Assembly (NCBI GenBank): GCA_963666735.1
Contig: OY762926.1
Location: 992,001 to 1,056,000 of the forward strand
DNA length: 64,000 bases
Reading direction: 5' to 3'
Source: Gemmatimonadota bacterium
GTDB lineage: Bacteria > Gemmatimonadota > Gemmatimonadetes > Palauibacterales > Palauibacteraceae
This document shows positions 1 to 64,000 of this stretch, piece by piece. Position 1 is the stretch's first letter, and each line of letters opens with the position of its first letter. Made by a program: the position numbers and the translations under genes. The notes under the pieces were generated by a model. It had not been told where the DNA came from and searched no databases. It saw only the letters and a list, made by a program, of their open reading frames with translations.

Positions 1-2834
1 ATCCCGAACTCGAACTGCTCCCGGAGGTCCTCGTCCGTCACCCCCTCGATCCAGGGATGCCGGGCAACCTCGATCTCCGTCGTCCGCACCGCGCCATCGG
101 CCGTCAGCCGCACGGTGTACGTCCCCGGCGGCACGGCAGGCGCCATCGTGCGCACGCCCCACAGGATCATGCCGGGGAAGGTCGCGGCGGGAGCGACTCG
201 CAGGTCCCACTGGAGCATGTTGAGCCCCGCCTCGGCCGGCAGCGCGGGTCCGGCCCAGCGGGCGCGGGCCGGGGGCGGCGCCGCCTCGCCCTCAGTCTCG
301 CCCTCCCCCTCGCCCTCCACAGCCGTCGAATCGCCTTCGGCGGGCGGGTCCGGACGCGCGGCCGGCTCGTAGGTGCGCAGCACGGCGCCCGACGCGTCGA
401 GAATCTCGAGCCGGGCCTCCTCCGGCGCCTCCCGGAACCACCACGAGAGCGTCGCCCCGTTGGCGGACCGGTGCGCGGTGGCCGGGTCGAACAGCGCGAC
501 CGCCTCCTCCGTCAGCCCCGGATGCGCCTGCCGCAGCGGCGCCAGGTTGTCGAGCACCCAGAACCCGCGGCCGTGGCTCGCGATCGCCAGTTCGTTGTGC
601 TCCACGATGACGTCCGAGACGGGCAGGTCCGGGAACCCCGGGTTCAACTCCTGCCAGTTCGCCCCGTCGTCGTACGACACGTACATGCCGTGCTGCGTCC
701 CGGCGTACAGCAACCCTTCCCGGTTCGGGTCTTCGCGGACGGCATGCACATAGGCGTCGTCCCGGATCCCGTCCACGATCTTCGTCCACGTCGCCCCGTA
801 GTCGTCCGTCCTCCAGATGTAGGGCGAGAGGTCGTTCAGGAGCGGCTTGCGCACGGAGACGTAGGCCCGCCCCGCGTCGAACGCCGAGGCGTCGATCTGG
901 CTCACCCGCCCGAAGTCCGGCATGTCCGGCGGCGTCACGTCCGTCCACGTCGCACCGCCGTCGCGCGTCACGTGCACGAGGCCGTCGTCCGACCCCGCCC
1001 AGATCACGTCGATGTCCACCTTCCCCGGCCCGACCGAGAAGATGGTGGCGTAGACCTCCGGCCCGTTCATGTCCCCGGTGATCGGCCCGCCCGAATGGCC
1101 CAGCGTCATCGGGTCGGCGCGCGTGAGGTCGCCGCTGATCGCCTCCCAGTCGTCTCCCCCGTTCGTCGTCATCCACAGCCGGTTGGAGGACGTGTAGAGG
1201 ACGTTCGGATCGAGAGGCGAGAAGATGATGGGGAAGGTCCACTGCCAGCGTTCCACCATCTCGCTCGCCGGCTCGCCCGAGTAGAACCACGGGTAGGGGT
1301 TCACCTCGCGCGACGTGCCGAGCCGCCGGTTGAAGCGGTCGATGTAGCGCCCGTTGTTCGTTCCCGAGAAGAAGACGTCGAGGTTCTTGGGGTCCGGCGC
1401 GATGTAGCCCGGCTCCCCGCCTCCGGCGCGGTATGCGACCTCCATCGAACCTTCCGTGATGCTCGCCGGCTCACCGCCGAACGGAGGCGCCTGGCCGAAG
1501 CCGAAGCGGTTCGCGTTCCAGGCCGAGGGCAGGCAGAGCGTCGAGTTGTCCTGCTGCGATCCGCAAACGTGGAAGGGCACGTGGGCCGTGGTCACGCCGT
1601 GGTAGAACTGGGCGGTCGAAAACTCCTGGTCCGTCCAGTGCTGTCCCGTGTCGAAACTGACCGCGCCGCCGCCGTCGTTGGCCACGATGAGGTGGGCGGG
1701 GTCCTCCGGGCTGATCCAGAAGTCGTGGAAGTCCCCGTGCGTCCCGTTGTTGATGACCTCGTACGTCTCGCCGCCGTCGGTCGAGTGGAAGAGCGAGGTG
1801 TTCTGCACGTACACGACATCGGGGTCGTGGTGGTCGGCGAACACGTGCGTGTAGTAGAAGGCGCGCTGCCGGATGCGGCGCTCGTCGTTGACCAGTTCCC
1901 ACGTCGCGCCGCCGTCGTCGCTCCGGAAGAGGCCTCCGTCCGCGTGCTCGAACAGGGCGAAGACGCGCCCGGAGTTCGCGCTCGAGACGGCGAGCCCGAT
2001 CCGCCCCACGACCCCCTCCGCCGGCATGCCGGGGTTCCGCGTGATCTCCGTCCACGTGTCCCCCCCGTCGGTGCTCTTGAACATCCCGCTCCCGGGACCG
2101 CCCGAGGACATCGTGTATTCCTTGCGGAAGGCCTCCCAGAGCGCCGCGTAGATGACGTCCGGGTCATTGCGGTCGAGGGCGATGTCCACCGCCCCCGTGC
2201 GCTCGTCGCGGAAGAGGATGCGCTCCCAGGTGTCGCCCCCATCCGTGCTCCGGAACAGGCCGCGCTCCTCGCTCGGCGCGCCGTATTTTCCGAACGATGC
2301 GACATAGACGATGTTCGGGTCCGTGGGATGGATGCGGATCTTGGCGATGCCGTGCGACTCGGAGAATCCGACGTGCTCCCACGTCTCGCCGGCGTCGCGG
2401 CTCCGGTAGACGCCGTCCCCCGGCATGATGTTGCCGCGGATGCACGTCTCGCCGGTCCCGATGAAGACGAGGTCCGGATCGGTCTCCGAGACGGCGACCG
2501 CCCCGACGGAGGCCGAGGTGATCTTGAAGTCGGTGACCGGGAACCAGTTTTCTCCGCCGTCGGTCGTCTTCCACAGTCCCCCGCCGGTGGCGCCGAAGTA
2601 GCCCTCCAGCGGCCGCCCCACGACGCCGCTCGCCGCAATGGAGCGCCCTCCCCGGTCGGGACCGAGGTTGCGCCAGCGGTACCCCGCCAGGAACGCGGAA
2701 TCCAGCGTGACCGCTCCGGGGGCGACTTCCTGCGCGGTCAGCGCGGCGGGCCCGGCGGGACCCGCCAGCGGTGCGAGGGGTGCGAAGAGGGCGAGCGCCA
2801 GCAACAAGGAGATGCGACGCGGGATGCGGTTCAT
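1..2834 (-). CDS. Secreted BNR/Asp-box repeat (VPS10/sortilin-like) glycosyl hydrolase; C-terminus runs off the window
   Basis: Absent from the ORF track because there is no stop in the window. Manual translation from ATG 2834 gives a signal peptide (MNRIPRRISLLLALALFAPL...), then YRWRNLGPDRGGRS, GATGGGLWKTTDGGENW and GTGETCIRGNIMPGDGVYRSRDAGETW, with many S/T-x-D-G-G-x-T-W Asp-boxes. GGAG RBS upstream. Confidence 0.85.
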   Translation of the reverse strand, partial: MNRIPRRISLLLALALFAPLAPLAGPAGPAALTAQEVAPGAVTLDSAFLAGYRWRNLGPDRGGRSIAASGVVGRPLEGYFGATGGGLWKTTDGGENWFPVTDFKITSASVGAVAVSETDPDLVFIGTGETCIRGNIMPGDGVYRSRDAGETWEHVGFSESHGIAKIRIHPTDPNIVYVASFGKYGAPSEERGLFRSTDGGDTWERILFRDERTGAVDIALDRNDPDVIYAALWEAFRKEYTMSSGGPGSGMFKSTDGGDTWTEITRNPGMPAEGVVGRIGLAVSSANSGRVFALFEHADGGLFRSDDGGATWELVNDERRIRQRAFYYTHVFADHHDPDVVYVQNTSLFHSTDGGETYEVINNGTHGDFHDFWISPEDPAHLIVANDGGGAVSFDTGQHWTDQEFSTAQFYHGVTTAHVPFHVCGSQQDNSTLCLPSAWNANRFGFGQAPPFGGEPASITEGSMEVAYRAGGGEPGYIAPDPKNLDVFFSGTNNGRYIDRFNRRLGTSREVNPYPWFYSGEPASEMVERWQWTFPIIFSPLDPNVLYTSSNRLWMTTNGGDDWEAISGDLTRADPMTLGHSGGPITGDMNGPEVYATIFSVGPGKVDIDVIWAGSDDGLVHVTRDGGATWTDVTPPDMPDFGRVSQIDASAFDAGRAYVSVRKPLLNDLSPYIWRTDDYGATWTKIVDGIRDDAYVHAVREDPNREGLLYAGTQHGMYVSYDDGANWQELNPGFPDLPVSDVIVEHNELAIASHGRGFWVLDNLAPLRQAHPGLTEEAVALFDPATAHRSANGATLSWWFREAPEEARLEILDASGAVLRTYEPAARPDPPAEGDSTAVEGEGEGETEGEAAPPPARARWAGPALPAEAGLNMLQWDLRVAPAATFPGMILWGVRTMAPAVPPGTYTVRLTADGAVRTTEIEVARHPWIEGVTDEDLREQFEFG

Positions 2835-2919
2835 GGCGAGGCTCCGTACCTGATCGTCGACGGCGGCTGATCGTCCGCCGAAGATAGGCGCGGATCGAGG
2901 GGCGGCGGAAGGCGGCCCG

Positions 2920-3336
2920 TCAACCTCCGCCGGAACCGTTGGAGCGCTTCTTCGGCCCGCCCGGCGTTGACGAAGGCGACTCGGGAGCTTCGTCAGCTTC
3001 GTCAAGCTCCGATTTCGTCTCCTCCGTCTCCTCCGACTCTTCGGCGCTCCCACACGTCACGACGATTTCCATGGGCGAGTAGATGCCGAGCGTGAGCGCC
3101 GAAACGAGCTGGTTCATGAAGGAAATTCGTGTTTCGACGATCGCCACCCCGTCCTCGCCACACCCCGTGCCGGCATCGACCCTGTCCGGCGGCACGACCC
3201 CGTCCAGGTAACTGTCCACCCATTTGTCTTCGACCTTTCGGGGCCCGGGTTCGATGCCGGTCACGACGACCGCGTGGTGGCTGGCACAGCCCGTGAGCAG
3301 CGAGACTGCGGCAATGGTCGTGACGATGCGGATCAT
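2920..3336 (-). CDS. Bor/Iss family lipoprotein with acidic low-complexity tail
   Basis: Lipobox LLTGC; Bor-like C-terminal motif VETRISFMNQLVSALTLGIYSPMEIVVTC. Confidence 0.75.
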   Translation of the reverse strand: MIRIVTTIAAVSLLTGCASHHAVVVTGIEPGPRKVEDKWVDSYLDGVVPPDRVDAGTGCGEDGVAIVETRISFMNQLVSALTLGIYSPMEIVVTCGSAEESEETEETKSELDEADEAPESPSSTPGGPKKRSNGSGGG

Positions 3337-3509
3337 GGCAACCGCCCTTGTGGAGGTTCGACTGGTGCGTCGGTCAGCTCGGAGACGATCGGCAGGATCC
3401 AGAGGTCACGTCACGTTTCGCAGTTTCTCAACGGCGCCCTACGGAGAAAGGCTCACCTCGCCATCTGCACCAATCGCGTATCTTGCCGGATGGGCGACAC
3501 CAGCGCGAG

Positions 3510-4421
3510 ATGACGGCACCAGCGGCGGAGGATCGGGGCGTGTTGGATCTGACCAGACGGATACGCACGGAACAGGCAAGGGGGGAACGGGCAAGGGTGG
3601 GGTATCTCGGCCCCCCCGGGACGTTCAGCGAGCAGGCGGCGATGCGTTACAATCGCAGGGCGCGTCACGTCGCTTTCGGGGATATCGCGGGTGTCGTCCG
3701 GGCCGCGGAAACGGGGGAAGTGGACGAGGCCATCGTCCCGCTGGAGAACAGCACGGAGGGGGCCGTCACGCTGACGACGGACCTCCTCGTCCACCAGACG
3801 GACCTCCGGATCCGCCGCGAAGTCGTCCTCCCGATCCACCACTGCCTGCTGACGGAGGGCAGCGTCGGTCTCAACGAGGTGCGGGTCGTCTATTCGCATC
3901 CGCAGGCCATCGCCCAGTGCCGGAAGTACCTGGCGCGTCATCTTCCGCAGGCGGAACCCGTGGCTTCGTTGAGCACGGTGAGCGCCGTTCGGGACATGCA
4001 GACCGGCGGGCGGGGGGCGGCGGCCATATCGAGCTGGCGGGCGGCCGAGGTTCTCGGCGCCTTCGTGCGCGCGACCGACATCGAGGACATCCCGGGGAAC
4101 CGCACCCGGTTCGTCGTGCTGGCGCGCGAGGATCACGAGTCGACGGGGAGGGACAAGACCTCGATCTGCTTCGACTTCTCGGCGGACGGCCCGGGGACGC
4201 TCTACCTCTCGCTCGGCGAGTTGGCGGACCGGCGGATCAACATGCTCAAGATCGAATCGCGCCCCGCGAAGAGCAGTCTCGGGCGGTACATCTTCCTCAT
4301 CGACTTCGAGGGACACCGCACCGACCCGGTCGTGGCGGAGGCCCTCGACTGCATCAGGAAGCGAGCATCGTCCTTCAAGATTCTGGGCTCCTATCCGCGG
4401 GCCTCCGAACCGGCCCGGTAA
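3510..4421 (+). CDS. pheA: Prephenate dehydratase (PDT + ACT domain, no chorismate mutase domain)
   Basis: YLGPPGTFSEQAA, VPLENSTEG, YSHPQAIAQC, NRTRF, KIESRP motifs. Start taken as ATG 3510 (uncertain). Confidence 0.92.
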   Translation: MTAPAAEDRGVLDLTRRIRTEQARGERARVGYLGPPGTFSEQAAMRYNRRARHVAFGDIAGVVRAAETGEVDEAIVPLENSTEGAVTLTTDLLVHQTDLRIRREVVLPIHHCLLTEGSVGLNEVRVVYSHPQAIAQCRKYLARHLPQAEPVASLSTVSAVRDMQTGGRGAAAISSWRAAEVLGAFVRATDIEDIPGNRTRFVVLAREDHESTGRDKTSICFDFSADGPGTLYLSLGELADRRINMLKIESRPAKSSLGRYIFLIDFEGHRTDPVVAEALDCIRKRASSFKILGSYPRASEPAR

Positions 4422-4430
4422 CGTCCGGAG

Positions 4431-5822
4431 CTATCCGGAGACCCTCGGCGGCATGCCCATCCGGTCCAGGTTCGTCCCGAGTACCGCTTCCACGGCGGCC
4501 GCCCGGTCCAGCAGGGCGAGGTCTCCCCGCGCAGGGCCGATGAGCTGCAGGCCGACGGGCATCGCCGCTTCGTCCAGCCCTGCGGGAAGCGAGATCGCGC
4601 ACATGTCGAGCATGCTGGCGGGGCACGTGCCGGAGAGCATGGCGCGGTTGGCCTTCCGGTAGGCATCGAGCCGGGCGAGGGCGGCGAGCGGCGGCGGCGA
4701 GACCGGGAGCGTGGGCGCCGCGAGGATATCGATCCGCTCGGCGGCAAGGCGCTCGTGCATGCGGGCCGAGAGCCGGCGGCGGTGCTGGCGCGCGGCGATA
4801 TACTCGAGCGCGGGCACGCCGGCCGCCGCTTCCAGCCGAGTGCCGATGATCGGATCCAGGAGCGGAATCCAGTCGGGCAACTCGCGCTCGAGGAACTCCA
4901 CGAACTCGGGCTGGACGATCGGTCCGGAGAGGTAGCGTTCCCCCGCTTCATCCAACTCGGGAGCCTCGATTTCGAGTACGTCCGCGCCGACGGCCCGAAG
5001 CTCTTCCAACGCACCCTCGACCGCGGCCGCGACGGCGGAGTCCGCGTCCGTCCACAGCCGGGAGGCGGGGACGCCGATCCTCAGCCCCGCGATGCCTTCC
5101 GGGACCGGGGCATCCGGCTCGTCCGCGGCTCGCGCGGGCGGGTCGATGGCGCGGAAGGCGTAGCGCAGGTCCTCCGCGGTGTGGGCGAGCATCCCCACCG
5201 TGTCGAGTGAGGTGCTGAGGGGAACGACGCCCGTCGTCGGCCAGCGGCCCGTCGTGGGACGGAAGCCGACCACCCCCGTCGCCGAAGCGGGGATGCGGAT
5301 CGAGCCCCCCGTGTCCGTGCCGAGGGCGATCCGGGCCGACCCTTCCCACAGACTCACCCCGGCGCCGGCGGACGAGCCGCCCGGGGCCCGGTGCTCGACC
5401 GGATCCCACGGATTCACGGGCGTCCCCGTGTTGGGGTTCAGCCCGACCCCGCCGAAAGCGAACTCGACGGTGTGCGTCTTGCCGGTGAACATGGCGCCCA
5501 TCCGGCGCAGCGACGTCACGAGGAAGCCTTCGGACAAGGCGGGGAGCACCCTCCTGGTCCCGGCGCACAACGGGTATCCTTCGAGGCCGTACAGATCCTT
5601 GACGGAGACGGTGATGCCCGCCAGAGGGCCCGGGTCCCGGCCGCGGGAGACCGCATCATGGATGGCGCCCGCTTGCCGCCGCAGAGCCCCGGCGTCGAAC
5701 GCGACGTATGCGTTCAGGTCGCTGGCCTCGTGGCGGCGGATCGCCGTTTCGGCCTCCCGCCGGGCTCCCCCGCGACCCCCTCGGACGTCCGCCGCGACGC
5801 GCCGGATGGGCACGCGAGTCAC
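4431..5822 (-). CDS. Amidase signature family enzyme (GatA-like amidase)
   Basis: SVKD lysine, PGGSSAG and GTDTGGSIRIPAS (Ser-cisSer-Lys triad motifs), PVGLQLIG. Confidence 0.9.
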   Translation of the reverse strand: MTRVPIRRVAADVRGGRGGARREAETAIRRHEASDLNAYVAFDAGALRRQAGAIHDAVSRGRDPGPLAGITVSVKDLYGLEGYPLCAGTRRVLPALSEGFLVTSLRRMGAMFTGKTHTVEFAFGGVGLNPNTGTPVNPWDPVEHRAPGGSSAGAGVSLWEGSARIALGTDTGGSIRIPASATGVVGFRPTTGRWPTTGVVPLSTSLDTVGMLAHTAEDLRYAFRAIDPPARAADEPDAPVPEGIAGLRIGVPASRLWTDADSAVAAAVEGALEELRAVGADVLEIEAPELDEAGERYLSGPIVQPEFVEFLERELPDWIPLLDPIIGTRLEAAAGVPALEYIAARQHRRRLSARMHERLAAERIDILAAPTLPVSPPPLAALARLDAYRKANRAMLSGTCPASMLDMCAISLPAGLDEAAMPVGLQLIGPARGDLALLDRAAAVEAVLGTNLDRMGMPPRVSG

Positions 5823-5826
5823 TGCG

Positions 5827-6792
5827 TTACGGCCGAACCTTCATGTTGGCACTCAGCGCCCAATAACCCAGCCGAGCGAAGTCCAGCGTCGAGACGAAGG
5901 GTGTCACGGCGTCCGCATGCACCGGCGCGTGGCTCCGGATCGTCGTCCACTGCGCGTCCACGCTCACGTCGGGCGTCTGCATCCAGCGGCCCTTCAGACC
6001 GATGGAGACCTGGCCGGAGACGGCGTAGTCCAGGCCGGCCAGAAGCTGAAATCCGAGTCCGGTCTCGGACACATCCGCCGTCAACTCGCTCACGGTTCCC
6101 GCCGCGGCGCGCTGCCAGTCGGGCGAGGCGCCGGGCTCGGCGCGCGATCCGCCGAAGGCCTCGAGGTAGCCCTCCGCGATCGACTTGCGGGCAAAGCCGA
6201 GGTAATGGCGGTAGGCGACCTGGGAGAGTCCCCCTCCCACCCCGACAAAGGGCGTCAGGCGGCTTCCGGTCGGCACCGAGTAGGTGAGGTTGGCGAAGAA
6301 CTGCCGGCCCCGGAACTCGGAGATGTCCCCCCACGGCGGCCGGTCCGGGCTCCATTCCGTGTCCTTCCCCGTGATCGCGGCCCCCGACTGCGTACCGAGC
6401 GTCAGGAGCGTGTGGTGGATGACCTGGTGCCGCTGGAACGCTTCCACCTCGATGTTCAGCGGCCCGAGCGTGTAACCGGCGGCGAGGCTGCCGCCGAGTC
6501 CCGGCTCCGGGTCGTACGAGTACAGGCCGCCCAACTCGGAGCCCGCGAGGCAGCCCGCGTCCCTGGGCGCATCGGCCAGGTTGGGGTACAGCAGCCGGTC
6601 GCAACGGGTGGGGCTGTTCGGCCCGGACAGCGTCGACTCGGTACCGGATCCCTGCACGAAACCCACGCCCATGGACACGTAGAACCCGCGCGAACTCTGG
6701 GCGGAGAGCGTCGAGGCTCCGGCAAGCATGACGGTGGCAAGCACGACCGCAGCCGCGAAGATTCGACTCTGTGCTAATCCTGGATTTTGCAT
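5827..6792 (-). CDS. Outer-membrane beta-barrel protein (opacity/OmpA-like membrane domain)
   Basis: Signal peptide followed by GFYVSMGVG; strands TPFVGVGGG and GFQLLAGLDYAVS; alternating C-terminal strand. Start set at ATG 6792. Confidence 0.65.
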   Translation of the reverse strand: MQNPGLAQSRIFAAAVVLATVMLAGASTLSAQSSRGFYVSMGVGFVQGSGTESTLSGPNSPTRCDRLLYPNLADAPRDAGCLAGSELGGLYSYDPEPGLGGSLAAGYTLGPLNIEVEAFQRHQVIHHTLLTLGTQSGAAITGKDTEWSPDRPPWGDISEFRGRQFFANLTYSVPTGSRLTPFVGVGGGLSQVAYRHYLGFARKSIAEGYLEAFGGSRAEPGASPDWQRAAAGTVSELTADVSETGLGFQLLAGLDYAVSGQVSIGLKGRWMQTPDVSVDAQWTTIRSHAPVHADAVTPFVSTLDFARLGYWALSANMKVRP

Positions 6793-7204
6793 GATTGTCA
6801 CTCGTGTAGATGGTACTGGTTCTGTTGGCACGCCCGCGCCGCGGCAGTCTCCGAGCCGGCGGGCACTCTCCCAGAATACAGCGCACGGGAGGTGGCTGCG
6901 CGGTCGATCTGACCCGCCACCTCGAGCGGCGTGTCCCACGCGGTCACGAAGGCGACGGAAGCCAACAACTTCGGAGCGCAACGCCCCTGTCTTGACGGCG
7001 GATGTCAGACGAATCGTTCGAGCCCGCCGGGGAGCCTCGCGAGAACCTGGCGGCACTCGATGGCCTCCGAAAACGTCGGCTCGTCGATCGCATGCCGGAT
7101 CGGAGCGCCCAATGGTCAGTTCGCCGGCAGGGCAGCGGTCAAGGATTCCCTCACCACTGAACGGCGATGAATCGCCTCGTCCCGAGCCGTCGCCGTCTGA
7201 GCAC

Positions 7205-7987
7205 TTATCGTGTCTCGATCAGATGTTTCGCGATTCCATGGGCTGCACGTATCGCCTTGGGATTGGGATGGCCAGCACAGAAGATCAGCTCGAACAGCGG
7301 CGATTCTCGAGAGTTCAGCAGGGTCAGGGATTGCTCAAGGAGACGATCTCCGAACACGTCCCGCAGCTGTGCCTTGTAGATGGCCACCAAGCCATCGACG
7401 CCGGCATCCCGTTCGGTGCCTGATTGGTCGAACAACCCGAATTGCGCGGCGGGATGGTAGAGGTTGCGCCAGCCATCACTTCCGTACACGCGATTCAAAC
7501 GCGCTTCCCACCCCTGCTCGACGTCACTCGGATCTCTCGAACGCGGGAGCATCCTGCCGATACTGCTGGCCGGGAAAAGCAGCCACATGTCAAGCCTCTC
7601 GAGGCTCGCGATCTTCTCCGCCGTCGACCAATCGAACTGAGTCCCGAACGGATCCACGAAGAGGACACCTCGCCAATTCCCATACTCGAATCGCCGCAAC
7701 CCGCGTAGGAACTCGTTAGCGTCGGCGTTTAGGACATCGATCCGTCGATCAGCGTACTCGAGTTTCAGCTCCTCCAAGCTTGCGGAACGCTCCGAGTCCG
7801 CCTCCACGAATACCAGGCGATCAAACCGGCGGTCCTCCACGAGTAGAGCCCGTTCGGCGGATCCCATGATGAAGGCGCGAGCTTCCCGCGCGTCGGCCTC
7901 GGCGTCGCACCCGGACGTCGGGCTGATCCTCCCCGTTCCCGCGAAGGCATCGATGTACACGAGATCAAAAGACTGGTTCTTCAGGGC
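7205..7987 (-). pseudogene. tcmP: tcmP (three-Cys-motif partner protein), 3' part, interrupted by IS
   Basis: YIDAFAGTG SAM-binding motif, FVDPFG, DMWLLFP, NSRESPLFELIF. The 5' part lies at 9585-9689. Confidence 0.85.
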
Positions 7988-8052
7988 CCTCTCTGCCAAC
8001 ACGCGCGAGACACGAGAGGAGCAAGAGATTAGAGTAGGGCGAGACAGAGAGA

Positions 8053-8511
8053 TTGAGGATGGAACGAGGAGAAGGAATGAAGGTGAACGGAACGCCCCTC
8101 TCTTCAGGGGAGGGCGGGCGAAGCGCGGCGGCTTCCGCGGCGGATCCGGAGGTGTCGGCGAAGGCGACGCGGCGGCGCTTCACGGCGGCGTACAAGCTGT
8201 CGATCGTCGAGGAGGCGGACGCCTGCGAGACGTCGGGCGAGATCGGAGCGTTGCTTCGGCGCGAGGGATTGTACGGCTCGCACCTGTCGGCGTGGCGGAA
8301 AGCGGCGCGGGAGGGATCGCTGCGGGGGCTGGCGAAGAGACGCGGACCGAAGCCCTCGGGCGGGAAGCGTGAGGCGAGGAGGGTGCGGAAGCTGGAGCGG
8401 GAGAACGCGCGGTTGCGCGAGGAACTCCGCAAGGCGCGCATCATCATCGATGTCCAGGGAAAAGTTGCGGGGCTGCCGGGCGTGAGCCCCGGGGACGGGA
8501 AGCGCTCTTGA
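8053..8511 (+). CDS. IS3-family transposase OrfA (HTH + leucine zipper)
   Basis: RRRFTAAYKLSIVEEAD...LLRREGLYGSHLSAWRK, coiled coil LERENARLREEL. The start may be ATG 8059 or 8077. Confidence 0.88.
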   Translation: MRMERGEGMKVNGTPLSSGEGGRSAAASAADPEVSAKATRRRFTAAYKLSIVEEADACETSGEIGALLRREGLYGSHLSAWRKAAREGSLRGLAKRRGPKPSGGKREARRVRKLERENARLREELRKARIIIDVQGKVAGLPGVSPGDGKRS

Positions 8512-9545
8512 GCGCGGCCGGAGGCTTGGCCGGGCACGTGGGCGTACGCGCGGCGTGCGAGGCCCTCGGGGTCGCGCGCGCCACGTTCTACCGTCGCCGG
8601 AGGCCGAAGACCGGGCGGCGGCGGCCCCGGCCGGCTCCCGCCCGGGCCCTGGACGCGGCGGAGCGGGCGGAGGTCTTCGGCGTGCTGTGCTCGCCGCGCT
8701 TCGCCGACCGCGCGCCGGCGGAGGTGTACGCGACGCTGCTGGACGAGGGCGTCTATCTGTGTTCGGAGCGGACGATGTACCGGATCCTGGCCGAGAACCG
8801 GGCGGTCCGCGAGCGCCGGGCTCAGCGCAGCCATCCCAACCACCCGAAGCCCGAGGTGGTGGCCAAGGCACCGAACGAGGTGTGGTCTTGGGACATCACC
8901 CGGCTGCTGGCGCCGGAGAAGTGGCGGTACTTCTATCTGTACGTGATCCTGGACATCTACAGCCGCTACGTCACCGGATGGATGGTGGCGGAGCGCGAGA
9001 CCGCAGGCCTGGCCGGACACTTGGTCGGCGAGACGTGTCTCAGGCACGGTGTGCGGCCCCGGGTCCTCACGCTGCACTCGGATCGGGGATCCCCCATGAC
9101 GGCCAAGTGCACGGCGCAGCTCCTGGCCGACCTGGGCGTCACGCAGTCGCTGGGCCGCCCCAGGGTCTCGAACGACAACCCGTACTCGGAGGCGCACTTC
9201 AAGACCCTCAAGTATCACCCGGGCTTCCCCGGTCGGTTCGGCTGCATCGAGGAGGCGAAGGACTTCTGCCGGGAGTTCTTCCAGTGGTACAACACCCAAC
9301 ACCGCCACGGCGGCATCGGCCTGCTCACCCCCGAGCAGGTCCACCTCGGCCGCGCCCCCGAGGTGATCGAGCAACGGCGGAACGTGCTGGCCGCGGCCTA
9401 CGCCGCCCGCCCCGACCGCTTCGTCGTCGGCCCGCCGAGGGCTGTGGAACTCCCGGAGGAAGTCTGGATCAACCGCGCACTCCCCGTCACGCCGGTTGAT
9501 GGATCGGAGTCGGCCAACGGGAGGAAGGAGGCCTCACTAAACTGA
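8508..9545 (+). CDS. IS3-family transposase OrfB (DDE integrase core)
   Basis: WSWDIT, LDIYSRYVTGW, LHSDRGSPM, SNDNPYSEAHFKTLKY, WYNTQHRH; in the -1 frame relative to orfA. Confidence 0.92.
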   Translation: MSAAGGLAGHVGVRAACEALGVARATFYRRRRPKTGRRRPRPAPARALDAAERAEVFGVLCSPRFADRAPAEVYATLLDEGVYLCSERTMYRILAENRAVRERRAQRSHPNHPKPEVVAKAPNEVWSWDITRLLAPEKWRYFYLYVILDIYSRYVTGWMVAERETAGLAGHLVGETCLRHGVRPRVLTLHSDRGSPMTAKCTAQLLADLGVTQSLGRPRVSNDNPYSEAHFKTLKYHPGFPGRFGCIEEAKDFCREFFQWYNTQHRHGGIGLLTPEQVHLGRAPEVIEQRRNVLAAAYAARPDRFVVGPPRAVELPEEVWINRALPVTPVDGSESANGRKEASLN

Positions 9546-9584
9546 ATCGGAAAGTGTCTCACATTCGTTGGCAGGTTCCGGGGC

Positions 9585-9689
9585 GGTTGTGTAGGTGTTC
9601 AGGTATCGTTCGAGAATACCGAGCTTTTGCGTCGTCCAGCTTCCGCCGAACGCGGGCGTCGCACCGAGGCTTGTGAGGATCACTGACAT
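9585..9689 (-). pseudogene. tcmP: tcmP 5' fragment
   Basis: MSVILTSLGATPAFGGSWTTQKLGILERYLNTYTT, the typical TcmP N-terminus (GxWTxxKLxILxxYL). The ATG overlaps the end of the DUF5131 gene. Confidence 0.85.
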
Positions 9690-10459
9690 CGCTCCGTCGG
9701 AAACCCATTCCACTCTCGCCCCTCTAGTTCGCGTCCCCCGGATTTTGGTGTGCGCCCGCCCCACTGCTTGAAGAAAAACGGGATTTCGGCCGCCAAGCAC
9801 TCGTCGCGAATCGCCGTCACCCAACGAGGATCTATGGGTCGGTGGCCCGGTCCGCTTTCTCCCCCGACGATGACCCAGTGGATCTCACCCGGACTCCAGA
9901 CGTTGCACAGCCTGAGCGGTCCGATTAGCGGTTCGCAGCTCAGGAAGCGCACCGTCGCGGGGACGGCCTCTAGGTGCCGCACGCGGTATGCCGTCTTCTG
10001 GTTCTCGGTCGATGTGCCGATCCAGATATGCGGAGGAAGCCCCGCTTTCCCGAACAGATCCGTGTTGCGACGGATGAACCGGGCGGCCCGGGCGGGGCGC
10101 TTCGTCAGCACTTGGTATGTATGCCTGTCCACATCCAGCATCACCCGGAACGATTCCCGCACGAACTCATTTGGGACGTGCTTGTGGAACAGGTCCGACA
10201 TCGAATTGACGAAGACCACCCGCGGCTCCCTCCAACGTGCGGGCTGCGCCAGCCGTTCCGGCCAGATTCTGACGGCAAATGGGTCGGCCCGGTTCTCGGG
10301 CGTGTCCACGACCGGGAGGCGGCGTGTGTAGGTCTGGTGAAGGAGCCGACGAGAGAGAGCGTCCGCGTAGCAGTTGTCACAACCCTCGGACACCCGCGTG
10401 CAGCCCGTAGTGGGGTTCCACGTGACCTCTGTCCACTCGATCGATGTGCGCTGGCCCAT
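9680..10459 (-). CDS. Phage Gp37/Gp68 family (DUF5131) three-Cys-motif protein
   Basis: TSIEWTEVTWNPTTGCTRVSEGCDNCYA (Cx6Cx2C), FVNSMSDLFH, QVLTKRP, FLSCEPLIG, WVIVGGESG, FFFKQWGG. Confidence 0.93.
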   Translation of the reverse strand: MGQRTSIEWTEVTWNPTTGCTRVSEGCDNCYADALSRRLLHQTYTRRLPVVDTPENRADPFAVRIWPERLAQPARWREPRVVFVNSMSDLFHKHVPNEFVRESFRVMLDVDRHTYQVLTKRPARAARFIRRNTDLFGKAGLPPHIWIGTSTENQKTAYRVRHLEAVPATVRFLSCEPLIGPLRLCNVWSPGEIHWVIVGGESGPGHRPIDPRWVTAIRDECLAAEIPFFFKQWGGRTPKSGGRELEGREWNGFPTERCQ

Positions 10460-10513
10460 GGATCCATTCCGTCGCAACGATAACCTCTCGGCGTGCTCTC
10501 GCACTGCAAAACC

Positions 10514-10528
10514 GAACACACACCGAAC
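10514..10528 (-). promoter_or_regulatory. Candidate LexA box GTTC-N7-GTTC upstream of DUF5131
   Basis: The + strand reads GAACacacaccGAAC, part of the direct repeat ACCGAACAC x2, about 55 bp upstream of ATG 10459. Confidence 0.4.
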
Positions 10529-10569
10529 ACCTTGTGTACGTGAAGGTATCAACTCCGGCTCCTTCGCGC

Positions 10570-11574
10570 CATCCGCAAGAGATCGAACTCGCGGCCGTGC
10601 GCCCGCCTGCCCGCACGTTGAGTCTTTCTGCCGAGGCGGTGATTGACGGTAACGAGGGGCGGCCGGTTGCCATCGTCTTCGGTCCCGAGAACGGCGCGGT
10701 CTCCGAGGCCATGGTGTTCGAGGCCGCGAAGGAGGCCTCCGCGAAGGAATACAGCCACCTATACGTCATCGGCTTCGCCATCCAGCCGGACGCGCGACGG
10801 CTGGTCGAGGATTGCGAACGGGCGGTCGGAGTCCCTGCGACGTACGCTCAGGCAAGTATGGACCTGATCATGAAGGACCTGCTGAAGAACCTCCGATCAA
10901 GCCAGATCTTCTCGGTGTGCGGTCTACCGGACGTGCGGATCAGGAGGGAAACGAAGAATGGGTACCGGGTCGAACTGCGCGGGCTCGACGTATTTGATCC
11001 CGTGGAGATGAACTCCGATCACCGCGACGGGCAGGATGTTCCCGCTTGGTTCCTGGATACGGACTACAACGGCCTGTGCTTTCATGTCTGCCAAGCGTTT
11101 TTCCCTCGCACATCCGCGTGGGCGGCGCTCAAGAAGTCGTTGCGAGGAGAGTTTGACGAAAGCGTGTGGGCGCATCTCTCAGGCACGGTCAGCACCCTCT
11201 TCGAAGCGGGTGGGCGCGGCCAGATCGCGGTTAAGGTCGTCGACGACCGTGGCAACGACCTGGACAGGCACGACCTCGTCCACTCGTTCGTCAAGAACGC
11301 GGGCCTCGGCTTCTCGATTCCTTATCTGCACAACGGCGAGCACCGAGAATACCTGCCCGGCTTCATCGTTCGACTGGCAGGTTCCGATGAGCGTTACCTG
11401 ATTCTGGAGACCAAGGGCTACGACCCGCTCAAGGAAGTGAAGGAGCAGGCCGCGAACCGCTGGGTTCGAGCGGTCAACGGTACTGCCGCGTTCGGATCGT
11501 GGAGCTACGCGATGGTGTCCGACATGAACATCGTGGCGGACGTCGTTACTCGCGCGGCTGCGGGCTCATCGTAA
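10570..11574 (+). pseudogene. Type III restriction-modification remnant: Mod C-terminus fused in frame to Res C-terminus
   Basis: Mod-type tail (FGPENG, LLKNLRSSQIFSVCGLPD, GLDVFDP, WFLDTDYNG, IAVKVVDDRGN) runs directly into a Res-type tail (SFVKNAGLGFSIPY, YLPGFIVRL, ILETKG, AANRWVRAVN). No DPPY or helicase motifs and no clear start. Confidence 0.7.
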
Positions 11575-11784
11575 ACGCGGCTCCCAGGACGGCGATCAAG
11601 GCGAGAAGCCGAGGCGTTCCCGCTACGCTCCAGTCGAATCGCCAACGTTGGCTCTCCGCTGAGGCACCTCACCTACCGTTGAACGTGTTAGCGTCGCTTA
11701 CACGTCGACACATCGCCCGGTGGGATTAGTCAAGGATCACTTGACAACTCTGTCGTCTTCGGTGTGCTGCCGCACGGTACCGGG

Positions 11785-13625
11785 TCAGCGCTCCTCAAAC
11801 ACGGCGGCGGCGCGGTCGACCTCGTGCCCCGGCGTGCTGACCAGGGCACCCGCGACATGACGCCGCACCGCTTCCAGCACGTCGCGAGCTACGATAACAC
11901 CCTCCCGCGCGGCGGCTTCGGTTCCGCGCTCCTGCGCTCGCGCCATTCGCTCGAGCACCTCGGGCGGCACGTCGACGCCCGGCACCTCATGCGCCAGAAA
12001 CTCGGCGTTCTCCAGCGACAGAGGGGGCCAGAGCCCCGCGAGGATCGGCACGCCGAAGTCTTCGATCTCGCGCGCGAAGGCGAGAAACCTCTCCGCGTCG
12101 AAGATGGACTGGGTGACGGCGAAATCCGCGCCCGCCTCGGCCTTCCAGGCGAAGCGCCGGATCTCCTCCTCCGGGTCGACGGCTCCCGGATTCACGGCAA
12201 CCCCCTTCACGAACGGGGTCGGGGCGCCGATCGAGCTCCCTCCCGGATCGAGCCCGAGGTTCAACTGCCGCACGACGTTGGTGAGTCCGATGCTGTCGAT
12301 GTCGTACACGCCGCCCGTGTCGTAGGGTCCGCCGCGCGGGGGATCGCCGGTGATGAGGAAAACGTTGCGGAGACCGGCCGCGGCGGCGCCGAGGAGGTCG
12401 CTCAGCATGCCGAGCATGTTGCGGTCGCGGCAGCCGTAGTGCGGGACGGTCTCCATGCCGAGTTCGCGTTCGATGACGATCGCGGCGGGGAGCGAGGCGA
12501 TGCGGCTCCTGTGCGCGGGGCCGTCGACGATGTGGACGGTGTGCGCGCCGGCGTCGCGGAGGCGGCCGGCGCCCGCCAGCAGTTCGCCCGGATCCCACCC
12601 GTGGGGCGGCGTCAACTCCACCGCACGGACGAACTCGCCGCGCGCGAGACGGCGGCCGAGGGCCGAGCGGTCGGCGAGCGGAGGCGGCTCGGCCGCCCCC
12701 TGGCCACCCCCGTCGCTCGGGGAGGAGACGGACACGCGAGCCGGCCCGGGTCCGCGGGTCCCCAGCAGCGTCGCGGTCAGGCGCGTGTGTTCGGGCGACG
12801 TGCCGCAGCACCCGCCCACGAAGCGGGCGCCCGCCCCCGCCATCCGCCGGGCGTAGCGGGCCATGTACTCCGGACTCGCGAGGTACATCTTCCGGTCCCC
12901 GATGTCGCGCGGCAGCCCCGCGTTGGGCAAGGCGGACACCGGGCGCGATGTGGCCGCCGCCATGCGTTCCACGCCGAACAGCATGGAGGAGGGACCCACC
13001 GAGCAGTTGAGGCCGATGACGTCCGCTCCGGCCTCCTCCAGCGCCGCCGCCGCGGCTTCGATCGTGGCGCCGTATTCCGTGTGGCCCGCGTCGCCGAACG
13101 TCATCTGCGCGAAGACCGGCGCGACGCCCGCCACCGTCCGCACCGCCCGCACCGCCTGCAGCAGTTCGTCGAGATCGGAGAACGTCTCGAGCATGAAGCC
13201 GTCGACGCCGCCTTCCGCGAGCGCGGCGACCTGCCGCCCGAAGAGGCCGGCCGCCTCGTCCACCGAGGTGGGACCCCACGGTTCGATGCGAATCCCGAGC
13301 GGGCCGATCGCCCCCAATACTTCGGCGCGCTCGCCGGCCGCCTGCCGGGCCAGGCGCGCGGCCGTCACGTTGATCTCGTGCGCGGACGGCTCGAGGCCGA
13401 ACGGTTCCAGTTTGACGGGGTTCGCTCCGAAGGTGTTCGTCTCGATGAGTTGCGCCCCCGCCCGCACGTAGTCGGCGTGGACGCCCAGCACGAGGTCGGG
13501 CTCCGAGAGGTTCAGTTCGTCGTAGCACTGGTTCACGAACACGCCGCTCTCGTACAGCACGGTCCCCATCGCGCCGTCGATCAAGTGGACCTCGTCTCCC
13601 CCGATCCGCTCCCGCAGCCGGTCGC

Positions 13626-13629
<4 letters not shown>
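11785..13629 (-). CDS. yitJ: Bifunctional homocysteine S-methyltransferase / methylenetetrahydrofolate reductase (YitJ-like)
   Basis: [34 protein letters not shown], then the MTHFR domain ([29 protein letters not shown]). ATGA overlap with the metH stop. Confidence 0.9.
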
Positions 13630-17438
<3,809 letters not shown>

Positions 17439-17441
17439 CCC

Positions 17442-17479
17442 AAAAAAAAGGCCCGGCCGCCAAAGAATCGCGCCCGGAG
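17442..17479 (-). terminator. Possible intrinsic terminator/attenuator in the metH leader
   Basis: Imperfect GC stem (CCGGGCGC...GCGGCCGG) followed by a U8 tract (A8 at 17442-17449 on +). Confidence 0.4.
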
Positions 17480-17485
17480 CGTGGC

Positions 17486-17536
17486 TCTTTAGCGATTGTT
17501 TTGCGTGGCTGCAATCCGCCTCAAATCACCACGTCC
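17486..17536 (-). ncRNA. SAM-II (SAM-alpha) riboswitch
   Basis: The minus strand reads CGTGGTGATTTGAGGCGGATTGCAGCCACGCAAAACAATCGCTAAAGA, matching the SAM-II pseudoknot pattern (P1 CGUGGU/GCCACG, UGAUUU, UUGCA, CGCUAAA). It lies directly upstream of metH. Confidence 0.85.
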
Positions 17537-17636
17537 GGATTCCCCGGAAACATCCAAGCTAGTGCCCTTCGAACTCCGGGGAAACTTGGATCGGACTCCA
17601 TTAAACGGTGGGGAGGGAAGACGTGTCTGGCCTTAC

Positions 17637-20432
17637 ATGCAAAACTGGCGTCTGGCGGGCCGCGCGGCGTTCCTCCCCGCGGCTCTCGCAATAAATGGGG
17701 TGGGGTGGGGGCTTTCCGGGCAGGAGACGCTCTCGCCGCCCGAAGGGCCGGAGGCGACCGTCTTCAGGGGCGGCGTGGCGCCGGTGGCCGTGGAGGCCGT
17801 GCGCCGCGAGGGCGCGCTCTCGATCGACGGCCGGCTCGACGACCCGGCCTGGCAGCCGGCTCCCATCATCACCGACTTCGTCCAGGGCGTGCCGCTGGAG
17901 GGCGGGGAGCCATCCCAGCCGACCGAGGTCCGGGTCGTGTTCGACGACGGCGCGATCTACGTCGCCGCCCGCATGTACGAGGACGACCCGGGCGTGATCC
18001 GCGCGCGCCTCACCCGCCGGGATGAACGGGGCTCCTTCGATTCCTTCAAGCTCTCGCTCGATCCCAACCGGGACGGTCTGACCGGCTACGAGTTCGAGGT
18101 CAGCGCCGCTGGCGCGGAGACCGACCGGTACCTGTTCGGCGACACGCAGGAGGACACGAATTGGGACGCGATCTGGGACTCCGGCGTCCAGGTCGACGAT
18201 CAGGGGTGGACGGTCGAGATGCGGATCCCGCTTTCCCAGATCCGTTACGAAGCCCGTCCCGGCCTGCAAACGTGGGGGATCAACTTCGAGCGGCGGCGCC
18301 TCGAGACGAACGAGACCGACTACTTCGCCCTCCAGTCGCGCACGGCCCGGGGGCGGGTCAGCCAGTTCGGCACGATCGACGGACTGCATCTCCCGCAGTC
18401 GAGCCGCAGGTTCGAGGTGCGGCCCTTCGCCGTGTCCCAGTACCACACCGCGCCCGCGACGGCGGGGAACCCCCTGTTCGACGGCAGCGAGATGGAACCC
18501 CGCGGCGGCCTGGACATGAGCATGGGGATCGGCTCCGCATTCAGCCTCGATGCGACGGTCTACCCCGATTTCGGCCAGGTGGAGGTGGACCCCGAGGTCA
18601 TCAACCTCACGGCGTTCGAGACCTTCTTCCCGGAGAAGCGTCCCTTCTTCGTGCGCGACGCGCAGATTTTCACCTTCGCCGGCTCCCGCGGCGGCCGCTT
18701 CGGCGGCGGCAAGGCCCTCTTCTTCAGCCGGCGGATCGGTCGCGAGCCGCGGGGATCCGGGCCCTACGAGGCCGACTACCGCGAGACGCCGCATCTGACC
18801 TCGATCCTCGGAGCCGCGAAGCTGACCGGACGCACGACCGGCGGTCTCTCGGTCGGGGCGTTGGCGGCGGTGACCGGACAGGAGAGCGGGCAGGCATACT
18901 TCGCACCGCACGATTCCCTGGGCCGGTTCGTGGCCGAACCGCAGGCCGAGCATGCGGTGCTGAGGCTGCAACAGGACTTTCGCGGGGGCGCCAGCAAGGT
19001 CGGTGTCATCGGCACCGGGCTGAAGCGGGAACTGCCGGGCGACGGATCGTTCGATTTCCTCCCCTCGGAGGCGTTCAGTTTCGGGCTCGATTTCGAGCAT
19101 CAGTGGGGCGGACGGCGCGGTCGCGACTATCGTCTGTGGGGCTTCTACTCAGGCAGCCTCGTCCAGGGTTCGACCGAGGCGCTCGCGCGGCTGCAGCATA
19201 GTCCGATCCATTATTTCCAGCGTCCGGACGCCACGTATCTCGCGGTCGACTCGACGGCCACGTCGATCTTCGGGAGCGACTGGCGCGTGCAACTCGAGAA
19301 GGAGGGCGAGCACTGGACCTGGGGCACGTGGGCGGGCCAGCAGACCCCCGGCTTCGAGGTCAACGACTTCGGTTTCCTGACCTCCGGTGAGCGGCTCGAC
19401 GTGGGAGCTCGTGTCGGATATCGGGAGATTAGACCGGGCAACCTTTTCCGCAACTACAACATAAGCCTCTTCACCTACCACAACTTCCGTCATTCGCTGC
19501 TGGAGAAGGTGCGGGGTCCGGACCACTTCCGCCGGTCCTACGACACGGGAGCCGCGTGGATGAGCGGAAGGTTCACCTTCCTTAACAACTGGGCCTTCAA
19601 CCTCAATTTCTCGTATTCGCCCGAGTCCCAGTCCGACACGCAGACCCGCGGCGGTCCGCTGATGACCGAACCCGCGGAGTTCAACGTGCGCGTGGACGCG
19701 AACACGGATCGGAGCCGCGCCTTCCACGTGTCGCCGCGTTTCTCGTACCGCGTGGCGGCGCAGGGGCGAGGGCACGACTTCAACACGGGCCTGAACATCT
19801 CCTTCCGGCCGCTCCCGAACTGGCGCTTCTCGCTGGGCCCGAACTACACGGACAGGCGGGATGCGGCGCAGTACGTGACGCGCTCGGACGTGCTGGACTA
19901 CGCACCGACGTACGGCACCCGGTACCTGTTCGGGGATCTCCGCCGGACGGGATTCTCGATGGAGACCCGGCTGAACGTGTCGTTCACGCCCGACCTCAGC
20001 CTCCAGCTCTATGCGCAGCCGCTGCTCTCCGCGGGCGACTACCTCGGCTACCGACAGCTCGAAGCCCCCGGATCGTTCGACTTCGTCGAATACGGCGAGG
20101 GGCGGGCCCATCGCTTCAACGGCGTCGTCACCGGATGCACGGACGGGACGACGTGCGCCTTCGGCGGCTCGCGCTACTTCGACTTCGACGGGGACGGCAC
20201 GCTGGACTACTCCACGCGTGACCGCGACTTCAACATCCGTTCCCTGCGAGGCAACGCGGTGTTCCGCTGGGAATACCGCCCCGGTTCCGAACTCTTTCTC
20301 GTGTGGCAGCACGCGCGCCGCGACAGCGTCCTGCTCGGCAACTTCGACCTCAATCGAGACCTCGAGGGACTGTTCCTCGCGCCCGCCGAGAACGTGTTCA
20401 TCGTGAAGGTGAGCCACTACCTCTCGATCTGA
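17637..20432 (+). CDS. DUF5916 / CBM9-like sugar-binding domain-containing exported or outer-membrane protein
   Basis: IDGRLDDPAW, WTVEMRIPLSQIRY, WGINFER, PDFGQVEVDPEVINLTAFETFFPEKRPFF, FFSRRIG, GAAKLTG, FRWEYRPGSELFLVW. Confidence 0.8.
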   Translation: MQNWRLAGRAAFLPAALAINGVGWGLSGQETLSPPEGPEATVFRGGVAPVAVEAVRREGALSIDGRLDDPAWQPAPIITDFVQGVPLEGGEPSQPTEVRVVFDDGAIYVAARMYEDDPGVIRARLTRRDERGSFDSFKLSLDPNRDGLTGYEFEVSAAGAETDRYLFGDTQEDTNWDAIWDSGVQVDDQGWTVEMRIPLSQIRYEARPGLQTWGINFERRRLETNETDYFALQSRTARGRVSQFGTIDGLHLPQSSRRFEVRPFAVSQYHTAPATAGNPLFDGSEMEPRGGLDMSMGIGSAFSLDATVYPDFGQVEVDPEVINLTAFETFFPEKRPFFVRDAQIFTFAGSRGGRFGGGKALFFSRRIGREPRGSGPYEADYRETPHLTSILGAAKLTGRTTGGLSVGALAAVTGQESGQAYFAPHDSLGRFVAEPQAEHAVLRLQQDFRGGASKVGVIGTGLKRELPGDGSFDFLPSEAFSFGLDFEHQWGGRRGRDYRLWGFYSGSLVQGSTEALARLQHSPIHYFQRPDATYLAVDSTATSIFGSDWRVQLEKEGEHWTWGTWAGQQTPGFEVNDFGFLTSGERLDVGARVGYREIRPGNLFRNYNISLFTYHNFRHSLLEKVRGPDHFRRSYDTGAAWMSGRFTFLNNWAFNLNFSYSPESQSDTQTRGGPLMTEPAEFNVRVDANTDRSRAFHVSPRFSYRVAAQGRGHDFNTGLNISFRPLPNWRFSLGPNYTDRRDAAQYVTRSDVLDYAPTYGTRYLFGDLRRTGFSMETRLNVSFTPDLSLQLYAQPLLSAGDYLGYRQLEAPGSFDFVEYGEGRAHRFNGVVTGCTDGTTCAFGGSRYFDFDGDGTLDYSTRDRDFNIRSLRGNAVFRWEYRPGSELFLVWQHARRDSVLLGNFDLNRDLEGLFLAPAENVFIVKVSHYLSI

Positions 20433-20601
20433 CTCTCCAGCCGACTCTACAGCTGACGGCTCCCGCCCGGCTCGAATTCTGGCGCGACCGGTATCGCAAC
20501 GGCTAACGTCCCGCCTCCCGATGGGGTCTTGCCGCGGGGTCGACGCCGACCCCGCCCACCGCGCGGAGACGAACGCCTTGCCGACGAGCCCTCTGTGCCT
20601 G

Positions 20602-21732
20602 ATGGAAGTCACGCTGCGGGAGATCGAACTCCCGCTCCGGGAGCGGTTCATCATCTCATCCGGCTGGGTCGAGAACCGCCGGATCCTGCTCCTCGAACTG
20701 CGCGACGAGAGCGGGGCCACGGCCTGGTCGGAGTGCGTGTGCGGGGAGCAGCCGAACTATTCTCCCGAGACCGTGGACACCGCGCGGCTGGCGTTGCGGC
20801 GCTGGCTTCTGCCGCGGGTGCTGGGACGGGAACTCGAGGGTCCGGAGGCGGTCAAGCCCCTTCTGGATGAGGGCGTTCAGGGCCACCCGATGGCCAAGGC
20901 CGCGATCGAGATGGGCATCTGGGGACTCGCCGCGGAGACGGCGGGCGTCTCGCTCTCCCGGCTCCTCGGCGGGACTCGGAACCGGGTGGCGACGGGCATC
21001 TCGCTCGGCCTCCAGCCTTCTCCCGCCGCACTCGTCGAAAAGGCGCGGCAGGCGGTCGACCAGGGCTACGGCAAGGTCAAGCTCAAGATCAGCCCGGATA
21101 AGGACATCGAATACGTCGGGGCGGTGCGTGAAGCGCTCGGGCCCGGCCGGGCCCTCGCGGTCGACGCGAACGCCGCGTACACGCTGGAGGACGCGGATCG
21201 CCTCGCGGAACTCGATGCGTTCGGCCTGATCATGATCGAGCAGCCGCTGGCGGCCGGCGACCTCGTGCGCCACGCCCGGCTCCGGGAGCGGCTCGCCACG
21301 CCCATCTGTCTGGACGAGTCGATCGTGGATCCCGCTTCGTGCGAGGACATGCTGGCGCTCGGCAGCGGGCGCATCGTGAACATCAAGCCGGGCCGGGTCG
21401 GCGGATTCCGGAACTCCCGCGAGATCCACGACATTTCGGCCAGGGCCGGGGTTCCGGTCTGGTGCGGCGGCATGCTGGAGAGCGGGATCGGCCGGGCTTA
21501 CAACGTCGCGCTCGCATCGCTGCCGAACTTCAGGCTTCCGGGCGATCTGTCGCCGAGCGCCCGCTACTGGGAACGCGACATCGTCGTCCCCGAGTGGACG
21601 ATGAGCGCGGACGGCTTCGTGACGGTGCCGCGCGACCGGCCGGGCCTGGGCGTGGACGTGGACATCGGGCGCGTGGCGGCGCTCACGCGGCGCAGCGAGA
21701 CGTTCGCCGCCGGCGTCCGCATCCCGGCGTGA
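20602..21732 (+). CDS. menC: o-succinylbenzoate synthase / N-succinylamino acid racemase (enolase superfamily)
   Basis: KVKLKI, VDANAAY, MIEQPL, ICLDES, NIKPGRVGG, WCGGMLESGIGRA, PGDLSPSARYW: NSAR/OSBS subfamily. Start uncertain (20521-20602). Confidence 0.88.
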   Translation: MEVTLREIELPLRERFIISSGWVENRRILLLELRDESGATAWSECVCGEQPNYSPETVDTARLALRRWLLPRVLGRELEGPEAVKPLLDEGVQGHPMAKAAIEMGIWGLAAETAGVSLSRLLGGTRNRVATGISLGLQPSPAALVEKARQAVDQGYGKVKLKISPDKDIEYVGAVREALGPGRALAVDANAAYTLEDADRLAELDAFGLIMIEQPLAAGDLVRHARLRERLATPICLDESIVDPASCEDMLALGSGRIVNIKPGRVGGFRNSREIHDISARAGVPVWCGGMLESGIGRAYNVALASLPNFRLPGDLSPSARYWERDIVVPEWTMSADGFVTVPRDRPGLGVDVDIGRVAALTRRSETFAAGVRIPA

Positions 21733-22541
21733 CGGAGTTCCGCCCGCTCGAGACTCTCGAGGAGTGGCGTGCGTGCGTGCGTCTGCAGGAGACAACATGG
21801 GGAAAGGGGTTCTCCGACATCGTGCCCGCCTCCGTGCTTCAGGTATCGCGGAAGATCGGTGGCTTCGCCGGAGGAGCGTTCGAGGACGGGCACATGATCG
21901 GCTTCGTCTATTCCCTCCTGGGACGGTTCGAGGGCATCCCGTCCCACTGGTCTCACATGCTCGCGGTCGAATCGTCCGCGCGCGGGCGCGGTCTCGGCCG
22001 CGATCTGAAGCTTTTTCAGCGGGAGTCCGTCCGCTCGGACGGCATCCGCACCATCTTCTGGACGTTCGATCCGCTGGTCGCGCGCAACGCACACTTGAAT
22101 CTGAACCGGCTCGGCGCGACGGTGCTGCGCTACGCGCCGAACATGTACGGCTCGGATACGGGGAGCCCCTTGCACGGCGGCGGCGAGACCGACCGGTTCA
22201 TCGTGCGCTGGGATCTCGACGGCCCGGAGACGCGCCGGGCCCTCGATGAGGGATCCCGGCGCTCGGCCCGGCGGCTCCACGCACCGCTTCCGGATCCGGC
22301 GTGCGTCGCAGCCCGGCCGGGAGGGAACGGCGCGGCGGACGGCGGACCGCCCCGGGGGGACGAGGTTTTCGTCGAGATCCCGGCGGACGTCGAATCGCTG
22401 CCCCATGACGGGTCGCTCGTGCGGTGGCGCGAAACGGTGCGGGACGCGTTCCTGGCCTATCTCAGGAGGGGATATGCGGTGGAGAGCCTTGTCAGAAATC
22501 CCTCGGCGAACCGGTGCTTCTATGTCCTGCGCCGGGACTGA
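21729..22541 (+). CDS. GNAT N-acyl (succinyl) transferase
   Basis: SHMLAV...RGRGLGRDLKLFQR, WTFDPLVARNAHLNLNRLGA, Y.PNMYG, TDRF; GTGA overlap with menC. Confidence 0.85.
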   Translation: MTEFRPLETLEEWRACVRLQETTWGKGFSDIVPASVLQVSRKIGGFAGGAFEDGHMIGFVYSLLGRFEGIPSHWSHMLAVESSARGRGLGRDLKLFQRESVRSDGIRTIFWTFDPLVARNAHLNLNRLGATVLRYAPNMYGSDTGSPLHGGGETDRFIVRWDLDGPETRRALDEGSRRSARRLHAPLPDPACVAARPGGNGAADGGPPRGDEVFVEIPADVESLPHDGSLVRWRETVRDAFLAYLRRGYAVESLVRNPSANRCFYVLRRD

Positions 22542-22545
22542 TGCC

Positions 22546-24672
22546 GTGAACCCGCCGGTCGCCGCGTCCACCGGGCGGGTGTGGGCCGCGGGCATCCTGG
22601 GGCTCCTCGCTCCCCTCCTTCCGGCCGCGGCCGCGGCCCAGAGCCCGTATTCCGTCGAGGACATCCTCTCCGCGCCCTTCGCCACGGACCTCATCGCCGC
22701 ACCGGCCGGCGCCGCTTTCGCCTGGGTCCGATACGACCGGGGCGTCCGCAACCTCTGGGTCGCCGAGGGCCCGGAGTACGTGGGCCGCCAACTCACGAAC
22801 TGGACGGAGGACGACGGCCAGGACCTGTCCCAACTTCGCTTCACGCCCGACGGGCGCCAGGTCATCTTCGTGCGCGGGGGCGGGCCGAACCGATCGGGCG
22901 AGACCCCCAACCCGCGCTCCGACCCGGAACCATCGACAAGGATGGTGTGGGTCGCGGGGTTCGACGGCACTTCTCGACCGCTCGCCGAGGGGAGTTCCCC
23001 GGCGGTCGCGCCGGACGGACGCACGCTCGCCTTCCTCAACCGCGGCCAGATCTTCACGCTTACGCTCGATGGCTCGGCGGCGCCCGGTCCCCTGCTCCGC
23101 ATCCGCGGGAGCGCGAGTTCGCCGGCATGGTCCCCCGACGGCGGCCGACTCGCCTTCGTCAGCAACCGGGGGGATCACGCGTTCGTCGGCGTCTACTCGC
23201 TGGACGACCGGTCGGTCCGCTATCTCGATCCGAGCCTGGATCGCGACGGCAGCCCCATCTGGTCACCGGACGGGACCGCGATCGCGTTCATCCGCGTCCC
23301 GAACGAGGGGGCGCGCCTGCCCTTCTCCCCGCTCCGCAGCGCCCTGCCCTGGTCGATTCGGATGGCGAACCCCGCCACCGGGGAGGCGCGCGAGGTCTGG
23401 CGGGCTTCGCCCGGGCGCGGGAGCGCATTCCAGGCCATGACCGGGCCGTCCCTGATCTGGCTCGCGTCGGACCGGCTCGTGTTCCCGTGGGAACGCGAGG
23501 GCTGGCACCACCTGTACTCGGTCCCCGCCGCCGGCGGTCCCGCCACGCACCTCACGCCGGGCGAGTTCGAGGTCGAATCCGTACTCCCGTCGCCCGACGG
23601 AGAGTCCGTGTACTACGCCTCGAATGCGGGCGACATCGATCGCCGACACCTGTGGCGGGTGAGCACCGAGGGTCCGCCGGAAGCGCTGACGTCGGGGAAC
23701 GGCATCGAGTGGAACCCCGCGGTCACCCCCGGCGGCGTGCTCGCGTTCCTCGCCTCCGATGGTCGGACGCCGGCCCACGCCGAAGTGCAGAACGGCGAAG
23801 AGAGGCGACCGTTCGTCGACGGATTCATGCCCGACGCCTTCCCCTTCGAAAGCCTCGTGGAACCGCAGCAGGTGACGTTCGAATCGGAGGACGGACTCCT
23901 GATCCACGGGCAACTCTTCCTGCCGCCGATGTCGGTGGAGGGTGGACGCCACCCGGCCGCGGTCTTCTTCCACGGCGGGTCGCGGCGGCAGATGCTGCTC
24001 GGCTGGCACTACATGCGCTACTACCACAACGCGTACGCGCTGAACCAGTACCTGGCGAGCCGCGGCTACGTCGTCCTCTCGGTGAACTACCGCAGCGGGA
24101 CAGGCTACGGACTGGAGTTCAGGGAGGCGCTGAACTACGGTGCTCGCGGCGCGAGCGAGTACCGCGATGTCGTCGCGGCGGCGCGCTTCCTCACCGACCG
24201 GGATGATGTGGACGCGACGCGGGTCGGGCTCTGGGGCGGCTCCTACGGCGGCTACCTCACGGCGCTCGGCCTTGCGCGGAATTCCGATCTCTTCGCGGCG
24301 GGCGTCGACATTCACGGCGTCCACGACTGGAACGTGGTCATTCGAAACTTCGTGCCGTCCTACCAGCCGGAGACGCGCGAGGCCTTCGCCCGGCTCGCGT
24401 TCGAGTCCTCGCCCATGGCGTGGATCGACGGCTGGCGTTCCCCGGTGCTGCTGATCCACGGCGACGACGACCGCAACGTGCCGTTCTCGGAGTCCGTCGA
24501 CCTCATCGAGTCGCTGCGGAAGCGGGGCGTCGAGGTCGAGCAACTCGTCTTCCCCGACGAGGTCCACGGCTTCCTCCTGCACCGCAACTGGATCACCGCC
24601 TTCGAGCGGTCCGCCGAATTCATGGACGCACACCTGCGAGCAACGCCGGCCGCGGGAGGCGCCAGACCGTGA
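22546..24672 (+). CDS. S9 family (prolyl oligopeptidase/DPP-like) secreted peptidase
   Basis: Signal peptide, PD40 WSPDG repeats, HGG, GGSYGG nucleophile, HGDDDRNV, DEVHGF. Confidence 0.9.
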   Translation: MNPPVAASTGRVWAAGILGLLAPLLPAAAAAQSPYSVEDILSAPFATDLIAAPAGAAFAWVRYDRGVRNLWVAEGPEYVGRQLTNWTEDDGQDLSQLRFTPDGRQVIFVRGGGPNRSGETPNPRSDPEPSTRMVWVAGFDGTSRPLAEGSSPAVAPDGRTLAFLNRGQIFTLTLDGSAAPGPLLRIRGSASSPAWSPDGGRLAFVSNRGDHAFVGVYSLDDRSVRYLDPSLDRDGSPIWSPDGTAIAFIRVPNEGARLPFSPLRSALPWSIRMANPATGEAREVWRASPGRGSAFQAMTGPSLIWLASDRLVFPWEREGWHHLYSVPAAGGPATHLTPGEFEVESVLPSPDGESVYYASNAGDIDRRHLWRVSTEGPPEALTSGNGIEWNPAVTPGGVLAFLASDGRTPAHAEVQNGEERRPFVDGFMPDAFPFESLVEPQQVTFESEDGLLIHGQLFLPPMSVEGGRHPAAVFFHGGSRRQMLLGWHYMRYYHNAYALNQYLASRGYVVLSVNYRSGTGYGLEFREALNYGARGASEYRDVVAAARFLTDRDDVDATRVGLWGGSYGGYLTALGLARNSDLFAAGVDIHGVHDWNVVIRNFVPSYQPETREAFARLAFESSPMAWIDGWRSPVLLIHGDDDRNVPFSESVDLIESLRKRGVEVEQLVFPDEVHGFLLHRNWITAFERSAEFMDAHLRATPAAGGARP

Positions 24673-25448
24673 CGCCGCGCATCGCGGGACAGCTGGCGCT
24701 CGTCACGGGCGCGAGTTCGGGGATCGGCGAGGCCATCGCCCGCCGCCTGGCCGGCGAGGGCGCGAACCTCGTGCTCTGGGCGCGCCGGGCGGAGCGGCTC
24801 ACTCGTCTGGCGGAGGAGATCGCGGCGCAGAGCGGGGTCACCGTGGACACGGGCGTCGTCGATGTCCGCGACCACGACGCGGTCCGGGGGGAGGCGGAGC
24901 GGCTCATCGCCGCGCTCGGCGCCCCCGACATCCTCGTCAACAACGCGGGTCTCGCCGCGGGCATGGCGCTCGTTCACGACGCCGACGTCGACGACTGGGA
25001 CCGGATGATCGACACGAACGTGAAGGGGCTGCTCTATGTGACGCGCGCCTTCCTCCCCGCCATGGTCGAGCGCGATTCGGGTCAGGTCGTCAACATCGGA
25101 AGCATCGCCGGCCGGCAGGTCTACCCCGGCGGGAGCGTCTACGCCGCCTCCAAGTACGCCGTGCAGGCGATCACGGAAGGGACGAATCTCGACGTCCTCG
25201 GCACCGGCGTCCGCGTGTCCGGCGTCCACCCGGGTCTCGTCGAGACGGAATTCGCGCTCGTGCGCTTCAAGGGCGACGAGCGCCGCGCGCGAGCCGTCTA
25301 CAAGGGGATGGAGCCGCTCACCGGGGCGGATGTGGCCGAGGTCGTGTCCTACGTCCTCAACGCCCCGCCCCACATCAATGTGGCCGACGTCGTCCTGTTC
25401 GCGAAGGCCCAGGGAAGCGTACACCACATCCACCGCGACGGGCGCTGA
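24669..25448 (+). CDS. SDR family NAD(P)-dependent oxidoreductase (YdfG-like)
   Basis: TGASSGIG, NNAG, YAASK, PGLVETEF. Confidence 0.9.
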   Translation: MTPRIAGQLALVTGASSGIGEAIARRLAGEGANLVLWARRAERLTRLAEEIAAQSGVTVDTGVVDVRDHDAVRGEAERLIAALGAPDILVNNAGLAAGMALVHDADVDDWDRMIDTNVKGLLYVTRAFLPAMVERDSGQVVNIGSIAGRQVYPGGSVYAASKYAVQAITEGTNLDVLGTGVRVSGVHPGLVETEFALVRFKGDERRARAVYKGMEPLTGADVAEVVSYVLNAPPHINVADVVLFAKAQGSVHHIHRDGR

Positions 25449-25463
25449 GGCCCTGCGCCAGCC

Positions 25464-25505
25464 TTGCACCGTTTCGATATATCGGATACTATTTCGATAT
25501 ATCGA
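25464..25505 (+). promoter_or_regulatory. Sigma70-type promoter overlapped by a tandem palindromic operator (probable PadR site)
   Basis: TTGCAC (25464-69), 17 bp spacer, TACTAT (25487-92). TTTCGATATATCG occurs twice (25472-84, 25492-504), each with the palindrome CGATATATCG. Confidence 0.7.
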
Positions 25506-25530
25506 GACCGGTCGGATGTGGGAGGGATGG

Positions 25531-26109
25531 ATGTTCACGAGCAAGGATGGATTCGGCGCCTGGGCGAACTGCTGCGGCCCGGGCGTTTTTCGTTTCGGAG
25601 GGACATTCGGGGGCACCCGCCGCGTGGTTCGGAAGGGGGAGCTGAAGTTCGTCCTCCTCCGCCTCCTCTCGGACGAACCCATGCATGGCTACGAGCTGAT
25701 GCGGCGGCTGGAGGAGGAGTCCGGCGGCCTCTACACGCCGAGTCCGGGTTCCGTCTACCCTACCCTGCAGTTGCTCGAGGACCAGGGGTACGTGTCCTCG
25801 ACGCAGGACGACGGGAAGCGCGTCTACCGGCTGACGTCCGAGGGTCGCGACTTCCTCCGCGAACACCGGTCCCGGACCCGCGACATCTTCGGCCGCTTCG
25901 TCAACATGGGCGAACGCTTCACGGGATCCGCGATGCGCGACGTGACGCGCTCGTTCATCCACCTCGCCCAAGTGAGCTTCGAACGCGCGACCGGCGGACA
26001 GGGTGACCCCGAGACGCTCGCGAGGGTCAAGTCGATCCTGGACCGCGCGGCGCGCGAGATCGAGAGCGCGTGGCCGGAGCCCGGGGCCGCAGCCTCACGG
26101 GAGGGTTGA
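25531..26109 (+). CDS. PadR family transcriptional regulator
   Basis: GELKFVLLRLLSDEPMHGYELM, PSPGSVYPTLQLLEDQG, GKRVYRLT. Confidence 0.92.
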   Translation: MFTSKDGFGAWANCCGPGVFRFGGTFGGTRRVVRKGELKFVLLRLLSDEPMHGYELMRRLEEESGGLYTPSPGSVYPTLQLLEDQGYVSSTQDDGKRVYRLTSEGRDFLREHRSRTRDIFGRFVNMGERFTGSAMRDVTRSFIHLAQVSFERATGGQGDPETLARVKSILDRAAREIESAWPEPGAAASREG

Positions 26110-26112
26110 GCG

Positions 26113-26574
26113 ATGTTCGAGATCGTCTTCCTGGGAGGCCTCGCCGCCGTGATCTACCGCAGGCGTGTGCGCTCCGGCGACTGGAGCCGGGGGGATTTCC
26201 ACCGCGTCCTCGTCGGCCTGGGTCGAGCGGTGAGCCGTGCGGTGGCGGCCGTCGTGAAGTCATGGCCCGGTCTTCTGCGACAGTGCGCCGCCGACATGAA
26301 GAGCCTCGCGCGGGACGTGACGGGGGTCGCCCGCATCGGAACCCGGAGACCGCGCGCCATTCGGGTGCGGCACTCCCGGCTCGAAGCGCCCGCGGCGGAT
26401 GTCGCCGGGCCGACCGAAGCCGCGACGGGAGCGGAAAGCCGAATCGTCTCCCGACTCCAGCGTCGCTATGTCGCGGGCAGGATCAGCTTCTCCGAGTACG
26501 TGGAGGGAGTCCGGCGCCTCCGAAACGACGGCGCCGGACTTCAGCGTCTGGGCGGCAAGGCCCCGCCGCGCTAG
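26113..26574 (+). CDS. Hypothetical membrane-anchored protein with SHOCT-like C-terminus
   Basis: N-terminal hydrophobic segment; LQRRYVAGRISFSEY resembles SHOCT; starts 3 bp after the padR stop. Confidence 0.5.
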   Translation: MFEIVFLGGLAAVIYRRRVRSGDWSRGDFHRVLVGLGRAVSRAVAAVVKSWPGLLRQCAADMKSLARDVTGVARIGTRRPRAIRVRHSRLEAPAADVAGPTEAATGAESRIVSRLQRRYVAGRISFSEYVEGVRRLRNDGAGLQRLGGKAPPR

Positions 26575-28268
26575 CCCTTGCGGTGCCTCTCCCACGGACT
26601 GCGCGTGAAGTAGGACTCCGTCATCTCCCTGATCCGAGGCGCGAGGAAGATCAGCGCGATCAGGTTCGGAATGATGACGATGGCCAGGAAGATGTCCCCG
26701 AGCGACCACACCACGGCGAGCGGAAGCACCGCGCCGACGAAGTGCATCGCGACGAACACGAGCTTGTACGGGATGATCGCGTTCGGCCCGAACAGGTAGT
26801 TCGCGCAGCGGTCGCCGTAGTAGCTCCATGAGATCGCCGTCGAGATCGCGAACAGGAAGACGGAGAAGATCACGATGTAGTGGCCCCAGTCGCCGAGCGG
26901 CGCCAGACCGCGCTGGAAGCCCATCTGCGTCAGGGGCGCGCCCGTCTCGTAGGCCTGTCCGTAGAGGACGGCCAATTCCCGCCCGTCGTCGGCGATCGCG
27001 ACGGTCCGCGCCGGATCGACGGCCCCGCTGAACGGCTGCGTCTGCGCCTCATCCTCGAACAGTTGCGGCACGGAGACCTCGTGCCACGCGAGGTGCGGCT
27101 CGCTCGTCACGCCCGGCCGTCCGAGCGTGTAGCGGATCGTCCCCGCGGGCTCCGTGGGCACCGAGCTTCCGCCCTCGTCGAGCACCACGTAGCTGATGTC
27201 CCCGCCCTCGAGTTGGATCGCGGTCGGGATCTGCGAGTTCCAGGCGCCGGTCATGATGATGACGAGCGCGGTCATCGTGACGATGACGATCGTGTCGATG
27301 AACGGCTCGAGCAGCGCGACCACGCCCTCTGAGACCGGTTCGTCGGTCTTGGCGGCCGCGTGCGCGATCGGCGCGGAGCCCTGCCCCGCCTCGTTCGAGA
27401 AGAGCCCGCGCCGCACCCCCCACATGAGGGTGACGAGGAAGGCGCCGACGCCGGTGCCCGCCACGCCGGCGGTCGGGTTGAAGGCTTCGCGGAAGATGAG
27501 CGCGAAGGTCTCCGGCACCTGACCGAGGTTGAGGATGATGATGATCATGGCGGCGGTCACGTAGACGATCGCCATGAACGGGGCGAGGATGCTGGTGACG
27601 CGGCCGATGCGCTTGATCCCGCCCAGAATCACGAGCGCCACGATCGTCGAAGTGACGAGGCCGGTGACCCACGTCGCGATCCCGAACTCGGCCCGCATCG
27701 CGTCCGCCACCGTGTTGGCCTGGTTGGCGTTCCCCGTCATGAACGCCGTGAGACCCAGCATCACCGCGAAGAACGCCGCCACCGGCTTCCAGCGCGGGCC
27801 CAGCCCCTTCTCGATGTAGTACATCGGCCCGCCCGACACCGTCCCGCTGTACTTCGCCGACGACTCGTCGACCTCGCGGTATTTCTGCGCCAGCGTGACC
27901 TCGCTGTACTTCGTCGCCATGCCGAGGAAGGCGGTCATCCACATCCAGAACAGCGCCCCCGGCCCGCCGAGGTGGATGGCGATCGCCGCGCCGGCGATGT
28001 TTCCGATGCCCACCGTGGCGCTGAGCGCGGTGGTGAGCGCCTGGAAGTGCGACACGTCGCCCGGATCGTTCGGGTCGTCGTATCGGCCCGTGGCCACCGC
28101 GACCCCGTGCGCGAACTTGCGGATCTGCGGCAGGCCCAGCCTGAGGGTGAGGTAGGTCCCGATGCCGAGGAGAAGCAGGACCTGAAGCGTCAGGCGCTCT
28201 CCTCCGATCGTGATCCCGAACTGCGCGACGTTGCGGTCGAGCCAGTCTACGATTGTGGCGAAGTCCAT
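26571..28268 (-). CDS. Sodium:alanine/glycine symporter (AGCS family)
   Basis: ALSATVGIGNIAG, GGPGALFWMW, GGPMYYI, RGLFSNEAGQGSAPIAHAAA, EPFIDT, WSYYG, PNLIAL. Confidence 0.93.
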   Translation of the reverse strand: MDFATIVDWLDRNVAQFGITIGGERLTLQVLLLLGIGTYLTLRLGLPQIRKFAHGVAVATGRYDDPNDPGDVSHFQALTTALSATVGIGNIAGAAIAIHLGGPGALFWMWMTAFLGMATKYSEVTLAQKYREVDESSAKYSGTVSGGPMYYIEKGLGPRWKPVAAFFAVMLGLTAFMTGNANQANTVADAMRAEFGIATWVTGLVTSTIVALVILGGIKRIGRVTSILAPFMAIVYVTAAMIIIILNLGQVPETFALIFREAFNPTAGVAGTGVGAFLVTLMWGVRRGLFSNEAGQGSAPIAHAAAKTDEPVSEGVVALLEPFIDTIVIVTMTALVIIMTGAWNSQIPTAIQLEGGDISYVVLDEGGSSVPTEPAGTIRYTLGRPGVTSEPHLAWHEVSVPQLFEDEAQTQPFSGAVDPARTVAIADDGRELAVLYGQAYETGAPLTQMGFQRGLAPLGDWGHYIVIFSVFLFAISTAISWSYYGDRCANYLFGPNAIIPYKLVFVAMHFVGAVLPLAVVWSLGDIFLAIVIIPNLIALIFLAPRIREMTESYFTRSPWERHRKG

Positions 28269-28522
28269 GCGCTGTCCCCGTTAGCGGCGAGTGTGAGGAG
28301 GTGGCTGAGTTTGGCCCCGTGCCGCTGAGGCTGCAACGGGTGGGGTTTGCGGAGGGAAGGACCGGGGTCGCCGAAGAGAGGATGTTCGGAGCCGGCGACG
28401 GGGTGTGTGGCGCGCGTCACGGTGCGGTAACTTCGTTCGCGCTCCGGACGCCCCGGAGCCCCGCCGCGCCCAACCCCGGCCGTGACGAGAACCCCCGGGA
28501 AAACAAGGAGACAAAGAGGGAC

Positions 28523-30697
28523 GTGGGTCCGAAGAACAAGATTCCCGGGCGCCTCCGGCGGCTGTGGGCACTCGCCAACGACCTGTCGTGGACCTGGAAC
28601 CGGGAGGCCCCGGCCCTCTTCCGGGCCATCGATCCGCCGCTATGGCGCCGCACGCGGCACAACCCCGTGGCGCTGCTGCGAACCGTCGGCGACGAGCGCC
28701 TTCACGGCCTGGCCGAAGATCCCGGCTTCCTCGGGAGATACGACGCGGCGCTGGAGGTCTGGCGTGACGCGGGGGCCGGCGGCGACAGCCGGGCCGGCGC
28801 CACCCCGACCTGGTTCGGCAAACGCTACCCCGCGCTCCGCAACACCCCGGTGGCGTACTTCTGCGCGGAATTCGCCCTGCACGAATCCATCCCCATCTAC
28901 TCCGGGGGACTCGGCGTGCTCGCGGGGGACCATCTCAAGGCGGCCTCGGAACTCGGGATCCCCCTCGTCGGTGTCGGACTGATGTACGCGCACGGCTACT
29001 TCGACCAGACGCTGGGACCGGACGGCTGGCAGGAAGATGCGGACGACCCGCTCGATCCCGACCTGACGCCGCTGGAGCGGTTGCACGGCATGGATGGCGT
29101 CCCCTGGCTCGCCTCGATCCGCGGCGGAGGGCACCGCATTCGGATCGGGGCCTGGAGGCTGCGCGTCGGGCGCGTCTCGCTGTATCTCCTCGACACGGAT
29201 CTCGATGAGAACGACCCCGCGGACCGGGGCCTCTCCCACCAACTCTACGCGGGCGGCGCGGATCACCGGCTGCGACAGGAAGCGATCCTCGGCGTCGGAG
29301 GCGTGCGCGTGCTCGACGCGCTCGGGGTCGAACCCGGGGCATGGCATGCGAACGAGGGCCACGCGGCGTTCATGATGGTCGAGCGCGTCCGCCGATCGAT
29401 GCGCGACGGCCGGTCGTTCGCCGATGCGGCGTCCCGGGTCCGCGCCTCGACCGTTTTCACCACCCATACGCCCGTCTCCGCGGGTCACGATGTGTTCTCC
29501 CACGCACAGATGCGGGAATGGATCGGCGAGACGTTGTGGGAAGAGATCCCTCACCGCGAGGAGTTGCTCGCACTCGGGCTCCACCCGGACGACGAGATGC
29601 AGGACAGGTTTCACATGACGGCGGCGGCGATCCGCCTGTCGCGGCGAGTCAATGGCGTTTCCGCGCGGCACGGGCGGGTGAGCCGGGAAATCTGGTGCGG
29701 CCTCTGGGAAGGCCGGGCAGCCGGAGAGGTGCCGATCCGGCATGTCACGAACGGGGTCCACCTCGCCACGTGGATGAGCGACGACATCGCCGGCCTCCTG
29801 GACGAATGGCTGCCGGCCGGGTGGCGGCGCGTCCCTGGCGACGAAACCACGTGGCGCGCGGTCCGCGACGTTCCCGTGGAGGCGCTGTGGCGCGTGCGAC
29901 GCCGGCTGAAGCTCCGGCTGCTCGATCTGATGCGCGACGAGGCCCGGCGCCGGTGGCCGGACCATTGGCCGGAATCGGCCCACCTCGCCGGCGCCGGCAC
30001 GCTCATGAGCCCGGGGCCGCTCACGATCGGGTTCGCGCGGCGGTTCGCCACCTACAAGCGGGCGGATCTCATCTTCCGCGACCCCGACCGTCTCCAGGCG
30101 CTGCTTTCGGACCCCGCCCGCCCCGTGCAGCTGATTTTCGCCGGGAAGGCGCACCCGCGGGACGGCGACGGCAAGCGCGTCCTCCAACGCGTGTACGAGC
30201 GCGCGCGCGATCCCGGGTTCGAGGGGAGGATCGCCCTCATCGAGAACTACGGACTCCATACGGCACATGGTCTCGTCGAGGGCGTCGACCTGTGGCTCAA
30301 CCTTCCCCGGATCCCGCTGGAAGCGAGCGGGACGAGCGGGATGAAGGCGGCGCTCAACGGCGTCCCCCAACTCGCGACCGCGGACGGCTGGTGGGAGGAG
30401 GGTTTCGAGGGAGACAACGGGTGGATCATCCCCCCCGCGCCGGCCGGGGCGAGCGAGGAGGTGGTGGACGAGCACGACGCCGAACACCTGTTCCGGCTCC
30501 TGGAGGAAGAGGTCATCCCCCTCTACTACGATCGGACCGGCGCGGATGGCGCGGATGGCGTCCCGTCGGGCTGGCTCGCACATGCGCGGCGCGCGGTCGA
30601 GGTGGCCGGCGCGCGATTCACGGCCGGTCGCATGGTGCGGGACTACGCGCGGGACTACTACGTGCCGGCGCTGCGAGATTCCCGCGGAGACGACTGA
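28523..30697 (+). CDS. glgP: Alpha-glucan (glycogen) phosphorylase
   Basis: YSGGLGVLAGDHLK, HANEGH, FTTHTP, FARRFATYKR, AGKAHP, PLP site EASGTSGMKAALNG. Confidence 0.95.
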   Translation: MGPKNKIPGRLRRLWALANDLSWTWNREAPALFRAIDPPLWRRTRHNPVALLRTVGDERLHGLAEDPGFLGRYDAALEVWRDAGAGGDSRAGATPTWFGKRYPALRNTPVAYFCAEFALHESIPIYSGGLGVLAGDHLKAASELGIPLVGVGLMYAHGYFDQTLGPDGWQEDADDPLDPDLTPLERLHGMDGVPWLASIRGGGHRIRIGAWRLRVGRVSLYLLDTDLDENDPADRGLSHQLYAGGADHRLRQEAILGVGGVRVLDALGVEPGAWHANEGHAAFMMVERVRRSMRDGRSFADAASRVRASTVFTTHTPVSAGHDVFSHAQMREWIGETLWEEIPHREELLALGLHPDDEMQDRFHMTAAAIRLSRRVNGVSARHGRVSREIWCGLWEGRAAGEVPIRHVTNGVHLATWMSDDIAGLLDEWLPAGWRRVPGDETTWRAVRDVPVEALWRVRRRLKLRLLDLMRDEARRRWPDHWPESAHLAGAGTLMSPGPLTIGFARRFATYKRADLIFRDPDRLQALLSDPARPVQLIFAGKAHPRDGDGKRVLQRVYERARDPGFEGRIALIENYGLHTAHGLVEGVDLWLNLPRIPLEASGTSGMKAALNGVPQLATADGWWEEGFEGDNGWIIPPAPAGASEEVVDEHDAEHLFRLLEEEVIPLYYDRTGADGADGVPSGWLAHARRAVEVAGARFTAGRMVRDYARDYYVPALRDSRGDD

Positions 30698-30724
30698 GCG
30701 CCGCTCCATGGAGCGAACGCAGCC

Positions 30725-31477
30725 CTATGTGGCGGGAAGCAACTCGTCGAGGTAGCGGAGCAGCATGTGGCGCCATGTGGGCCAGTCGTGATGCCACTCC
30801 TCGCCCCAGTCGTCCATCCGGTTCGGTACGCCTTTCCGCCCGAGGAGCGAGGCCGCGCGCCAGGATTCGCCGATGTCCTCCGCCCGCCCGCGCCCGGAGG
30901 CGAGGAGGACGAAGCGTTCCCGCAGACGGTCGAGCGTCTCGCCCGCGAGTTGCGGCAGATGGTGCACGGGCGAGGCGCGGTAGAAGTCTCCGGTCGCGCT
31001 CGCTTCGGTCCCCGTCTCGTGTTTCAGGAAGCGCTGGAGGTCGTACGTGCCGCTCATGCACAACGCGTGTGAGAACGCGTCGGGAAACCGGCACAGCATG
31101 GCCAGCGCGTTGAATGCCCCGATCGACGAGCCCGCGACGATGACCTCGATCCCCGGGTCGTTGCAGTCTTCCCGGATCACGGGCACGAACTCGCGGTAGA
31201 CGAACTCCTGGAACCGGTTGAGGACCGTCATGCGGTGTTCGGGGGTCCCCTCCCGTCCGAGCATGACGCGGCCCGCGACGCTGTCGCACGAATAGACCTT
31301 GATCCGTCCGTCCGTCAGGTAGTCCGCGACCGCGTCGATGACGAGGAAGCGCTCGATCTCCTCCGCATCCCCTCCTGCGGTGGGAAACATGAGGAAGGGA
31401 AGGCCGGCCTCGCCCCAGCGGGCGACGTTGACCTCCTGGCCGAGGCGGTCGGACCGCCAGCTTCGGTTGATCTTCAT
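30725..31477 (-). CDS. Esterase (alpha/beta hydrolase, Esterase/antigen-85-like family)
   Basis: FPTAGG, GSSIG nucleophile elbow, MSGTYD, HHDWPTW; ATGA overlap with the upstream gene. Confidence 0.8.
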   Translation of the reverse strand: MKINRSWRSDRLGQEVNVARWGEAGLPFLMFPTAGGDAEEIERFLVIDAVADYLTDGRIKVYSCDSVAGRVMLGREGTPEHRMTVLNRFQEFVYREFVPVIREDCNDPGIEVIVAGSSIGAFNALAMLCRFPDAFSHALCMSGTYDLQRFLKHETGTEASATGDFYRASPVHHLPQLAGETLDRLRERFVLLASGRGRAEDIGESWRAASLLGRKGVPNRMDDWGEEWHHDWPTWRHMLLRYLDELLPAT

Positions 31478-32769
31478 GAGGCGAGAATCGGCACGGCGCC
31501 GGGAGGTTCCTCGCGGCGGGCCGCCTGTATGCGGTCGAAGAAGAGCGCGGTGAACTCTTCGACTTCGTGATCGGGGTAGAGCGATGCCACCTTCGCGTGC
31601 ACCGCGTCGCGGGCGGCTTCGCTGCCGAAGAACTCGTGCGCCACCTCGTCGAGTTCCGCGAGATGAGTGTCGCAGAACTCCACGAAGCGGGCGGTCTCGA
31701 ACCGGGCCTCCGCGATCGCGGCACACGCCCGAACCTTCTCTCCCACCGACATCCCGGGGCGGCAGGCATCGAAGAACGGCTGCCAGTCGAGGTTGATGCG
31801 CATCTTGCGCCGCGTCGCCGCGCAGAAGAGAGACCAGCGGAGGTTCGCCTTGATGAGCCACGGAAAATGGTAGTGGAGCGACGTGACCTGCGAGTCCGGA
31901 CAGGGGTTGGCGAAGTCGATCGGCACCCACTGCCTGCCGTTGCGCAGCACCTCGCACGAGTTGAAATCCCAACCGAAGAAGGCGTTGATCGTGAGCGTCG
32001 TGTCCCGGATCGCGCCGGTGTCCGCGGGCTCGAGGTGATCGCGCTCGGCGGTGTAGCGGTCGTGCGCGGGGGCCTCGGGGTCGTAGAGGACGGCGCGCGT
32101 CTGGGGCCCCAGCCCGATGCAGCGGACGAAGCGGTCGTGCGCCACCCCCTGCTGAAGGTGCATGACGAACTTGCCGCTCTCGTCGTAGGCGGCGCCGAGC
32201 GCCTCGTCGTCCCCGATGCGCGACACGCCGCGCCAGCCACCGCCGTCGTAGGGTTTCATGAACACGGGATAGCCCAGGTCGTGCGCCACGGCGGGAAGAT
32301 CGAACAGCCGCGCGTAGCGCTTCAGGGTGACCGCCAGATCGTCCTGCGGGTCGTAGGACTTGGGCGGGATGAGCCATGTCCGCGGAACCGGGAGACCCAG
32401 CCTCATCATCGCGCAGTAGGTGGAGTGCTTCTCCATCGACTGGACGCTCCACGGATTGTTGAACACGTAGAGCCCGTCCATGATCACGGACTTCTTGATC
32501 CATTCTCGCGTCGGAAAATACCAGTGCGTGAGGCGGTCGATGACAACGTCGTATTTTCCCTTCTGCTGCAGATCGAAGGGCTCGATCGTGACATCCTCGA
32601 GATGGAACCGGATCATGCCGCCGGACGACGGGATCCGGGGGTTCAGCCGCTCGAGGATCGCGCGGTAGGCGATGGGCCAGCAGAGGTCCGCCCCGAGCGA
32701 GAGGCCGATGCGGCGCGTGACCTCGGGCGCCGGGGCCGGTGGGGGCGCGGAGGCCGCGGGGACGGTCAT
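31474..32769 (-). CDS. ATP-grasp amide ligase (RimK/GshB-like)
   Basis: VIDRLTHW, NNPW...EKH, YPVFMKPYDGGGWRGVSRI, FNSCE, IDFANPCPD. Confidence 0.8.
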   Translation of the reverse strand: MTVPAASAPPPAPAPEVTRRIGLSLGADLCWPIAYRAILERLNPRIPSSGGMIRFHLEDVTIEPFDLQQKGKYDVVIDRLTHWYFPTREWIKKSVIMDGLYVFNNPWSVQSMEKHSTYCAMMRLGLPVPRTWLIPPKSYDPQDDLAVTLKRYARLFDLPAVAHDLGYPVFMKPYDGGGWRGVSRIGDDEALGAAYDESGKFVMHLQQGVAHDRFVRCIGLGPQTRAVLYDPEAPAHDRYTAERDHLEPADTGAIRDTTLTINAFFGWDFNSCEVLRNGRQWVPIDFANPCPDSQVTSLHYHFPWLIKANLRWSLFCAATRRKMRINLDWQPFFDACRPGMSVGEKVRACAAIAEARFETARFVEFCDTHLAELDEVAHEFFGSEAARDAVHAKVASLYPDHEVEEFTALFFDRIQAARREEPPGAVPILAS

Positions 32770-33962
32770 TCGTACACCATCCAGAGGGGACCCGGGAAGA
32801 GCCACGACAGGCCCTCGCGCAGCCGGTCGCGCCAGTTCTCCCAGTTGTGGCCATCGCGCGACTCGACGAAGCGCACGTTGGCGCCGCCGCGCCGGAGGGC
32901 GGGGATCAGGGCTCGATTCTCCGAGACGAGCGGTTCATAGACGCCCACGGAGACGAAGACCTTCTGCGCGACGGCGGTCGGCGCGTCCCGGTACGCGTTC
33001 ATCATCTCGACGATGCGGTCGAAGACGGGGCCGCTCTCGCTGGCGCCGATGTCCGTGAACAGGAACGAGCCGGACTGCAGCAGGAGGCGGCCGAAGCGGC
33101 CCGGGTGTTCGAGCGCGGCGTGGAAGGAGGCGACCGCACCGAGACTCGCGCCCATGAGACCGCGCGACTCCGGCTCCGGGAGGAGCGGGTAGTCGCGCTC
33201 GAGGCGCGGCAACAGTTCCTCGACGACGAACCGCGCGTGCGCCGGATCCGCCGAATACTCCGACATGCGGTCGCCGGGATGCAGCAACGCGACGATCATC
33301 CGCGGGATCTCGAAGCGGCCCATCAACTGGTCGAACACCGCGCGCAGGCTGGCGTACTCGAGGTAGTCCGCGCCGTCGTGGACGACGAGCAGCGGGTAGC
33401 TGCGGTTCGCACGGAACGCCGCCGGACGGTACACCGTGACGTGCCGGGCGGAATCGAGCGCCTCGCTTTCGACCACGAGTTCGTCGATCGCGCCGCGGTG
33501 GGCCTCCTCGCTCTCACGAGCCCAGCCGGGGATTTCGTAGCCGCGTGCCTGCACGACGGAGTTCGCGCCGAACGGATCGCGGGCGCGGTGGGGGTTCAGC
33601 GGATCCTCGATCCACTCCGCGCGGCCGTGGGCGAGCACCTCGATCTTGTACTCCACCCGCGACTCATCGGGGAGTTCGAGGGTGTAGCACCAGAGATCCG
33701 TTCCGTCCAGGCGGCGGAAGGGCGCCGAGGTCTGGAGTCCGTGCACCCAGTGCCGTAGGCGGACGGCGTCCGCGGGACCCCGATACACGAAGGTGTAGAG
33801 GGGCGGCTCGGAGAGCGGGAACTCGTTGGCATCGAGGAACGCGTCCACCGCGGCCGCCGCACCGGGACCCGGGACGAGCTGCTTCTCGAGCGCCGCGATG
33901 GCCGGCGAACGCGGCATGGACAGGTCGTGCCCCTGTTCGCGGAGGTTGGCGTCGAATCGCAT
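32766..33962 (-). CDS. Fes-like esterase with N-terminal Ig/CBM48-like domain
   Basis: N-terminal TFVYRG...LWCYTLEL...EYKI...DPLNP; VYRP, VHDGADY, GASLG, QSGSF, GHNWENWR. Start may be 33917. Confidence 0.8.
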   Translation of the reverse strand: MRFDANLREQGHDLSMPRSPAIAALEKQLVPGPGAAAAVDAFLDANEFPLSEPPLYTFVYRGPADAVRLRHWVHGLQTSAPFRRLDGTDLWCYTLELPDESRVEYKIEVLAHGRAEWIEDPLNPHRARDPFGANSVVQARGYEIPGWARESEEAHRGAIDELVVESEALDSARHVTVYRPAAFRANRSYPLLVVHDGADYLEYASLRAVFDQLMGRFEIPRMIVALLHPGDRMSEYSADPAHARFVVEELLPRLERDYPLLPEPESRGLMGASLGAVASFHAALEHPGRFGRLLLQSGSFLFTDIGASESGPVFDRIVEMMNAYRDAPTAVAQKVFVSVGVYEPLVSENRALIPALRRGGANVRFVESRDGHNWENWRDRLREGLSWLFPGPLWMVYE

Positions 33963-33969
33963 GGCCGGA

Positions 33970-34941
33970 CTACGCTGCCGCGCGGAAAGGGACCCGGCGG
34001 CCCGCCAGGTCGAGACGCTCGACGCCGTCCCCGCCGCTCCAGCCGTCGCCGGCCCGGTCGAGGCGGCGGCCCGGGTCGAGGAGGACGCAGGATGCCGGGG
34101 CGAAGCGGGCCGCGAGCCGCGCGCTGCGCGCCCGGTCGTCCAGCGCCAGGCGGGCCGAGGCGTGGGGAAGCGCGACGATCCCCGCGGCGAGCCCGAATCC
34201 CGCATCGAACACCTCGGAGTTCCCCTCCCCCCAGGGCGGCCGGTCGTGAAAGAGGACGATGCGCTCCGTCAGCACCATCGCGCCGGCCGAGCGGGCGATC
34301 ACGGTGCGGCTTCCGAGGAGATCCCGTCCGCCGAAGAGACGCAGCCGGCTGAGGAGATTCGAGACGTGCCCGCCCTCGAGGAGGATCGCCTCCGCCCCCT
34401 CGAGACGCGCGTTTACCTCCCGTCGCTGCGATCGCACGGCGTCGCGCTCGCCGGGCGCCATGCGCCGTTCGAACGCCGAGCGAATCTCGACCACGCGGTC
34501 GAGATGGCGCGCATCGAGGCGCCGAATCGCTTCGAGGGCCTCATCCCGTTCCTCGGCGAGCACCGTCTCGTCGCCTCGCAGGTCGGCCAGCCGCCGATGG
34601 GCCTCGATGAGACCGTGGAGCCGCAGGTTGTAGGCGCGCCGCAGCGCCCGGAGCCGGTCGCGGCTCGCCCGGTGCGCCCGCGCGAGCTCCGCGTCCGCTT
34701 CGGCGATCCGGTCGGAGCGCCGATAGAGCTCAAGGTCCACGACGCGGTCGGCGAGGCGGGGATCGACCAGGCCTTCGTTCGCCTCGCGGTCCCGCCACCC
34801 CGCGGTGACGGCCGCGATCCGCGCGCCCGGCGACAGCGCGCCCTCGGCCTCCAGTTCCCGGACCACGTCCCGGAGCGTGAGGCCGCCTCCTCGCGGACCC
34901 AGGAGGACGAGCGGCGACCGCGACCCGGCGCCGTCGGCCAT
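33970..34941 (-). CDS. Peptidase S51 / class I glutamine amidotransferase-like hydrolase (peptidase E/cyanophycinase-like)
   Basis: VTAGW, LEGGHV, ARSAGAM (xSAGA nucleophile), LPHA. Confidence 0.65.
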   Translation of the reverse strand: MADGAGSRSPLVLLGPRGGGLTLRDVVRELEAEGALSPGARIAAVTAGWRDREANEGLVDPRLADRVVDLELYRRSDRIAEADAELARAHRASRDRLRALRRAYNLRLHGLIEAHRRLADLRGDETVLAEERDEALEAIRRLDARHLDRVVEIRSAFERRMAPGERDAVRSQRREVNARLEGAEAILLEGGHVSNLLSRLRLFGGRDLLGSRTVIARSAGAMVLTERIVLFHDRPPWGEGNSEVFDAGFGLAAGIVALPHASARLALDDRARSARLAARFAPASCVLLDPGRRLDRAGDGWSGGDGVERLDLAGRRVPFRAAA

Positions 34942-34961
34942 CCGACGCCTTCTCGACGCCC

Positions 34962-36185
34962 TCATGCGGCGCGCACCCGCACCCACCGCCCCACGGCGTC
35001 GAGCATCGCGCGGAGTTCGTCGTAATCCGGGTGCCGCAGGCGGAGCCAGGCGTTCGCCATGTATCCGGCCTCCACCGGTTGGGTGGGCGTACCGGGCGGC
35101 GGCAGGTGCGTGTCGATGATCCACTCTCCGAAACGGGCTTCCACCTTCTCCAGACCCTCGTACCCCGCGATCCGTCCATCGTTTTCGGGCCGCAACGTCA
35201 CGATCCCCGCCGAGTACCGGCGCGACGCGTCCTGCGATTTGCGGCCGTGCACGAGGCAGGCCGCCCACTCGCGGTACACGTCCATTTCGTTCGCCGCTCC
35301 ATACAGGTCCCAGGCCCGTACGCCGGGGGGACGACAACCGATCTCGGAGAACTTGAGCCCTTTGTCGCCGAAGAACCATTCCATGTGGGTCGCCGAGGTC
35401 CCGATCTCGAGCGCATCGATGACCCGCCGCCCCAGTTCCCTGACTTCGGCGTATGCATCGGCGGTGTCGATCCGGTTCGTGGCGATGAACTGGGGCGACA
35501 CGTCACGGGTCCGCATGGCCTCGAGCACGTTCGGGTAGTAGTGGGTCATGAAGTCGTGGACCACCGCGCCGCCCACCGTCAGCGTGTCGTAGAAGGCCTC
35601 GTGTCCGTCGACGAACTCCTCGACGGCCACTTCGGCTCCCTGCCCCACGCCGAGGCGCGGGAGCAACGCCGCGAGCCGGGCCTCATCGTCGACGCGATAC
35701 GTGCCCGAGGCGCCGGCCCCGGCGCGAGGCTTGACGATGAGCGGATAGCCGACCCGTCCGCCGAAACGCACGATCTCCTCCGCGTCGCCTCCACCCATGG
35801 ACTGCGCCGTCGCGATCCCCGCACCGCGAAGGGCGTCCTTCATGGCCGGCTTGTCGCGGCACAGGTGCGCGGTGCGCACGGAGGTCCCGGCCAGCCCCGC
35901 GGCTTCCCGCACGCGGGCGGCCGGGAGGATGTGGGCTTCGACCGTGGCCTCGAGGCGATCCACGGGCCGCCGCCGGTGGATCTCGTGAAGCGCGTGTGCG
36001 AGCGCGCCCTCGTCGCACACGGAACCGACCTGCTCGTAGCAGGTGAGCCACCGGTGCAGGTCGGCGCCCAGCGCTTCCGGCGGGGCTTCGCCCACCGCGG
36101 ACACTTCCGCGCCGATCTCGTGCAGGCCGCGCACGAAGGCTTTCTGGTTCCCGGGGAACAGGGGTTCAACGAATACGACGTGCAT
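34962..36185 (-). CDS. ATP-grasp domain protein (L-amino acid ligase-like), paralog 1
   Basis: RDKPAMK, GYPLIVKPRAGAGA, EEFVDG, THMEWF, SEIGCRPPG. Confidence 0.85.
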   Translation of the reverse strand: MHVVFVEPLFPGNQKAFVRGLHEIGAEVSAVGEAPPEALGADLHRWLTCYEQVGSVCDEGALAHALHEIHRRRPVDRLEATVEAHILPAARVREAAGLAGTSVRTAHLCRDKPAMKDALRGAGIATAQSMGGGDAEEIVRFGGRVGYPLIVKPRAGAGASGTYRVDDEARLAALLPRLGVGQGAEVAVEEFVDGHEAFYDTLTVGGAVVHDFMTHYYPNVLEAMRTRDVSPQFIATNRIDTADAYAEVRELGRRVIDALEIGTSATHMEWFFGDKGLKFSEIGCRPPGVRAWDLYGAANEMDVYREWAACLVHGRKSQDASRRYSAGIVTLRPENDGRIAGYEGLEKVEARFGEWIIDTHLPPPGTPTQPVEAGYMANAWLRLRHPDYDELRAMLDAVGRWVRVRAA

Positions 36186-36308
36186 GCTTCGCCAACGACT
36201 CGCGGGGAAAACTTCACTTTGGGGGCTCGACATAGTACAGTCCCTGCTCTCGAACGCCAGCCCGTCCGGCGGCGGCCGTCCGGCCCGCCGCGGCAACCCG
36301 GAAGATCC

Positions 36309-37532
36309 ATGCCCAACGTCGCATTCGTCGCCCCGTTCTATCTTCCCACCACGCTGCGCTTTCTGGAAGCCGCCGCGGGGCGCGCCGACGTGCGCCTCGG
36401 GGTCGTGACGCAGGAGCCGCTCGAGCGAACGCCGGCCTCGCTGCGGCGGGGGGTCGCGGCGCACGTCCAGGTCGAGGACGCCCTGTCGGCGGAGGGGATT
36501 CACAGCGGGCTGCGCCGGCTCTCCGCGGAACTCGGCGGGATCGACCGCCTGCTGGGCGCGCTCGAGGAACTTCAGGTGCCGCTCGGGGAGCTGCGCGACG
36601 CGCTGGGAATCGCGGGCATGGGCGCGGCCGCCGCGGACAACTTCCGCGACAAGTCGCGCATGAAGGACGTGCTCCGGGCGCACGGTCTGCCCTGTGCCCG
36701 ACACGCGCTGGTCCGCGGCGAGGGCGAGGCGACCGCCTTCTCGGATACTGCCGGCTTCCCGCTCATCGTGAAGCCGCCGGCCGGTTCCGGAGCCCGCGGC
36801 ACGTTCCGCGTCGAAACGCCGGCGCAGTTGCGCACGGCGATCGCGATGTCCCGGCCGAGCGCGGAGCGGCCGACGCTCATCGAGGAGTTCATCGTCGGCG
36901 AGGAACACTCCTTCGACGGGGTCTCGGTCGGCGGGCACGTCGTCTGGCATTCGATCAACCACTACCTGCCCTCGCCGCTCGAGGTGCTGCGCGAGCCGTG
37001 GATCCAGTGGTGCGTCCTCCTTCCGCGGGAGGTCGATTCGCCCCGGTACGAGGAGATCCGGCGCGTCGCGGGACCCGCGCTCGATGCGCTCGGGATGGAG
37101 ACGGGGCTGAGCCACATGGAGTGGTTCCGGCGGCCCGACGGTTCGGTGGCGATCTCCGAAGTCGGAGCCCGGCCGCCGGGCGCCCAGTTCGTCACGCTGA
37201 TCTCCCAGGCCCACGACTTCGACCTCTACCTTGCCTGGGCCCACCTCCTGGTCTTCGATGAATTCGATCCCCCGCCCCGCCCCTACGCGGCCGGCGCGGC
37301 CTATCTCCGGGGACAGGGCCGGGGCCCCGTGCGGCGGGTGGCCGGCATCGAGGCGATCGCGAGGGATCTCGGGCCGCTGTGCGTCGAGTGGCGCCTCCCC
37401 CGCACGGGACAGGCGCAGAGCGCGTCGTACGAGGGAGAGGGCTACATCATCGTCCGCCACCCGCGCACCGAGGTCGTCGAGGAGGCGCTGGGGCGGATCA
37501 TCACCGAGGTAAGGGTGGAGTTGAGTACATGA
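36309..37532 (+). CDS. ATP-grasp domain protein (L-amino acid ligase-like), paralog 2
   Basis: RDKSRMK, GFPLIVKPPAGSGA, EEFIVG, SHMEWF, SEVGARPPG. Confidence 0.85.
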   Translation: MPNVAFVAPFYLPTTLRFLEAAAGRADVRLGVVTQEPLERTPASLRRGVAAHVQVEDALSAEGIHSGLRRLSAELGGIDRLLGALEELQVPLGELRDALGIAGMGAAAADNFRDKSRMKDVLRAHGLPCARHALVRGEGEATAFSDTAGFPLIVKPPAGSGARGTFRVETPAQLRTAIAMSRPSAERPTLIEEFIVGEEHSFDGVSVGGHVVWHSINHYLPSPLEVLREPWIQWCVLLPREVDSPRYEEIRRVAGPALDALGMETGLSHMEWFRRPDGSVAISEVGARPPGAQFVTLISQAHDFDLYLAWAHLLVFDEFDPPPRPYAAGAAYLRGQGRGPVRRVAGIEAIARDLGPLCVEWRLPRTGQAQSASYEGEGYIIVRHPRTEVVEEALGRIITEVRVELST

Positions 37533-38746
37533 ACGTGCTGATGATTTCGCCGGGGTACCCGGCCGAGATGACGTACTTCACGCGCGGGCTCGCGGAAGTG
37601 GGCGCGAACGTCATCGGCCTGGGCGATCAGCCCGGGTCGGCGCTGCCCGAGATCGCCCGGGCGAGCGTGTCCACCCACCTGCAGGTGAGATCGCTGGCGG
37701 ATGAGGCGGACGTGATGCGGCAGGTCGCCGCGCTCGGCGCGAGAACCCGGATCGACCGCGTGGAGTGCCTGTGGGAACCCTTCATGATCCTCGCCGCGCG
37801 GCTGCGCGAGATGCTGGAGCTGCCGGGGCCGACGGTCGAGCAGACGCTCCCCTTCCGCGACAAGGAAGTGATGAAGGACGTCCTCGACGGCGCCGGGATC
37901 CGGACGCCCCGCCACGGGAGGGCCACGAGCAGCGCGGAGTGCCGCGAGGTCGCGGAGCGCGTCGGCTTCCCGCTCATCGTGAAGCCCGTCGACGGCGCCG
38001 GCTCGGCCGACACGCACCGGGTCGATTCGGCGCGGGACCTGGAGCGGATCCTTCCCGCCCTCCGGCACGTCCCGCAGGTCACGGTCGAGGAGTTCATCGA
38101 GGGCGAGGACATGACCTTCGACACGGTCACGGTCGGAGGGGTCGTCGCGCACTACAACATCTGCCGCTACTGGCCCCGCGCGCTCGAGTCGAAGACGCAC
38201 GAGTGGCTCAGCCCCATCACCTATGCGCTGCGCGACGTGGAAGCGGATGATCTGGCCGTCGGACGCGAGATGGGGTTCGCCGTGCTCGCCGCGCTCGGAT
38301 TCGAGACCGGCTACACGCACATGGAGTGGTACCGGACGGCGGACGGGGAGGCCGTGTTCGGCGAGATCGCCGCGAGGCCCCCCGGCGTGCGGACGGTCGA
38401 TCTCATCAATTTCGCGAGCGACATCGACACCTATCGCGGGTGGGCCGAAGGGGTCGTGCACGCGAAGTGGTCGCAGCCGGTGGAACGGAAGTACAACGCC
38501 TGCTGGATCGTCAAGCGGGCGCGCGGGCAGGGCCGGATCCAGCGCATCGAAGGGCTCGCCCCGCTGCTCCAGGAGTACGGCGAGCGGGTGTGCAGCCTGG
38601 ATCTGCTCCCGGTCGGGGCACCCCGGCGGAACTGGCAGGCCACGCTCGTCTCCGACGGGATGATCTTCCTCCGCCACCCGGACATCGAGACGCTGGAGAC
38701 GATCGCCGGCGAGTTCGTGACGCGGCTGCAACTCTACGCGGCCTGA
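37529..38746 (+). CDS. ATP-grasp domain protein (L-amino acid ligase-like), paralog 3
   Basis: RDKEVMK, GFPLIVKPVDGAGS, EEFIEG, THMEWY, GEIAARPPG; ATGA overlap with paralog 2. Confidence 0.85.
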   Translation: MNVLMISPGYPAEMTYFTRGLAEVGANVIGLGDQPGSALPEIARASVSTHLQVRSLADEADVMRQVAALGARTRIDRVECLWEPFMILAARLREMLELPGPTVEQTLPFRDKEVMKDVLDGAGIRTPRHGRATSSAECREVAERVGFPLIVKPVDGAGSADTHRVDSARDLERILPALRHVPQVTVEEFIEGEDMTFDTVTVGGVVAHYNICRYWPRALESKTHEWLSPITYALRDVEADDLAVGREMGFAVLAALGFETGYTHMEWYRTADGEAVFGEIAARPPGVRTVDLINFASDIDTYRGWAEGVVHAKWSQPVERKYNACWIVKRARGQGRIQRIEGLAPLLQEYGERVCSLDLLPVGAPRRNWQATLVSDGMIFLRHPDIETLETIAGEFVTRLQLYAA

Positions 38747-40755
38747 TCCCCTTCACCCGAGCCTTCCGAGCGCGCGAGCACGAGAAACCCCAGCGGCGGG
38801 AGATCGACCGGGAGCGAGGCGGGACGTCCATGGCGGGGCGCCTCCCCGGCGCTCGGCGGCAGTGCGGTGCGCCCGCCCCCCCCGAAGGCCGGATCGCCGC
38901 TGTCCAGCAGGACGCGGTAGGGTCCGGCTTCGGGAAGTGCGACCCGGTAGTGCGGCCACGCGGTGGCGGAGAAATTCGCCACCACGACGAGACACCCCTC
39001 CCACTCCGGCCGCCAGCGCACGTAGCTCAGCACGCTGTGCCGGGCATCGTGCACGTCGAGCCACTCGAACCCTTGCGGCGCGTGGTCGAGCGCGTGTAGC
39101 GCGGGTTCTTCCGCGTACAGACGGTTCAGCGCGCGCACCCAGCGCCGGAGCCCGCGATGCGACCGGTACGCCGGGTTCGATGGCGCATCCGGAAGACTCC
39201 AGTCCAGCTCACGGTCTTCGTTCCATTCCCGCCGCTGCCCGATCTCCCCTCCCATGAAGAGGAGCTTGGCTCCCGGGTGCGTCCACATGTAGCCGAGGAG
39301 GAGGCGGACACCGGCGAACTTCTCCTCGTCCGTCCCCGGCATCTTCTCCACGAGAGAACGCTTGAGGTGAACAACTTCATCGTGCGACAGAGGAAGGAGA
39401 TGTCGTTCCGTGTGCGCGTAGTGAAGAGAGAACGTCAGGTGCCGGTGCAGACGCGGCCGCCGCTCCGGCGGGGCGGCCAGGACCCGGAGCGTGTCGTTCA
39501 TCCACCCCATGTTCCACTTGAAGTCGAACCCGAGCCCTCCCTCGTCCACCGGCGCCGTCACGCCCGGCCATGCACTGCTCTCCTCCGCGAACAGGAGGAC
39601 GCCCGGACAGTCGCGGTGGACCATCTCCGAGAGCCCTTTGAGGAAGGCGATCGCGCCGAGGTTCTCCCGTCCCCCGAGTTCGTTCGGCTCCCAGTCGCCC
39701 TCGTCCCGCGAATAGTCCAGGTGGAGCATCGACGCCACCGCATCGACGCGCAGGCCGTCCACGTGATAGCGCTCGATCCAGTAGCGGGCGCTCGAGAGGA
39801 GGAATGAGACGACCTCCGGCCGGCTGAAATCGAAGGCGAGCGTGCCCCAATCCGGATGCACGGCCCGTGATTCCTCCCCCATCTCGTAAAGGGGGGCGCC
39901 GTCGAACGTCCTCAGGCCGTGGAGGTCGGGGCCGAAGTGGCCCGGCACCCAGTCGAGCACGACGCCCAGCCCCAGGCGGTGGGCTTCATCCACGAAGTGC
40001 GCGAAGTCCTCCGGAGGCCCGTAGCGGGAAGTGGGAGCGAAGTATCCGACCGTCTGATACCCCCAACTCCCGTCATACGGGTGCTCCATGACGGGGAGGA
40101 GTTCGATGTGCGTGAAACCCAGGTCGGCGGCGTAGGGCAGCAACTCCCGGGCGAGCGCGCGGTACCCCGGCCACGAGCCGTCCGCGTTGCGGCGCCAGGA
40201 ACCGGGATGCACCTCGTAGATGGAGATGGGGACGCCGGCGGCCGCGCGTTCCCGGCGAGTCTCGACCCACGCCGCATCCGTCCAGTCGTACGGGCCGGTC
40301 GACACGACCCGCGACGCCGTGCCCGGCCTGACCTCGGCGGCGCGTCCGAGGGGATCCGCCTTGTCGACCGAGCTGGAGGGCGGGGCCACCGCGCCGTCCG
40401 TCCCGGAAGCTATCCGAAACTTGTACAGGTCTCCGGGCCCGACGCCGGGGAGAAAGCGTTCCCACACGCCGGCGTCCCCCACCGGAGACATGGGATGCGC
40501 CTCTCCGTCCCAATCGTTGAACGAGCCCACGACGCTGACCCGCCGGGCGCGCGGGGCCCATACGGCGAAGCGCGTGCCCGCCTCTCCGCCGCGCTCGCAC
40601 GGGTGCGCGCCGAGCAGATCGTGGAGCGCGGACTCCCTTCCGGCGCGGAACGCCCCGAAGTCGGACGCCTGCAGAGGGAACGAAGGGTCGCGCGCCGGGG
40701 TTTGGAGAGGTCCGGGCGGGCCGCTAGCTTTTTCGTGTTCGATCTGCCACCTCAT
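38734..40755 (-). CDS. glgB: 1,4-alpha-glucan branching enzyme (GH13)
   Basis: FAVWAP, IYEVHPGSW, SWGYQ, DWVPGHF, GLRVDAVASM, AEES, KWNMGWMND, LSHDEVVH. Confidence 0.95.
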   Translation of the reverse strand: MRWQIEHEKASGPPGPLQTPARDPSFPLQASDFGAFRAGRESALHDLLGAHPCERGGEAGTRFAVWAPRARRVSVVGSFNDWDGEAHPMSPVGDAGVWERFLPGVGPGDLYKFRIASGTDGAVAPPSSSVDKADPLGRAAEVRPGTASRVVSTGPYDWTDAAWVETRRERAAAGVPISIYEVHPGSWRRNADGSWPGYRALARELLPYAADLGFTHIELLPVMEHPYDGSWGYQTVGYFAPTSRYGPPEDFAHFVDEAHRLGLGVVLDWVPGHFGPDLHGLRTFDGAPLYEMGEESRAVHPDWGTLAFDFSRPEVVSFLLSSARYWIERYHVDGLRVDAVASMLHLDYSRDEGDWEPNELGGRENLGAIAFLKGLSEMVHRDCPGVLLFAEESSAWPGVTAPVDEGGLGFDFKWNMGWMNDTLRVLAAPPERRPRLHRHLTFSLHYAHTERHLLPLSHDEVVHLKRSLVEKMPGTDEEKFAGVRLLLGYMWTHPGAKLLFMGGEIGQRREWNEDRELDWSLPDAPSNPAYRSHRGLRRWVRALNRLYAEEPALHALDHAPQGFEWLDVHDARHSVLSYVRWRPEWEGCLVVVANFSATAWPHYRVALPEAGPYRVLLDSGDPAFGGGGRTALPPSAGEAPRHGRPASLPVDLPPLGFLVLARSEGSGEGDQAA

Positions 40756-40823
40756 CACGGCGCGTCCGTCCGGGACCGGGCGCCGTCCCTTGCAGCCACA
40801 CATTCGCCACTTCGCGACGAAGT

Positions 40824-42344
40824 ATGAGCCGCATGCCTGCAATCGCCAAGCCAGCGCCGACACGACCGCGGACGGGGGTCAAGCCCCCGGAGGAACTCGC
40901 CGTCGTGCATCTCGCCGCCGAGTACTGGCCGTACGCCCGCACCGGCGGCCTCGCGGAGGCGGTGCGCGGTATCGCCACTTTCCAGGCGGCCCAGGGCACC
41001 CCCGTCACGGTGTTCATGCCGCTCTACCGGTCGGTGCGTGAGGCCTTCCCGGACCTGGAGCCGATTGCGGACAGCTTCCACGTGCGCGCGGGCCGTCGGG
41101 TGGAGGAGGTCCGGATTCTCCAGCATCCCGGCCCGCGCCGGAACCCGCGGGTGCTCTTCGTCGATCATCCCGGGTGCTTCGACCGCGATGGGATCTACGG
41201 GGACGGCGGGGCGGATTACGAGGACAACCCGCTGCGCTTCGCGCTCTACAACCTCGCGGCGCTCCAGATTCTGCCGGAACTCGCCAACGTGCCCGTCGTC
41301 GTCCACGCGCACGACTGGCATGCGGCCCTCGCCCCCGTCTTCCTGCGCACGCGGTTCGCGGGACGCGAGGCGCATGACCGCATGGCGGCCGTCCTCTCCA
41401 TTCACAACGCCGGCTACCAGGGACTTCAGGGGCCCGAAACGCTCGAGGAAATCGGGCTGCCGCGCGAACTGTTTCACTGGCGCCGCATGGAGTTCTACGG
41501 CCACCTGAACCTGCTCAAGGGGGGGCTCGTGTTCGCCGACTACGCGACGACCGTGAGTCCCACGCACGCGCACGAGCTTCGCACGGCCACCGGCGGGTTC
41601 GGTCTCCACGGCTCGTTCATCGAGATGGGCGATCGCTTCCTGGGCATCCTGAACGGAGTCGATCTGGAAGTCTGGAATCCCGAGACGGACGAGGAGATCG
41701 CGGCCACGTTCTCGAGCGCGGACCTGACCGGGAAAGCCGCGTGCAAGCGGGCGCTGCAGCGGGAGTACTTCCTGGCCGAGGCGCCGCGCGAACCGCTGTA
41801 CGGGATGACCGCGCGGCTCGTCGGGCAGAAGGGGCTCGACCTGCTCATCGACGGCGGGCCCCTGGAGCGGGCCGAAGGCCAGTTCATCTTTCTCGGCCAG
41901 GGCGAGGACCGGTACGAAACGGCGCTGCGCGAGTTGGCCGGGCGGTATCCCGACCGGATCGCCGTGGATACCGAGTTCACCGAACCCAAGGAGCACCGGC
42001 TCCTGGCGGGCATCGACCTCCTCCTGATGCCGTCGCTCTACGAACCCTGCGGTCTCACGCAGATGCGGGCGCAGCTCTACGGCGTGCTTCCGGTCGCCCG
42101 CCGCGTCGGGGGGCTGGCCGACACCATCGAGGACCAGGTCACGGGCTTCCTCTTCGACGGATATACGTCGGAAGACCTCGAGATCGCGCTCGGGCGGGCC
42201 GCCGCGCTGTACGCCGGGAGCTCGGAGGCGTGGTGCGAGCATCTGGTTCAGGCGATGACCCGCGATTTCGGCTGGGCCGGGAGCGCGGCCCGCTACCTGG
42301 ACGTGTACCGGCGCGCGCTCGCCGCGCACGCTCCGGACGACTGA
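40824..42344 (+). CDS. glgA: Glycogen synthase (GT5)
   Basis: AEYWPYARTGGLA, HAHDWH, SIHNAGYQG, TTVSPTHA, GILNGVD, RLVGQKG, MPSLYEPCGLTQM, VGGLADTI. Confidence 0.93.
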   Translation: MSRMPAIAKPAPTRPRTGVKPPEELAVVHLAAEYWPYARTGGLAEAVRGIATFQAAQGTPVTVFMPLYRSVREAFPDLEPIADSFHVRAGRRVEEVRILQHPGPRRNPRVLFVDHPGCFDRDGIYGDGGADYEDNPLRFALYNLAALQILPELANVPVVVHAHDWHAALAPVFLRTRFAGREAHDRMAAVLSIHNAGYQGLQGPETLEEIGLPRELFHWRRMEFYGHLNLLKGGLVFADYATTVSPTHAHELRTATGGFGLHGSFIEMGDRFLGILNGVDLEVWNPETDEEIAATFSSADLTGKAACKRALQREYFLAEAPREPLYGMTARLVGQKGLDLLIDGGPLERAEGQFIFLGQGEDRYETALRELAGRYPDRIAVDTEFTEPKEHRLLAGIDLLLMPSLYEPCGLTQMRAQLYGVLPVARRVGGLADTIEDQVTGFLFDGYTSEDLEIALGRAAALYAGSSEAWCEHLVQAMTRDFGWAGSAARYLDVYRRALAAHAPDD

Positions 42345-42358
42345 ACCCGTCGTCGGCC

Positions 42359-43771
42359 GTGGATCGCGCCACGGTGGTCCTGCACGGTCATTTCTACCAG
42401 CCGCCGCGGGAGGACCCGTGGACGGACCGGATCCGCAGCGAGCCGAGCGCGGCCCCGTTCGGGAACTGGAACGAACGGATCACCGCGGAATGCTACGAAC
42501 CCCTGGCGCGGGCGGGGGCGTTCGAGTGGCTGAGCTTCGACCTCGGCCCGACGCTCGCGCGCTGGCTCGAGGGAGAGCGCCCGGACGTCCACGAGGGCTT
42601 CGTCCGCGGGGACCGGGCGAGCCGCGAACGGCTGGGCTACGGCAACGCGCTGGCCCAACCCTACCACCACATCATCCTCCCGCTCGCCTCCCGCCGCGAG
42701 AAGGAGACGGAGGTGCGCTGGGGGATGGCCGACTTCGAGCGGCGCTTCGGGCGGCGCGCCGACGGCATGTGGCTCCCGGAGACGGCGGTCGACACGGCCA
42801 CGCTCGAGGTGCTGGCGGCGGAGGGCGTGGCGTTCACGATCCTGGCCCCGCACCAGGTCGCGGACGTCCCGGACGGCGGGGCGGGGCGGGTCCGGCTCGG
42901 CGGGGGCCGCGAGATCGCGGTCTTCGTCTACGAGGGTGAACTCTCGCACGGCGTGGCGTTCGGGGCTCTGCTCGACGGTCGTGACGCGTGGTTCGAGGCG
43001 CTCCGTTCGGCTGCGGGCCGCGGGGCTTCCGTCGTCGCGCTGGCGGCGGATGGCGAGACGTTCGGACACCACCACCGGGGCGCCGACCGCACGCTCATGC
43101 GGGTGATCTCCCGCGCCCGCGAGAGCGGAGAAGTGGAGATCGGAAACTTCGCATCGGCGCTCGCCGGCGGCGGCGAACTGCCGTTCGTGACCCTGGAGGA
43201 GCCCACCTCCTGGAGTTGCGCGCACGGCGTGGAGCGCTGGCGCTCGGAGTGTGGGTGCCGGATGGCGCCTCACCTGGATTCGCGGCAGCATTGGCGGGCG
43301 CCGCTGCGCGAGGCGCTGGAGACGCTCGCCGCCGGCCTGGATGAGGCCTGCGCGACGCTCTCGCCCGGCCGGTTGGCGGAGCCCCGGCAGGCGCTGGCGA
43401 CGCTGGGAGGCGTCCTCGGCGACCCCTCCGGACTCGAGGACTTCGCCACCGAAGCCGCCCGCGAGGATTATGGGGACGAAGCCCGCTCCCTCCTTGAACT
43501 CGCCCGCGACCGGGCGGCGATGTTCACCTCGTGCGCATGGTTCTTCGACGATGTGGCGGGGATCGAGGCCACGCAGGTGCTCGGCTACGCGGCGCACGCC
43601 CTCGACCGCCTGCACGGGCTCGCGCCGGAGCTCGCGGAGGCGTTGGAGGCCGCCTTCGTCGCGGACCTCGCGAGGGCCCCGGCCAACGACGCCGACATTG
43701 GGAACGCGGCGGAGGTGTACGGGCGCGAGTTCAGGTCGGGTGCCGACGTCCGGGTCCCGGCGGACGCGTGA
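42359..43771 (+). CDS. GH57 family protein (DUF3536-like)
   Basis: HGHFYQPPREDPW, WNERITAECY, WLPETAVD, ADGETFGHH, SWSCAHGVERWRSECGC, MFTSCAWFFDD. Confidence 0.88.
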   Translation: MDRATVVLHGHFYQPPREDPWTDRIRSEPSAAPFGNWNERITAECYEPLARAGAFEWLSFDLGPTLARWLEGERPDVHEGFVRGDRASRERLGYGNALAQPYHHIILPLASRREKETEVRWGMADFERRFGRRADGMWLPETAVDTATLEVLAAEGVAFTILAPHQVADVPDGGAGRVRLGGGREIAVFVYEGELSHGVAFGALLDGRDAWFEALRSAAGRGASVVALAADGETFGHHHRGADRTLMRVISRARESGEVEIGNFASALAGGGELPFVTLEEPTSWSCAHGVERWRSECGCRMAPHLDSRQHWRAPLREALETLAAGLDEACATLSPGRLAEPRQALATLGGVLGDPSGLEDFATEAAREDYGDEARSLLELARDRAAMFTSCAWFFDDVAGIEATQVLGYAAHALDRLHGLAPELAEALEAAFVADLARAPANDADIGNAAEVYGREFRSGADVRVPADA

Positions 43772-45753
43772 GTCGAGACGCGCTGCGCTTCGCGTTCGCG
43801 ATCCACCTTCACCAGCCGGTGGGGAACTTCGGCCATGTGTTCGAGGACCACCTGACGGGGGTGTACCGGCCCCTCCTCGATGCCCTCCATGCACACGGCA
43901 CATATCCGATCTCGCTGCACCTCTCCGGCCCGCTCCTCGACTGGCTCGAGGACGGCGCACCGGAGTTTCTCGATGACCTCGGGGCGCGGGCGGCGCACGG
44001 CCAAATCGAGTTCCTCGCCTCCGGACGCTACGAGCCCATCCTCGCCGCGCTCCCGGCGGAGGACCGAGTGGAACAGGTCGAGTGGATGCGGGCGGACCTC
44101 CGCAGCCGGTTCGGGGGCGAGGCCAACGGCCTGTGGCTCACGGAACGCGTGTGGGAACCCGACCTCGCCGCCGATCTGGCGCGGGCGGGAATCGAATACA
44201 CTCTCCTCGACGACCGTCATTTCCTCACCTGCGGACTTGAGCGCGAGGAACTCGACGGCGTCTTCACGACGGAGAGCGGCGGGGGGCGGCTCCGCCTTCT
44301 TCCGATCGACGAGCGGCTCCGGTACCTGATCCCGTTCCGGCCCGCGAACGAGATCGCGGACTTCTTCGCCGGGCTGCGGCACGGCGGGCAGCGCCAGGTC
44401 GTGCTCGGCGACGATGGCGAGAAGTTCGGCGGCTGGCCGGACACCCGCGACTGGGTGTACGGCGGCTGGCTGGACGCGTTCCTCGAGGCGCTGAACGCGG
44501 GCCGCGAACGGGGCGAACTGGAGCTGGTCACGACGCGCGAGGCGGCCTCCGGTCCGAGCGTCGGGCTCGTCTATCCCGCGACGGGTGCGTACCGCGAGAT
44601 GGAGGAATGGACGCTTCCCCGCCCCGCCGCGCGGCGCCTGGCGCGGCTCGTCGCCACGACATCCGACGGTGGAGGCGTCGACCCGCTGATCCGGGGCGGA
44701 CACTGGAAGGGGTTCCTGCGTCGATACCCCGAGTCGAACCGCATGCACAAGATGGCGCTCCGCCTCTCCGCGCTGTGCCGGGATCGCGGCGGGCCGCCCG
44801 AGGCCCGGCGCGCCATCGCGCGGGCGCAGTGCAACGACGCGTATTGGCATGGCGTGTTCGGCGGGGTCTACCTTCCACACCTGCGGCAGGCGATCTGGCG
44901 CGAACTCGCCGCCGCCGAACAGAGGTTGCGCGAGGAAGAAGGCATCGCTTGCGAGATTCTCGACTTCGACCTGGACGGCCATGACGAGATCTGGATCCAT
45001 TCAGCCCGGAGTTCCGTCGTGGTCAGCCCCGCCCGCGGCGGCGCGATCGAGATTCTCACGATCTTCCGGGACGGCGTGAACTACGTCGACGTCCTCTCCC
45101 GCCGCCTCGAGGCCTACCACCGGGACCCCTCGGAATCCGGCGTGAGGCGCGAGGGAGCCGGAGCCGTGCCCCGTGGGGCGCGCACCCGGAGCGATGGCGT
45201 CGCGTCGGTCCACGACCGGGCATCCGAAGCCCCGGTCGCGCCCGCACCGGACGGCATCCCGCTGGCCTTGCTGCAGGAGATCGCCGTCGCGCCACCGAAC
45301 GGCCCGGGGACGCGGGAACGGTCCGTCATCGCGAATTGGCGGCCGCACCCGTTTCGACTCGTGAGGGAACCTGCCGCCGAGGCCGGCCGAATCCGTTTTC
45401 ACCTGCGGTCCGAAGACGGTTTTCCCCGCCTCGACAAGGAACTCGAAATCCACGACGATGGCCGGATCGAGGCGACACTCGACTGGAGCGCGGCCGACCT
45501 CCCCGCCGACAGCGTGGTCGTCACCCGGCTGCCGCTCGCACACCCGATGCGGGTCGAGCCGGGGGCAACCGAGGGCCCGTGTGCGCCGCGGGAATCGCGG
45601 ACGCGGATCGTCACGCTGGCTCGGTCCGAACGAGGCTTCGAGGAAGTCGACCAGGGAGAACTCATCGAACTCGCGTTCCCGGCATCGGCGGGAAGGGCGC
45701 GCGTCAGCCTGACGCCCGAAGTCGGCCCCGGCACCGCCGCAGGTCCGGAATGA
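43768..45753 (+). CDS. GH57 alpha-amylase / 4-alpha-glucanotransferase (DUF1925/DUF1926)
   Basis: HLHQPVGN, WLTERVWEP, DDGEKFGGWP, YREMEEW, QCNDAYWHGVFGGVYLPHLR. Confidence 0.88.
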   Translation: MSRDALRFAFAIHLHQPVGNFGHVFEDHLTGVYRPLLDALHAHGTYPISLHLSGPLLDWLEDGAPEFLDDLGARAAHGQIEFLASGRYEPILAALPAEDRVEQVEWMRADLRSRFGGEANGLWLTERVWEPDLAADLARAGIEYTLLDDRHFLTCGLEREELDGVFTTESGGGRLRLLPIDERLRYLIPFRPANEIADFFAGLRHGGQRQVVLGDDGEKFGGWPDTRDWVYGGWLDAFLEALNAGRERGELELVTTREAASGPSVGLVYPATGAYREMEEWTLPRPAARRLARLVATTSDGGGVDPLIRGGHWKGFLRRYPESNRMHKMALRLSALCRDRGGPPEARRAIARAQCNDAYWHGVFGGVYLPHLRQAIWRELAAAEQRLREEEGIACEILDFDLDGHDEIWIHSARSSVVVSPARGGAIEILTIFRDGVNYVDVLSRRLEAYHRDPSESGVRREGAGAVPRGARTRSDGVASVHDRASEAPVAPAPDGIPLALLQEIAVAPPNGPGTRERSVIANWRPHPFRLVREPAAEAGRIRFHLRSEDGFPRLDKELEIHDDGRIEATLDWSAADLPADSVVVTRLPLAHPMRVEPGATEGPCAPRESRTRIVTLARSERGFEEVDQGELIELAFPASAGRARVSLTPEVGPGTAAGPE

Positions 45754-47156
45754 GCCGAGCGCGACGGCTCGATCCGCGGTGGTTCGTTTCTCCGGCCGTC
45801 TTTCTCGCCGTCACGGCCGTCGCGTGCGGAGAAGCCGATCCCGCCGATCCCGGCGGGCCCACCGAGACCGGACCGGCGTCGATCGTCGTTCTCACGGGCG
45901 CGGATCAGCGCGGCGTTCCGGCGCGCGCGCCAGCCGAAGCCGTCACGGTTCGGGTGCTCGACGCCGACGGACGTCCCGTCGCCGGAAGCTCCGTCGCCTT
46001 CCGGCCCGAGCCCGGCCACGGAAGCACGGATCCGGCTTCGACCGTCGCGGAGGCCAACGGGGAGGCGGCGACGACGTGGACGCTCGGGGCCACTCCCGGC
46101 GCCCAGCGCCTCGCGGTCTCGGCCGGCCGGGCCGAGGCCACCGTTCGCGCCGAGGCGATCGATCTCGATGCCGAACTCGATGCGCTGTTCGCGCCCGCCT
46201 CGGCGGCGGAGGTGGACGCCGTGCGGGCCGACTGGGCCCAGCGCAATGTTTCCGCGGCGGGGGTCGAGGTCGAACTGACCGAGGAGCTGGCGTTCGGGGA
46301 GTCGACGGCCACGCTGCGGATCGTCTCCCACGTCGTGGCGGGCTCCCGCCACTTCGGCGCCATCATCGTGCCGGACGGCGCGGCCCCCGAGACCCTGCCC
46401 CTGCTGATGTACTCCCACGGGGGCGACGGCGGGGTATCGGTCGACGACATCGACATCGTGACGCTGGCGCTGGGAGAGCTGAGCCACCGCTTCGTCTACG
46501 CGATTCCCTCGTTCCGTAGCGAGCCACTCCGCTACGAGGGCCGGAGCTGGGTGTCGGAGGGCCCCTCGAGTCACTGGGATTACGATGTCGATGACGCGCT
46601 CGCGCTCGCGAACGTCGTGTTCGAGACGACGCCGGAGGTCCGGCCCGACGCGATTCACATTCTCGGCGGCAGCCGCGGGGCCGGGGTCGCGCTGCTCGCG
46701 GGAGCCCGCGACGAGCGGGTGGACCGCATCGTGGCGTTCTTCGGACCGACGGACTTCTTCGACGAATGGATCCGGGTCATCGCGTGGAAGACCGCGCTCG
46801 ACGGCCCATGGGACCTGCCCGGTCTCATCCACCTCGACTCCACCGTCGTGCAGCCGCTGGTCCGGGGCACGCTGTCCACGCCCGAGGCGCGCCTCGCACT
46901 CGTGCGCCGGTCGTCCGTCCTCTTTGCCGCCGGTCTCCCCACCGTCCAGGTGCACCACGGCACGGAGGACTTCGTCGTACCCGTGAGCCAGGCGGAATCG
47001 CTGATGCGAACGATGGCGGCTCTCGGCCGCACCTCTCCCGGCTTCGAGGCGTTCATCTACGAGGGAGGCGGGCACGACTTCCCTTCTCTGGCCGGAGCCA
47101 TCCCCCGCGCGGCCGAGTTCATGTCGCAGGCACTGCAGCCGAAAGGAAACCGCTGA
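45750..47156 (+). CDS. Lipoprotein with Ig-like (Big) domain and C-terminal S9-like alpha/beta hydrolase
   Basis: Lipobox AVAC; VRVLDADGRPVAG...WTLG Ig-like domain; HGG, GGSRG, HGTEDFVV, GGGH. Confidence 0.75.
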   Translation: MSRARRLDPRWFVSPAVFLAVTAVACGEADPADPGGPTETGPASIVVLTGADQRGVPARAPAEAVTVRVLDADGRPVAGSSVAFRPEPGHGSTDPASTVAEANGEAATTWTLGATPGAQRLAVSAGRAEATVRAEAIDLDAELDALFAPASAAEVDAVRADWAQRNVSAAGVEVELTEELAFGESTATLRIVSHVVAGSRHFGAIIVPDGAAPETLPLLMYSHGGDGGVSVDDIDIVTLALGELSHRFVYAIPSFRSEPLRYEGRSWVSEGPSSHWDYDVDDALALANVVFETTPEVRPDAIHILGGSRGAGVALLAGARDERVDRIVAFFGPTDFFDEWIRVIAWKTALDGPWDLPGLIHLDSTVVQPLVRGTLSTPEARLALVRRSSVLFAAGLPTVQVHHGTEDFVVPVSQAESLMRTMAALGRTSPGFEAFIYEGGGHDFPSLAGAIPRAAEFMSQALQPKGNR

Positions 47157-47158
47157 GG

Positions 47159-47656
47159 ATGAGGACCCGTATCGCCCACACGACCGAGATCTTCGAAGCC
47201 GCGCGCAGACCCCTGTTCACCGTGCTCGACGGAATCTCGCGCGAGGATCTCGACTGGCAGCCCGCGGACGGGATGCGCGGGATCGGGAAGATCTGCCGCC
47301 ACATGTACCGCGTGGACGTCTGGTTCCTGAAGCAACTCGGCATCACGCCCGTGATCGAAGACGATGCTCCGGGGTCGGCGGAGGAGATCGCCGCCCGCAT
47401 GCGGACGATCCAGGAACAGATCCTCGCCGAGGTGGCCGCGCTGGAGAGCGACGCGGATCTCGTCGCCGAGCGCACATCTCCGGACGGAAGGATGACCTTG
47501 AGGCTGGGGGCGACCGTCGTCCATATCGCGCAGCATTATCTCTACCACCTGGCCCAAATCACGTACCTGCGCCGCATCCGCGACCGGGAGTGGTCCGCGC
47601 CGCTGGACGAATGGGAGACCGCAACCCACATCATCGAGGACAGGATTCTGGAATAG
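47159..47656 (+). CDS. DinB family protein
   Basis: LDWQP..GMRGIGKICRHM and HIAQHYLYHLAQI (His triad pattern). Confidence 0.78.
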   Translation: MRTRIAHTTEIFEAARRPLFTVLDGISREDLDWQPADGMRGIGKICRHMYRVDVWFLKQLGITPVIEDDAPGSAEEIAARMRTIQEQILAEVAALESDADLVAERTSPDGRMTLRLGATVVHIAQHYLYHLAQITYLRRIRDREWSAPLDEWETATHIIEDRILE

Positions 47657-47708
47657 CCGGGACCCTATCCGCCGACTCCGACCACCGACTCCGAACGGGG
47701 AGGCCGGG

Positions 47709-48614
47709 ATGTCCGACATGCCACAGAGGCCCATGGGGTTCGGGGAGATACTGGACGGCGCCATCCAGTTCTACCGGCGCGACTTCGGACTCTACTTCCT
47801 CATCGCCCTCGTGGGCGCCCTCCCCGGGTACGCGATGCTGCTCGCCCTCGGGACGCCCGGTACGGGCCTCGACCCCTCGGGCACGCCGGCGGTCGGCGAG
47901 CTCGGATTCGACATCGCGATCCTGCTTCCGGCAACGGCCCTTTCATGGGTGGGAACGCTCGCGGTCGCCGTTGCCATGCGTACCCGGATCGCGGGACGTG
48001 CGGCCTCGCTGGAGGGCGCGTACCGCGGAGCGCTCCATCCATTTCCGAGCGCGGCCGGAGGGCACCTGCTCGCCCTGCTGATCGCGGGCATCGTGGGCGG
48101 ACTCGTCATGATCCCGGTCGTGGTCGCGACCGCCTCCGCGTTCGCGGTTCTTGGCGATCTCGTCGTGGCGATGACCATCTTCGGACTCACGAGCCTCCTG
48201 GGCGCGCTCGTCGTAGCGGGCCTCTGGTTCTGTACCTCGTTCGCGATCTTTCCGGCCGTGCTCCTGGAGGGGCGGACCGCTGCGGAGGCCGTGCGCCGCT
48301 CGCTTAGACTCGGCAAGGGGGCCCGGCTCCGGATCGTCGGGGTCATGCTGGTCGCCACCATCATCCGCGAAGGTCCCTCCTTCGGCCTTTTTGCGCTCTT
48401 CGGAGGTTTCGAGATGTTCACGTCGCCCACGACCGCGGGCACGCTGAGTCCCGGTCTCCAGGCGGTGCAGAACACCCTGAACCTGTTGATCGGGTCGTTC
48501 ACCAAACCCTTCCTCGTGGCGACGGTGTTCTTCCTCTATCATGATCGGCGAGTGCGTCTGGAAGCTGCGGACCTGGAAACCGCCGCGATGGCGATGGCGA
48601 CGGACGGACGATGA
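47709..48614 (+). CDS. Integral membrane protein of the MoxR-associated module
   Basis: RPMGFGEILDGAIQFYR N-terminus, several TM helices, A.RRS.RL and LYHDRRVRLEAADL C-terminus. Confidence 0.75.
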   Translation: MSDMPQRPMGFGEILDGAIQFYRRDFGLYFLIALVGALPGYAMLLALGTPGTGLDPSGTPAVGELGFDIAILLPATALSWVGTLAVAVAMRTRIAGRAASLEGAYRGALHPFPSAAGGHLLALLIAGIVGGLVMIPVVVATASAFAVLGDLVVAMTIFGLTSLLGALVVAGLWFCTSFAIFPAVLLEGRTAAEAVRRSLRLGKGARLRIVGVMLVATIIREGPSFGLFALFGGFEMFTSPTTAGTLSPGLQAVQNTLNLLIGSFTKPFLVATVFFLYHDRRVRLEAADLETAAMAMATDGR

Positions 48615-49342
48615 CCCGATTCCCCGACCCTGCGCCTTACCCGGTTGGGCAGGAGTCATCCCCCGCCGCCGGCGCGCTTCCTCCGCCGGGCGAGATGACC
48701 GAGGCGCTGCGGGAGATCGTCGCCGGACCGGACTTCGCTTTCGCGCCCCTCTCCCCGCGGCAGCGGATCATCGAGTGGATCGGCAACACGCTCTCGAATG
48801 CATGGGATTGGCTGCGCCGATTCTTGTTCGACGAGGGAGGCGGGCTCATGGAGGTGCTGGCCGTCCTCGTCGTCCTGGCCGCGCTCGTCGCGTTGGGGGC
48901 GGTGGCCCTGCGTCATGGGCCGCAGTGGGCGCGCAGCGTGCGGGAGAGGGATGATGAGGATCCGGCGGGCGACCGCCCGCCCACCTCGGCGGGGGAATGG
49001 TTCGGCCTTGCCCGGACGCGCGCGGGCGAAGGCGAGTTGCGGCCCGCGGCGAGCGCGCTCTACCAGGGCTTTCTCCTGACGCTCGATGAGAAGGGCACCG
49101 TCGCGTTCCACCCGTCGAAGACGCCCGGGGATTACGCCCTCGAGCTGGAAACCGGCGCCGGCCGCAGCTTCATCCGGGACTTCCAGGGCCTTTCCTTCGG
49201 CCAGGAGACGCCCACTCCCGCCGGCTATGCGGCCCTGGAGGACCTGGCCCGGGACTCGGGCTGCGCGACGTCCGCGCCGAGGTCCGCGTCGAGGCCCGCA
49301 TCGAGCGAGGCGCGGAACCCATCGTGGCGGGACCCATCGTGA
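48611..49342 (+). CDS. DUF4129 domain protein
   Basis: One TM helix, then A..LY..FL..LDE, SKTPGDY, F..LSFG. Confidence 0.7.
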   Translation: MTRFPDPAPYPVGQESSPAAGALPPPGEMTEALREIVAGPDFAFAPLSPRQRIIEWIGNTLSNAWDWLRRFLFDEGGGLMEVLAVLVVLAALVALGAVALRHGPQWARSVRERDDEDPAGDRPPTSAGEWFGLARTRAGEGELRPAASALYQGFLLTLDEKGTVAFHPSKTPGDYALELETGAGRSFIRDFQGLSFGQETPTPAGYAALEDLARDSGCATSAPRSASRPASSEARNPSWRDPS

Positions 49343-50604
49343 GCGGGCCCGGCAGGTTCAGGACGTTCGCGTGGGTCGGCGCGGTCGCGCTGGGAGCGGG
49401 ACTCGCCGCGTACCTCGCGCGGCCGGCGGGACGCGCGGCACTCGACGTGAAGCGAAGTTCCTTCCGGACGACGCCGGACGGGGTGGCCGCGTTCGCCCGC
49501 GGACTCGAACGATTCGGGCGCCCGACGGCACCCCGCCTCACGCCCCTGGCCGACGCCGATCCGGTCCCCGGTGCGCTCGTGCTCCTCTCGCCCGCCGTCG
49601 TCGCGAGCCCCGTCGAGGTACACGCCATCCTGGAGCGAGTCCGCGGCGGGGGCACTCTCGTGTACGCGCCGCGGCTGTTTCCGGCCATCTCCACCTCGTT
49701 GAGGATCACGCCGCTGATGGATTCCCTGGGCATCGCGTTCCGCGTGCCCCGGCCGGGCGACCTGGAACAGCCGGAGTGGGTCGCCCACTCGCTGACCGAC
49801 AACCTGCCGGCGCCGACGCATCCGCGCCGTGCGCTTCGGCGGATGACGGGACGCGAACTCGGCGGACGACGGGACGACGAACAGAGCGAGCGCGACCCTC
49901 CGGAGGAGACGGGCACGCGGCCCCTCCCTGCCCTGCAGAGGCTGCTCACGACAGGGAACAACGAGGACCGGAGGTGGACCGGCGCCGGCCTCATGACCTT
50001 CGGAGAGGGGCGGATCATCGTCCTCGCCGATGCCGAGCCGCTCTCGAACGGTCGCATCGCCGACGACCCTCTGACGCTCGTCGTCATGCGGGCCGCACTC
50101 ACGTACACGACGCCCGCCGACACGATCTTCTTCGCCGAGTTCCACCAGGGCATCCGTGGCTATGAGAGCACGGCGAGGCGGTGGGCGGGTTTCGTCTTCG
50201 GCACGGCTCGGGGGCGAACGCTCTTCCAACTCCTCCTCGCCGCGTTCCTCGCACTCGCGTGCGCGGGGCTGCGCTTCGGCGCTCCGACGACGGCCGCGGC
50301 TCCTCCGGACCGCGAACGGAGATCGCCCCTCGAACACGTCTCCGCCCTCGGCGACCTGTACGAGAAGGCGCGTGCCAGGCGGACGGCCGCCCTCCTCCTC
50401 GTGGCGCGGCTGGCCCGCAGCGTTCGGCGCCCTCCGCCGAGGGACGTCGCCGAGGCCCGGGCTCTGATCCGTGAGCTGGAAACCCGCCGGGGGAAGCAGC
50501 CCGCGCTGGCCCGCATCCGCCGCGGCTTGCGCGCCGATCCGGTGGACCTGACGATGGTCGCCGCCGGAATCGACGACCACCTCGGAGGAAGGGCGGAGTC
50601 ATGA
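49339..50604 (+). CDS. DUF4350 domain protein
   Basis: [51 protein letters not shown]. Confidence 0.72.
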
Positions 50605-51548
50605 CGACGCACGATGCGGCGCTGCGTCTGCTGGGCGACATCGAGAAGGTGATCCTGGGCCAGGAAACCGTCCTCAGACAGCTCATGATCACGCTCCTCG
50701 CTCGTGGCCATGCGCTCCTCGAGGGCGTGCCGGGGACGGCCAAGACGCTTTCCGTGCGGGCACTCGCCCGCGGGCTGGGGCTCGACTTCGGACGCGTCCA
50801 GTTCACACCCGATCTCATGCCCACGGATCTCGTCGGCGTGAGCGTGCTGGACGAGACGCAGCGGAACTTCCGCTACCGGCCGGGTCCCGTGTTCACCGAC
50901 CTCCTCCTTGCCGACGAGATCAACCGCGCGCCGCCCAAGACCCAGGCGGCGCTGCTCGAAGCGTTGGAGGAGCGCCAGGTCACCGTCGACGGCGCCACGC
51001 GCGCCCTGCCCGCGCCGTTCACGGTCTTCGCGACCCAGAACCCGGTCGAGTACGAAGGGACCTATCCGCTGCCCGAAGCGCAGGTCGACCGCTTCCTGAT
51101 GAAGATCGTGATCGACTATCCGCCGGAGGAAGCGGAGCGGGCGATCCTCGACCGCCATGAGGCGGGGTTCCGGGCGGACGATGAGACCACGTACTCGATG
51201 GGCGAACCGCTGACGCGCGAGGCGCTCCTCGAGGCGCGCGACGCGGTGGACGGCGTGCACATGGACGAGAGGGTGCGGCGCTACGTGACCGGGATCGTGC
51301 GCGCGACGCGGGACGACCAGGCGTTCGTGCTGGGGGCGAGTCCCCGCGCGGGCGTGGCCCTCTTCCAGGCCGCGAGGGCCGAAGCGTTTCTGCACGGCCG
51401 GGACTTCGTCACGCCGGATGATGTGAAGTCGCTCTCGTTCCCCGTGCTTCGGCATCGCGTCGTATTGACCGCCGAGGCGGAGGTCGAGGGACGCTCTTCC
51501 GATGATGAACTGCGGGCGCTCATCGAGACGCTGGAGGCGCCCCGATAG
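50601..51548 (+). CDS. moxR: MoxR family AAA+ ATPase
   Basis: [65 protein letters not shown]. Confidence 0.95.
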
Positions 51549-51559
51549 TCCGCATCGCG

Positions 51560-52867
51560 GTGGTCCCGAGCGGGCGGACGCTCTGGCTGCTGGGGCTGAC
51601 CTCGTTCGTCTTCCTGTTCTCGGCGGCGGGCGCCGTGGCGGCGGACGCCGTCATCCTCCTCCTGGCTTGGATCGACGGCCGGCGGACACGGCCTCCATCG
51701 GCCTTCCGCGCGGTGCCGCGGATCGCCGCGCTCGGGGAGATCACCGACGTCCGGATCGAGGTGCGCAACCCGACGAAACGTCGGCTCTCCGTCCTCCTCA
51801 CCGACGACCTCGACCCCTCCCTTCGCCGCCTCCCCGGACGTGACGGAAGCGAACCCGGGGAGGCGGGCGTCCGGCTGGACATTCCCGCCGCTTCCGTCGT
51901 ATGCACGCATTACAGGCTGCGGCCACGCACGCGCGGTTTTCTCGCGATGGGGGCGATTCATCTGCGCACGCGCTCGCCGTGGGGATTCGCGTGGCGACGT
52001 GACATGGTGGAGGCGGCGCACACGCTTCAGGTGCAGCCCGGCATCCGGAGCCTGCTGCGGGACCGCAGCGGCCACGCGCTCCGGCGCGGCCTGCGCACGG
52101 CCGGCTCGCGCCGCAGCCGGCAGTGGGGCGACGGCCGCGAGTTCGAGAGCCTGCGCGATTACGCCGAGGGGGACGATCCCCGCATCGTCGACTGGAAGGC
52201 CTCGGCGAAGCGCCAGCGGTTCGTCGTCCGCAACTACGAGGCGGAACGCAGCCAGAACGTCGTCCTCGCCATCGACGCGGGCCGCCACATGCGCGAGCGG
52301 CTCGAGGACCGGGAGCGGGTGGATTTCGCCCTCGCGGCCGGCATGATGCTCGCCAACCGCGCGCGAAGCTTCGGGGACCGCGTCGGAACCGTGGTGTTCG
52401 ACGACGAGATCCGGCATCTGTCGCCGCCCCGCCGGTCCGACCCGGCGGCGCTGGCCCGGGTCTTCGCCGGCGTGAAAACCCGGCCGGTGGAGCCCAACTA
52501 CCCGCTCGCGCTCGCCACCCTGAGCCGGACGTTCCGCAAGCGGTCGCTCGTCATCCTCTTCTGCGATGTGATCGACGAGGCCGTCTCGAAGGCGCTCGTG
52601 ACCTCGCTGGCGCGGATCGGGCGCGCGCACCTCCCGCTGGCGGTCGCCATCCGCAACCCGGCGCTCGAAACGGCCGCGACGCGGCCCGCCCGCGAGGACG
52701 CCGCGGTCTTTCACCGCGCCGCCGCGGAGGAACTCGTGCAGTCGCGCGCCACGACGCTTCAGGTCATGCGCCAGTCGGGGATCCTCGTCGTGGACACCCC
52801 GCCGGGCGACGCTCTCGTGCGCACCTTGGACAAGTACGTCGAGATCAAGGAGCGGGGACTGCTCTGA
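51560..52867 (+). CDS. DUF58 (vWA-like) MoxR partner
   Basis: EFESLRDYAEGDDPRIVDWKASAK, YEAERSQ, IDAGRHM. Confidence 0.9.
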   Translation: MVPSGRTLWLLGLTSFVFLFSAAGAVAADAVILLLAWIDGRRTRPPSAFRAVPRIAALGEITDVRIEVRNPTKRRLSVLLTDDLDPSLRRLPGRDGSEPGEAGVRLDIPAASVVCTHYRLRPRTRGFLAMGAIHLRTRSPWGFAWRRDMVEAAHTLQVQPGIRSLLRDRSGHALRRGLRTAGSRRSRQWGDGREFESLRDYAEGDDPRIVDWKASAKRQRFVVRNYEAERSQNVVLAIDAGRHMRERLEDRERVDFALAAGMMLANRARSFGDRVGTVVFDDEIRHLSPPRRSDPAALARVFAGVKTRPVEPNYPLALATLSRTFRKRSLVILFCDVIDEAVSKALVTSLARIGRAHLPLAVAIRNPALETAATRPAREDAAVFHRAAAEELVQSRATTLQVMRQSGILVVDTPPGDALVRTLDKYVEIKERGLL

Positions 52868-54602
52868 CCTCCCCTCGCGGATCGTCGGGGCCCCGGCCCG
52901 CGAAACCGAAATACGCGGTGAGAAGGAGGGCGGTGGCGCCGCCGAAGGCGAATTTCGCCACGGCGGGGAATCCGGACGGCGAATAGAAGCCCTCCACCAA
53001 TCCCGCGACGACCAGGAGCAGCACCGAACCTCCCACGAGCGAGAGGAAGGCGCGCCCGCGCTCCCTCAGCGCCTCCCGACGCGTGCGCCGTCCGGGAACG
53101 AGGAGTGCCGACCCCAGTCCCAACCCCGCCCCGCCGGCCAGGCAGATGGCGGTGAGTTCCATCACGCCGTGCGGGAAGACGAAGGCGAGAATCACCCCCA
53201 GGACCTCGTTGTTCGCGTACAGCCCGAACGCGGCCCCGAGCAGCACGCCGTTGAAGACGAGGATCAGTACCGTGCCCGCGCCGGCAAGCAACCCGGCGGC
53301 GAACGCGAAGAAGCTCACGCCGATGTTGTTCGTCACCAGGGCGGAGGAGAGAGCCGGCCGCTCGGCGCCGTCGACTTCGATGTAGGAAGCGTTGCTGTCC
53401 CCGCGGGCGGTGTTCTCGGCTCTCGCCAGCATCCCCGCCGGCATGATCGCGCGCGCACGCGCCGGACGATCCCGGACGGCCGCGTACGAGGCCAGCATGG
53501 GACCGAACAGAAGCAGGGCCGCCAGGAGCACCGGCCGGTGATGGCGCCGCACCGCCCGCGGCAGTTCGCGCGCAATCCAGCGGCCGAGGGGGACCGTCGC
53601 CCTTCCTCTCGCGCGATACAGGAGGTTGTGCCCGGCCCCGGCCCACCGTTCCACCGCCTCCAGCAGCCCCGGAGAGGCGCCATAGGTGCGCGCGCGCGCC
53701 AGGTCCGCCGTCACGCCGCGGTACAGGCGCCCGAACGCGCGCACCTCCGCCTCGCTTAACCGATTCAGCCCGCCGGTGCGCCCCTTCTCCACGAGGTCCG
53801 TGTAGGCGGTCCAGGCCTCGCGCCGCTCGCGCGCCATGGCGGCGGCCTGTAGACTCGCCCCGCCCTGGCGCGCGGCGTGCGGGGCCTCTTCCTCGTGCAG
53901 CCGGACGAGGTGCGTATCGGGAGCCGCCTCCGGGTCCATACCGTCCCGGCCCGTCGCCGCTCGCACCGCGTCCCAGACCGAGGCGGCCACGCGGCTCCGG
54001 ACATCCGGCGCCAGCCCGGCCCTGCGCGCCACGTAACCCGCCACCAGCGCGAACTGTTCGACGGAGAGTCGTGGACGCCCCACCCGGCCGGTCGTCGCCG
54101 GCTCGTCCCCGAACATCTCGCCGCCGCCCGTGTCCCGGACGACGATCGTGCCGGCGACCAGGTCTCCGAGGCGCTGCGCCCGGCGGTTGAAGAGGATGGA
54201 CGCGGCCCCGGCCATTCCCGTCGCCGCCGGCTGCAGATCCACGATCCGGATCAGGTTGCGGAGCACCACCCCCTGGAAGGAGAGCGGCTCCCCGCCATCG
54301 TGCAGCACTCGCAGCCCCACCGCGCGTTTCCCGGGCGTGCGCCCGTCCCACACGGCTTCGAAGAAGAGGAAGTACCCCCACACGGCGAAGAAGCCGACGA
54401 TGTAGAGCACGGCCTGTCCGAGCCCGCCCGTGTACCGGAAGACCAGCGCCACGAGCAGCATGGCCACCACGATGATGGCCAGATCGAGCGCGAAGGCCGC
54501 CGCGCGCGACCCGAGATCCGCGAGCTGGTATTCGAGTTTGACGTGCTCCGGCGTCTCCAGCGCGATCCGGCGGTGAAGCCCCGTCCGCGTGTCACGCATC
54601 AT
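52845..54602 (-). CDS. RDD domain + stage II sporulation protein M (SpoIIM)-like membrane fusion protein
   Basis: ETPEHV..LADLGSRAAAFALD, GRTPGKR, QRLGDLVAGT (RDD); LYR..ADLARART, TNNIGV, PHGVMEL, AGLVEGF (SpoIIM). Confidence 0.88.
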   Translation of the reverse strand: MMRDTRTGLHRRIALETPEHVKLEYQLADLGSRAAAFALDLAIIVVAMLLVALVFRYTGGLGQAVLYIVGFFAVWGYFLFFEAVWDGRTPGKRAVGLRVLHDGGEPLSFQGVVLRNLIRIVDLQPAATGMAGAASILFNRRAQRLGDLVAGTIVVRDTGGGEMFGDEPATTGRVGRPRLSVEQFALVAGYVARRAGLAPDVRSRVAASVWDAVRAATGRDGMDPEAAPDTHLVRLHEEEAPHAARQGGASLQAAAMARERREAWTAYTDLVEKGRTGGLNRLSEAEVRAFGRLYRGVTADLARARTYGASPGLLEAVERWAGAGHNLLYRARGRATVPLGRWIARELPRAVRRHHRPVLLAALLLFGPMLASYAAVRDRPARARAIMPAGMLARAENTARGDSNASYIEVDGAERPALSSALVTNNIGVSFFAFAAGLLAGAGTVLILVFNGVLLGAAFGLYANNEVLGVILAFVFPHGVMELTAICLAGGAGLGLGSALLVPGRRTRREALRERGRAFLSLVGGSVLLLVVAGLVEGFYSPSGFPAVAKFAFGGATALLLTAYFGFAGRGPDDPRGEVRAVPAP

Positions 54603-55275
54603 CCACGCTCGACCCGGAAGCCGGAGCGCTTCCGTACTTCTCGAAGAACGCGTCCGTACCGGCGGCGAGCAGCAGCCGGTCCGCGATCGCCGCGATCTCT
54701 TCCGCTTCGCGCCACGCCCGTTCCAGCATCCATAGCTCGCCCTCCAGCGCCCGCCGTTCCTGTTCCTCGTGGAGCGCCATCTCCAACGCGAGCCGCGTAG
54801 GCTTCAGCATGTTCTTCACGTAGCCGGAAACGTCTCGCCCTCCGTAACGACGATCTTCCCCGACCGCATCGGCCAGGTAGCGCTCGGGGTGCCCCTTCGC
54901 CTCGATTTCGGCCACGGCGGCCTGACCGGTCCGACGCATGCCCCCGCGTTCGTTCAGTTTCGGAAGGACCACCGAAGCGACGCGACGAGCAGCGTCCCCG
55001 GCGAAGGACACCGCTCGTTCCCGCTTGCGCATCTCGACGGTGAACCCCGGCGTCTCGTCGGCGGGAAACATGCGGATCGTCCGAATGTCCATCGAACTGA
55101 ACCTCACGACGGCGCCCGGATCCATCGGTACCTCGCCGGCCTCGCGCTCACCGACCGATGTCTTAGCCGCGGTGCCGCCATACGACCAGAGCACGATGGC
55201 CGCAGCGGATGCCAAGGGACGCAGCCGGCAGACTGGCCTGGACGAGAAGGCCGACCGCCGCTGACAGCGGCGCAA
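54592..55275 (-). CDS. Hypothetical protein, possibly a 5'-truncated remnant
   Basis: The C-terminal helical segment ALEMALHEEQERRALEGELWMLERAWREAEEIAAIAD looks protein-like; the N-terminal part and the start are unconvincing. Confidence 0.5.
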   Translation of the reverse strand: MRRCQRRSAFSSRPVCRLRPLASAAAIVLWSYGGTAAKTSVGEREAGEVPMDPGAVVRFSSMDIRTIRMFPADETPGFTVEMRKRERAVSFAGDAARRVASVVLPKLNERGGMRRTGQAAVAEIEAKGHPERYLADAVGEDRRYGGRDVSGYVKNMLKPTRLALEMALHEEQERRALEGELWMLERAWREAEEIAAIADRLLLAAGTDAFFEKYGSAPASGSSVDDA

Positions 55276-55379
55276 GAGCCGCGCACTGCCACATTCTCCG
55301 CCGGAACAGGTCGCCGTAGCGCCAGGCCGCGACCTCTCCGCACGCTGGAACCGCTACGCCGCAGGCGCAAGGGGCGGAA

Positions 55380-56213
55380 TCAGAGGTCCCGGCGGCGGAA
55401 CGAGATGAAGGCGATGCCGACCAGGACCACCGTCCAGGCGGCGGCCGTGACCAGGTGCCAGGCGGGGTCGACCGCGGCGGGCGGCGTTCGACCCGCCGCC
55501 TCGACGGCGGCGGCGTACCGCTCGTAGGCGGGTGCGTCGTAGTTGCGGAACTCGAGGAGCGGGAGGCCGTTCGTAAACGGCAGGTAGTCGAGCCATCCGG
55601 TGTAGTCCGGCAGGAAGCGGCGGACGAGACCGGGCAGCATCCCGGACTCGATCGGGCCGATCCAGAGGAACCACACCGCCAGCGCCGCGCCGGTCTTGCG
55701 GATCGCCAGCGACAGGGCGAAAGCGAGCGCGCCCACGCTCAGAAACGCCAGCCCGAGCCCTCCGGCCGCCTGAAAGACGGCCAGCGGGACGAGCGGCCCC
55801 TCGGCAGCCGCGAAATCGGTCCGAATCAGCGCGAGCACCGTCGGGATCAGCACGTGCACCCCGATGAAGGCGAGCCCCACGATGGGCAGCAGGAGCGACT
55901 TGCCCCAGAACCACTGGGCCTTGGAGAGGCCGTCGATCACGTTCTGCCGGGCGGTTCGCCAGCTGAACTCGATCGCCGACAACAACACGAGCGTGAGAGC
56001 GGCAAAGATCACCAGCATGGCCGTTTCATCCCCGAATACGACGGCCCAGACGTCCGGGAGCCGAAAACCCTCGCTGCGCTCCCAGAACGGCAGGGCGTGG
56101 TTCATCAACGTGAACAACGCGGAGAAACCGAGGGCGATCCAGAAGGCGACCCGCTTCCTCGCCTTGAACCACTCGTTGCGCAGCAGCACGCCGAACGATC
56201 GAGCGCCCTTCAT
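55380..56213 (-). CDS. ABC-2 type transporter permease
   Basis: LLRNEWFKARKR, EFSWRTAR..G.S...KSLL, six TM helices, FRRRDL terminus. Confidence 0.87.
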   Translation of the reverse strand: MKGARSFGVLLRNEWFKARKRVAFWIALGFSALFTLMNHALPFWERSEGFRLPDVWAVVFGDETAMLVIFAALTLVLLSAIEFSWRTARQNVIDGLSKAQWFWGKSLLLPIVGLAFIGVHVLIPTVLALIRTDFAAAEGPLVPLAVFQAAGGLGLAFLSVGALAFALSLAIRKTGAALAVWFLWIGPIESGMLPGLVRRFLPDYTGWLDYLPFTNGLPLLEFRNYDAPAYERYAAAVEAAGRTPPAAVDPAWHLVTAAAWTVVLVGIAFISFRRRDL

Positions 56214-57145
56214 TGGACTTCTCCAAACCCTTCGGGGGTGCCCGTGATCTCCATGAAGGCGTCCTCCAGCGATTGCCGCTCCAGCGACAGGTGCGAGGCG
56301 TAGATCCCCCGCCCGGCAAGAAAGCGGTTCAATTCGGAGAGCGCGTCGCCCCCGATCTGCACCAGGACGCGGCCATCCTCGACCCGCACATGGCCCGCGC
56401 CCTCGAACTCCGCCACGGCCTGCCGGAGCGTCTCCATGTCCCCATCGGCGGCCACCGCGGCCACCGTTCCGGCGGAGGTGAGTTCGTCCACGCTTCCCTC
56501 GCGCACGAGGCGGCCGGTCTCGATGATCGCGACGTGCGTGCAGGTGCGCTCGACCTCGTGCAGCATGTGGCTCGAGAGGAAGATCGTCTTCCCGCGGCTG
56601 GCCAGTTCGCGGATGATGTCGCGGATCTCCCGCTGCCCCGCCGGATCGAGCCCGTTGGCCGGCTCGTCGAGGATGATGAGTTCCGGATCGCCGATCATCG
56701 TGGCCGCGAGGGCGAGCCGCTGCTTCATGCCCAGCGAACACGCCTTGAACTTCGTCTTCCGGCGCGAGGTCAGGCCCACGATTTCGAGTACTTCGGCGAT
56801 GTCCGTCGCGCCGCTTCCCTTCACCCGGGCCACGACCCGGAGGTTGTCCCGGCAACTCAGGTAGGGGTAGAAGTTGGGATATTCGAGCGTGGCGCCGATC
56901 CGCTGGCGCGCGGCGTGCAACTCGGCGGGCGTCTCCCCGCCGAACAGCCGGAAGGCACCGCCGGTCGGGTTGATGATCCCGAGGAGCATCCCGATCGTCG
57001 TCGTCTTGCCGCTTCCGTTCGGCCCCAGGAAACCGTACACCTGCCCCGCCTCCACCTGCACGGAGAGCCGGTCGACCGCGAGCGTTCCGTCGCCCCGCAG
57101 CGCCGTATATCGCTTGGACAGCCCCTCGGTTTCGATAACCGTCAT
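56210..57145 (-). CDS. ABC transporter ATP-binding protein (BcrA-like)
   Basis: GPNGSGKTT, CSLGMKQR, ILDEPANGLDP, SSH. Confidence 0.93.
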   Translation of the reverse strand: MTVIETEGLSKRYTALRGDGTLAVDRLSVQVEAGQVYGFLGPNGSGKTTTIGMLLGIINPTGGAFRLFGGETPAELHAARQRIGATLEYPNFYPYLSCRDNLRVVARVKGSGATDIAEVLEIVGLTSRRKTKFKACSLGMKQRLALAATMIGDPELIILDEPANGLDPAGQREIRDIIRELASRGKTIFLSSHMLHEVERTCTHVAIIETGRLVREGSVDELTSAGTVAAVAADGDMETLRQAVAEFEGAGHVRVEDGRVLVQIGGDALSELNRFLAGRGIYASHLSLERQSLEDAFMEITGTPEGFGEVQ

Positions 57146-57453
57146 GTGACATCCTGTGGCATTCCGCCGGCGGGCTGTGGCGTTCCCCCGCCGGCGCGCT
57201 CTTCCAGTTGCCGTCGGAACAGTTCCGCCTCCGTGAGCTGATCCACGAGCTCGCCCCGTTCCCGGCTCTCGCCTTCAAGCTGTTCGACGCGCTCCGCCAG
57301 CCGGGCGATCGTCTCCCGCTCCCGCTTTCGGGGCCCGAGCGCCTCCACCAGGTCCCGAACAAGCGGACGGAGGGCGAAGTGCGTCGCCATCGCGAGGACC
57401 GGGATGCCGATGGTGAAGAAGATCGCGACGATCGCGATGATCATGTCCTCCAT
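57142..57453 (-). CDS. Small membrane protein with coiled coil
   Basis: One N-terminal TM helix, LAERVEQLE coiled coil; ATGA coupling to the ABC ATPase. Confidence 0.7.
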   Translation of the reverse strand: MEDMIIAIVAIFFTIGIPVLAMATHFALRPLVRDLVEALGPRKRERETIARLAERVEQLEGESRERGELVDQLTEAELFRRQLEERAGGGTPQPAGGMPQDVT

Positions 57454-57569
57454 GTCTCACCCCCGCGCATGCGCTTCATGTGCGCTTCATGCGGCATCAG
57501 AACGGAAGGCATGGCACGGTGGTTTCGCGAGGACGGGACGGCCGGTCCGCCACGGGGCGGGAGGCGGCG

Positions 57570-59633
57570 TTATCGGGGAGGCCGGCGGCCGACGATGCCC
57601 CGGCCCCACACGTTGTTTCCGCGGTTCACGTCGGGCAGCACGCCGTCCGGGTCGATCTGGACGTTGCGCACGAACCCGCCGAGCACCTCCAGCACGTAGG
57701 TGCCGTCCACCTGCCACGCGTCGACCGGCACGTCAAATCGCTGCTCATCCCCGCCCTGGTAGAGGATCCGCGCCTCGAGCGGCATCGGGATGCCTCCACG
57801 ATTCTCGAACACCACGCGGGTTGTGTCCCCCAGACGGGTCACGGAGGCGATCGCCTGGTCGAGAATCGCGTCCTCGTAGATCCAGCCCCTGAAGAACCAG
57901 TCGAGTTCCTGCCCCGACACATCCTCCATCGTGCGGATGAAGTCGGCCGGCTGCGGGTGCTTGTACGCCCAGCGCCGGATGTATTCCCGGAAGCCTTCGT
58001 CGAACACTTCGGGCCCGAGCACCTCCTCGCGCAGGAGGACGAGCACCGCGGCCGGCTTGTTGTACGCGAGAACCCCGATCTCCGCTTCCGGAATGCTGTC
58101 GGCCGGCGTGTACACGGCGTGGCTCGGGGTGCGGGTGTCCGTCGCGATCTGGGTCGGGGACATGAGTTGGCCCAGGATCGGCTCCCCGCCGGCGAATTCG
58201 ATGCCGGAATAGTAGTTGATGAAGGTATTGAAGCCCTCATCCATCCAGGCGTACCGCCGCTCGTCGGACCCCACGATCATCGGGAACCACGTATGTCCGA
58301 TCTCGTGGTCCGTAACGGAGAAGAGGAAGGCGCCGCGGGACCGCCACGAACAGAAGACGATCATGGGGTATTCCATCCCGAGCGCGAGGCCCGCCACGTT
58401 GATGGCGACGGGATACGGATAGCGCAGCCACTGTTCCGAATAATACTGGACGCTGTGGCGGAGATACTCCGTGGAGCGTTCCCAGCCGCTGCTCGCGGGT
58501 CCGCCAATGCTCTCCTCCGGGTAGGCGGACATGATGAGGACGTCCTCCCAGCCGGCGGCGTCCCAGACGAAGCGGTCGGAGGCGGCCCACGCGAAGTCGC
58601 GCACGTTCTCCGCGCGGAAGCGCCAAGTGAGCGGGGCGTCGCCGGGTGGCCGCGTGCGATCCTCCCCGGCTTCATCCGGCGTGATGATGTGGACCGTCTC
58701 CCCGGAGAGGCGCGCCTCCGCGAGCCGCTCGCGCTGCATCGGCGTGAGGACTTCCTCGGGATTGAGGAGTTCTCCCGTAGCGACGACGACGAAGTCCCGC
58801 GGGACGGTCAGCTCGACATCGAAGTCGCCGTATTCGAGATACCACTCGCCCTGCCCCAGGAAGGGGGACTGGTTCCACCCGTTCACGTCGTCGTAGGTGA
58901 AGACGCGGGGGTACCACTGCGCGAGTTGGTAGATGATCCCGCCCCGGATGTCGAGTTGCCCCATGCGGTCGCCGCCCGTCTCCGGGATCTCGAACGCGAA
59001 GTCAATCTCGACCTCGACCCGGCTTCCGCCCGGAGGGAGGGGCTCGCCGAGGAGGATCTCCATCATCGTGTCTTCGGTCCGGTACTCCGGGACCGTCTCC
59101 TCGCCCTCGAAGTCGGCGCGGACCCCCGAGATCACGAAACCGCCGTCCTTGAAGAAGCCGCCGTGGCGAACCTCCCCGTCGAGTTCTTCCGCCCTCAGCG
59201 CCCCGTAGCTGGTTTCGCGGAAGAGGTTCTGGTCGAGCTGAACCCAGAGGCTCGTGAGCGAATCGGGACTGTTGTTCGTATAGGTGATGCGTTCCGTGCC
59301 TTCGATGCGATCATCGACGAGGGCGGCGCGGATGTGGTAGTCGGCCCGCTGTTGCCAATAGGCCTCGCCGGGGGCGCCGGCGGCATCCCGAAACTCGCCG
59401 GGCTCGGGCAGATCGAGGGGTTCAAAGGCGCCGGCCGGATCGAAGATCCGGCGCAGAGAATCGCGGCGCGCGAGTTCGGCCGCCTCCGCCGCCTCCTGTT
59501 CTTCCCGGTCATCTTCCTGCGCCGCCAGCCCGCCGTACGGCGACGGATGCGACAACCGCGGCAGAACCGGCGTGAGCAGCGCGGCCAGCATCACGGCGGA
59601 GAATGTGCGGGCCCACGGGCCAATCACTCTCAT
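57570..59633 (-). CDS. M1 family zinc aminopeptidase (secreted)
   Basis: YWQQRADY, ITYTNNSPD, GMEYP, HEIGHTWFPMIVGSDERRYAWMDEG (HEXXH-18-E), YNKP. Confidence 0.92.
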   Translation of the reverse strand: MRVIGPWARTFSAVMLAALLTPVLPRLSHPSPYGGLAAQEDDREEQEAAEAAELARRDSLRRIFDPAGAFEPLDLPEPGEFRDAAGAPGEAYWQQRADYHIRAALVDDRIEGTERITYTNNSPDSLTSLWVQLDQNLFRETSYGALRAEELDGEVRHGGFFKDGGFVISGVRADFEGEETVPEYRTEDTMMEILLGEPLPPGGSRVEVEIDFAFEIPETGGDRMGQLDIRGGIIYQLAQWYPRVFTYDDVNGWNQSPFLGQGEWYLEYGDFDVELTVPRDFVVVATGELLNPEEVLTPMQRERLAEARLSGETVHIITPDEAGEDRTRPPGDAPLTWRFRAENVRDFAWAASDRFVWDAAGWEDVLIMSAYPEESIGGPASSGWERSTEYLRHSVQYYSEQWLRYPYPVAINVAGLALGMEYPMIVFCSWRSRGAFLFSVTDHEIGHTWFPMIVGSDERRYAWMDEGFNTFINYYSGIEFAGGEPILGQLMSPTQIATDTRTPSHAVYTPADSIPEAEIGVLAYNKPAAVLVLLREEVLGPEVFDEGFREYIRRWAYKHPQPADFIRTMEDVSGQELDWFFRGWIYEDAILDQAIASVTRLGDTTRVVFENRGGIPMPLEARILYQGGDEQRFDVPVDAWQVDGTYVLEVLGGFVRNVQIDPDGVLPDVNRGNNVWGRGIVGRRPPR

Positions 59634-59709
59634 CGAATCTCCCTGTTCAGTGCTGCGTTCATGGCCACGCTCGTCGCCACGCTCGTCGCCACGTTCATCG
59701 CGGTCCTGC

Positions 59710-60292
59710 TCACGCGATTCTCATCGGTTGTCGCCGTCCGTAGGAAAGAGTACGCCAGAGCCACTCCAGGGGTCCGAAGCGGAACCGGGCGAGCCACCAC
59801 GGCGACCACGCCAACTGGAGCGTCCAGACCGCCACGACGATGCCGATACATGCCGCGCTTCCGACGCGCTCGAACAGACCCGGCCCGTGGCCGTGGAAGA
59901 TGAGCGTACACAGCACGCTCTGGGCGATGTAGTTCGTGAACGCCATGCGGCCGACCACCGCCAGACGCGCCCGGGCGCGAGCCAGACGCCCGCTCCGGTC
60001 CAGCAGCATGATCATCCCCGCGTAGCCCAGAAAGACACCGACGGAGCCGATGTGGTTGAAGAGGTGACCCTGGAACTTCGCCTGCTCCACGCGAAGTCGA
60101 CCGCGACCCGTACGCCGCCCCGACCCGGGCGAAGCTCCGGATGTTGACGATGAGGATCCCCAGCGGCGCGAAGCCGCGGAGGGCATCGATCGCGTGGATC
60201 CGCTCGGCCTCGGCCGCCGGAGCGGCGACCCGCGGCGCCGGTCGCGTTTCGGGCAGCGTTTCGCGCAGCGCTGGGGACGGCGTTTCGGACAT
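59710..60292 (-). pseudogene. DUF418/YeiB membrane protein pseudogene (internal deletion plus frameshift)
   Basis: N-terminal ERIHAIDALRGFAPLGILIVNI is in one frame and C-terminal VGRMAFTNYIAQS...FRFGPLEWLWRTLSYG in another. Only about 580 bp remain. Confidence 0.8.
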
Positions 60293-60372
60293 GGCGCCCC
60301 TGTTCGTAATGTTGGACAGGCCATCCGATCCGCGAGCGCGTCACCGCGCCAAGATAACCGAGAGGTGCCGAC

Positions 60373-62553
60373 ATGTCCGGCTTTTCGACCACTGCGTTCC
60401 CGCGCCTTCCCCGCCGAGTGTCCGGATTCCCGGGTCTCGTCCTCGCCGCGAGCCTGCTCTTGCCCCTGTCCGCATGGGCGCAAGCGGACGCCACACCGGC
60501 CGAGGCCGGGTGGACGCCGGCGCTGAGCATGCAGTACCGAGCGGTCTCCGGGACCGCGATCTCCCCCGATGGCTCCCGCGTCGCCTTCGTCGTGCGCGAG
60601 CCGCTGATGGAAGGACCGCAGTCGGAGTATCTGAGTCACATCTGGATGACGGCTGCCGACGGGACGAGGGCCGCGCAGTGGACGCGCGGGGAGGCGTCGG
60701 CGGGGTCGCCGCAGTTTTCGCCCGACGGCGCCTGGTTGAGCTTCACCTCCGGCCGCGACGGAGAGGGCGAGGCGGGCAGCCAGGTGTGGGCATTGCCGAT
60801 GGCGGGCGGTGAGGCGCGGCAGCTCACGAAGGCGGAGGGCTCGGCGGGGGGATACCGCTGGTCGCCCGACGGGACGCGGATCGCCTTCCTCATGCGGGAT
60901 CCGCCGACCGCGGAGGAGAAGAAGGCGCGGGAGGAGAAGCGGGACGTCATCCTCGTGGACCGCGACTACAAGTTCTCGCACCTGTACGCCGTCGCGGTCG
61001 ACCCGGCGTCCGACGAGCCCGCCGTGCCCGTTCGAGTCACCGCCGGAAACTTCCACATTACCGGCTTCAGCTGGGCTCCCGACGGCGGACGGATCGTGTT
61101 CGCACACCAGGCCGACCCCCGCATCAACACGGGGCGCCTGAGCGGAGACCTCTCCACCACGACGGTCCCGGACGCCGCGCAGATCGCCGAAATCCTGGCC
61201 GCGCGAGGTGCCGGCGGAGATGGCGACGAAGACCCGGCCGAAGGCGCGGACGCCTCCCCGGCCGCGGCCGGGGAGGTCGCGCTGCTCGTCGGCGGGGCGG
61301 GGATCGAACGGAGCCCGCATTGGTCGCCGGACGGCGCCTGGATCGCCTACGTGTCGACCGGCGACCAGCCGGAGCCGATCGGACTGGGCGACGTGTACGT
61401 CATGCCGGCCGCGGGAGGCGAGGCGCGCCGACTGGACACGCCGAACCGGAGCGCGTCCGTGCTGGGCTGGTCGGGTGACTCCTCCGAGTTGCTGCTCCTC
61501 GAATCGCTCGGCACGCGCCGGCACGTGCTGGCCGTTCCGACCGACGGCGGGGAGATGCGCTTCATCTCATATGGCGACGGCGTGGTCGGGTCCGTCGCGC
61601 TCAGCAGCGACGCGAGCCGCATGGCCTTCACCTGGCAGACGACCGAAGAACCGTGGGACGTCTTCGTCTCGCCCACGAACGGGTACGCGCCGACGCGGGT
61701 CACGGACCTTCATGCCGCCGTGCCGCAGCCTGATATGGGACGGACGCAACTCGTCTCCTGGACCTCCACCGAAGGGTTCGAAATCGAGGGCCTTCTCACC
61801 TATCCCGTCGGCTACGAGGAAGGGGAGCGCGTGCCCCTGGTCCTGAACGTGCACGGCGGGCCGGCGGGCGTGTACAGCCAGAGCTTCACGGGCAGCCCCG
61901 CCGCGTACATGCTGCAGTACTTCGCCCAGGAGGGCTTCGCGATCCTCCGCCCGAATCCCCGCGGCTCCACCGGCTACGGGAAGGACTTCCGCTACGCCAA
62001 CTTCCAGGACTGGGGCTACGGCGACTTCCGCGACCTCATGTCGGGCGTGGACCACGCGATCGAGATGGGAGTGGCGGACCCGGACCGTCTCCTCCTCATG
62101 GGCTGGAGCTACGGCGGTTATATGACCTCGTGGGCCGTCACGCAGACGGACCGCTTCGTGGCGGCGAGCATGGGGGCCGGACTCCCGAACCTGATCTCGA
62201 TGACGACGACGACGGACATCCAGGACTACCTCGTCGGACATATGGGCGTCGAGTTCTGGGAGGACTACGAACGCTACGAGCGGCACTCGGCCATGTACCA
62301 CATCGCGAATGTCGTGACGCCGACGCAGGTGATTCACGGAGCCCAGGACCTGCGCGTCCCGTTCACGCAGGGACAGGAGTTCTACCGCGCCCTCGACCGC
62401 CGCGGCGTGCCGACGGAGATGGTCGTGTACCCGCGGACGCCGCACGGGCCGCGCGAGCCCAAGTTCGTGATGGATGTGTCGGAACGGATCCTGACCTGGT
62501 TCCGGAAGCACCTGGGACCGGAAGCCGTGGCGGCCGAGGACGAGAGCCGCTGA
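60373..62553 (+). CDS. S9 family peptidase (acylaminoacyl/dipeptidyl peptidase-like)
   Basis: Signal peptide, SPDG propeller repeats, VHGGP, NPRGSTGYG, GWSYGG, HGAQDLRVP, PHG. Confidence 0.92.
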   Translation: MSGFSTTAFPRLPRRVSGFPGLVLAASLLLPLSAWAQADATPAEAGWTPALSMQYRAVSGTAISPDGSRVAFVVREPLMEGPQSEYLSHIWMTAADGTRAAQWTRGEASAGSPQFSPDGAWLSFTSGRDGEGEAGSQVWALPMAGGEARQLTKAEGSAGGYRWSPDGTRIAFLMRDPPTAEEKKAREEKRDVILVDRDYKFSHLYAVAVDPASDEPAVPVRVTAGNFHITGFSWAPDGGRIVFAHQADPRINTGRLSGDLSTTTVPDAAQIAEILAARGAGGDGDEDPAEGADASPAAAGEVALLVGGAGIERSPHWSPDGAWIAYVSTGDQPEPIGLGDVYVMPAAGGEARRLDTPNRSASVLGWSGDSSELLLLESLGTRRHVLAVPTDGGEMRFISYGDGVVGSVALSSDASRMAFTWQTTEEPWDVFVSPTNGYAPTRVTDLHAAVPQPDMGRTQLVSWTSTEGFEIEGLLTYPVGYEEGERVPLVLNVHGGPAGVYSQSFTGSPAAYMLQYFAQEGFAILRPNPRGSTGYGKDFRYANFQDWGYGDFRDLMSGVDHAIEMGVADPDRLLLMGWSYGGYMTSWAVTQTDRFVAASMGAGLPNLISMTTTTDIQDYLVGHMGVEFWEDYERYERHSAMYHIANVVTPTQVIHGAQDLRVPFTQGQEFYRALDRRGVPTEMVVYPRTPHGPREPKFVMDVSERILTWFRKHLGPEAVAAEDESR

Positions 62554-62575
62554 ACGCCGGGGCGGCGCCCCCTCC

Positions 62576-63391
62576 GTGCCGACCGACGCGCTCTCCCGGC
62601 TCCTGCTCAGCCGGGAGCCGGGAGAGACCACCGTTCGCGCGTGGACGGACGAGATCGCGGGCGATCTCCTCGGCGGGTCTTCGCACGTCCGCGAACCGAA
62701 CTTCGCGAAGATCGGCCCGGACGATCTCGCAGCCCTGTTCGCTGGTTACGACGGCCGCTTTCTGGACGGTCTGTGCGGACGGATCCTGGGGCCGGACACC
62801 CTCGCCTTCCGGCTTTCCGGGCGGATGACGCGCGCGGGGGGCAAGACCACGCGTTTCGAACGCCGAGGTCGCGCCCCGCGGTTCGAGATCGCGGTCGCCA
62901 CCTCGATCCTGTTCGACGGGTTCGGGGAGGACGACCGGGATGTGACGGCCTGCGGGCTTCCCTGCCGAAACCGGCTCGAGGCTCTGCAGCGGATCTTCGA
63001 ACACGAACTCGTGCACCTCGCCGAGCTGCTGTGCTGGGGCGAGAGCCACTGCGGAAGGTCGCGTTTCCGGGGGATCGCGAAGCGTCTCTTCCTCCATCGG
63101 GCGCACACCCACCAACTCATCACCCGCTCCGAGCGCGCCGCCCGGGATGGGATCGTGGTGGGCGCGCGCGTCGCTTTCCTCTTTCGCGGCCAACTCCTGA
63201 CGGGACGCGTGAACCGGATCACCAAACGCGCCACCGTGCTCGTGGAGGACAGGCGGGCCCCGCGCTGGTCCGACGGACGCCGCTACGCCCGCTACTACGT
63301 GCCCCTCGGCAGACTCCGACTCGTCGACCCGGAGGCGGGCCGCGGGCAGGAGCCGCGCCACGAACACGAGCCGCGCCGGGGGCGGGCGTGA
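62576..63391 (+). CDS. SprT-like zinc metalloprotease with C-terminal SH3/KOW-like domain
   Basis: SGRMTRAGG, HELVH (HEXXH), C-terminal VGARVAFLFRG...GRVNRITKRATVLV. Confidence 0.65.
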   Translation: MPTDALSRLLLSREPGETTVRAWTDEIAGDLLGGSSHVREPNFAKIGPDDLAALFAGYDGRFLDGLCGRILGPDTLAFRLSGRMTRAGGKTTRFERRGRAPRFEIAVATSILFDGFGEDDRDVTACGLPCRNRLEALQRIFEHELVHLAELLCWGESHCGRSRFRGIAKRLFLHRAHTHQLITRSERAARDGIVVGARVAFLFRGQLLTGRVNRITKRATVLVEDRRAPRWSDGRRYARYYVPLGRLRLVDPEAGRGQEPRHEHEPRRGRA

Positions 63392-64000
63392 CCGGACGGC
63401 GCCGGAGCCGCCCGAAGTTCACCCGGGAGACGGCGGTTCGATTGTGGCTGCACCGGCAGGGACTCGACCGGCCCCGCGGGTCCACCCCGCTCGACGCCGC
63501 GGCCTTCGTCGCCCACCTGGAACGGACGGGCGCCCTCCAACTCGACAGCGTGAACGTCGTGGACCGCGCCCACTACCTGACGCTCTGGAGCCGCTTCGGA
63601 TCGTACGACCGGGCGGACGTGGACCACTGGGTGTACGAGGATCGCTTCGCCTACGAGTACTGGGGGCACGAAGCCTCGATCCTTCCCATCTCCCACCTCC
63701 CCCTCGGACGGCGGCGCATGCGACGCTTCCCTCCGGAGAGCTGGTCGGGACGCGCCTGGTGGGGCCGATACGCGACCTCGACGACGTCGAAGCGGCGAGT
63801 GCTGCGACGGCTGCGCGCCGAGGGACCGCTGGAGAGCGTGGACTTCCAGCCGCAGGCGGCCGAACGCGAGGAGAAGACCGACTCGCTTGCGTGGCGCCTG
63901 AAGGAGGACAAGCGCTCGCTCAAGCTGCTATGGCACGACGGACGCGTCGCGGTGGCGGGGCGGCGCCACTTCCGCTGCATCTATGACATGGCCGAGCGGG
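63388..64000 (+). CDS. ycaQ: YcaQ/AlkZ (HTH_42) DNA crosslink-repair glycosylase; truncated by the window end
   Basis: Manual translation from GTG 63388: ...LERTGALQLDSVNVVDRAHYLTLWSRFGSYD...EYWGHEASILP (QxD motif); GTGA overlap with the SprT-like stop. Confidence 0.85.
   Translation, partial: MTGRRRSRPKFTRETAVRLWLHRQGLDRPRGSTPLDAAAFVAHLERTGALQLDSVNVVDRAHYLTLWSRFGSYDRADVDHWVYEDRFAYEYWGHEASILPISHLPLGRRRMRRFPPESWSGRAWWGRYATSTTSKRRVLRRLRAEGPLESVDFQPQAAEREEKTDSLAWRLKEDKRSLKLLWHDGRVAVAGRRHFRCIYDMAER

Follow-up and report, generated by a model that had tools for sequence, protein, structure and literature searches.

An ATP-grasp ligase and esterase module tied to glycogen genes: bacterial glycogen may carry an amino-acid decoration or have a partner compound

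The window, a 64,000-nucleotide stretch of a Gemmatimonadota contig, holds a cassette of seven genes between two genes of glycogen metabolism. On its left lies glgP, encoding an alpha-glucan phosphorylase (28523..30697, plus strand; TIGR02094, 736 bits, above cut-off), and on its right glgB, encoding a GH13 branching enzyme (38734..40755, minus strand; TIGR01515, 754 bits, above cut-off). These are followed on the plus strand by glgA for a GT5 glucan synthase (40833..42344; TIGR02095, 469 bits), a gene for a GH57/DUF3536 glycoside hydrolase (42350..43771; PF03065, PF12055) and one for a GH57 alpha-amylase/4-alpha-glucanotransferase (43768..45753; PF03065, PF09094, PF09095). The minus-strand unit of the cassette runs leftward through graspB (34962..36185), an S51-like hydrolase gene (33970..34941), estB (32766..33917), graspA (31474..32769) and estA (30725..31477), and the plus-strand unit consists of graspC (36309..37532) and graspD (37529..38746). 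Three of the joints are 4-bp overlaps, the remaining gaps measure 20 and 52 bp, and the units diverge from a 123-bp intergenic region (36186..36308) that presumably holds a shared promoter region. All seven open reading frames are intact, and the coordinates agree with the sequence-only reading, which had placed them between glgP and glgB as two tightly packed divergent units with the last gene overlapping the glgB end; graspD and the end of glgB share 13 bp. That reading had also taken the cassette to be embedded in the glycogen locus. This is correct as to position. The cassette is not co-transcribed with its glg neighbours here: glgB lies on the minus strand, so that the two units converge on glgP, by way of estA, and on glgB, by way of graspD.

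The 18-kb stretch was recovered whole, inside one contig, in two DNA-like runs from two studies, and is therefore not a misassembly; it showed 0 differences from X3 record 17, which may be the source data, and 49 from X7 record 25. In the RNA data, 13 of 30 bins were covered by X1 and all 30, with relatives' contigs, by X2. Because this coverage was flat over genes and gaps, DNA may have been present in the library, and the runs were not counted as evidence of transcription. No sigma-70-like site was found in the 123-bp divergent region by a promoter scan, and the promoter/terminator scan as a whole yielded no more than chance would (1 hit where 0.7 were expected, and 3 where 5.8 were). By hydropathy scan alone, none of the cassette proteins appears to carry a signal peptide (N-terminal 19-residue mean at most 1.22).

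The graspA protein (431 aa) has no Pfam match in a profile search and scores below the curated RimK-family cut-offs (TIGR00768, 20 bits against 143; TIGR02144, 25 against 276). Its AlphaFold model (pLDDT 84) nevertheless predicts a RimK-type ATP-grasp fold, with a helical C-terminal extension at about residues 320-420. The model lies nearest to RimK/ArgX (RimK: Z 18.3, rmsd 3.2, 266 residues aligned), its best Foldseek matches are LysX/RimK, and its fold neighbours include two ester-forming ATP-grasps, PsnB (Z 16.3) and D-Ala:D-Lac ligase (Z 14.8). K114, K172, R216, E273, D285 and N288 are invariant. PDB sequence searches with graspA and estA turned up no closely related solved structure.

The other three ligases, graspB (407 aa), graspC (407 aa) and graspD (405 aa), are paralogues of the L-amino-acid-ligase type. 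graspB matches RizA (4wd3, E 4.9e-16), graspC matches PF02222 (E 9.9e-10) and is 31% identical to graspB, and graspD matches PF18130 and PF02222 with 37% identity to graspB; the shared ATP, metal and Arg motifs are intact in all three. The graspB model (pLDDT 90) is predicted to adopt the three-domain L-amino-acid-ligase fold, aligning 381 residues of 3vot (Z 34.9, rmsd 3.5) and matching RizA with Z 34.6. The models of graspA and graspB thus agree with the proposed split of the four ligases into one of RimK fold and three of L-amino-acid-ligase fold. None of 11 candidates placed graspB relatives on viral contigs. A complex prediction for a cassette GlgA and graspB (the L105 pair, 43-row alignments) scored 0.00, which counts neither way on binding.

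The two serine esterases recognised from the motifs GSSIG and GASLG were borne out by alignment, as the Ser-Glu-His triad is invariant in both. In estA (250 aa; PF00756, E 3.5e-8) it is S118/E200/H230, conserved in 145/145 rows, and in estB (383 aa) S258/E328/H357, conserved in 127/127. estB, for which an alternative start lies at 33962, is a Fes-like esterase with an N-terminal E-set domain (PF00756, E 1.7e-23; PF11806, E 2e-5; Fes structure 2b20, E 1.6e-16). This domain is of the Enterochelin_N/CBM48/CBM20-like type: the best match of its profile is the CBM20 of glucoamylase (E 5.5e-4), with which a Lys and the distal Trp align, while it scores higher with Enterochelin_N (0.97) than with the CBM48 cluster (0.92). 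The first canonical Trp of the CBM motifs appears to be out of register. According to PMC8040265, CBM48 domains on CE1 esterases did not bind starch. A search for longer forms of estA returned 20 proteins, mostly apparent frameshifted joins; the one clean fusion joins it to graspA (P0034), and none of the 20, judged against the reference set, has a glucan enzyme as fusion partner.

The remaining protein (323 aa) had been called a peptidase-E/cyanophycinase-like hydrolase. Its assignment to an S51-like, class I glutamine-amidotransferase fold stands, but PF03575 is matched only weakly, below its cut-off (E 5.7e-4), the protein's own profile reaches PdxT and PepE only at E 0.07-0.6, and the catalytic set is degenerate and non-canonical. 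Among 76 homologous rows, S218 is kept in 72, the PepE-type His H260 in 50, H192 in 71 and H232 in 76, and Asp replaces Glu at the likely acid position of the triad. The protein contains a long helical insert, is fused to estB in three loci (L086, L124 and L267) and is missing from an actinobacterial trio.

Loci from eight phyla, by record titles, carry the module, yet the seven genes are not one fixed unit, as had been supposed: only a three-gene core of graspA, estA and estB recurs. Around it stand interchangeable dipeptide ligases, glutamate ligases and amidases, among them GCS2-CBS ligases (55 loci), GCS2 enzymes (21 loci), and AstE/AspA, FGase and C26 amidases. A variant with a short graspA lacks the estB N-domain and carries a glutathione-like ligase pair (GCS2 and a circularly permuted ATP-grasp) with a C26 amidase; in Steroidobacteraceae, PHA genes (phaR, phasin) flank the module. 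It was found in 57/201 Gemmatimonadota, 22/151 Myxococcota and 35/301 Actinomycetota genomes, or about a tenth to a quarter of those sampled from these three phyla; related esterase/ATP-grasp operons may also occur in Bacteroidota and Bacillota. One carrier is a cultured Devosia with a complete genome (L130). Three plasmids, one of them clostridial, bear ligase and estA pairs with no glycogen gene nearby, and no graspA was found on plasmids at E 1e-15.

An absence of enrichment beside glycogen genes had been set beforehand as the refuting outcome for a functional tie to alpha-glucan, and the cross-phylum neighbourhoods did not refute it. On the contrary, the tie, and with it part of the sequence-only interpretation, is upheld more strongly than that reading could show, by a dedicated GlgA clade, by linkage to the resident GlgA in the window's lineage and by a glucan pathway in nearly all carriers. 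The dedicated clade (54 rows, SH-aLRT 100) spans Planctomycetota, Eisenbacteria, Binatota, Pseudomonadota, Myxococcota and Gemmatimonadota, and its gene lies immediately upstream of graspB in 46 of the 47 loci holding both. In 151 Myxococcota genomes this GlgA occurs in 13, all 13 with a long graspA, and in 0/135 genomes lacking one; 3 of 16 carriers do without it. The window's lineage has no member of this clade, its cassette standing beside resident GlgA, GlgB and GlgP, and in the tree the window's own GlgA, with its RTGGL motif, groups with the resident Gemmatimonadota sequences and outside the cassette-specific clade. The short-graspA variant lies at most 30 kb from glgA in 18/43 genomes. 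GlgA is present in 51/57 Gemmatimonadota carriers against 77/144 non-carriers, and glgB, even where unlinked, in 35/35 Actinomycetota carriers against 117/266 non-carriers, counts that are inflated by kinship and genome size. Of the six Gemmatimonadota carriers without GlgA, five were examined and all five have glgE and glgB. In the window's genus, the sole genome without graspA (G152) also lacks glgA and glgB. The window's own genome shows neither glgE nor a glgC over cut-off, and none of five genus mates has a glgC. Physical linkage is not universal: of 20 Actinomycetota loci, only 4 had glg genes inside the roughly 20 kb that were read, and the stretches read of three alphaproteobacterial loci (L077, L100, L130) had none.

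The explanation that we favour, tentatively and at somewhat short of even confidence, is that the module reversibly decorates alpha-glucan with an ester-linked amino acid or short peptide, probably containing glutamate. It builds on established features: the folds, active sites that are conserved, a core of three genes, and a dependence on glucan synthesis that shows in the genomes. The accessory ligases (graspB, graspC and graspD here; GCS2-type and circularly permuted ATP-grasp enzymes elsewhere) would build a small peptide donor, and graspA would activate a carboxylate as acyl-phosphate and then extend the peptide or make an ester to a glucose hydroxyl, on bulk glycogen or on an oligoglucan from the dedicated GlgA. 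One serine esterase may serve as acyltransferase, estB, with its E-set domain, could take the group off, and the S51-like protein (elsewhere AstE/AspA, FGase or C26 amidases) might recycle amide bonds. Such a decoration would serve to co-store nitrogen, or else to regulate the charge and turnover of the granule. The ester bond is favoured by the two invariant esterase triads that accompany the ligase, since a pure peptide would presumably need peptidases instead, and by the ester-forming fold neighbours of graspA; the CBM20/CBM48 matches of the estB N-domain and the recurrence of glutamate-type partners (GCS2-CBS, GCS2, AstE/AspA, FGase and C26) were counted in favour of decoration. Against decoration stand the higher Enterochelin_N score, the apparently off-register Trp, the lack of starch binding by CBM48 domains on CE1 esterases and the loss of the N-domain in the short-graspA variant, as well as the incomplete glg linkage, the glg-free plasmid pairs and the Myxococcota carriers without dedicated GlgA. 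L-amino-acid ligases, moreover, normally require an amine acceptor, and glucan has none. A bolder form, which we regard with more doubt, is that many bacteria make a covalent peptidyl-glucan as a joint carbon-and-nitrogen storage polymer. The dedicated glycogen synthase would make the alpha-glucan, ATP-grasp ligases and an esterase-fold transferase would add ester-linked, glutamate-rich peptides, and dedicated esterases and amidases would dismantle the polymer.

A rather unlikely but serious alternative is a companion nitrogen reserve resembling cyanophycin and not bound to glucan, the glycogen tie reflecting shared regulation or a shared granule. Accessory ligases would make an isopeptide or dipeptide unit, graspA would polymerise it in the way that CphA2 polymerises beta-Asp-Arg, the polymer would be broken down by the S51-like protein, and AstE/AspA-type enzymes would cleave the unit. 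The combination of ligase, S51 and AstE/AspA enzymes resembles CphA/CphB/CphZ as set out in PMC9974463; the recurrence of AstE/AspA, FGase and the CBS-bearing GCS2 ligase and the PHA genes of Steroidobacteraceae, as in a general storage cluster, fit as well, and carriers without linked glg genes are easily accommodated. However, two conserved core esterases and a private GlgA clade never seen without the module would be left unexplained, and the S51 gene is absent from the actinobacterial trio and its PepE-type His lost in 26/76 rows. We consider it improbable that graspA, like RimK, puts glutamates or a peptide tag on GlgA, GlgB, GlgP or a cassette protein as a regulatory modification that the hydrolases remove. 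Its nearest folds (RimK, LysX, ArgX) do act on proteins or carrier proteins, and a cognate clade of GlgA that has evolved together with the module would suit a target or partner, but carriers differ in their synthase (cassette GlgA, resident GlgA, or GlgE without GlgA) and so offer no single synthase target. Furthermore, esterases do not normally remove amide tags, and a LysW-like carrier gene has no room in cassette gaps of 20-123 bp. Less probable again is a small soluble metabolite, either a gamma-glutamyl peptide or else maltose, trehalose or glucose esterified with a peptide, supplied from glycogen breakdown as compatible solute or stress protectant; the GCS2/ATP-grasp pair with C26 amidase and the glg-free plasmid pairs point that way, yet what the module has recruited is a polymerising synthase and no degrading enzyme. 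Chance insertion of an unrelated cassette, with which convergence on the glg transcripts, the inverted cassette of G196 (L032, same flanks) and the roughly 610 kb between cassette and glgA/glgB in G100 would agree, is largely refuted and very improbable, given that GlgA genes of two or more clades are linked to the module in several phyla, and given the 13/13 exclusivity.

Glycogen in bacteria is regarded as an unadorned polymer of glucose, and few reserve compounds are generally recognised. That the module has its own glycogen synthase, and that hardly any carrier lacks a glucan pathway, points either to glycogen that is chemically decorated or to a nitrogen reserve, so far unrecognised, that is coupled to glycogen. 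With a core of only three genes and a carrier in culture, either reading lends itself to direct testing. A peptidyl-glucan, if real, would be the first known case of bacterial glycogen being modified with amino acids by dedicated enzymes, and an enzyme that aminoacylates starch-like glucans at the expense of ATP would be useful.

The module matches no described pathway, in line with the sequence-only reading, which knew of no characterised pathway of this composition. Our literature searches found no description of it and nothing treating glycogen, ATP-grasp and glgA together; an earlier computational mention is possible in the survey of amidoligase gene neighbourhoods reportedly published by Iyer and colleagues in 2009. 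RimK/LysX/ArgX and the graspetide synthetases share the core fold of graspA (Z 16-18), but graspA is only 12-17% identical to them, has a 100-residue helical extension and shows D-x-x-N in place of their usual E-x-N. Unlike LysX/ArgX and graspetide systems, the cassette has no detected precursor peptide or carrier gene, and a RiPP (graspetide) cluster was rejected because the gaps measure only 20-123 bp and because, in clusters of ORFs of at least 90 aa, neither a precursor nor an exporter recurs. graspB has the entire three-domain fold of the L-amino-acid ligases RizA, BL00235 and BacD (Z 34.9/34.6/29.6), with only 18-22% identity in structural alignments; here, by contrast, there are three ancient paralogues with distinct C-terminal signatures and no antibiotic-cluster or exporter context. 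estB shares the two-domain layout and Ser-Glu-His triad of Fes and the CBM48-CE1 carbohydrate esterases, but falls under the NF007758 Fes cut-off (117 against 222 bits), and neither siderophore nor xylan-utilisation genes recur in module loci; a siderophore esterase locus was rejected accordingly. Cyanophycin systems (CphA1/CphA2, the S51 cyanophycinase CphB and the AstE/AspA-fold CphZ) pair cytoplasmic ATP-grasp amide ligation with an S51-fold hydrolase, as the module appears to do, and many related module loci hold an AstE/AspA enzyme of the kind covered in PMC9974463. The module differs in having four individual ligases that fall into two fold types, a pair of esterases, a tie to a glucan synthase, and an S51 protein that is divergent and dispensable. 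Cyanophycin proper is ruled out by the lack of CphA in the window's genome (G000, 94% complete; the highest TIGR02068 score is 68 bits, where the cut-off is 850), and the cassette ligases are single-module proteins of 405-431 aa, unlike CphA1 with ATP-grasp and Mur-ligase domains in one chain. The mycobacterial methylglucose lipopolysaccharide (MGLP) pathway relies on acyl-CoA donors, an SGNH-fold transferase and a methyltransferase, which have no recurrent counterparts in module loci, and no 6-O-methyltransferase, glucosylglycerate primer enzymes or acyl-CoA transferase of MGLP type were seen among the annotated recurrent neighbour families; the module activates by ATP-grasp ligases and its synthase is a GT5 enzyme. 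MGLP nonetheless offers a precedent for a private synthase coupled to acylation: as described in PMC4555173, it is an alpha-1,4-glucan that is acylated inside the cell, made by a glucosyltransferase of its own (Rv3032) together with OctT, an acyltransferase annotated as an esterase.

All seven genes of the cassette are intact open reading frames, arranged in two tightly packed units that diverge from a 123-bp gap within the glycogen locus, as the sequence-only reading had described. Five genes lie on the reverse strand, namely graspB (36185-34962), the S51-like gene (34941-33970), estB (33917-32766), graspA (32769-31474) and estA (31477-30725), and two on the forward strand, graspC (36309-37532) and graspD (37529-38746). 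Domain and family profile matches identified the flanking genes as glgP, glgB, glgA and two GH57 genes. Since glgB is on the reverse strand, both units converge here on the adjacent glg genes rather than being transcribed together with them. The GC content of the cassette is that of its surroundings, and the entire 18 kb was found within single contigs in two runs, each belonging to a different study; one of these runs may be the source itself. The closest relatives among the matches listed were titled Ca. Palauibacter (Gemmatimonadota). A sodium:alanine symporter family gene (26571-28268, reverse strand) adjoins glgP and is syntenic in Gemmatimonadota relatives only. Two genus mates differ in layout: G196 (L032) keeps the glgB and glgP flanks but carries the seven genes between them in inverted orientation, and in G100 (L031) glgP still adjoins the cassette, with glgA and glgB about 610 kb away.

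The graspA product gave no match in a Pfam search. Its model (pLDDT 84) lay nearest to RimK, ArgX and LysX (Z 18.3, rmsd 3.2, 266 aligned); graspetide ligases of the ester-forming kind and D-Ala:D-Lac ligase scored slightly lower. The model also shows a helical extension some 100 residues long. The graspB model (pLDDT 90) has the L-amino-acid-ligase fold (Z 34.9 to 3vot and 34.6 to RizA). The paralogues graspC and graspD, at 31-37% identity, retain the ATP, metal and Arg motifs in sequence and differ in their C-terminal signatures. The earlier assignment of one RimK-like and three L-amino-acid-ligase-like enzymes is therefore upheld, for graspC and graspD through these shared motifs. A PGM1/IQCH-like ATP-grasp gene is a further ligase in form I and form II loci, the module forms described below (L126:15955-17517, L039, L227, L280).

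The Ser-Glu-His triad was invariant in estA (145/145 rows) and estB (127/127 rows). The N-terminal E-set domain of estB was nearest to Enterochelin_N (0.97) and then CBM48 (0.92), and its profile best matched a glucoamylase CBM20 in a PDB search (E 5.5e-4). The CBM48 domains of CE1 esterases showed no starch binding (PMC8040265), so glucan binding by the estB domain is no more than a possibility. The proposed peptidase-E/cyanophycinase likeness of the S51-like protein stood only in part: the Ser is present in 72/76 rows but the PepE-type His in only 50/76, and two further His residues are conserved. S51-estB fusions occur at three loci, and a graspA-estA fusion in one clean case. At L045-L048 (e.g. 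L047:7893-8996), a conserved 368-aa ORF without a Pfam match lies upstream of a short graspA, at the usual esterase position.

Searching for graspA homologues returned at least 7999 matches. By title, the 80 top-ranking loci out of 562 confirmed in GTDB come from eight phyla (Gemmatimonadota, Eisenbacteria, Binatota, Myxococcota, Pseudomonadota, Planctomycetota, Actinomycetota and Acidobacteriota). Neighbours were counted at those 40 of the 80 that extend 8 kb or more to each side, six of which are closely related to the window. All 40 had estB, 37 had estA, 37 graspB and 35 S51; graspC or graspD was found at 29 and a GCS2-CBS ligase at 11. The anticipated linkage to glycogen genes across phyla was also found, with glgA at 24 of these loci and any glucan gene at 27. 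In metagenomes, 9 of 80 loci had such flanks, 7 of them with glgA.

Three forms of the module were distinguished. Form I is the window's arrangement. Form II occurs in other Gemmatimonadota and in some Actinomycetota. Its graspA is short (~30% identical) and its estB has no N-domain; along with estA it includes a circularly permuted ATP-grasp and a GCS2 ligase, and a C26 amidase is often present as well. Form III, the majority of the 20 Actinomycetota loci read, is a bare estB-estA-graspA trio. Comparison of the three gives a recurring core of a RimK-fold ligase and two esterases. The donor-making ligases (graspB/C/D, GCS2, GCS2-CBS, permuted ATP-grasp) are interchangeable, as are the amidases (S51-like, C26, AstE/AspA, FGase); we take several of these accessory enzymes, from their families and domain annotation, to belong to glutamate or gamma-glutamyl chemistry. 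The window's genome, G000, has an AstE/AspA homologue remote from the cassette and, likewise remote, a GCS2 carboxylate-amine ligase that stands alone (G000:C1:3803882-3804982; L050:8880-9983) near aminotransferase and amidohydrolase genes. This ligase has 65% identity to its form II counterpart and may be a partner that has become separated from the module.

Variants were also observed. In Steroidobacteraceae-type loci (L068, L079, L081, L114), PHA storage genes (phaR, phasin, PhaE) and an M32 carboxypeptidase gene flank the module at one end, with MalQ/GH57 at the opposite end. The module is split in G223 and G227 (L227, L229), with a second locus graspC-estA-graspD-glgA-graspB and a graspA locus without glgA. 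In a Myxococcota variant (L275, L276, L278), graspA is short and present twice, alongside estA, GCS2, a graspD-like gene and genes for an S8 peptidase and an M61 aminopeptidase. Eight actinobacterial trios (L258, L261, L263, L264, L266, L269, L271, L273) that have other neighbours in common also have an ABC-transporter ATPase gene some 3-4 kb upstream of graspA, probably through synteny among kin.

The module is functionally tied to alpha-glucan. GlgA was found in 48/50 form I genomes (50 of the 80 loci used; the unpublished G220, L095, is counted here and in the alignments and tree). The contrasts between carriers and non-carriers of graspA, all inflated by kinship and genome size, were 51/57 against 77/144 for GlgA among 201 Gemmatimonadota (including unpublished G157 and G057), and 35/35 against 117/266 for glgB among 301 Actinomycetota (including seven unpublished carriers and two unpublished non-carriers), or 27/27 against 115/264 without the unpublished genomes and the seed. 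Five of the six Gemmatimonadota carriers lacking GlgA were checked, and glgE and glgB were present in 5/5. G152, the only genus mate without graspA, is also missing glgA and glgB (94% complete). GH13 glgB was not found in 5/45 carriers searched. Locally, a glg gene was present at only 4/20 Actinomycetota loci and 0/3 alphaproteobacterial loci read, and three plasmids, one clostridial and two rhizobial, hold distant ligase-plus-estA pairs with no glycogen gene nearby.

Form I loci that combine graspB with a divergent glgA number 47 outside the window's lineage, and in 46 of them this glgA is the gene immediately upstream of graspB. In a quick tree without bootstrap, cassette GlgAs formed one branch (54/102 rows, SH-aLRT 100). 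Seven of its rows came from the 'far' set: two duplicate cassette loci, three adjoin other cassette genes, and two come from genomes that carry the cassette but show none of its genes around this glgA over the stretch read. Among 151 Myxococcota, where GlgA was classed by similarity rather than by tree, matches showed a gap (E 1e-148 vs 1e-123); 13/13 genomes above it, two of them seed genomes, carry form I graspA, and 0/135 non-carriers have the cassette type. Three more carriers lack it, one having another glgA 7 kb away. The window's GlgA falls in a separate Gemmatimonadota branch, and in 18/43 genomes form II and a glgA are no more than 30 kb apart, so the linkage spans at least two synthase clades. 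In the clade of the window's GlgA (window:40833-42344), RTGGL replaces KTGGL in 14/15 rows. Neither G000 nor five genus mates (G058, G082, G100, G152, G196) yielded a glgC, and G000 yielded no glgE. The RTGGL-clade synthase may use a sugar nucleotide other than ADP-glucose.

Amide-making ligases and two esterases share a core, nearly always in cells able to make alpha-glucan, and such carriers often have a private synthase. The simplest chemistry to require ligases, esterases and glucan together would be an ester joining an amino acid or peptide to a glucose hydroxyl. The accessory ligases would presumably act first, making the donor, and an esterase could serve as transferase. The alpha-glucan tie agrees with the sequence-only proposal of a peptide or acyl product on, or stored with, glucan, but the chemistry is split: we tentatively favour reversible aminoacylation or peptidylation of the glucan, at a little under even chances, and a separate cyanophycin-like companion polymer, compatible with the same tie, is unlikely though a serious second. 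RimK-like tagging of glycogen enzymes, to which the fold of graspA could be related, is improbable, and a small solute slightly more so. Chance association is very improbable given the glucan tie.

The sequence-only reading knew of no characterised pathway with this composition, and the mainly open-access literature searched did not describe the module. Parts of it may be mentioned in a computational survey of amidoligase neighbourhoods from 2009. The module is real, widespread and uncharacterised, and is a member of no known system. Cyanophycin metabolism works partly alike (PMC9974463); membership in that system fails because CphA was not found in G000. MGLP synthesis offers a likeness in coupling a glucosyltransferase of its own to the acylation of an alpha-1,4-glucan inside the cell (PMC4555173), but none of its enzymes is shared with the module.
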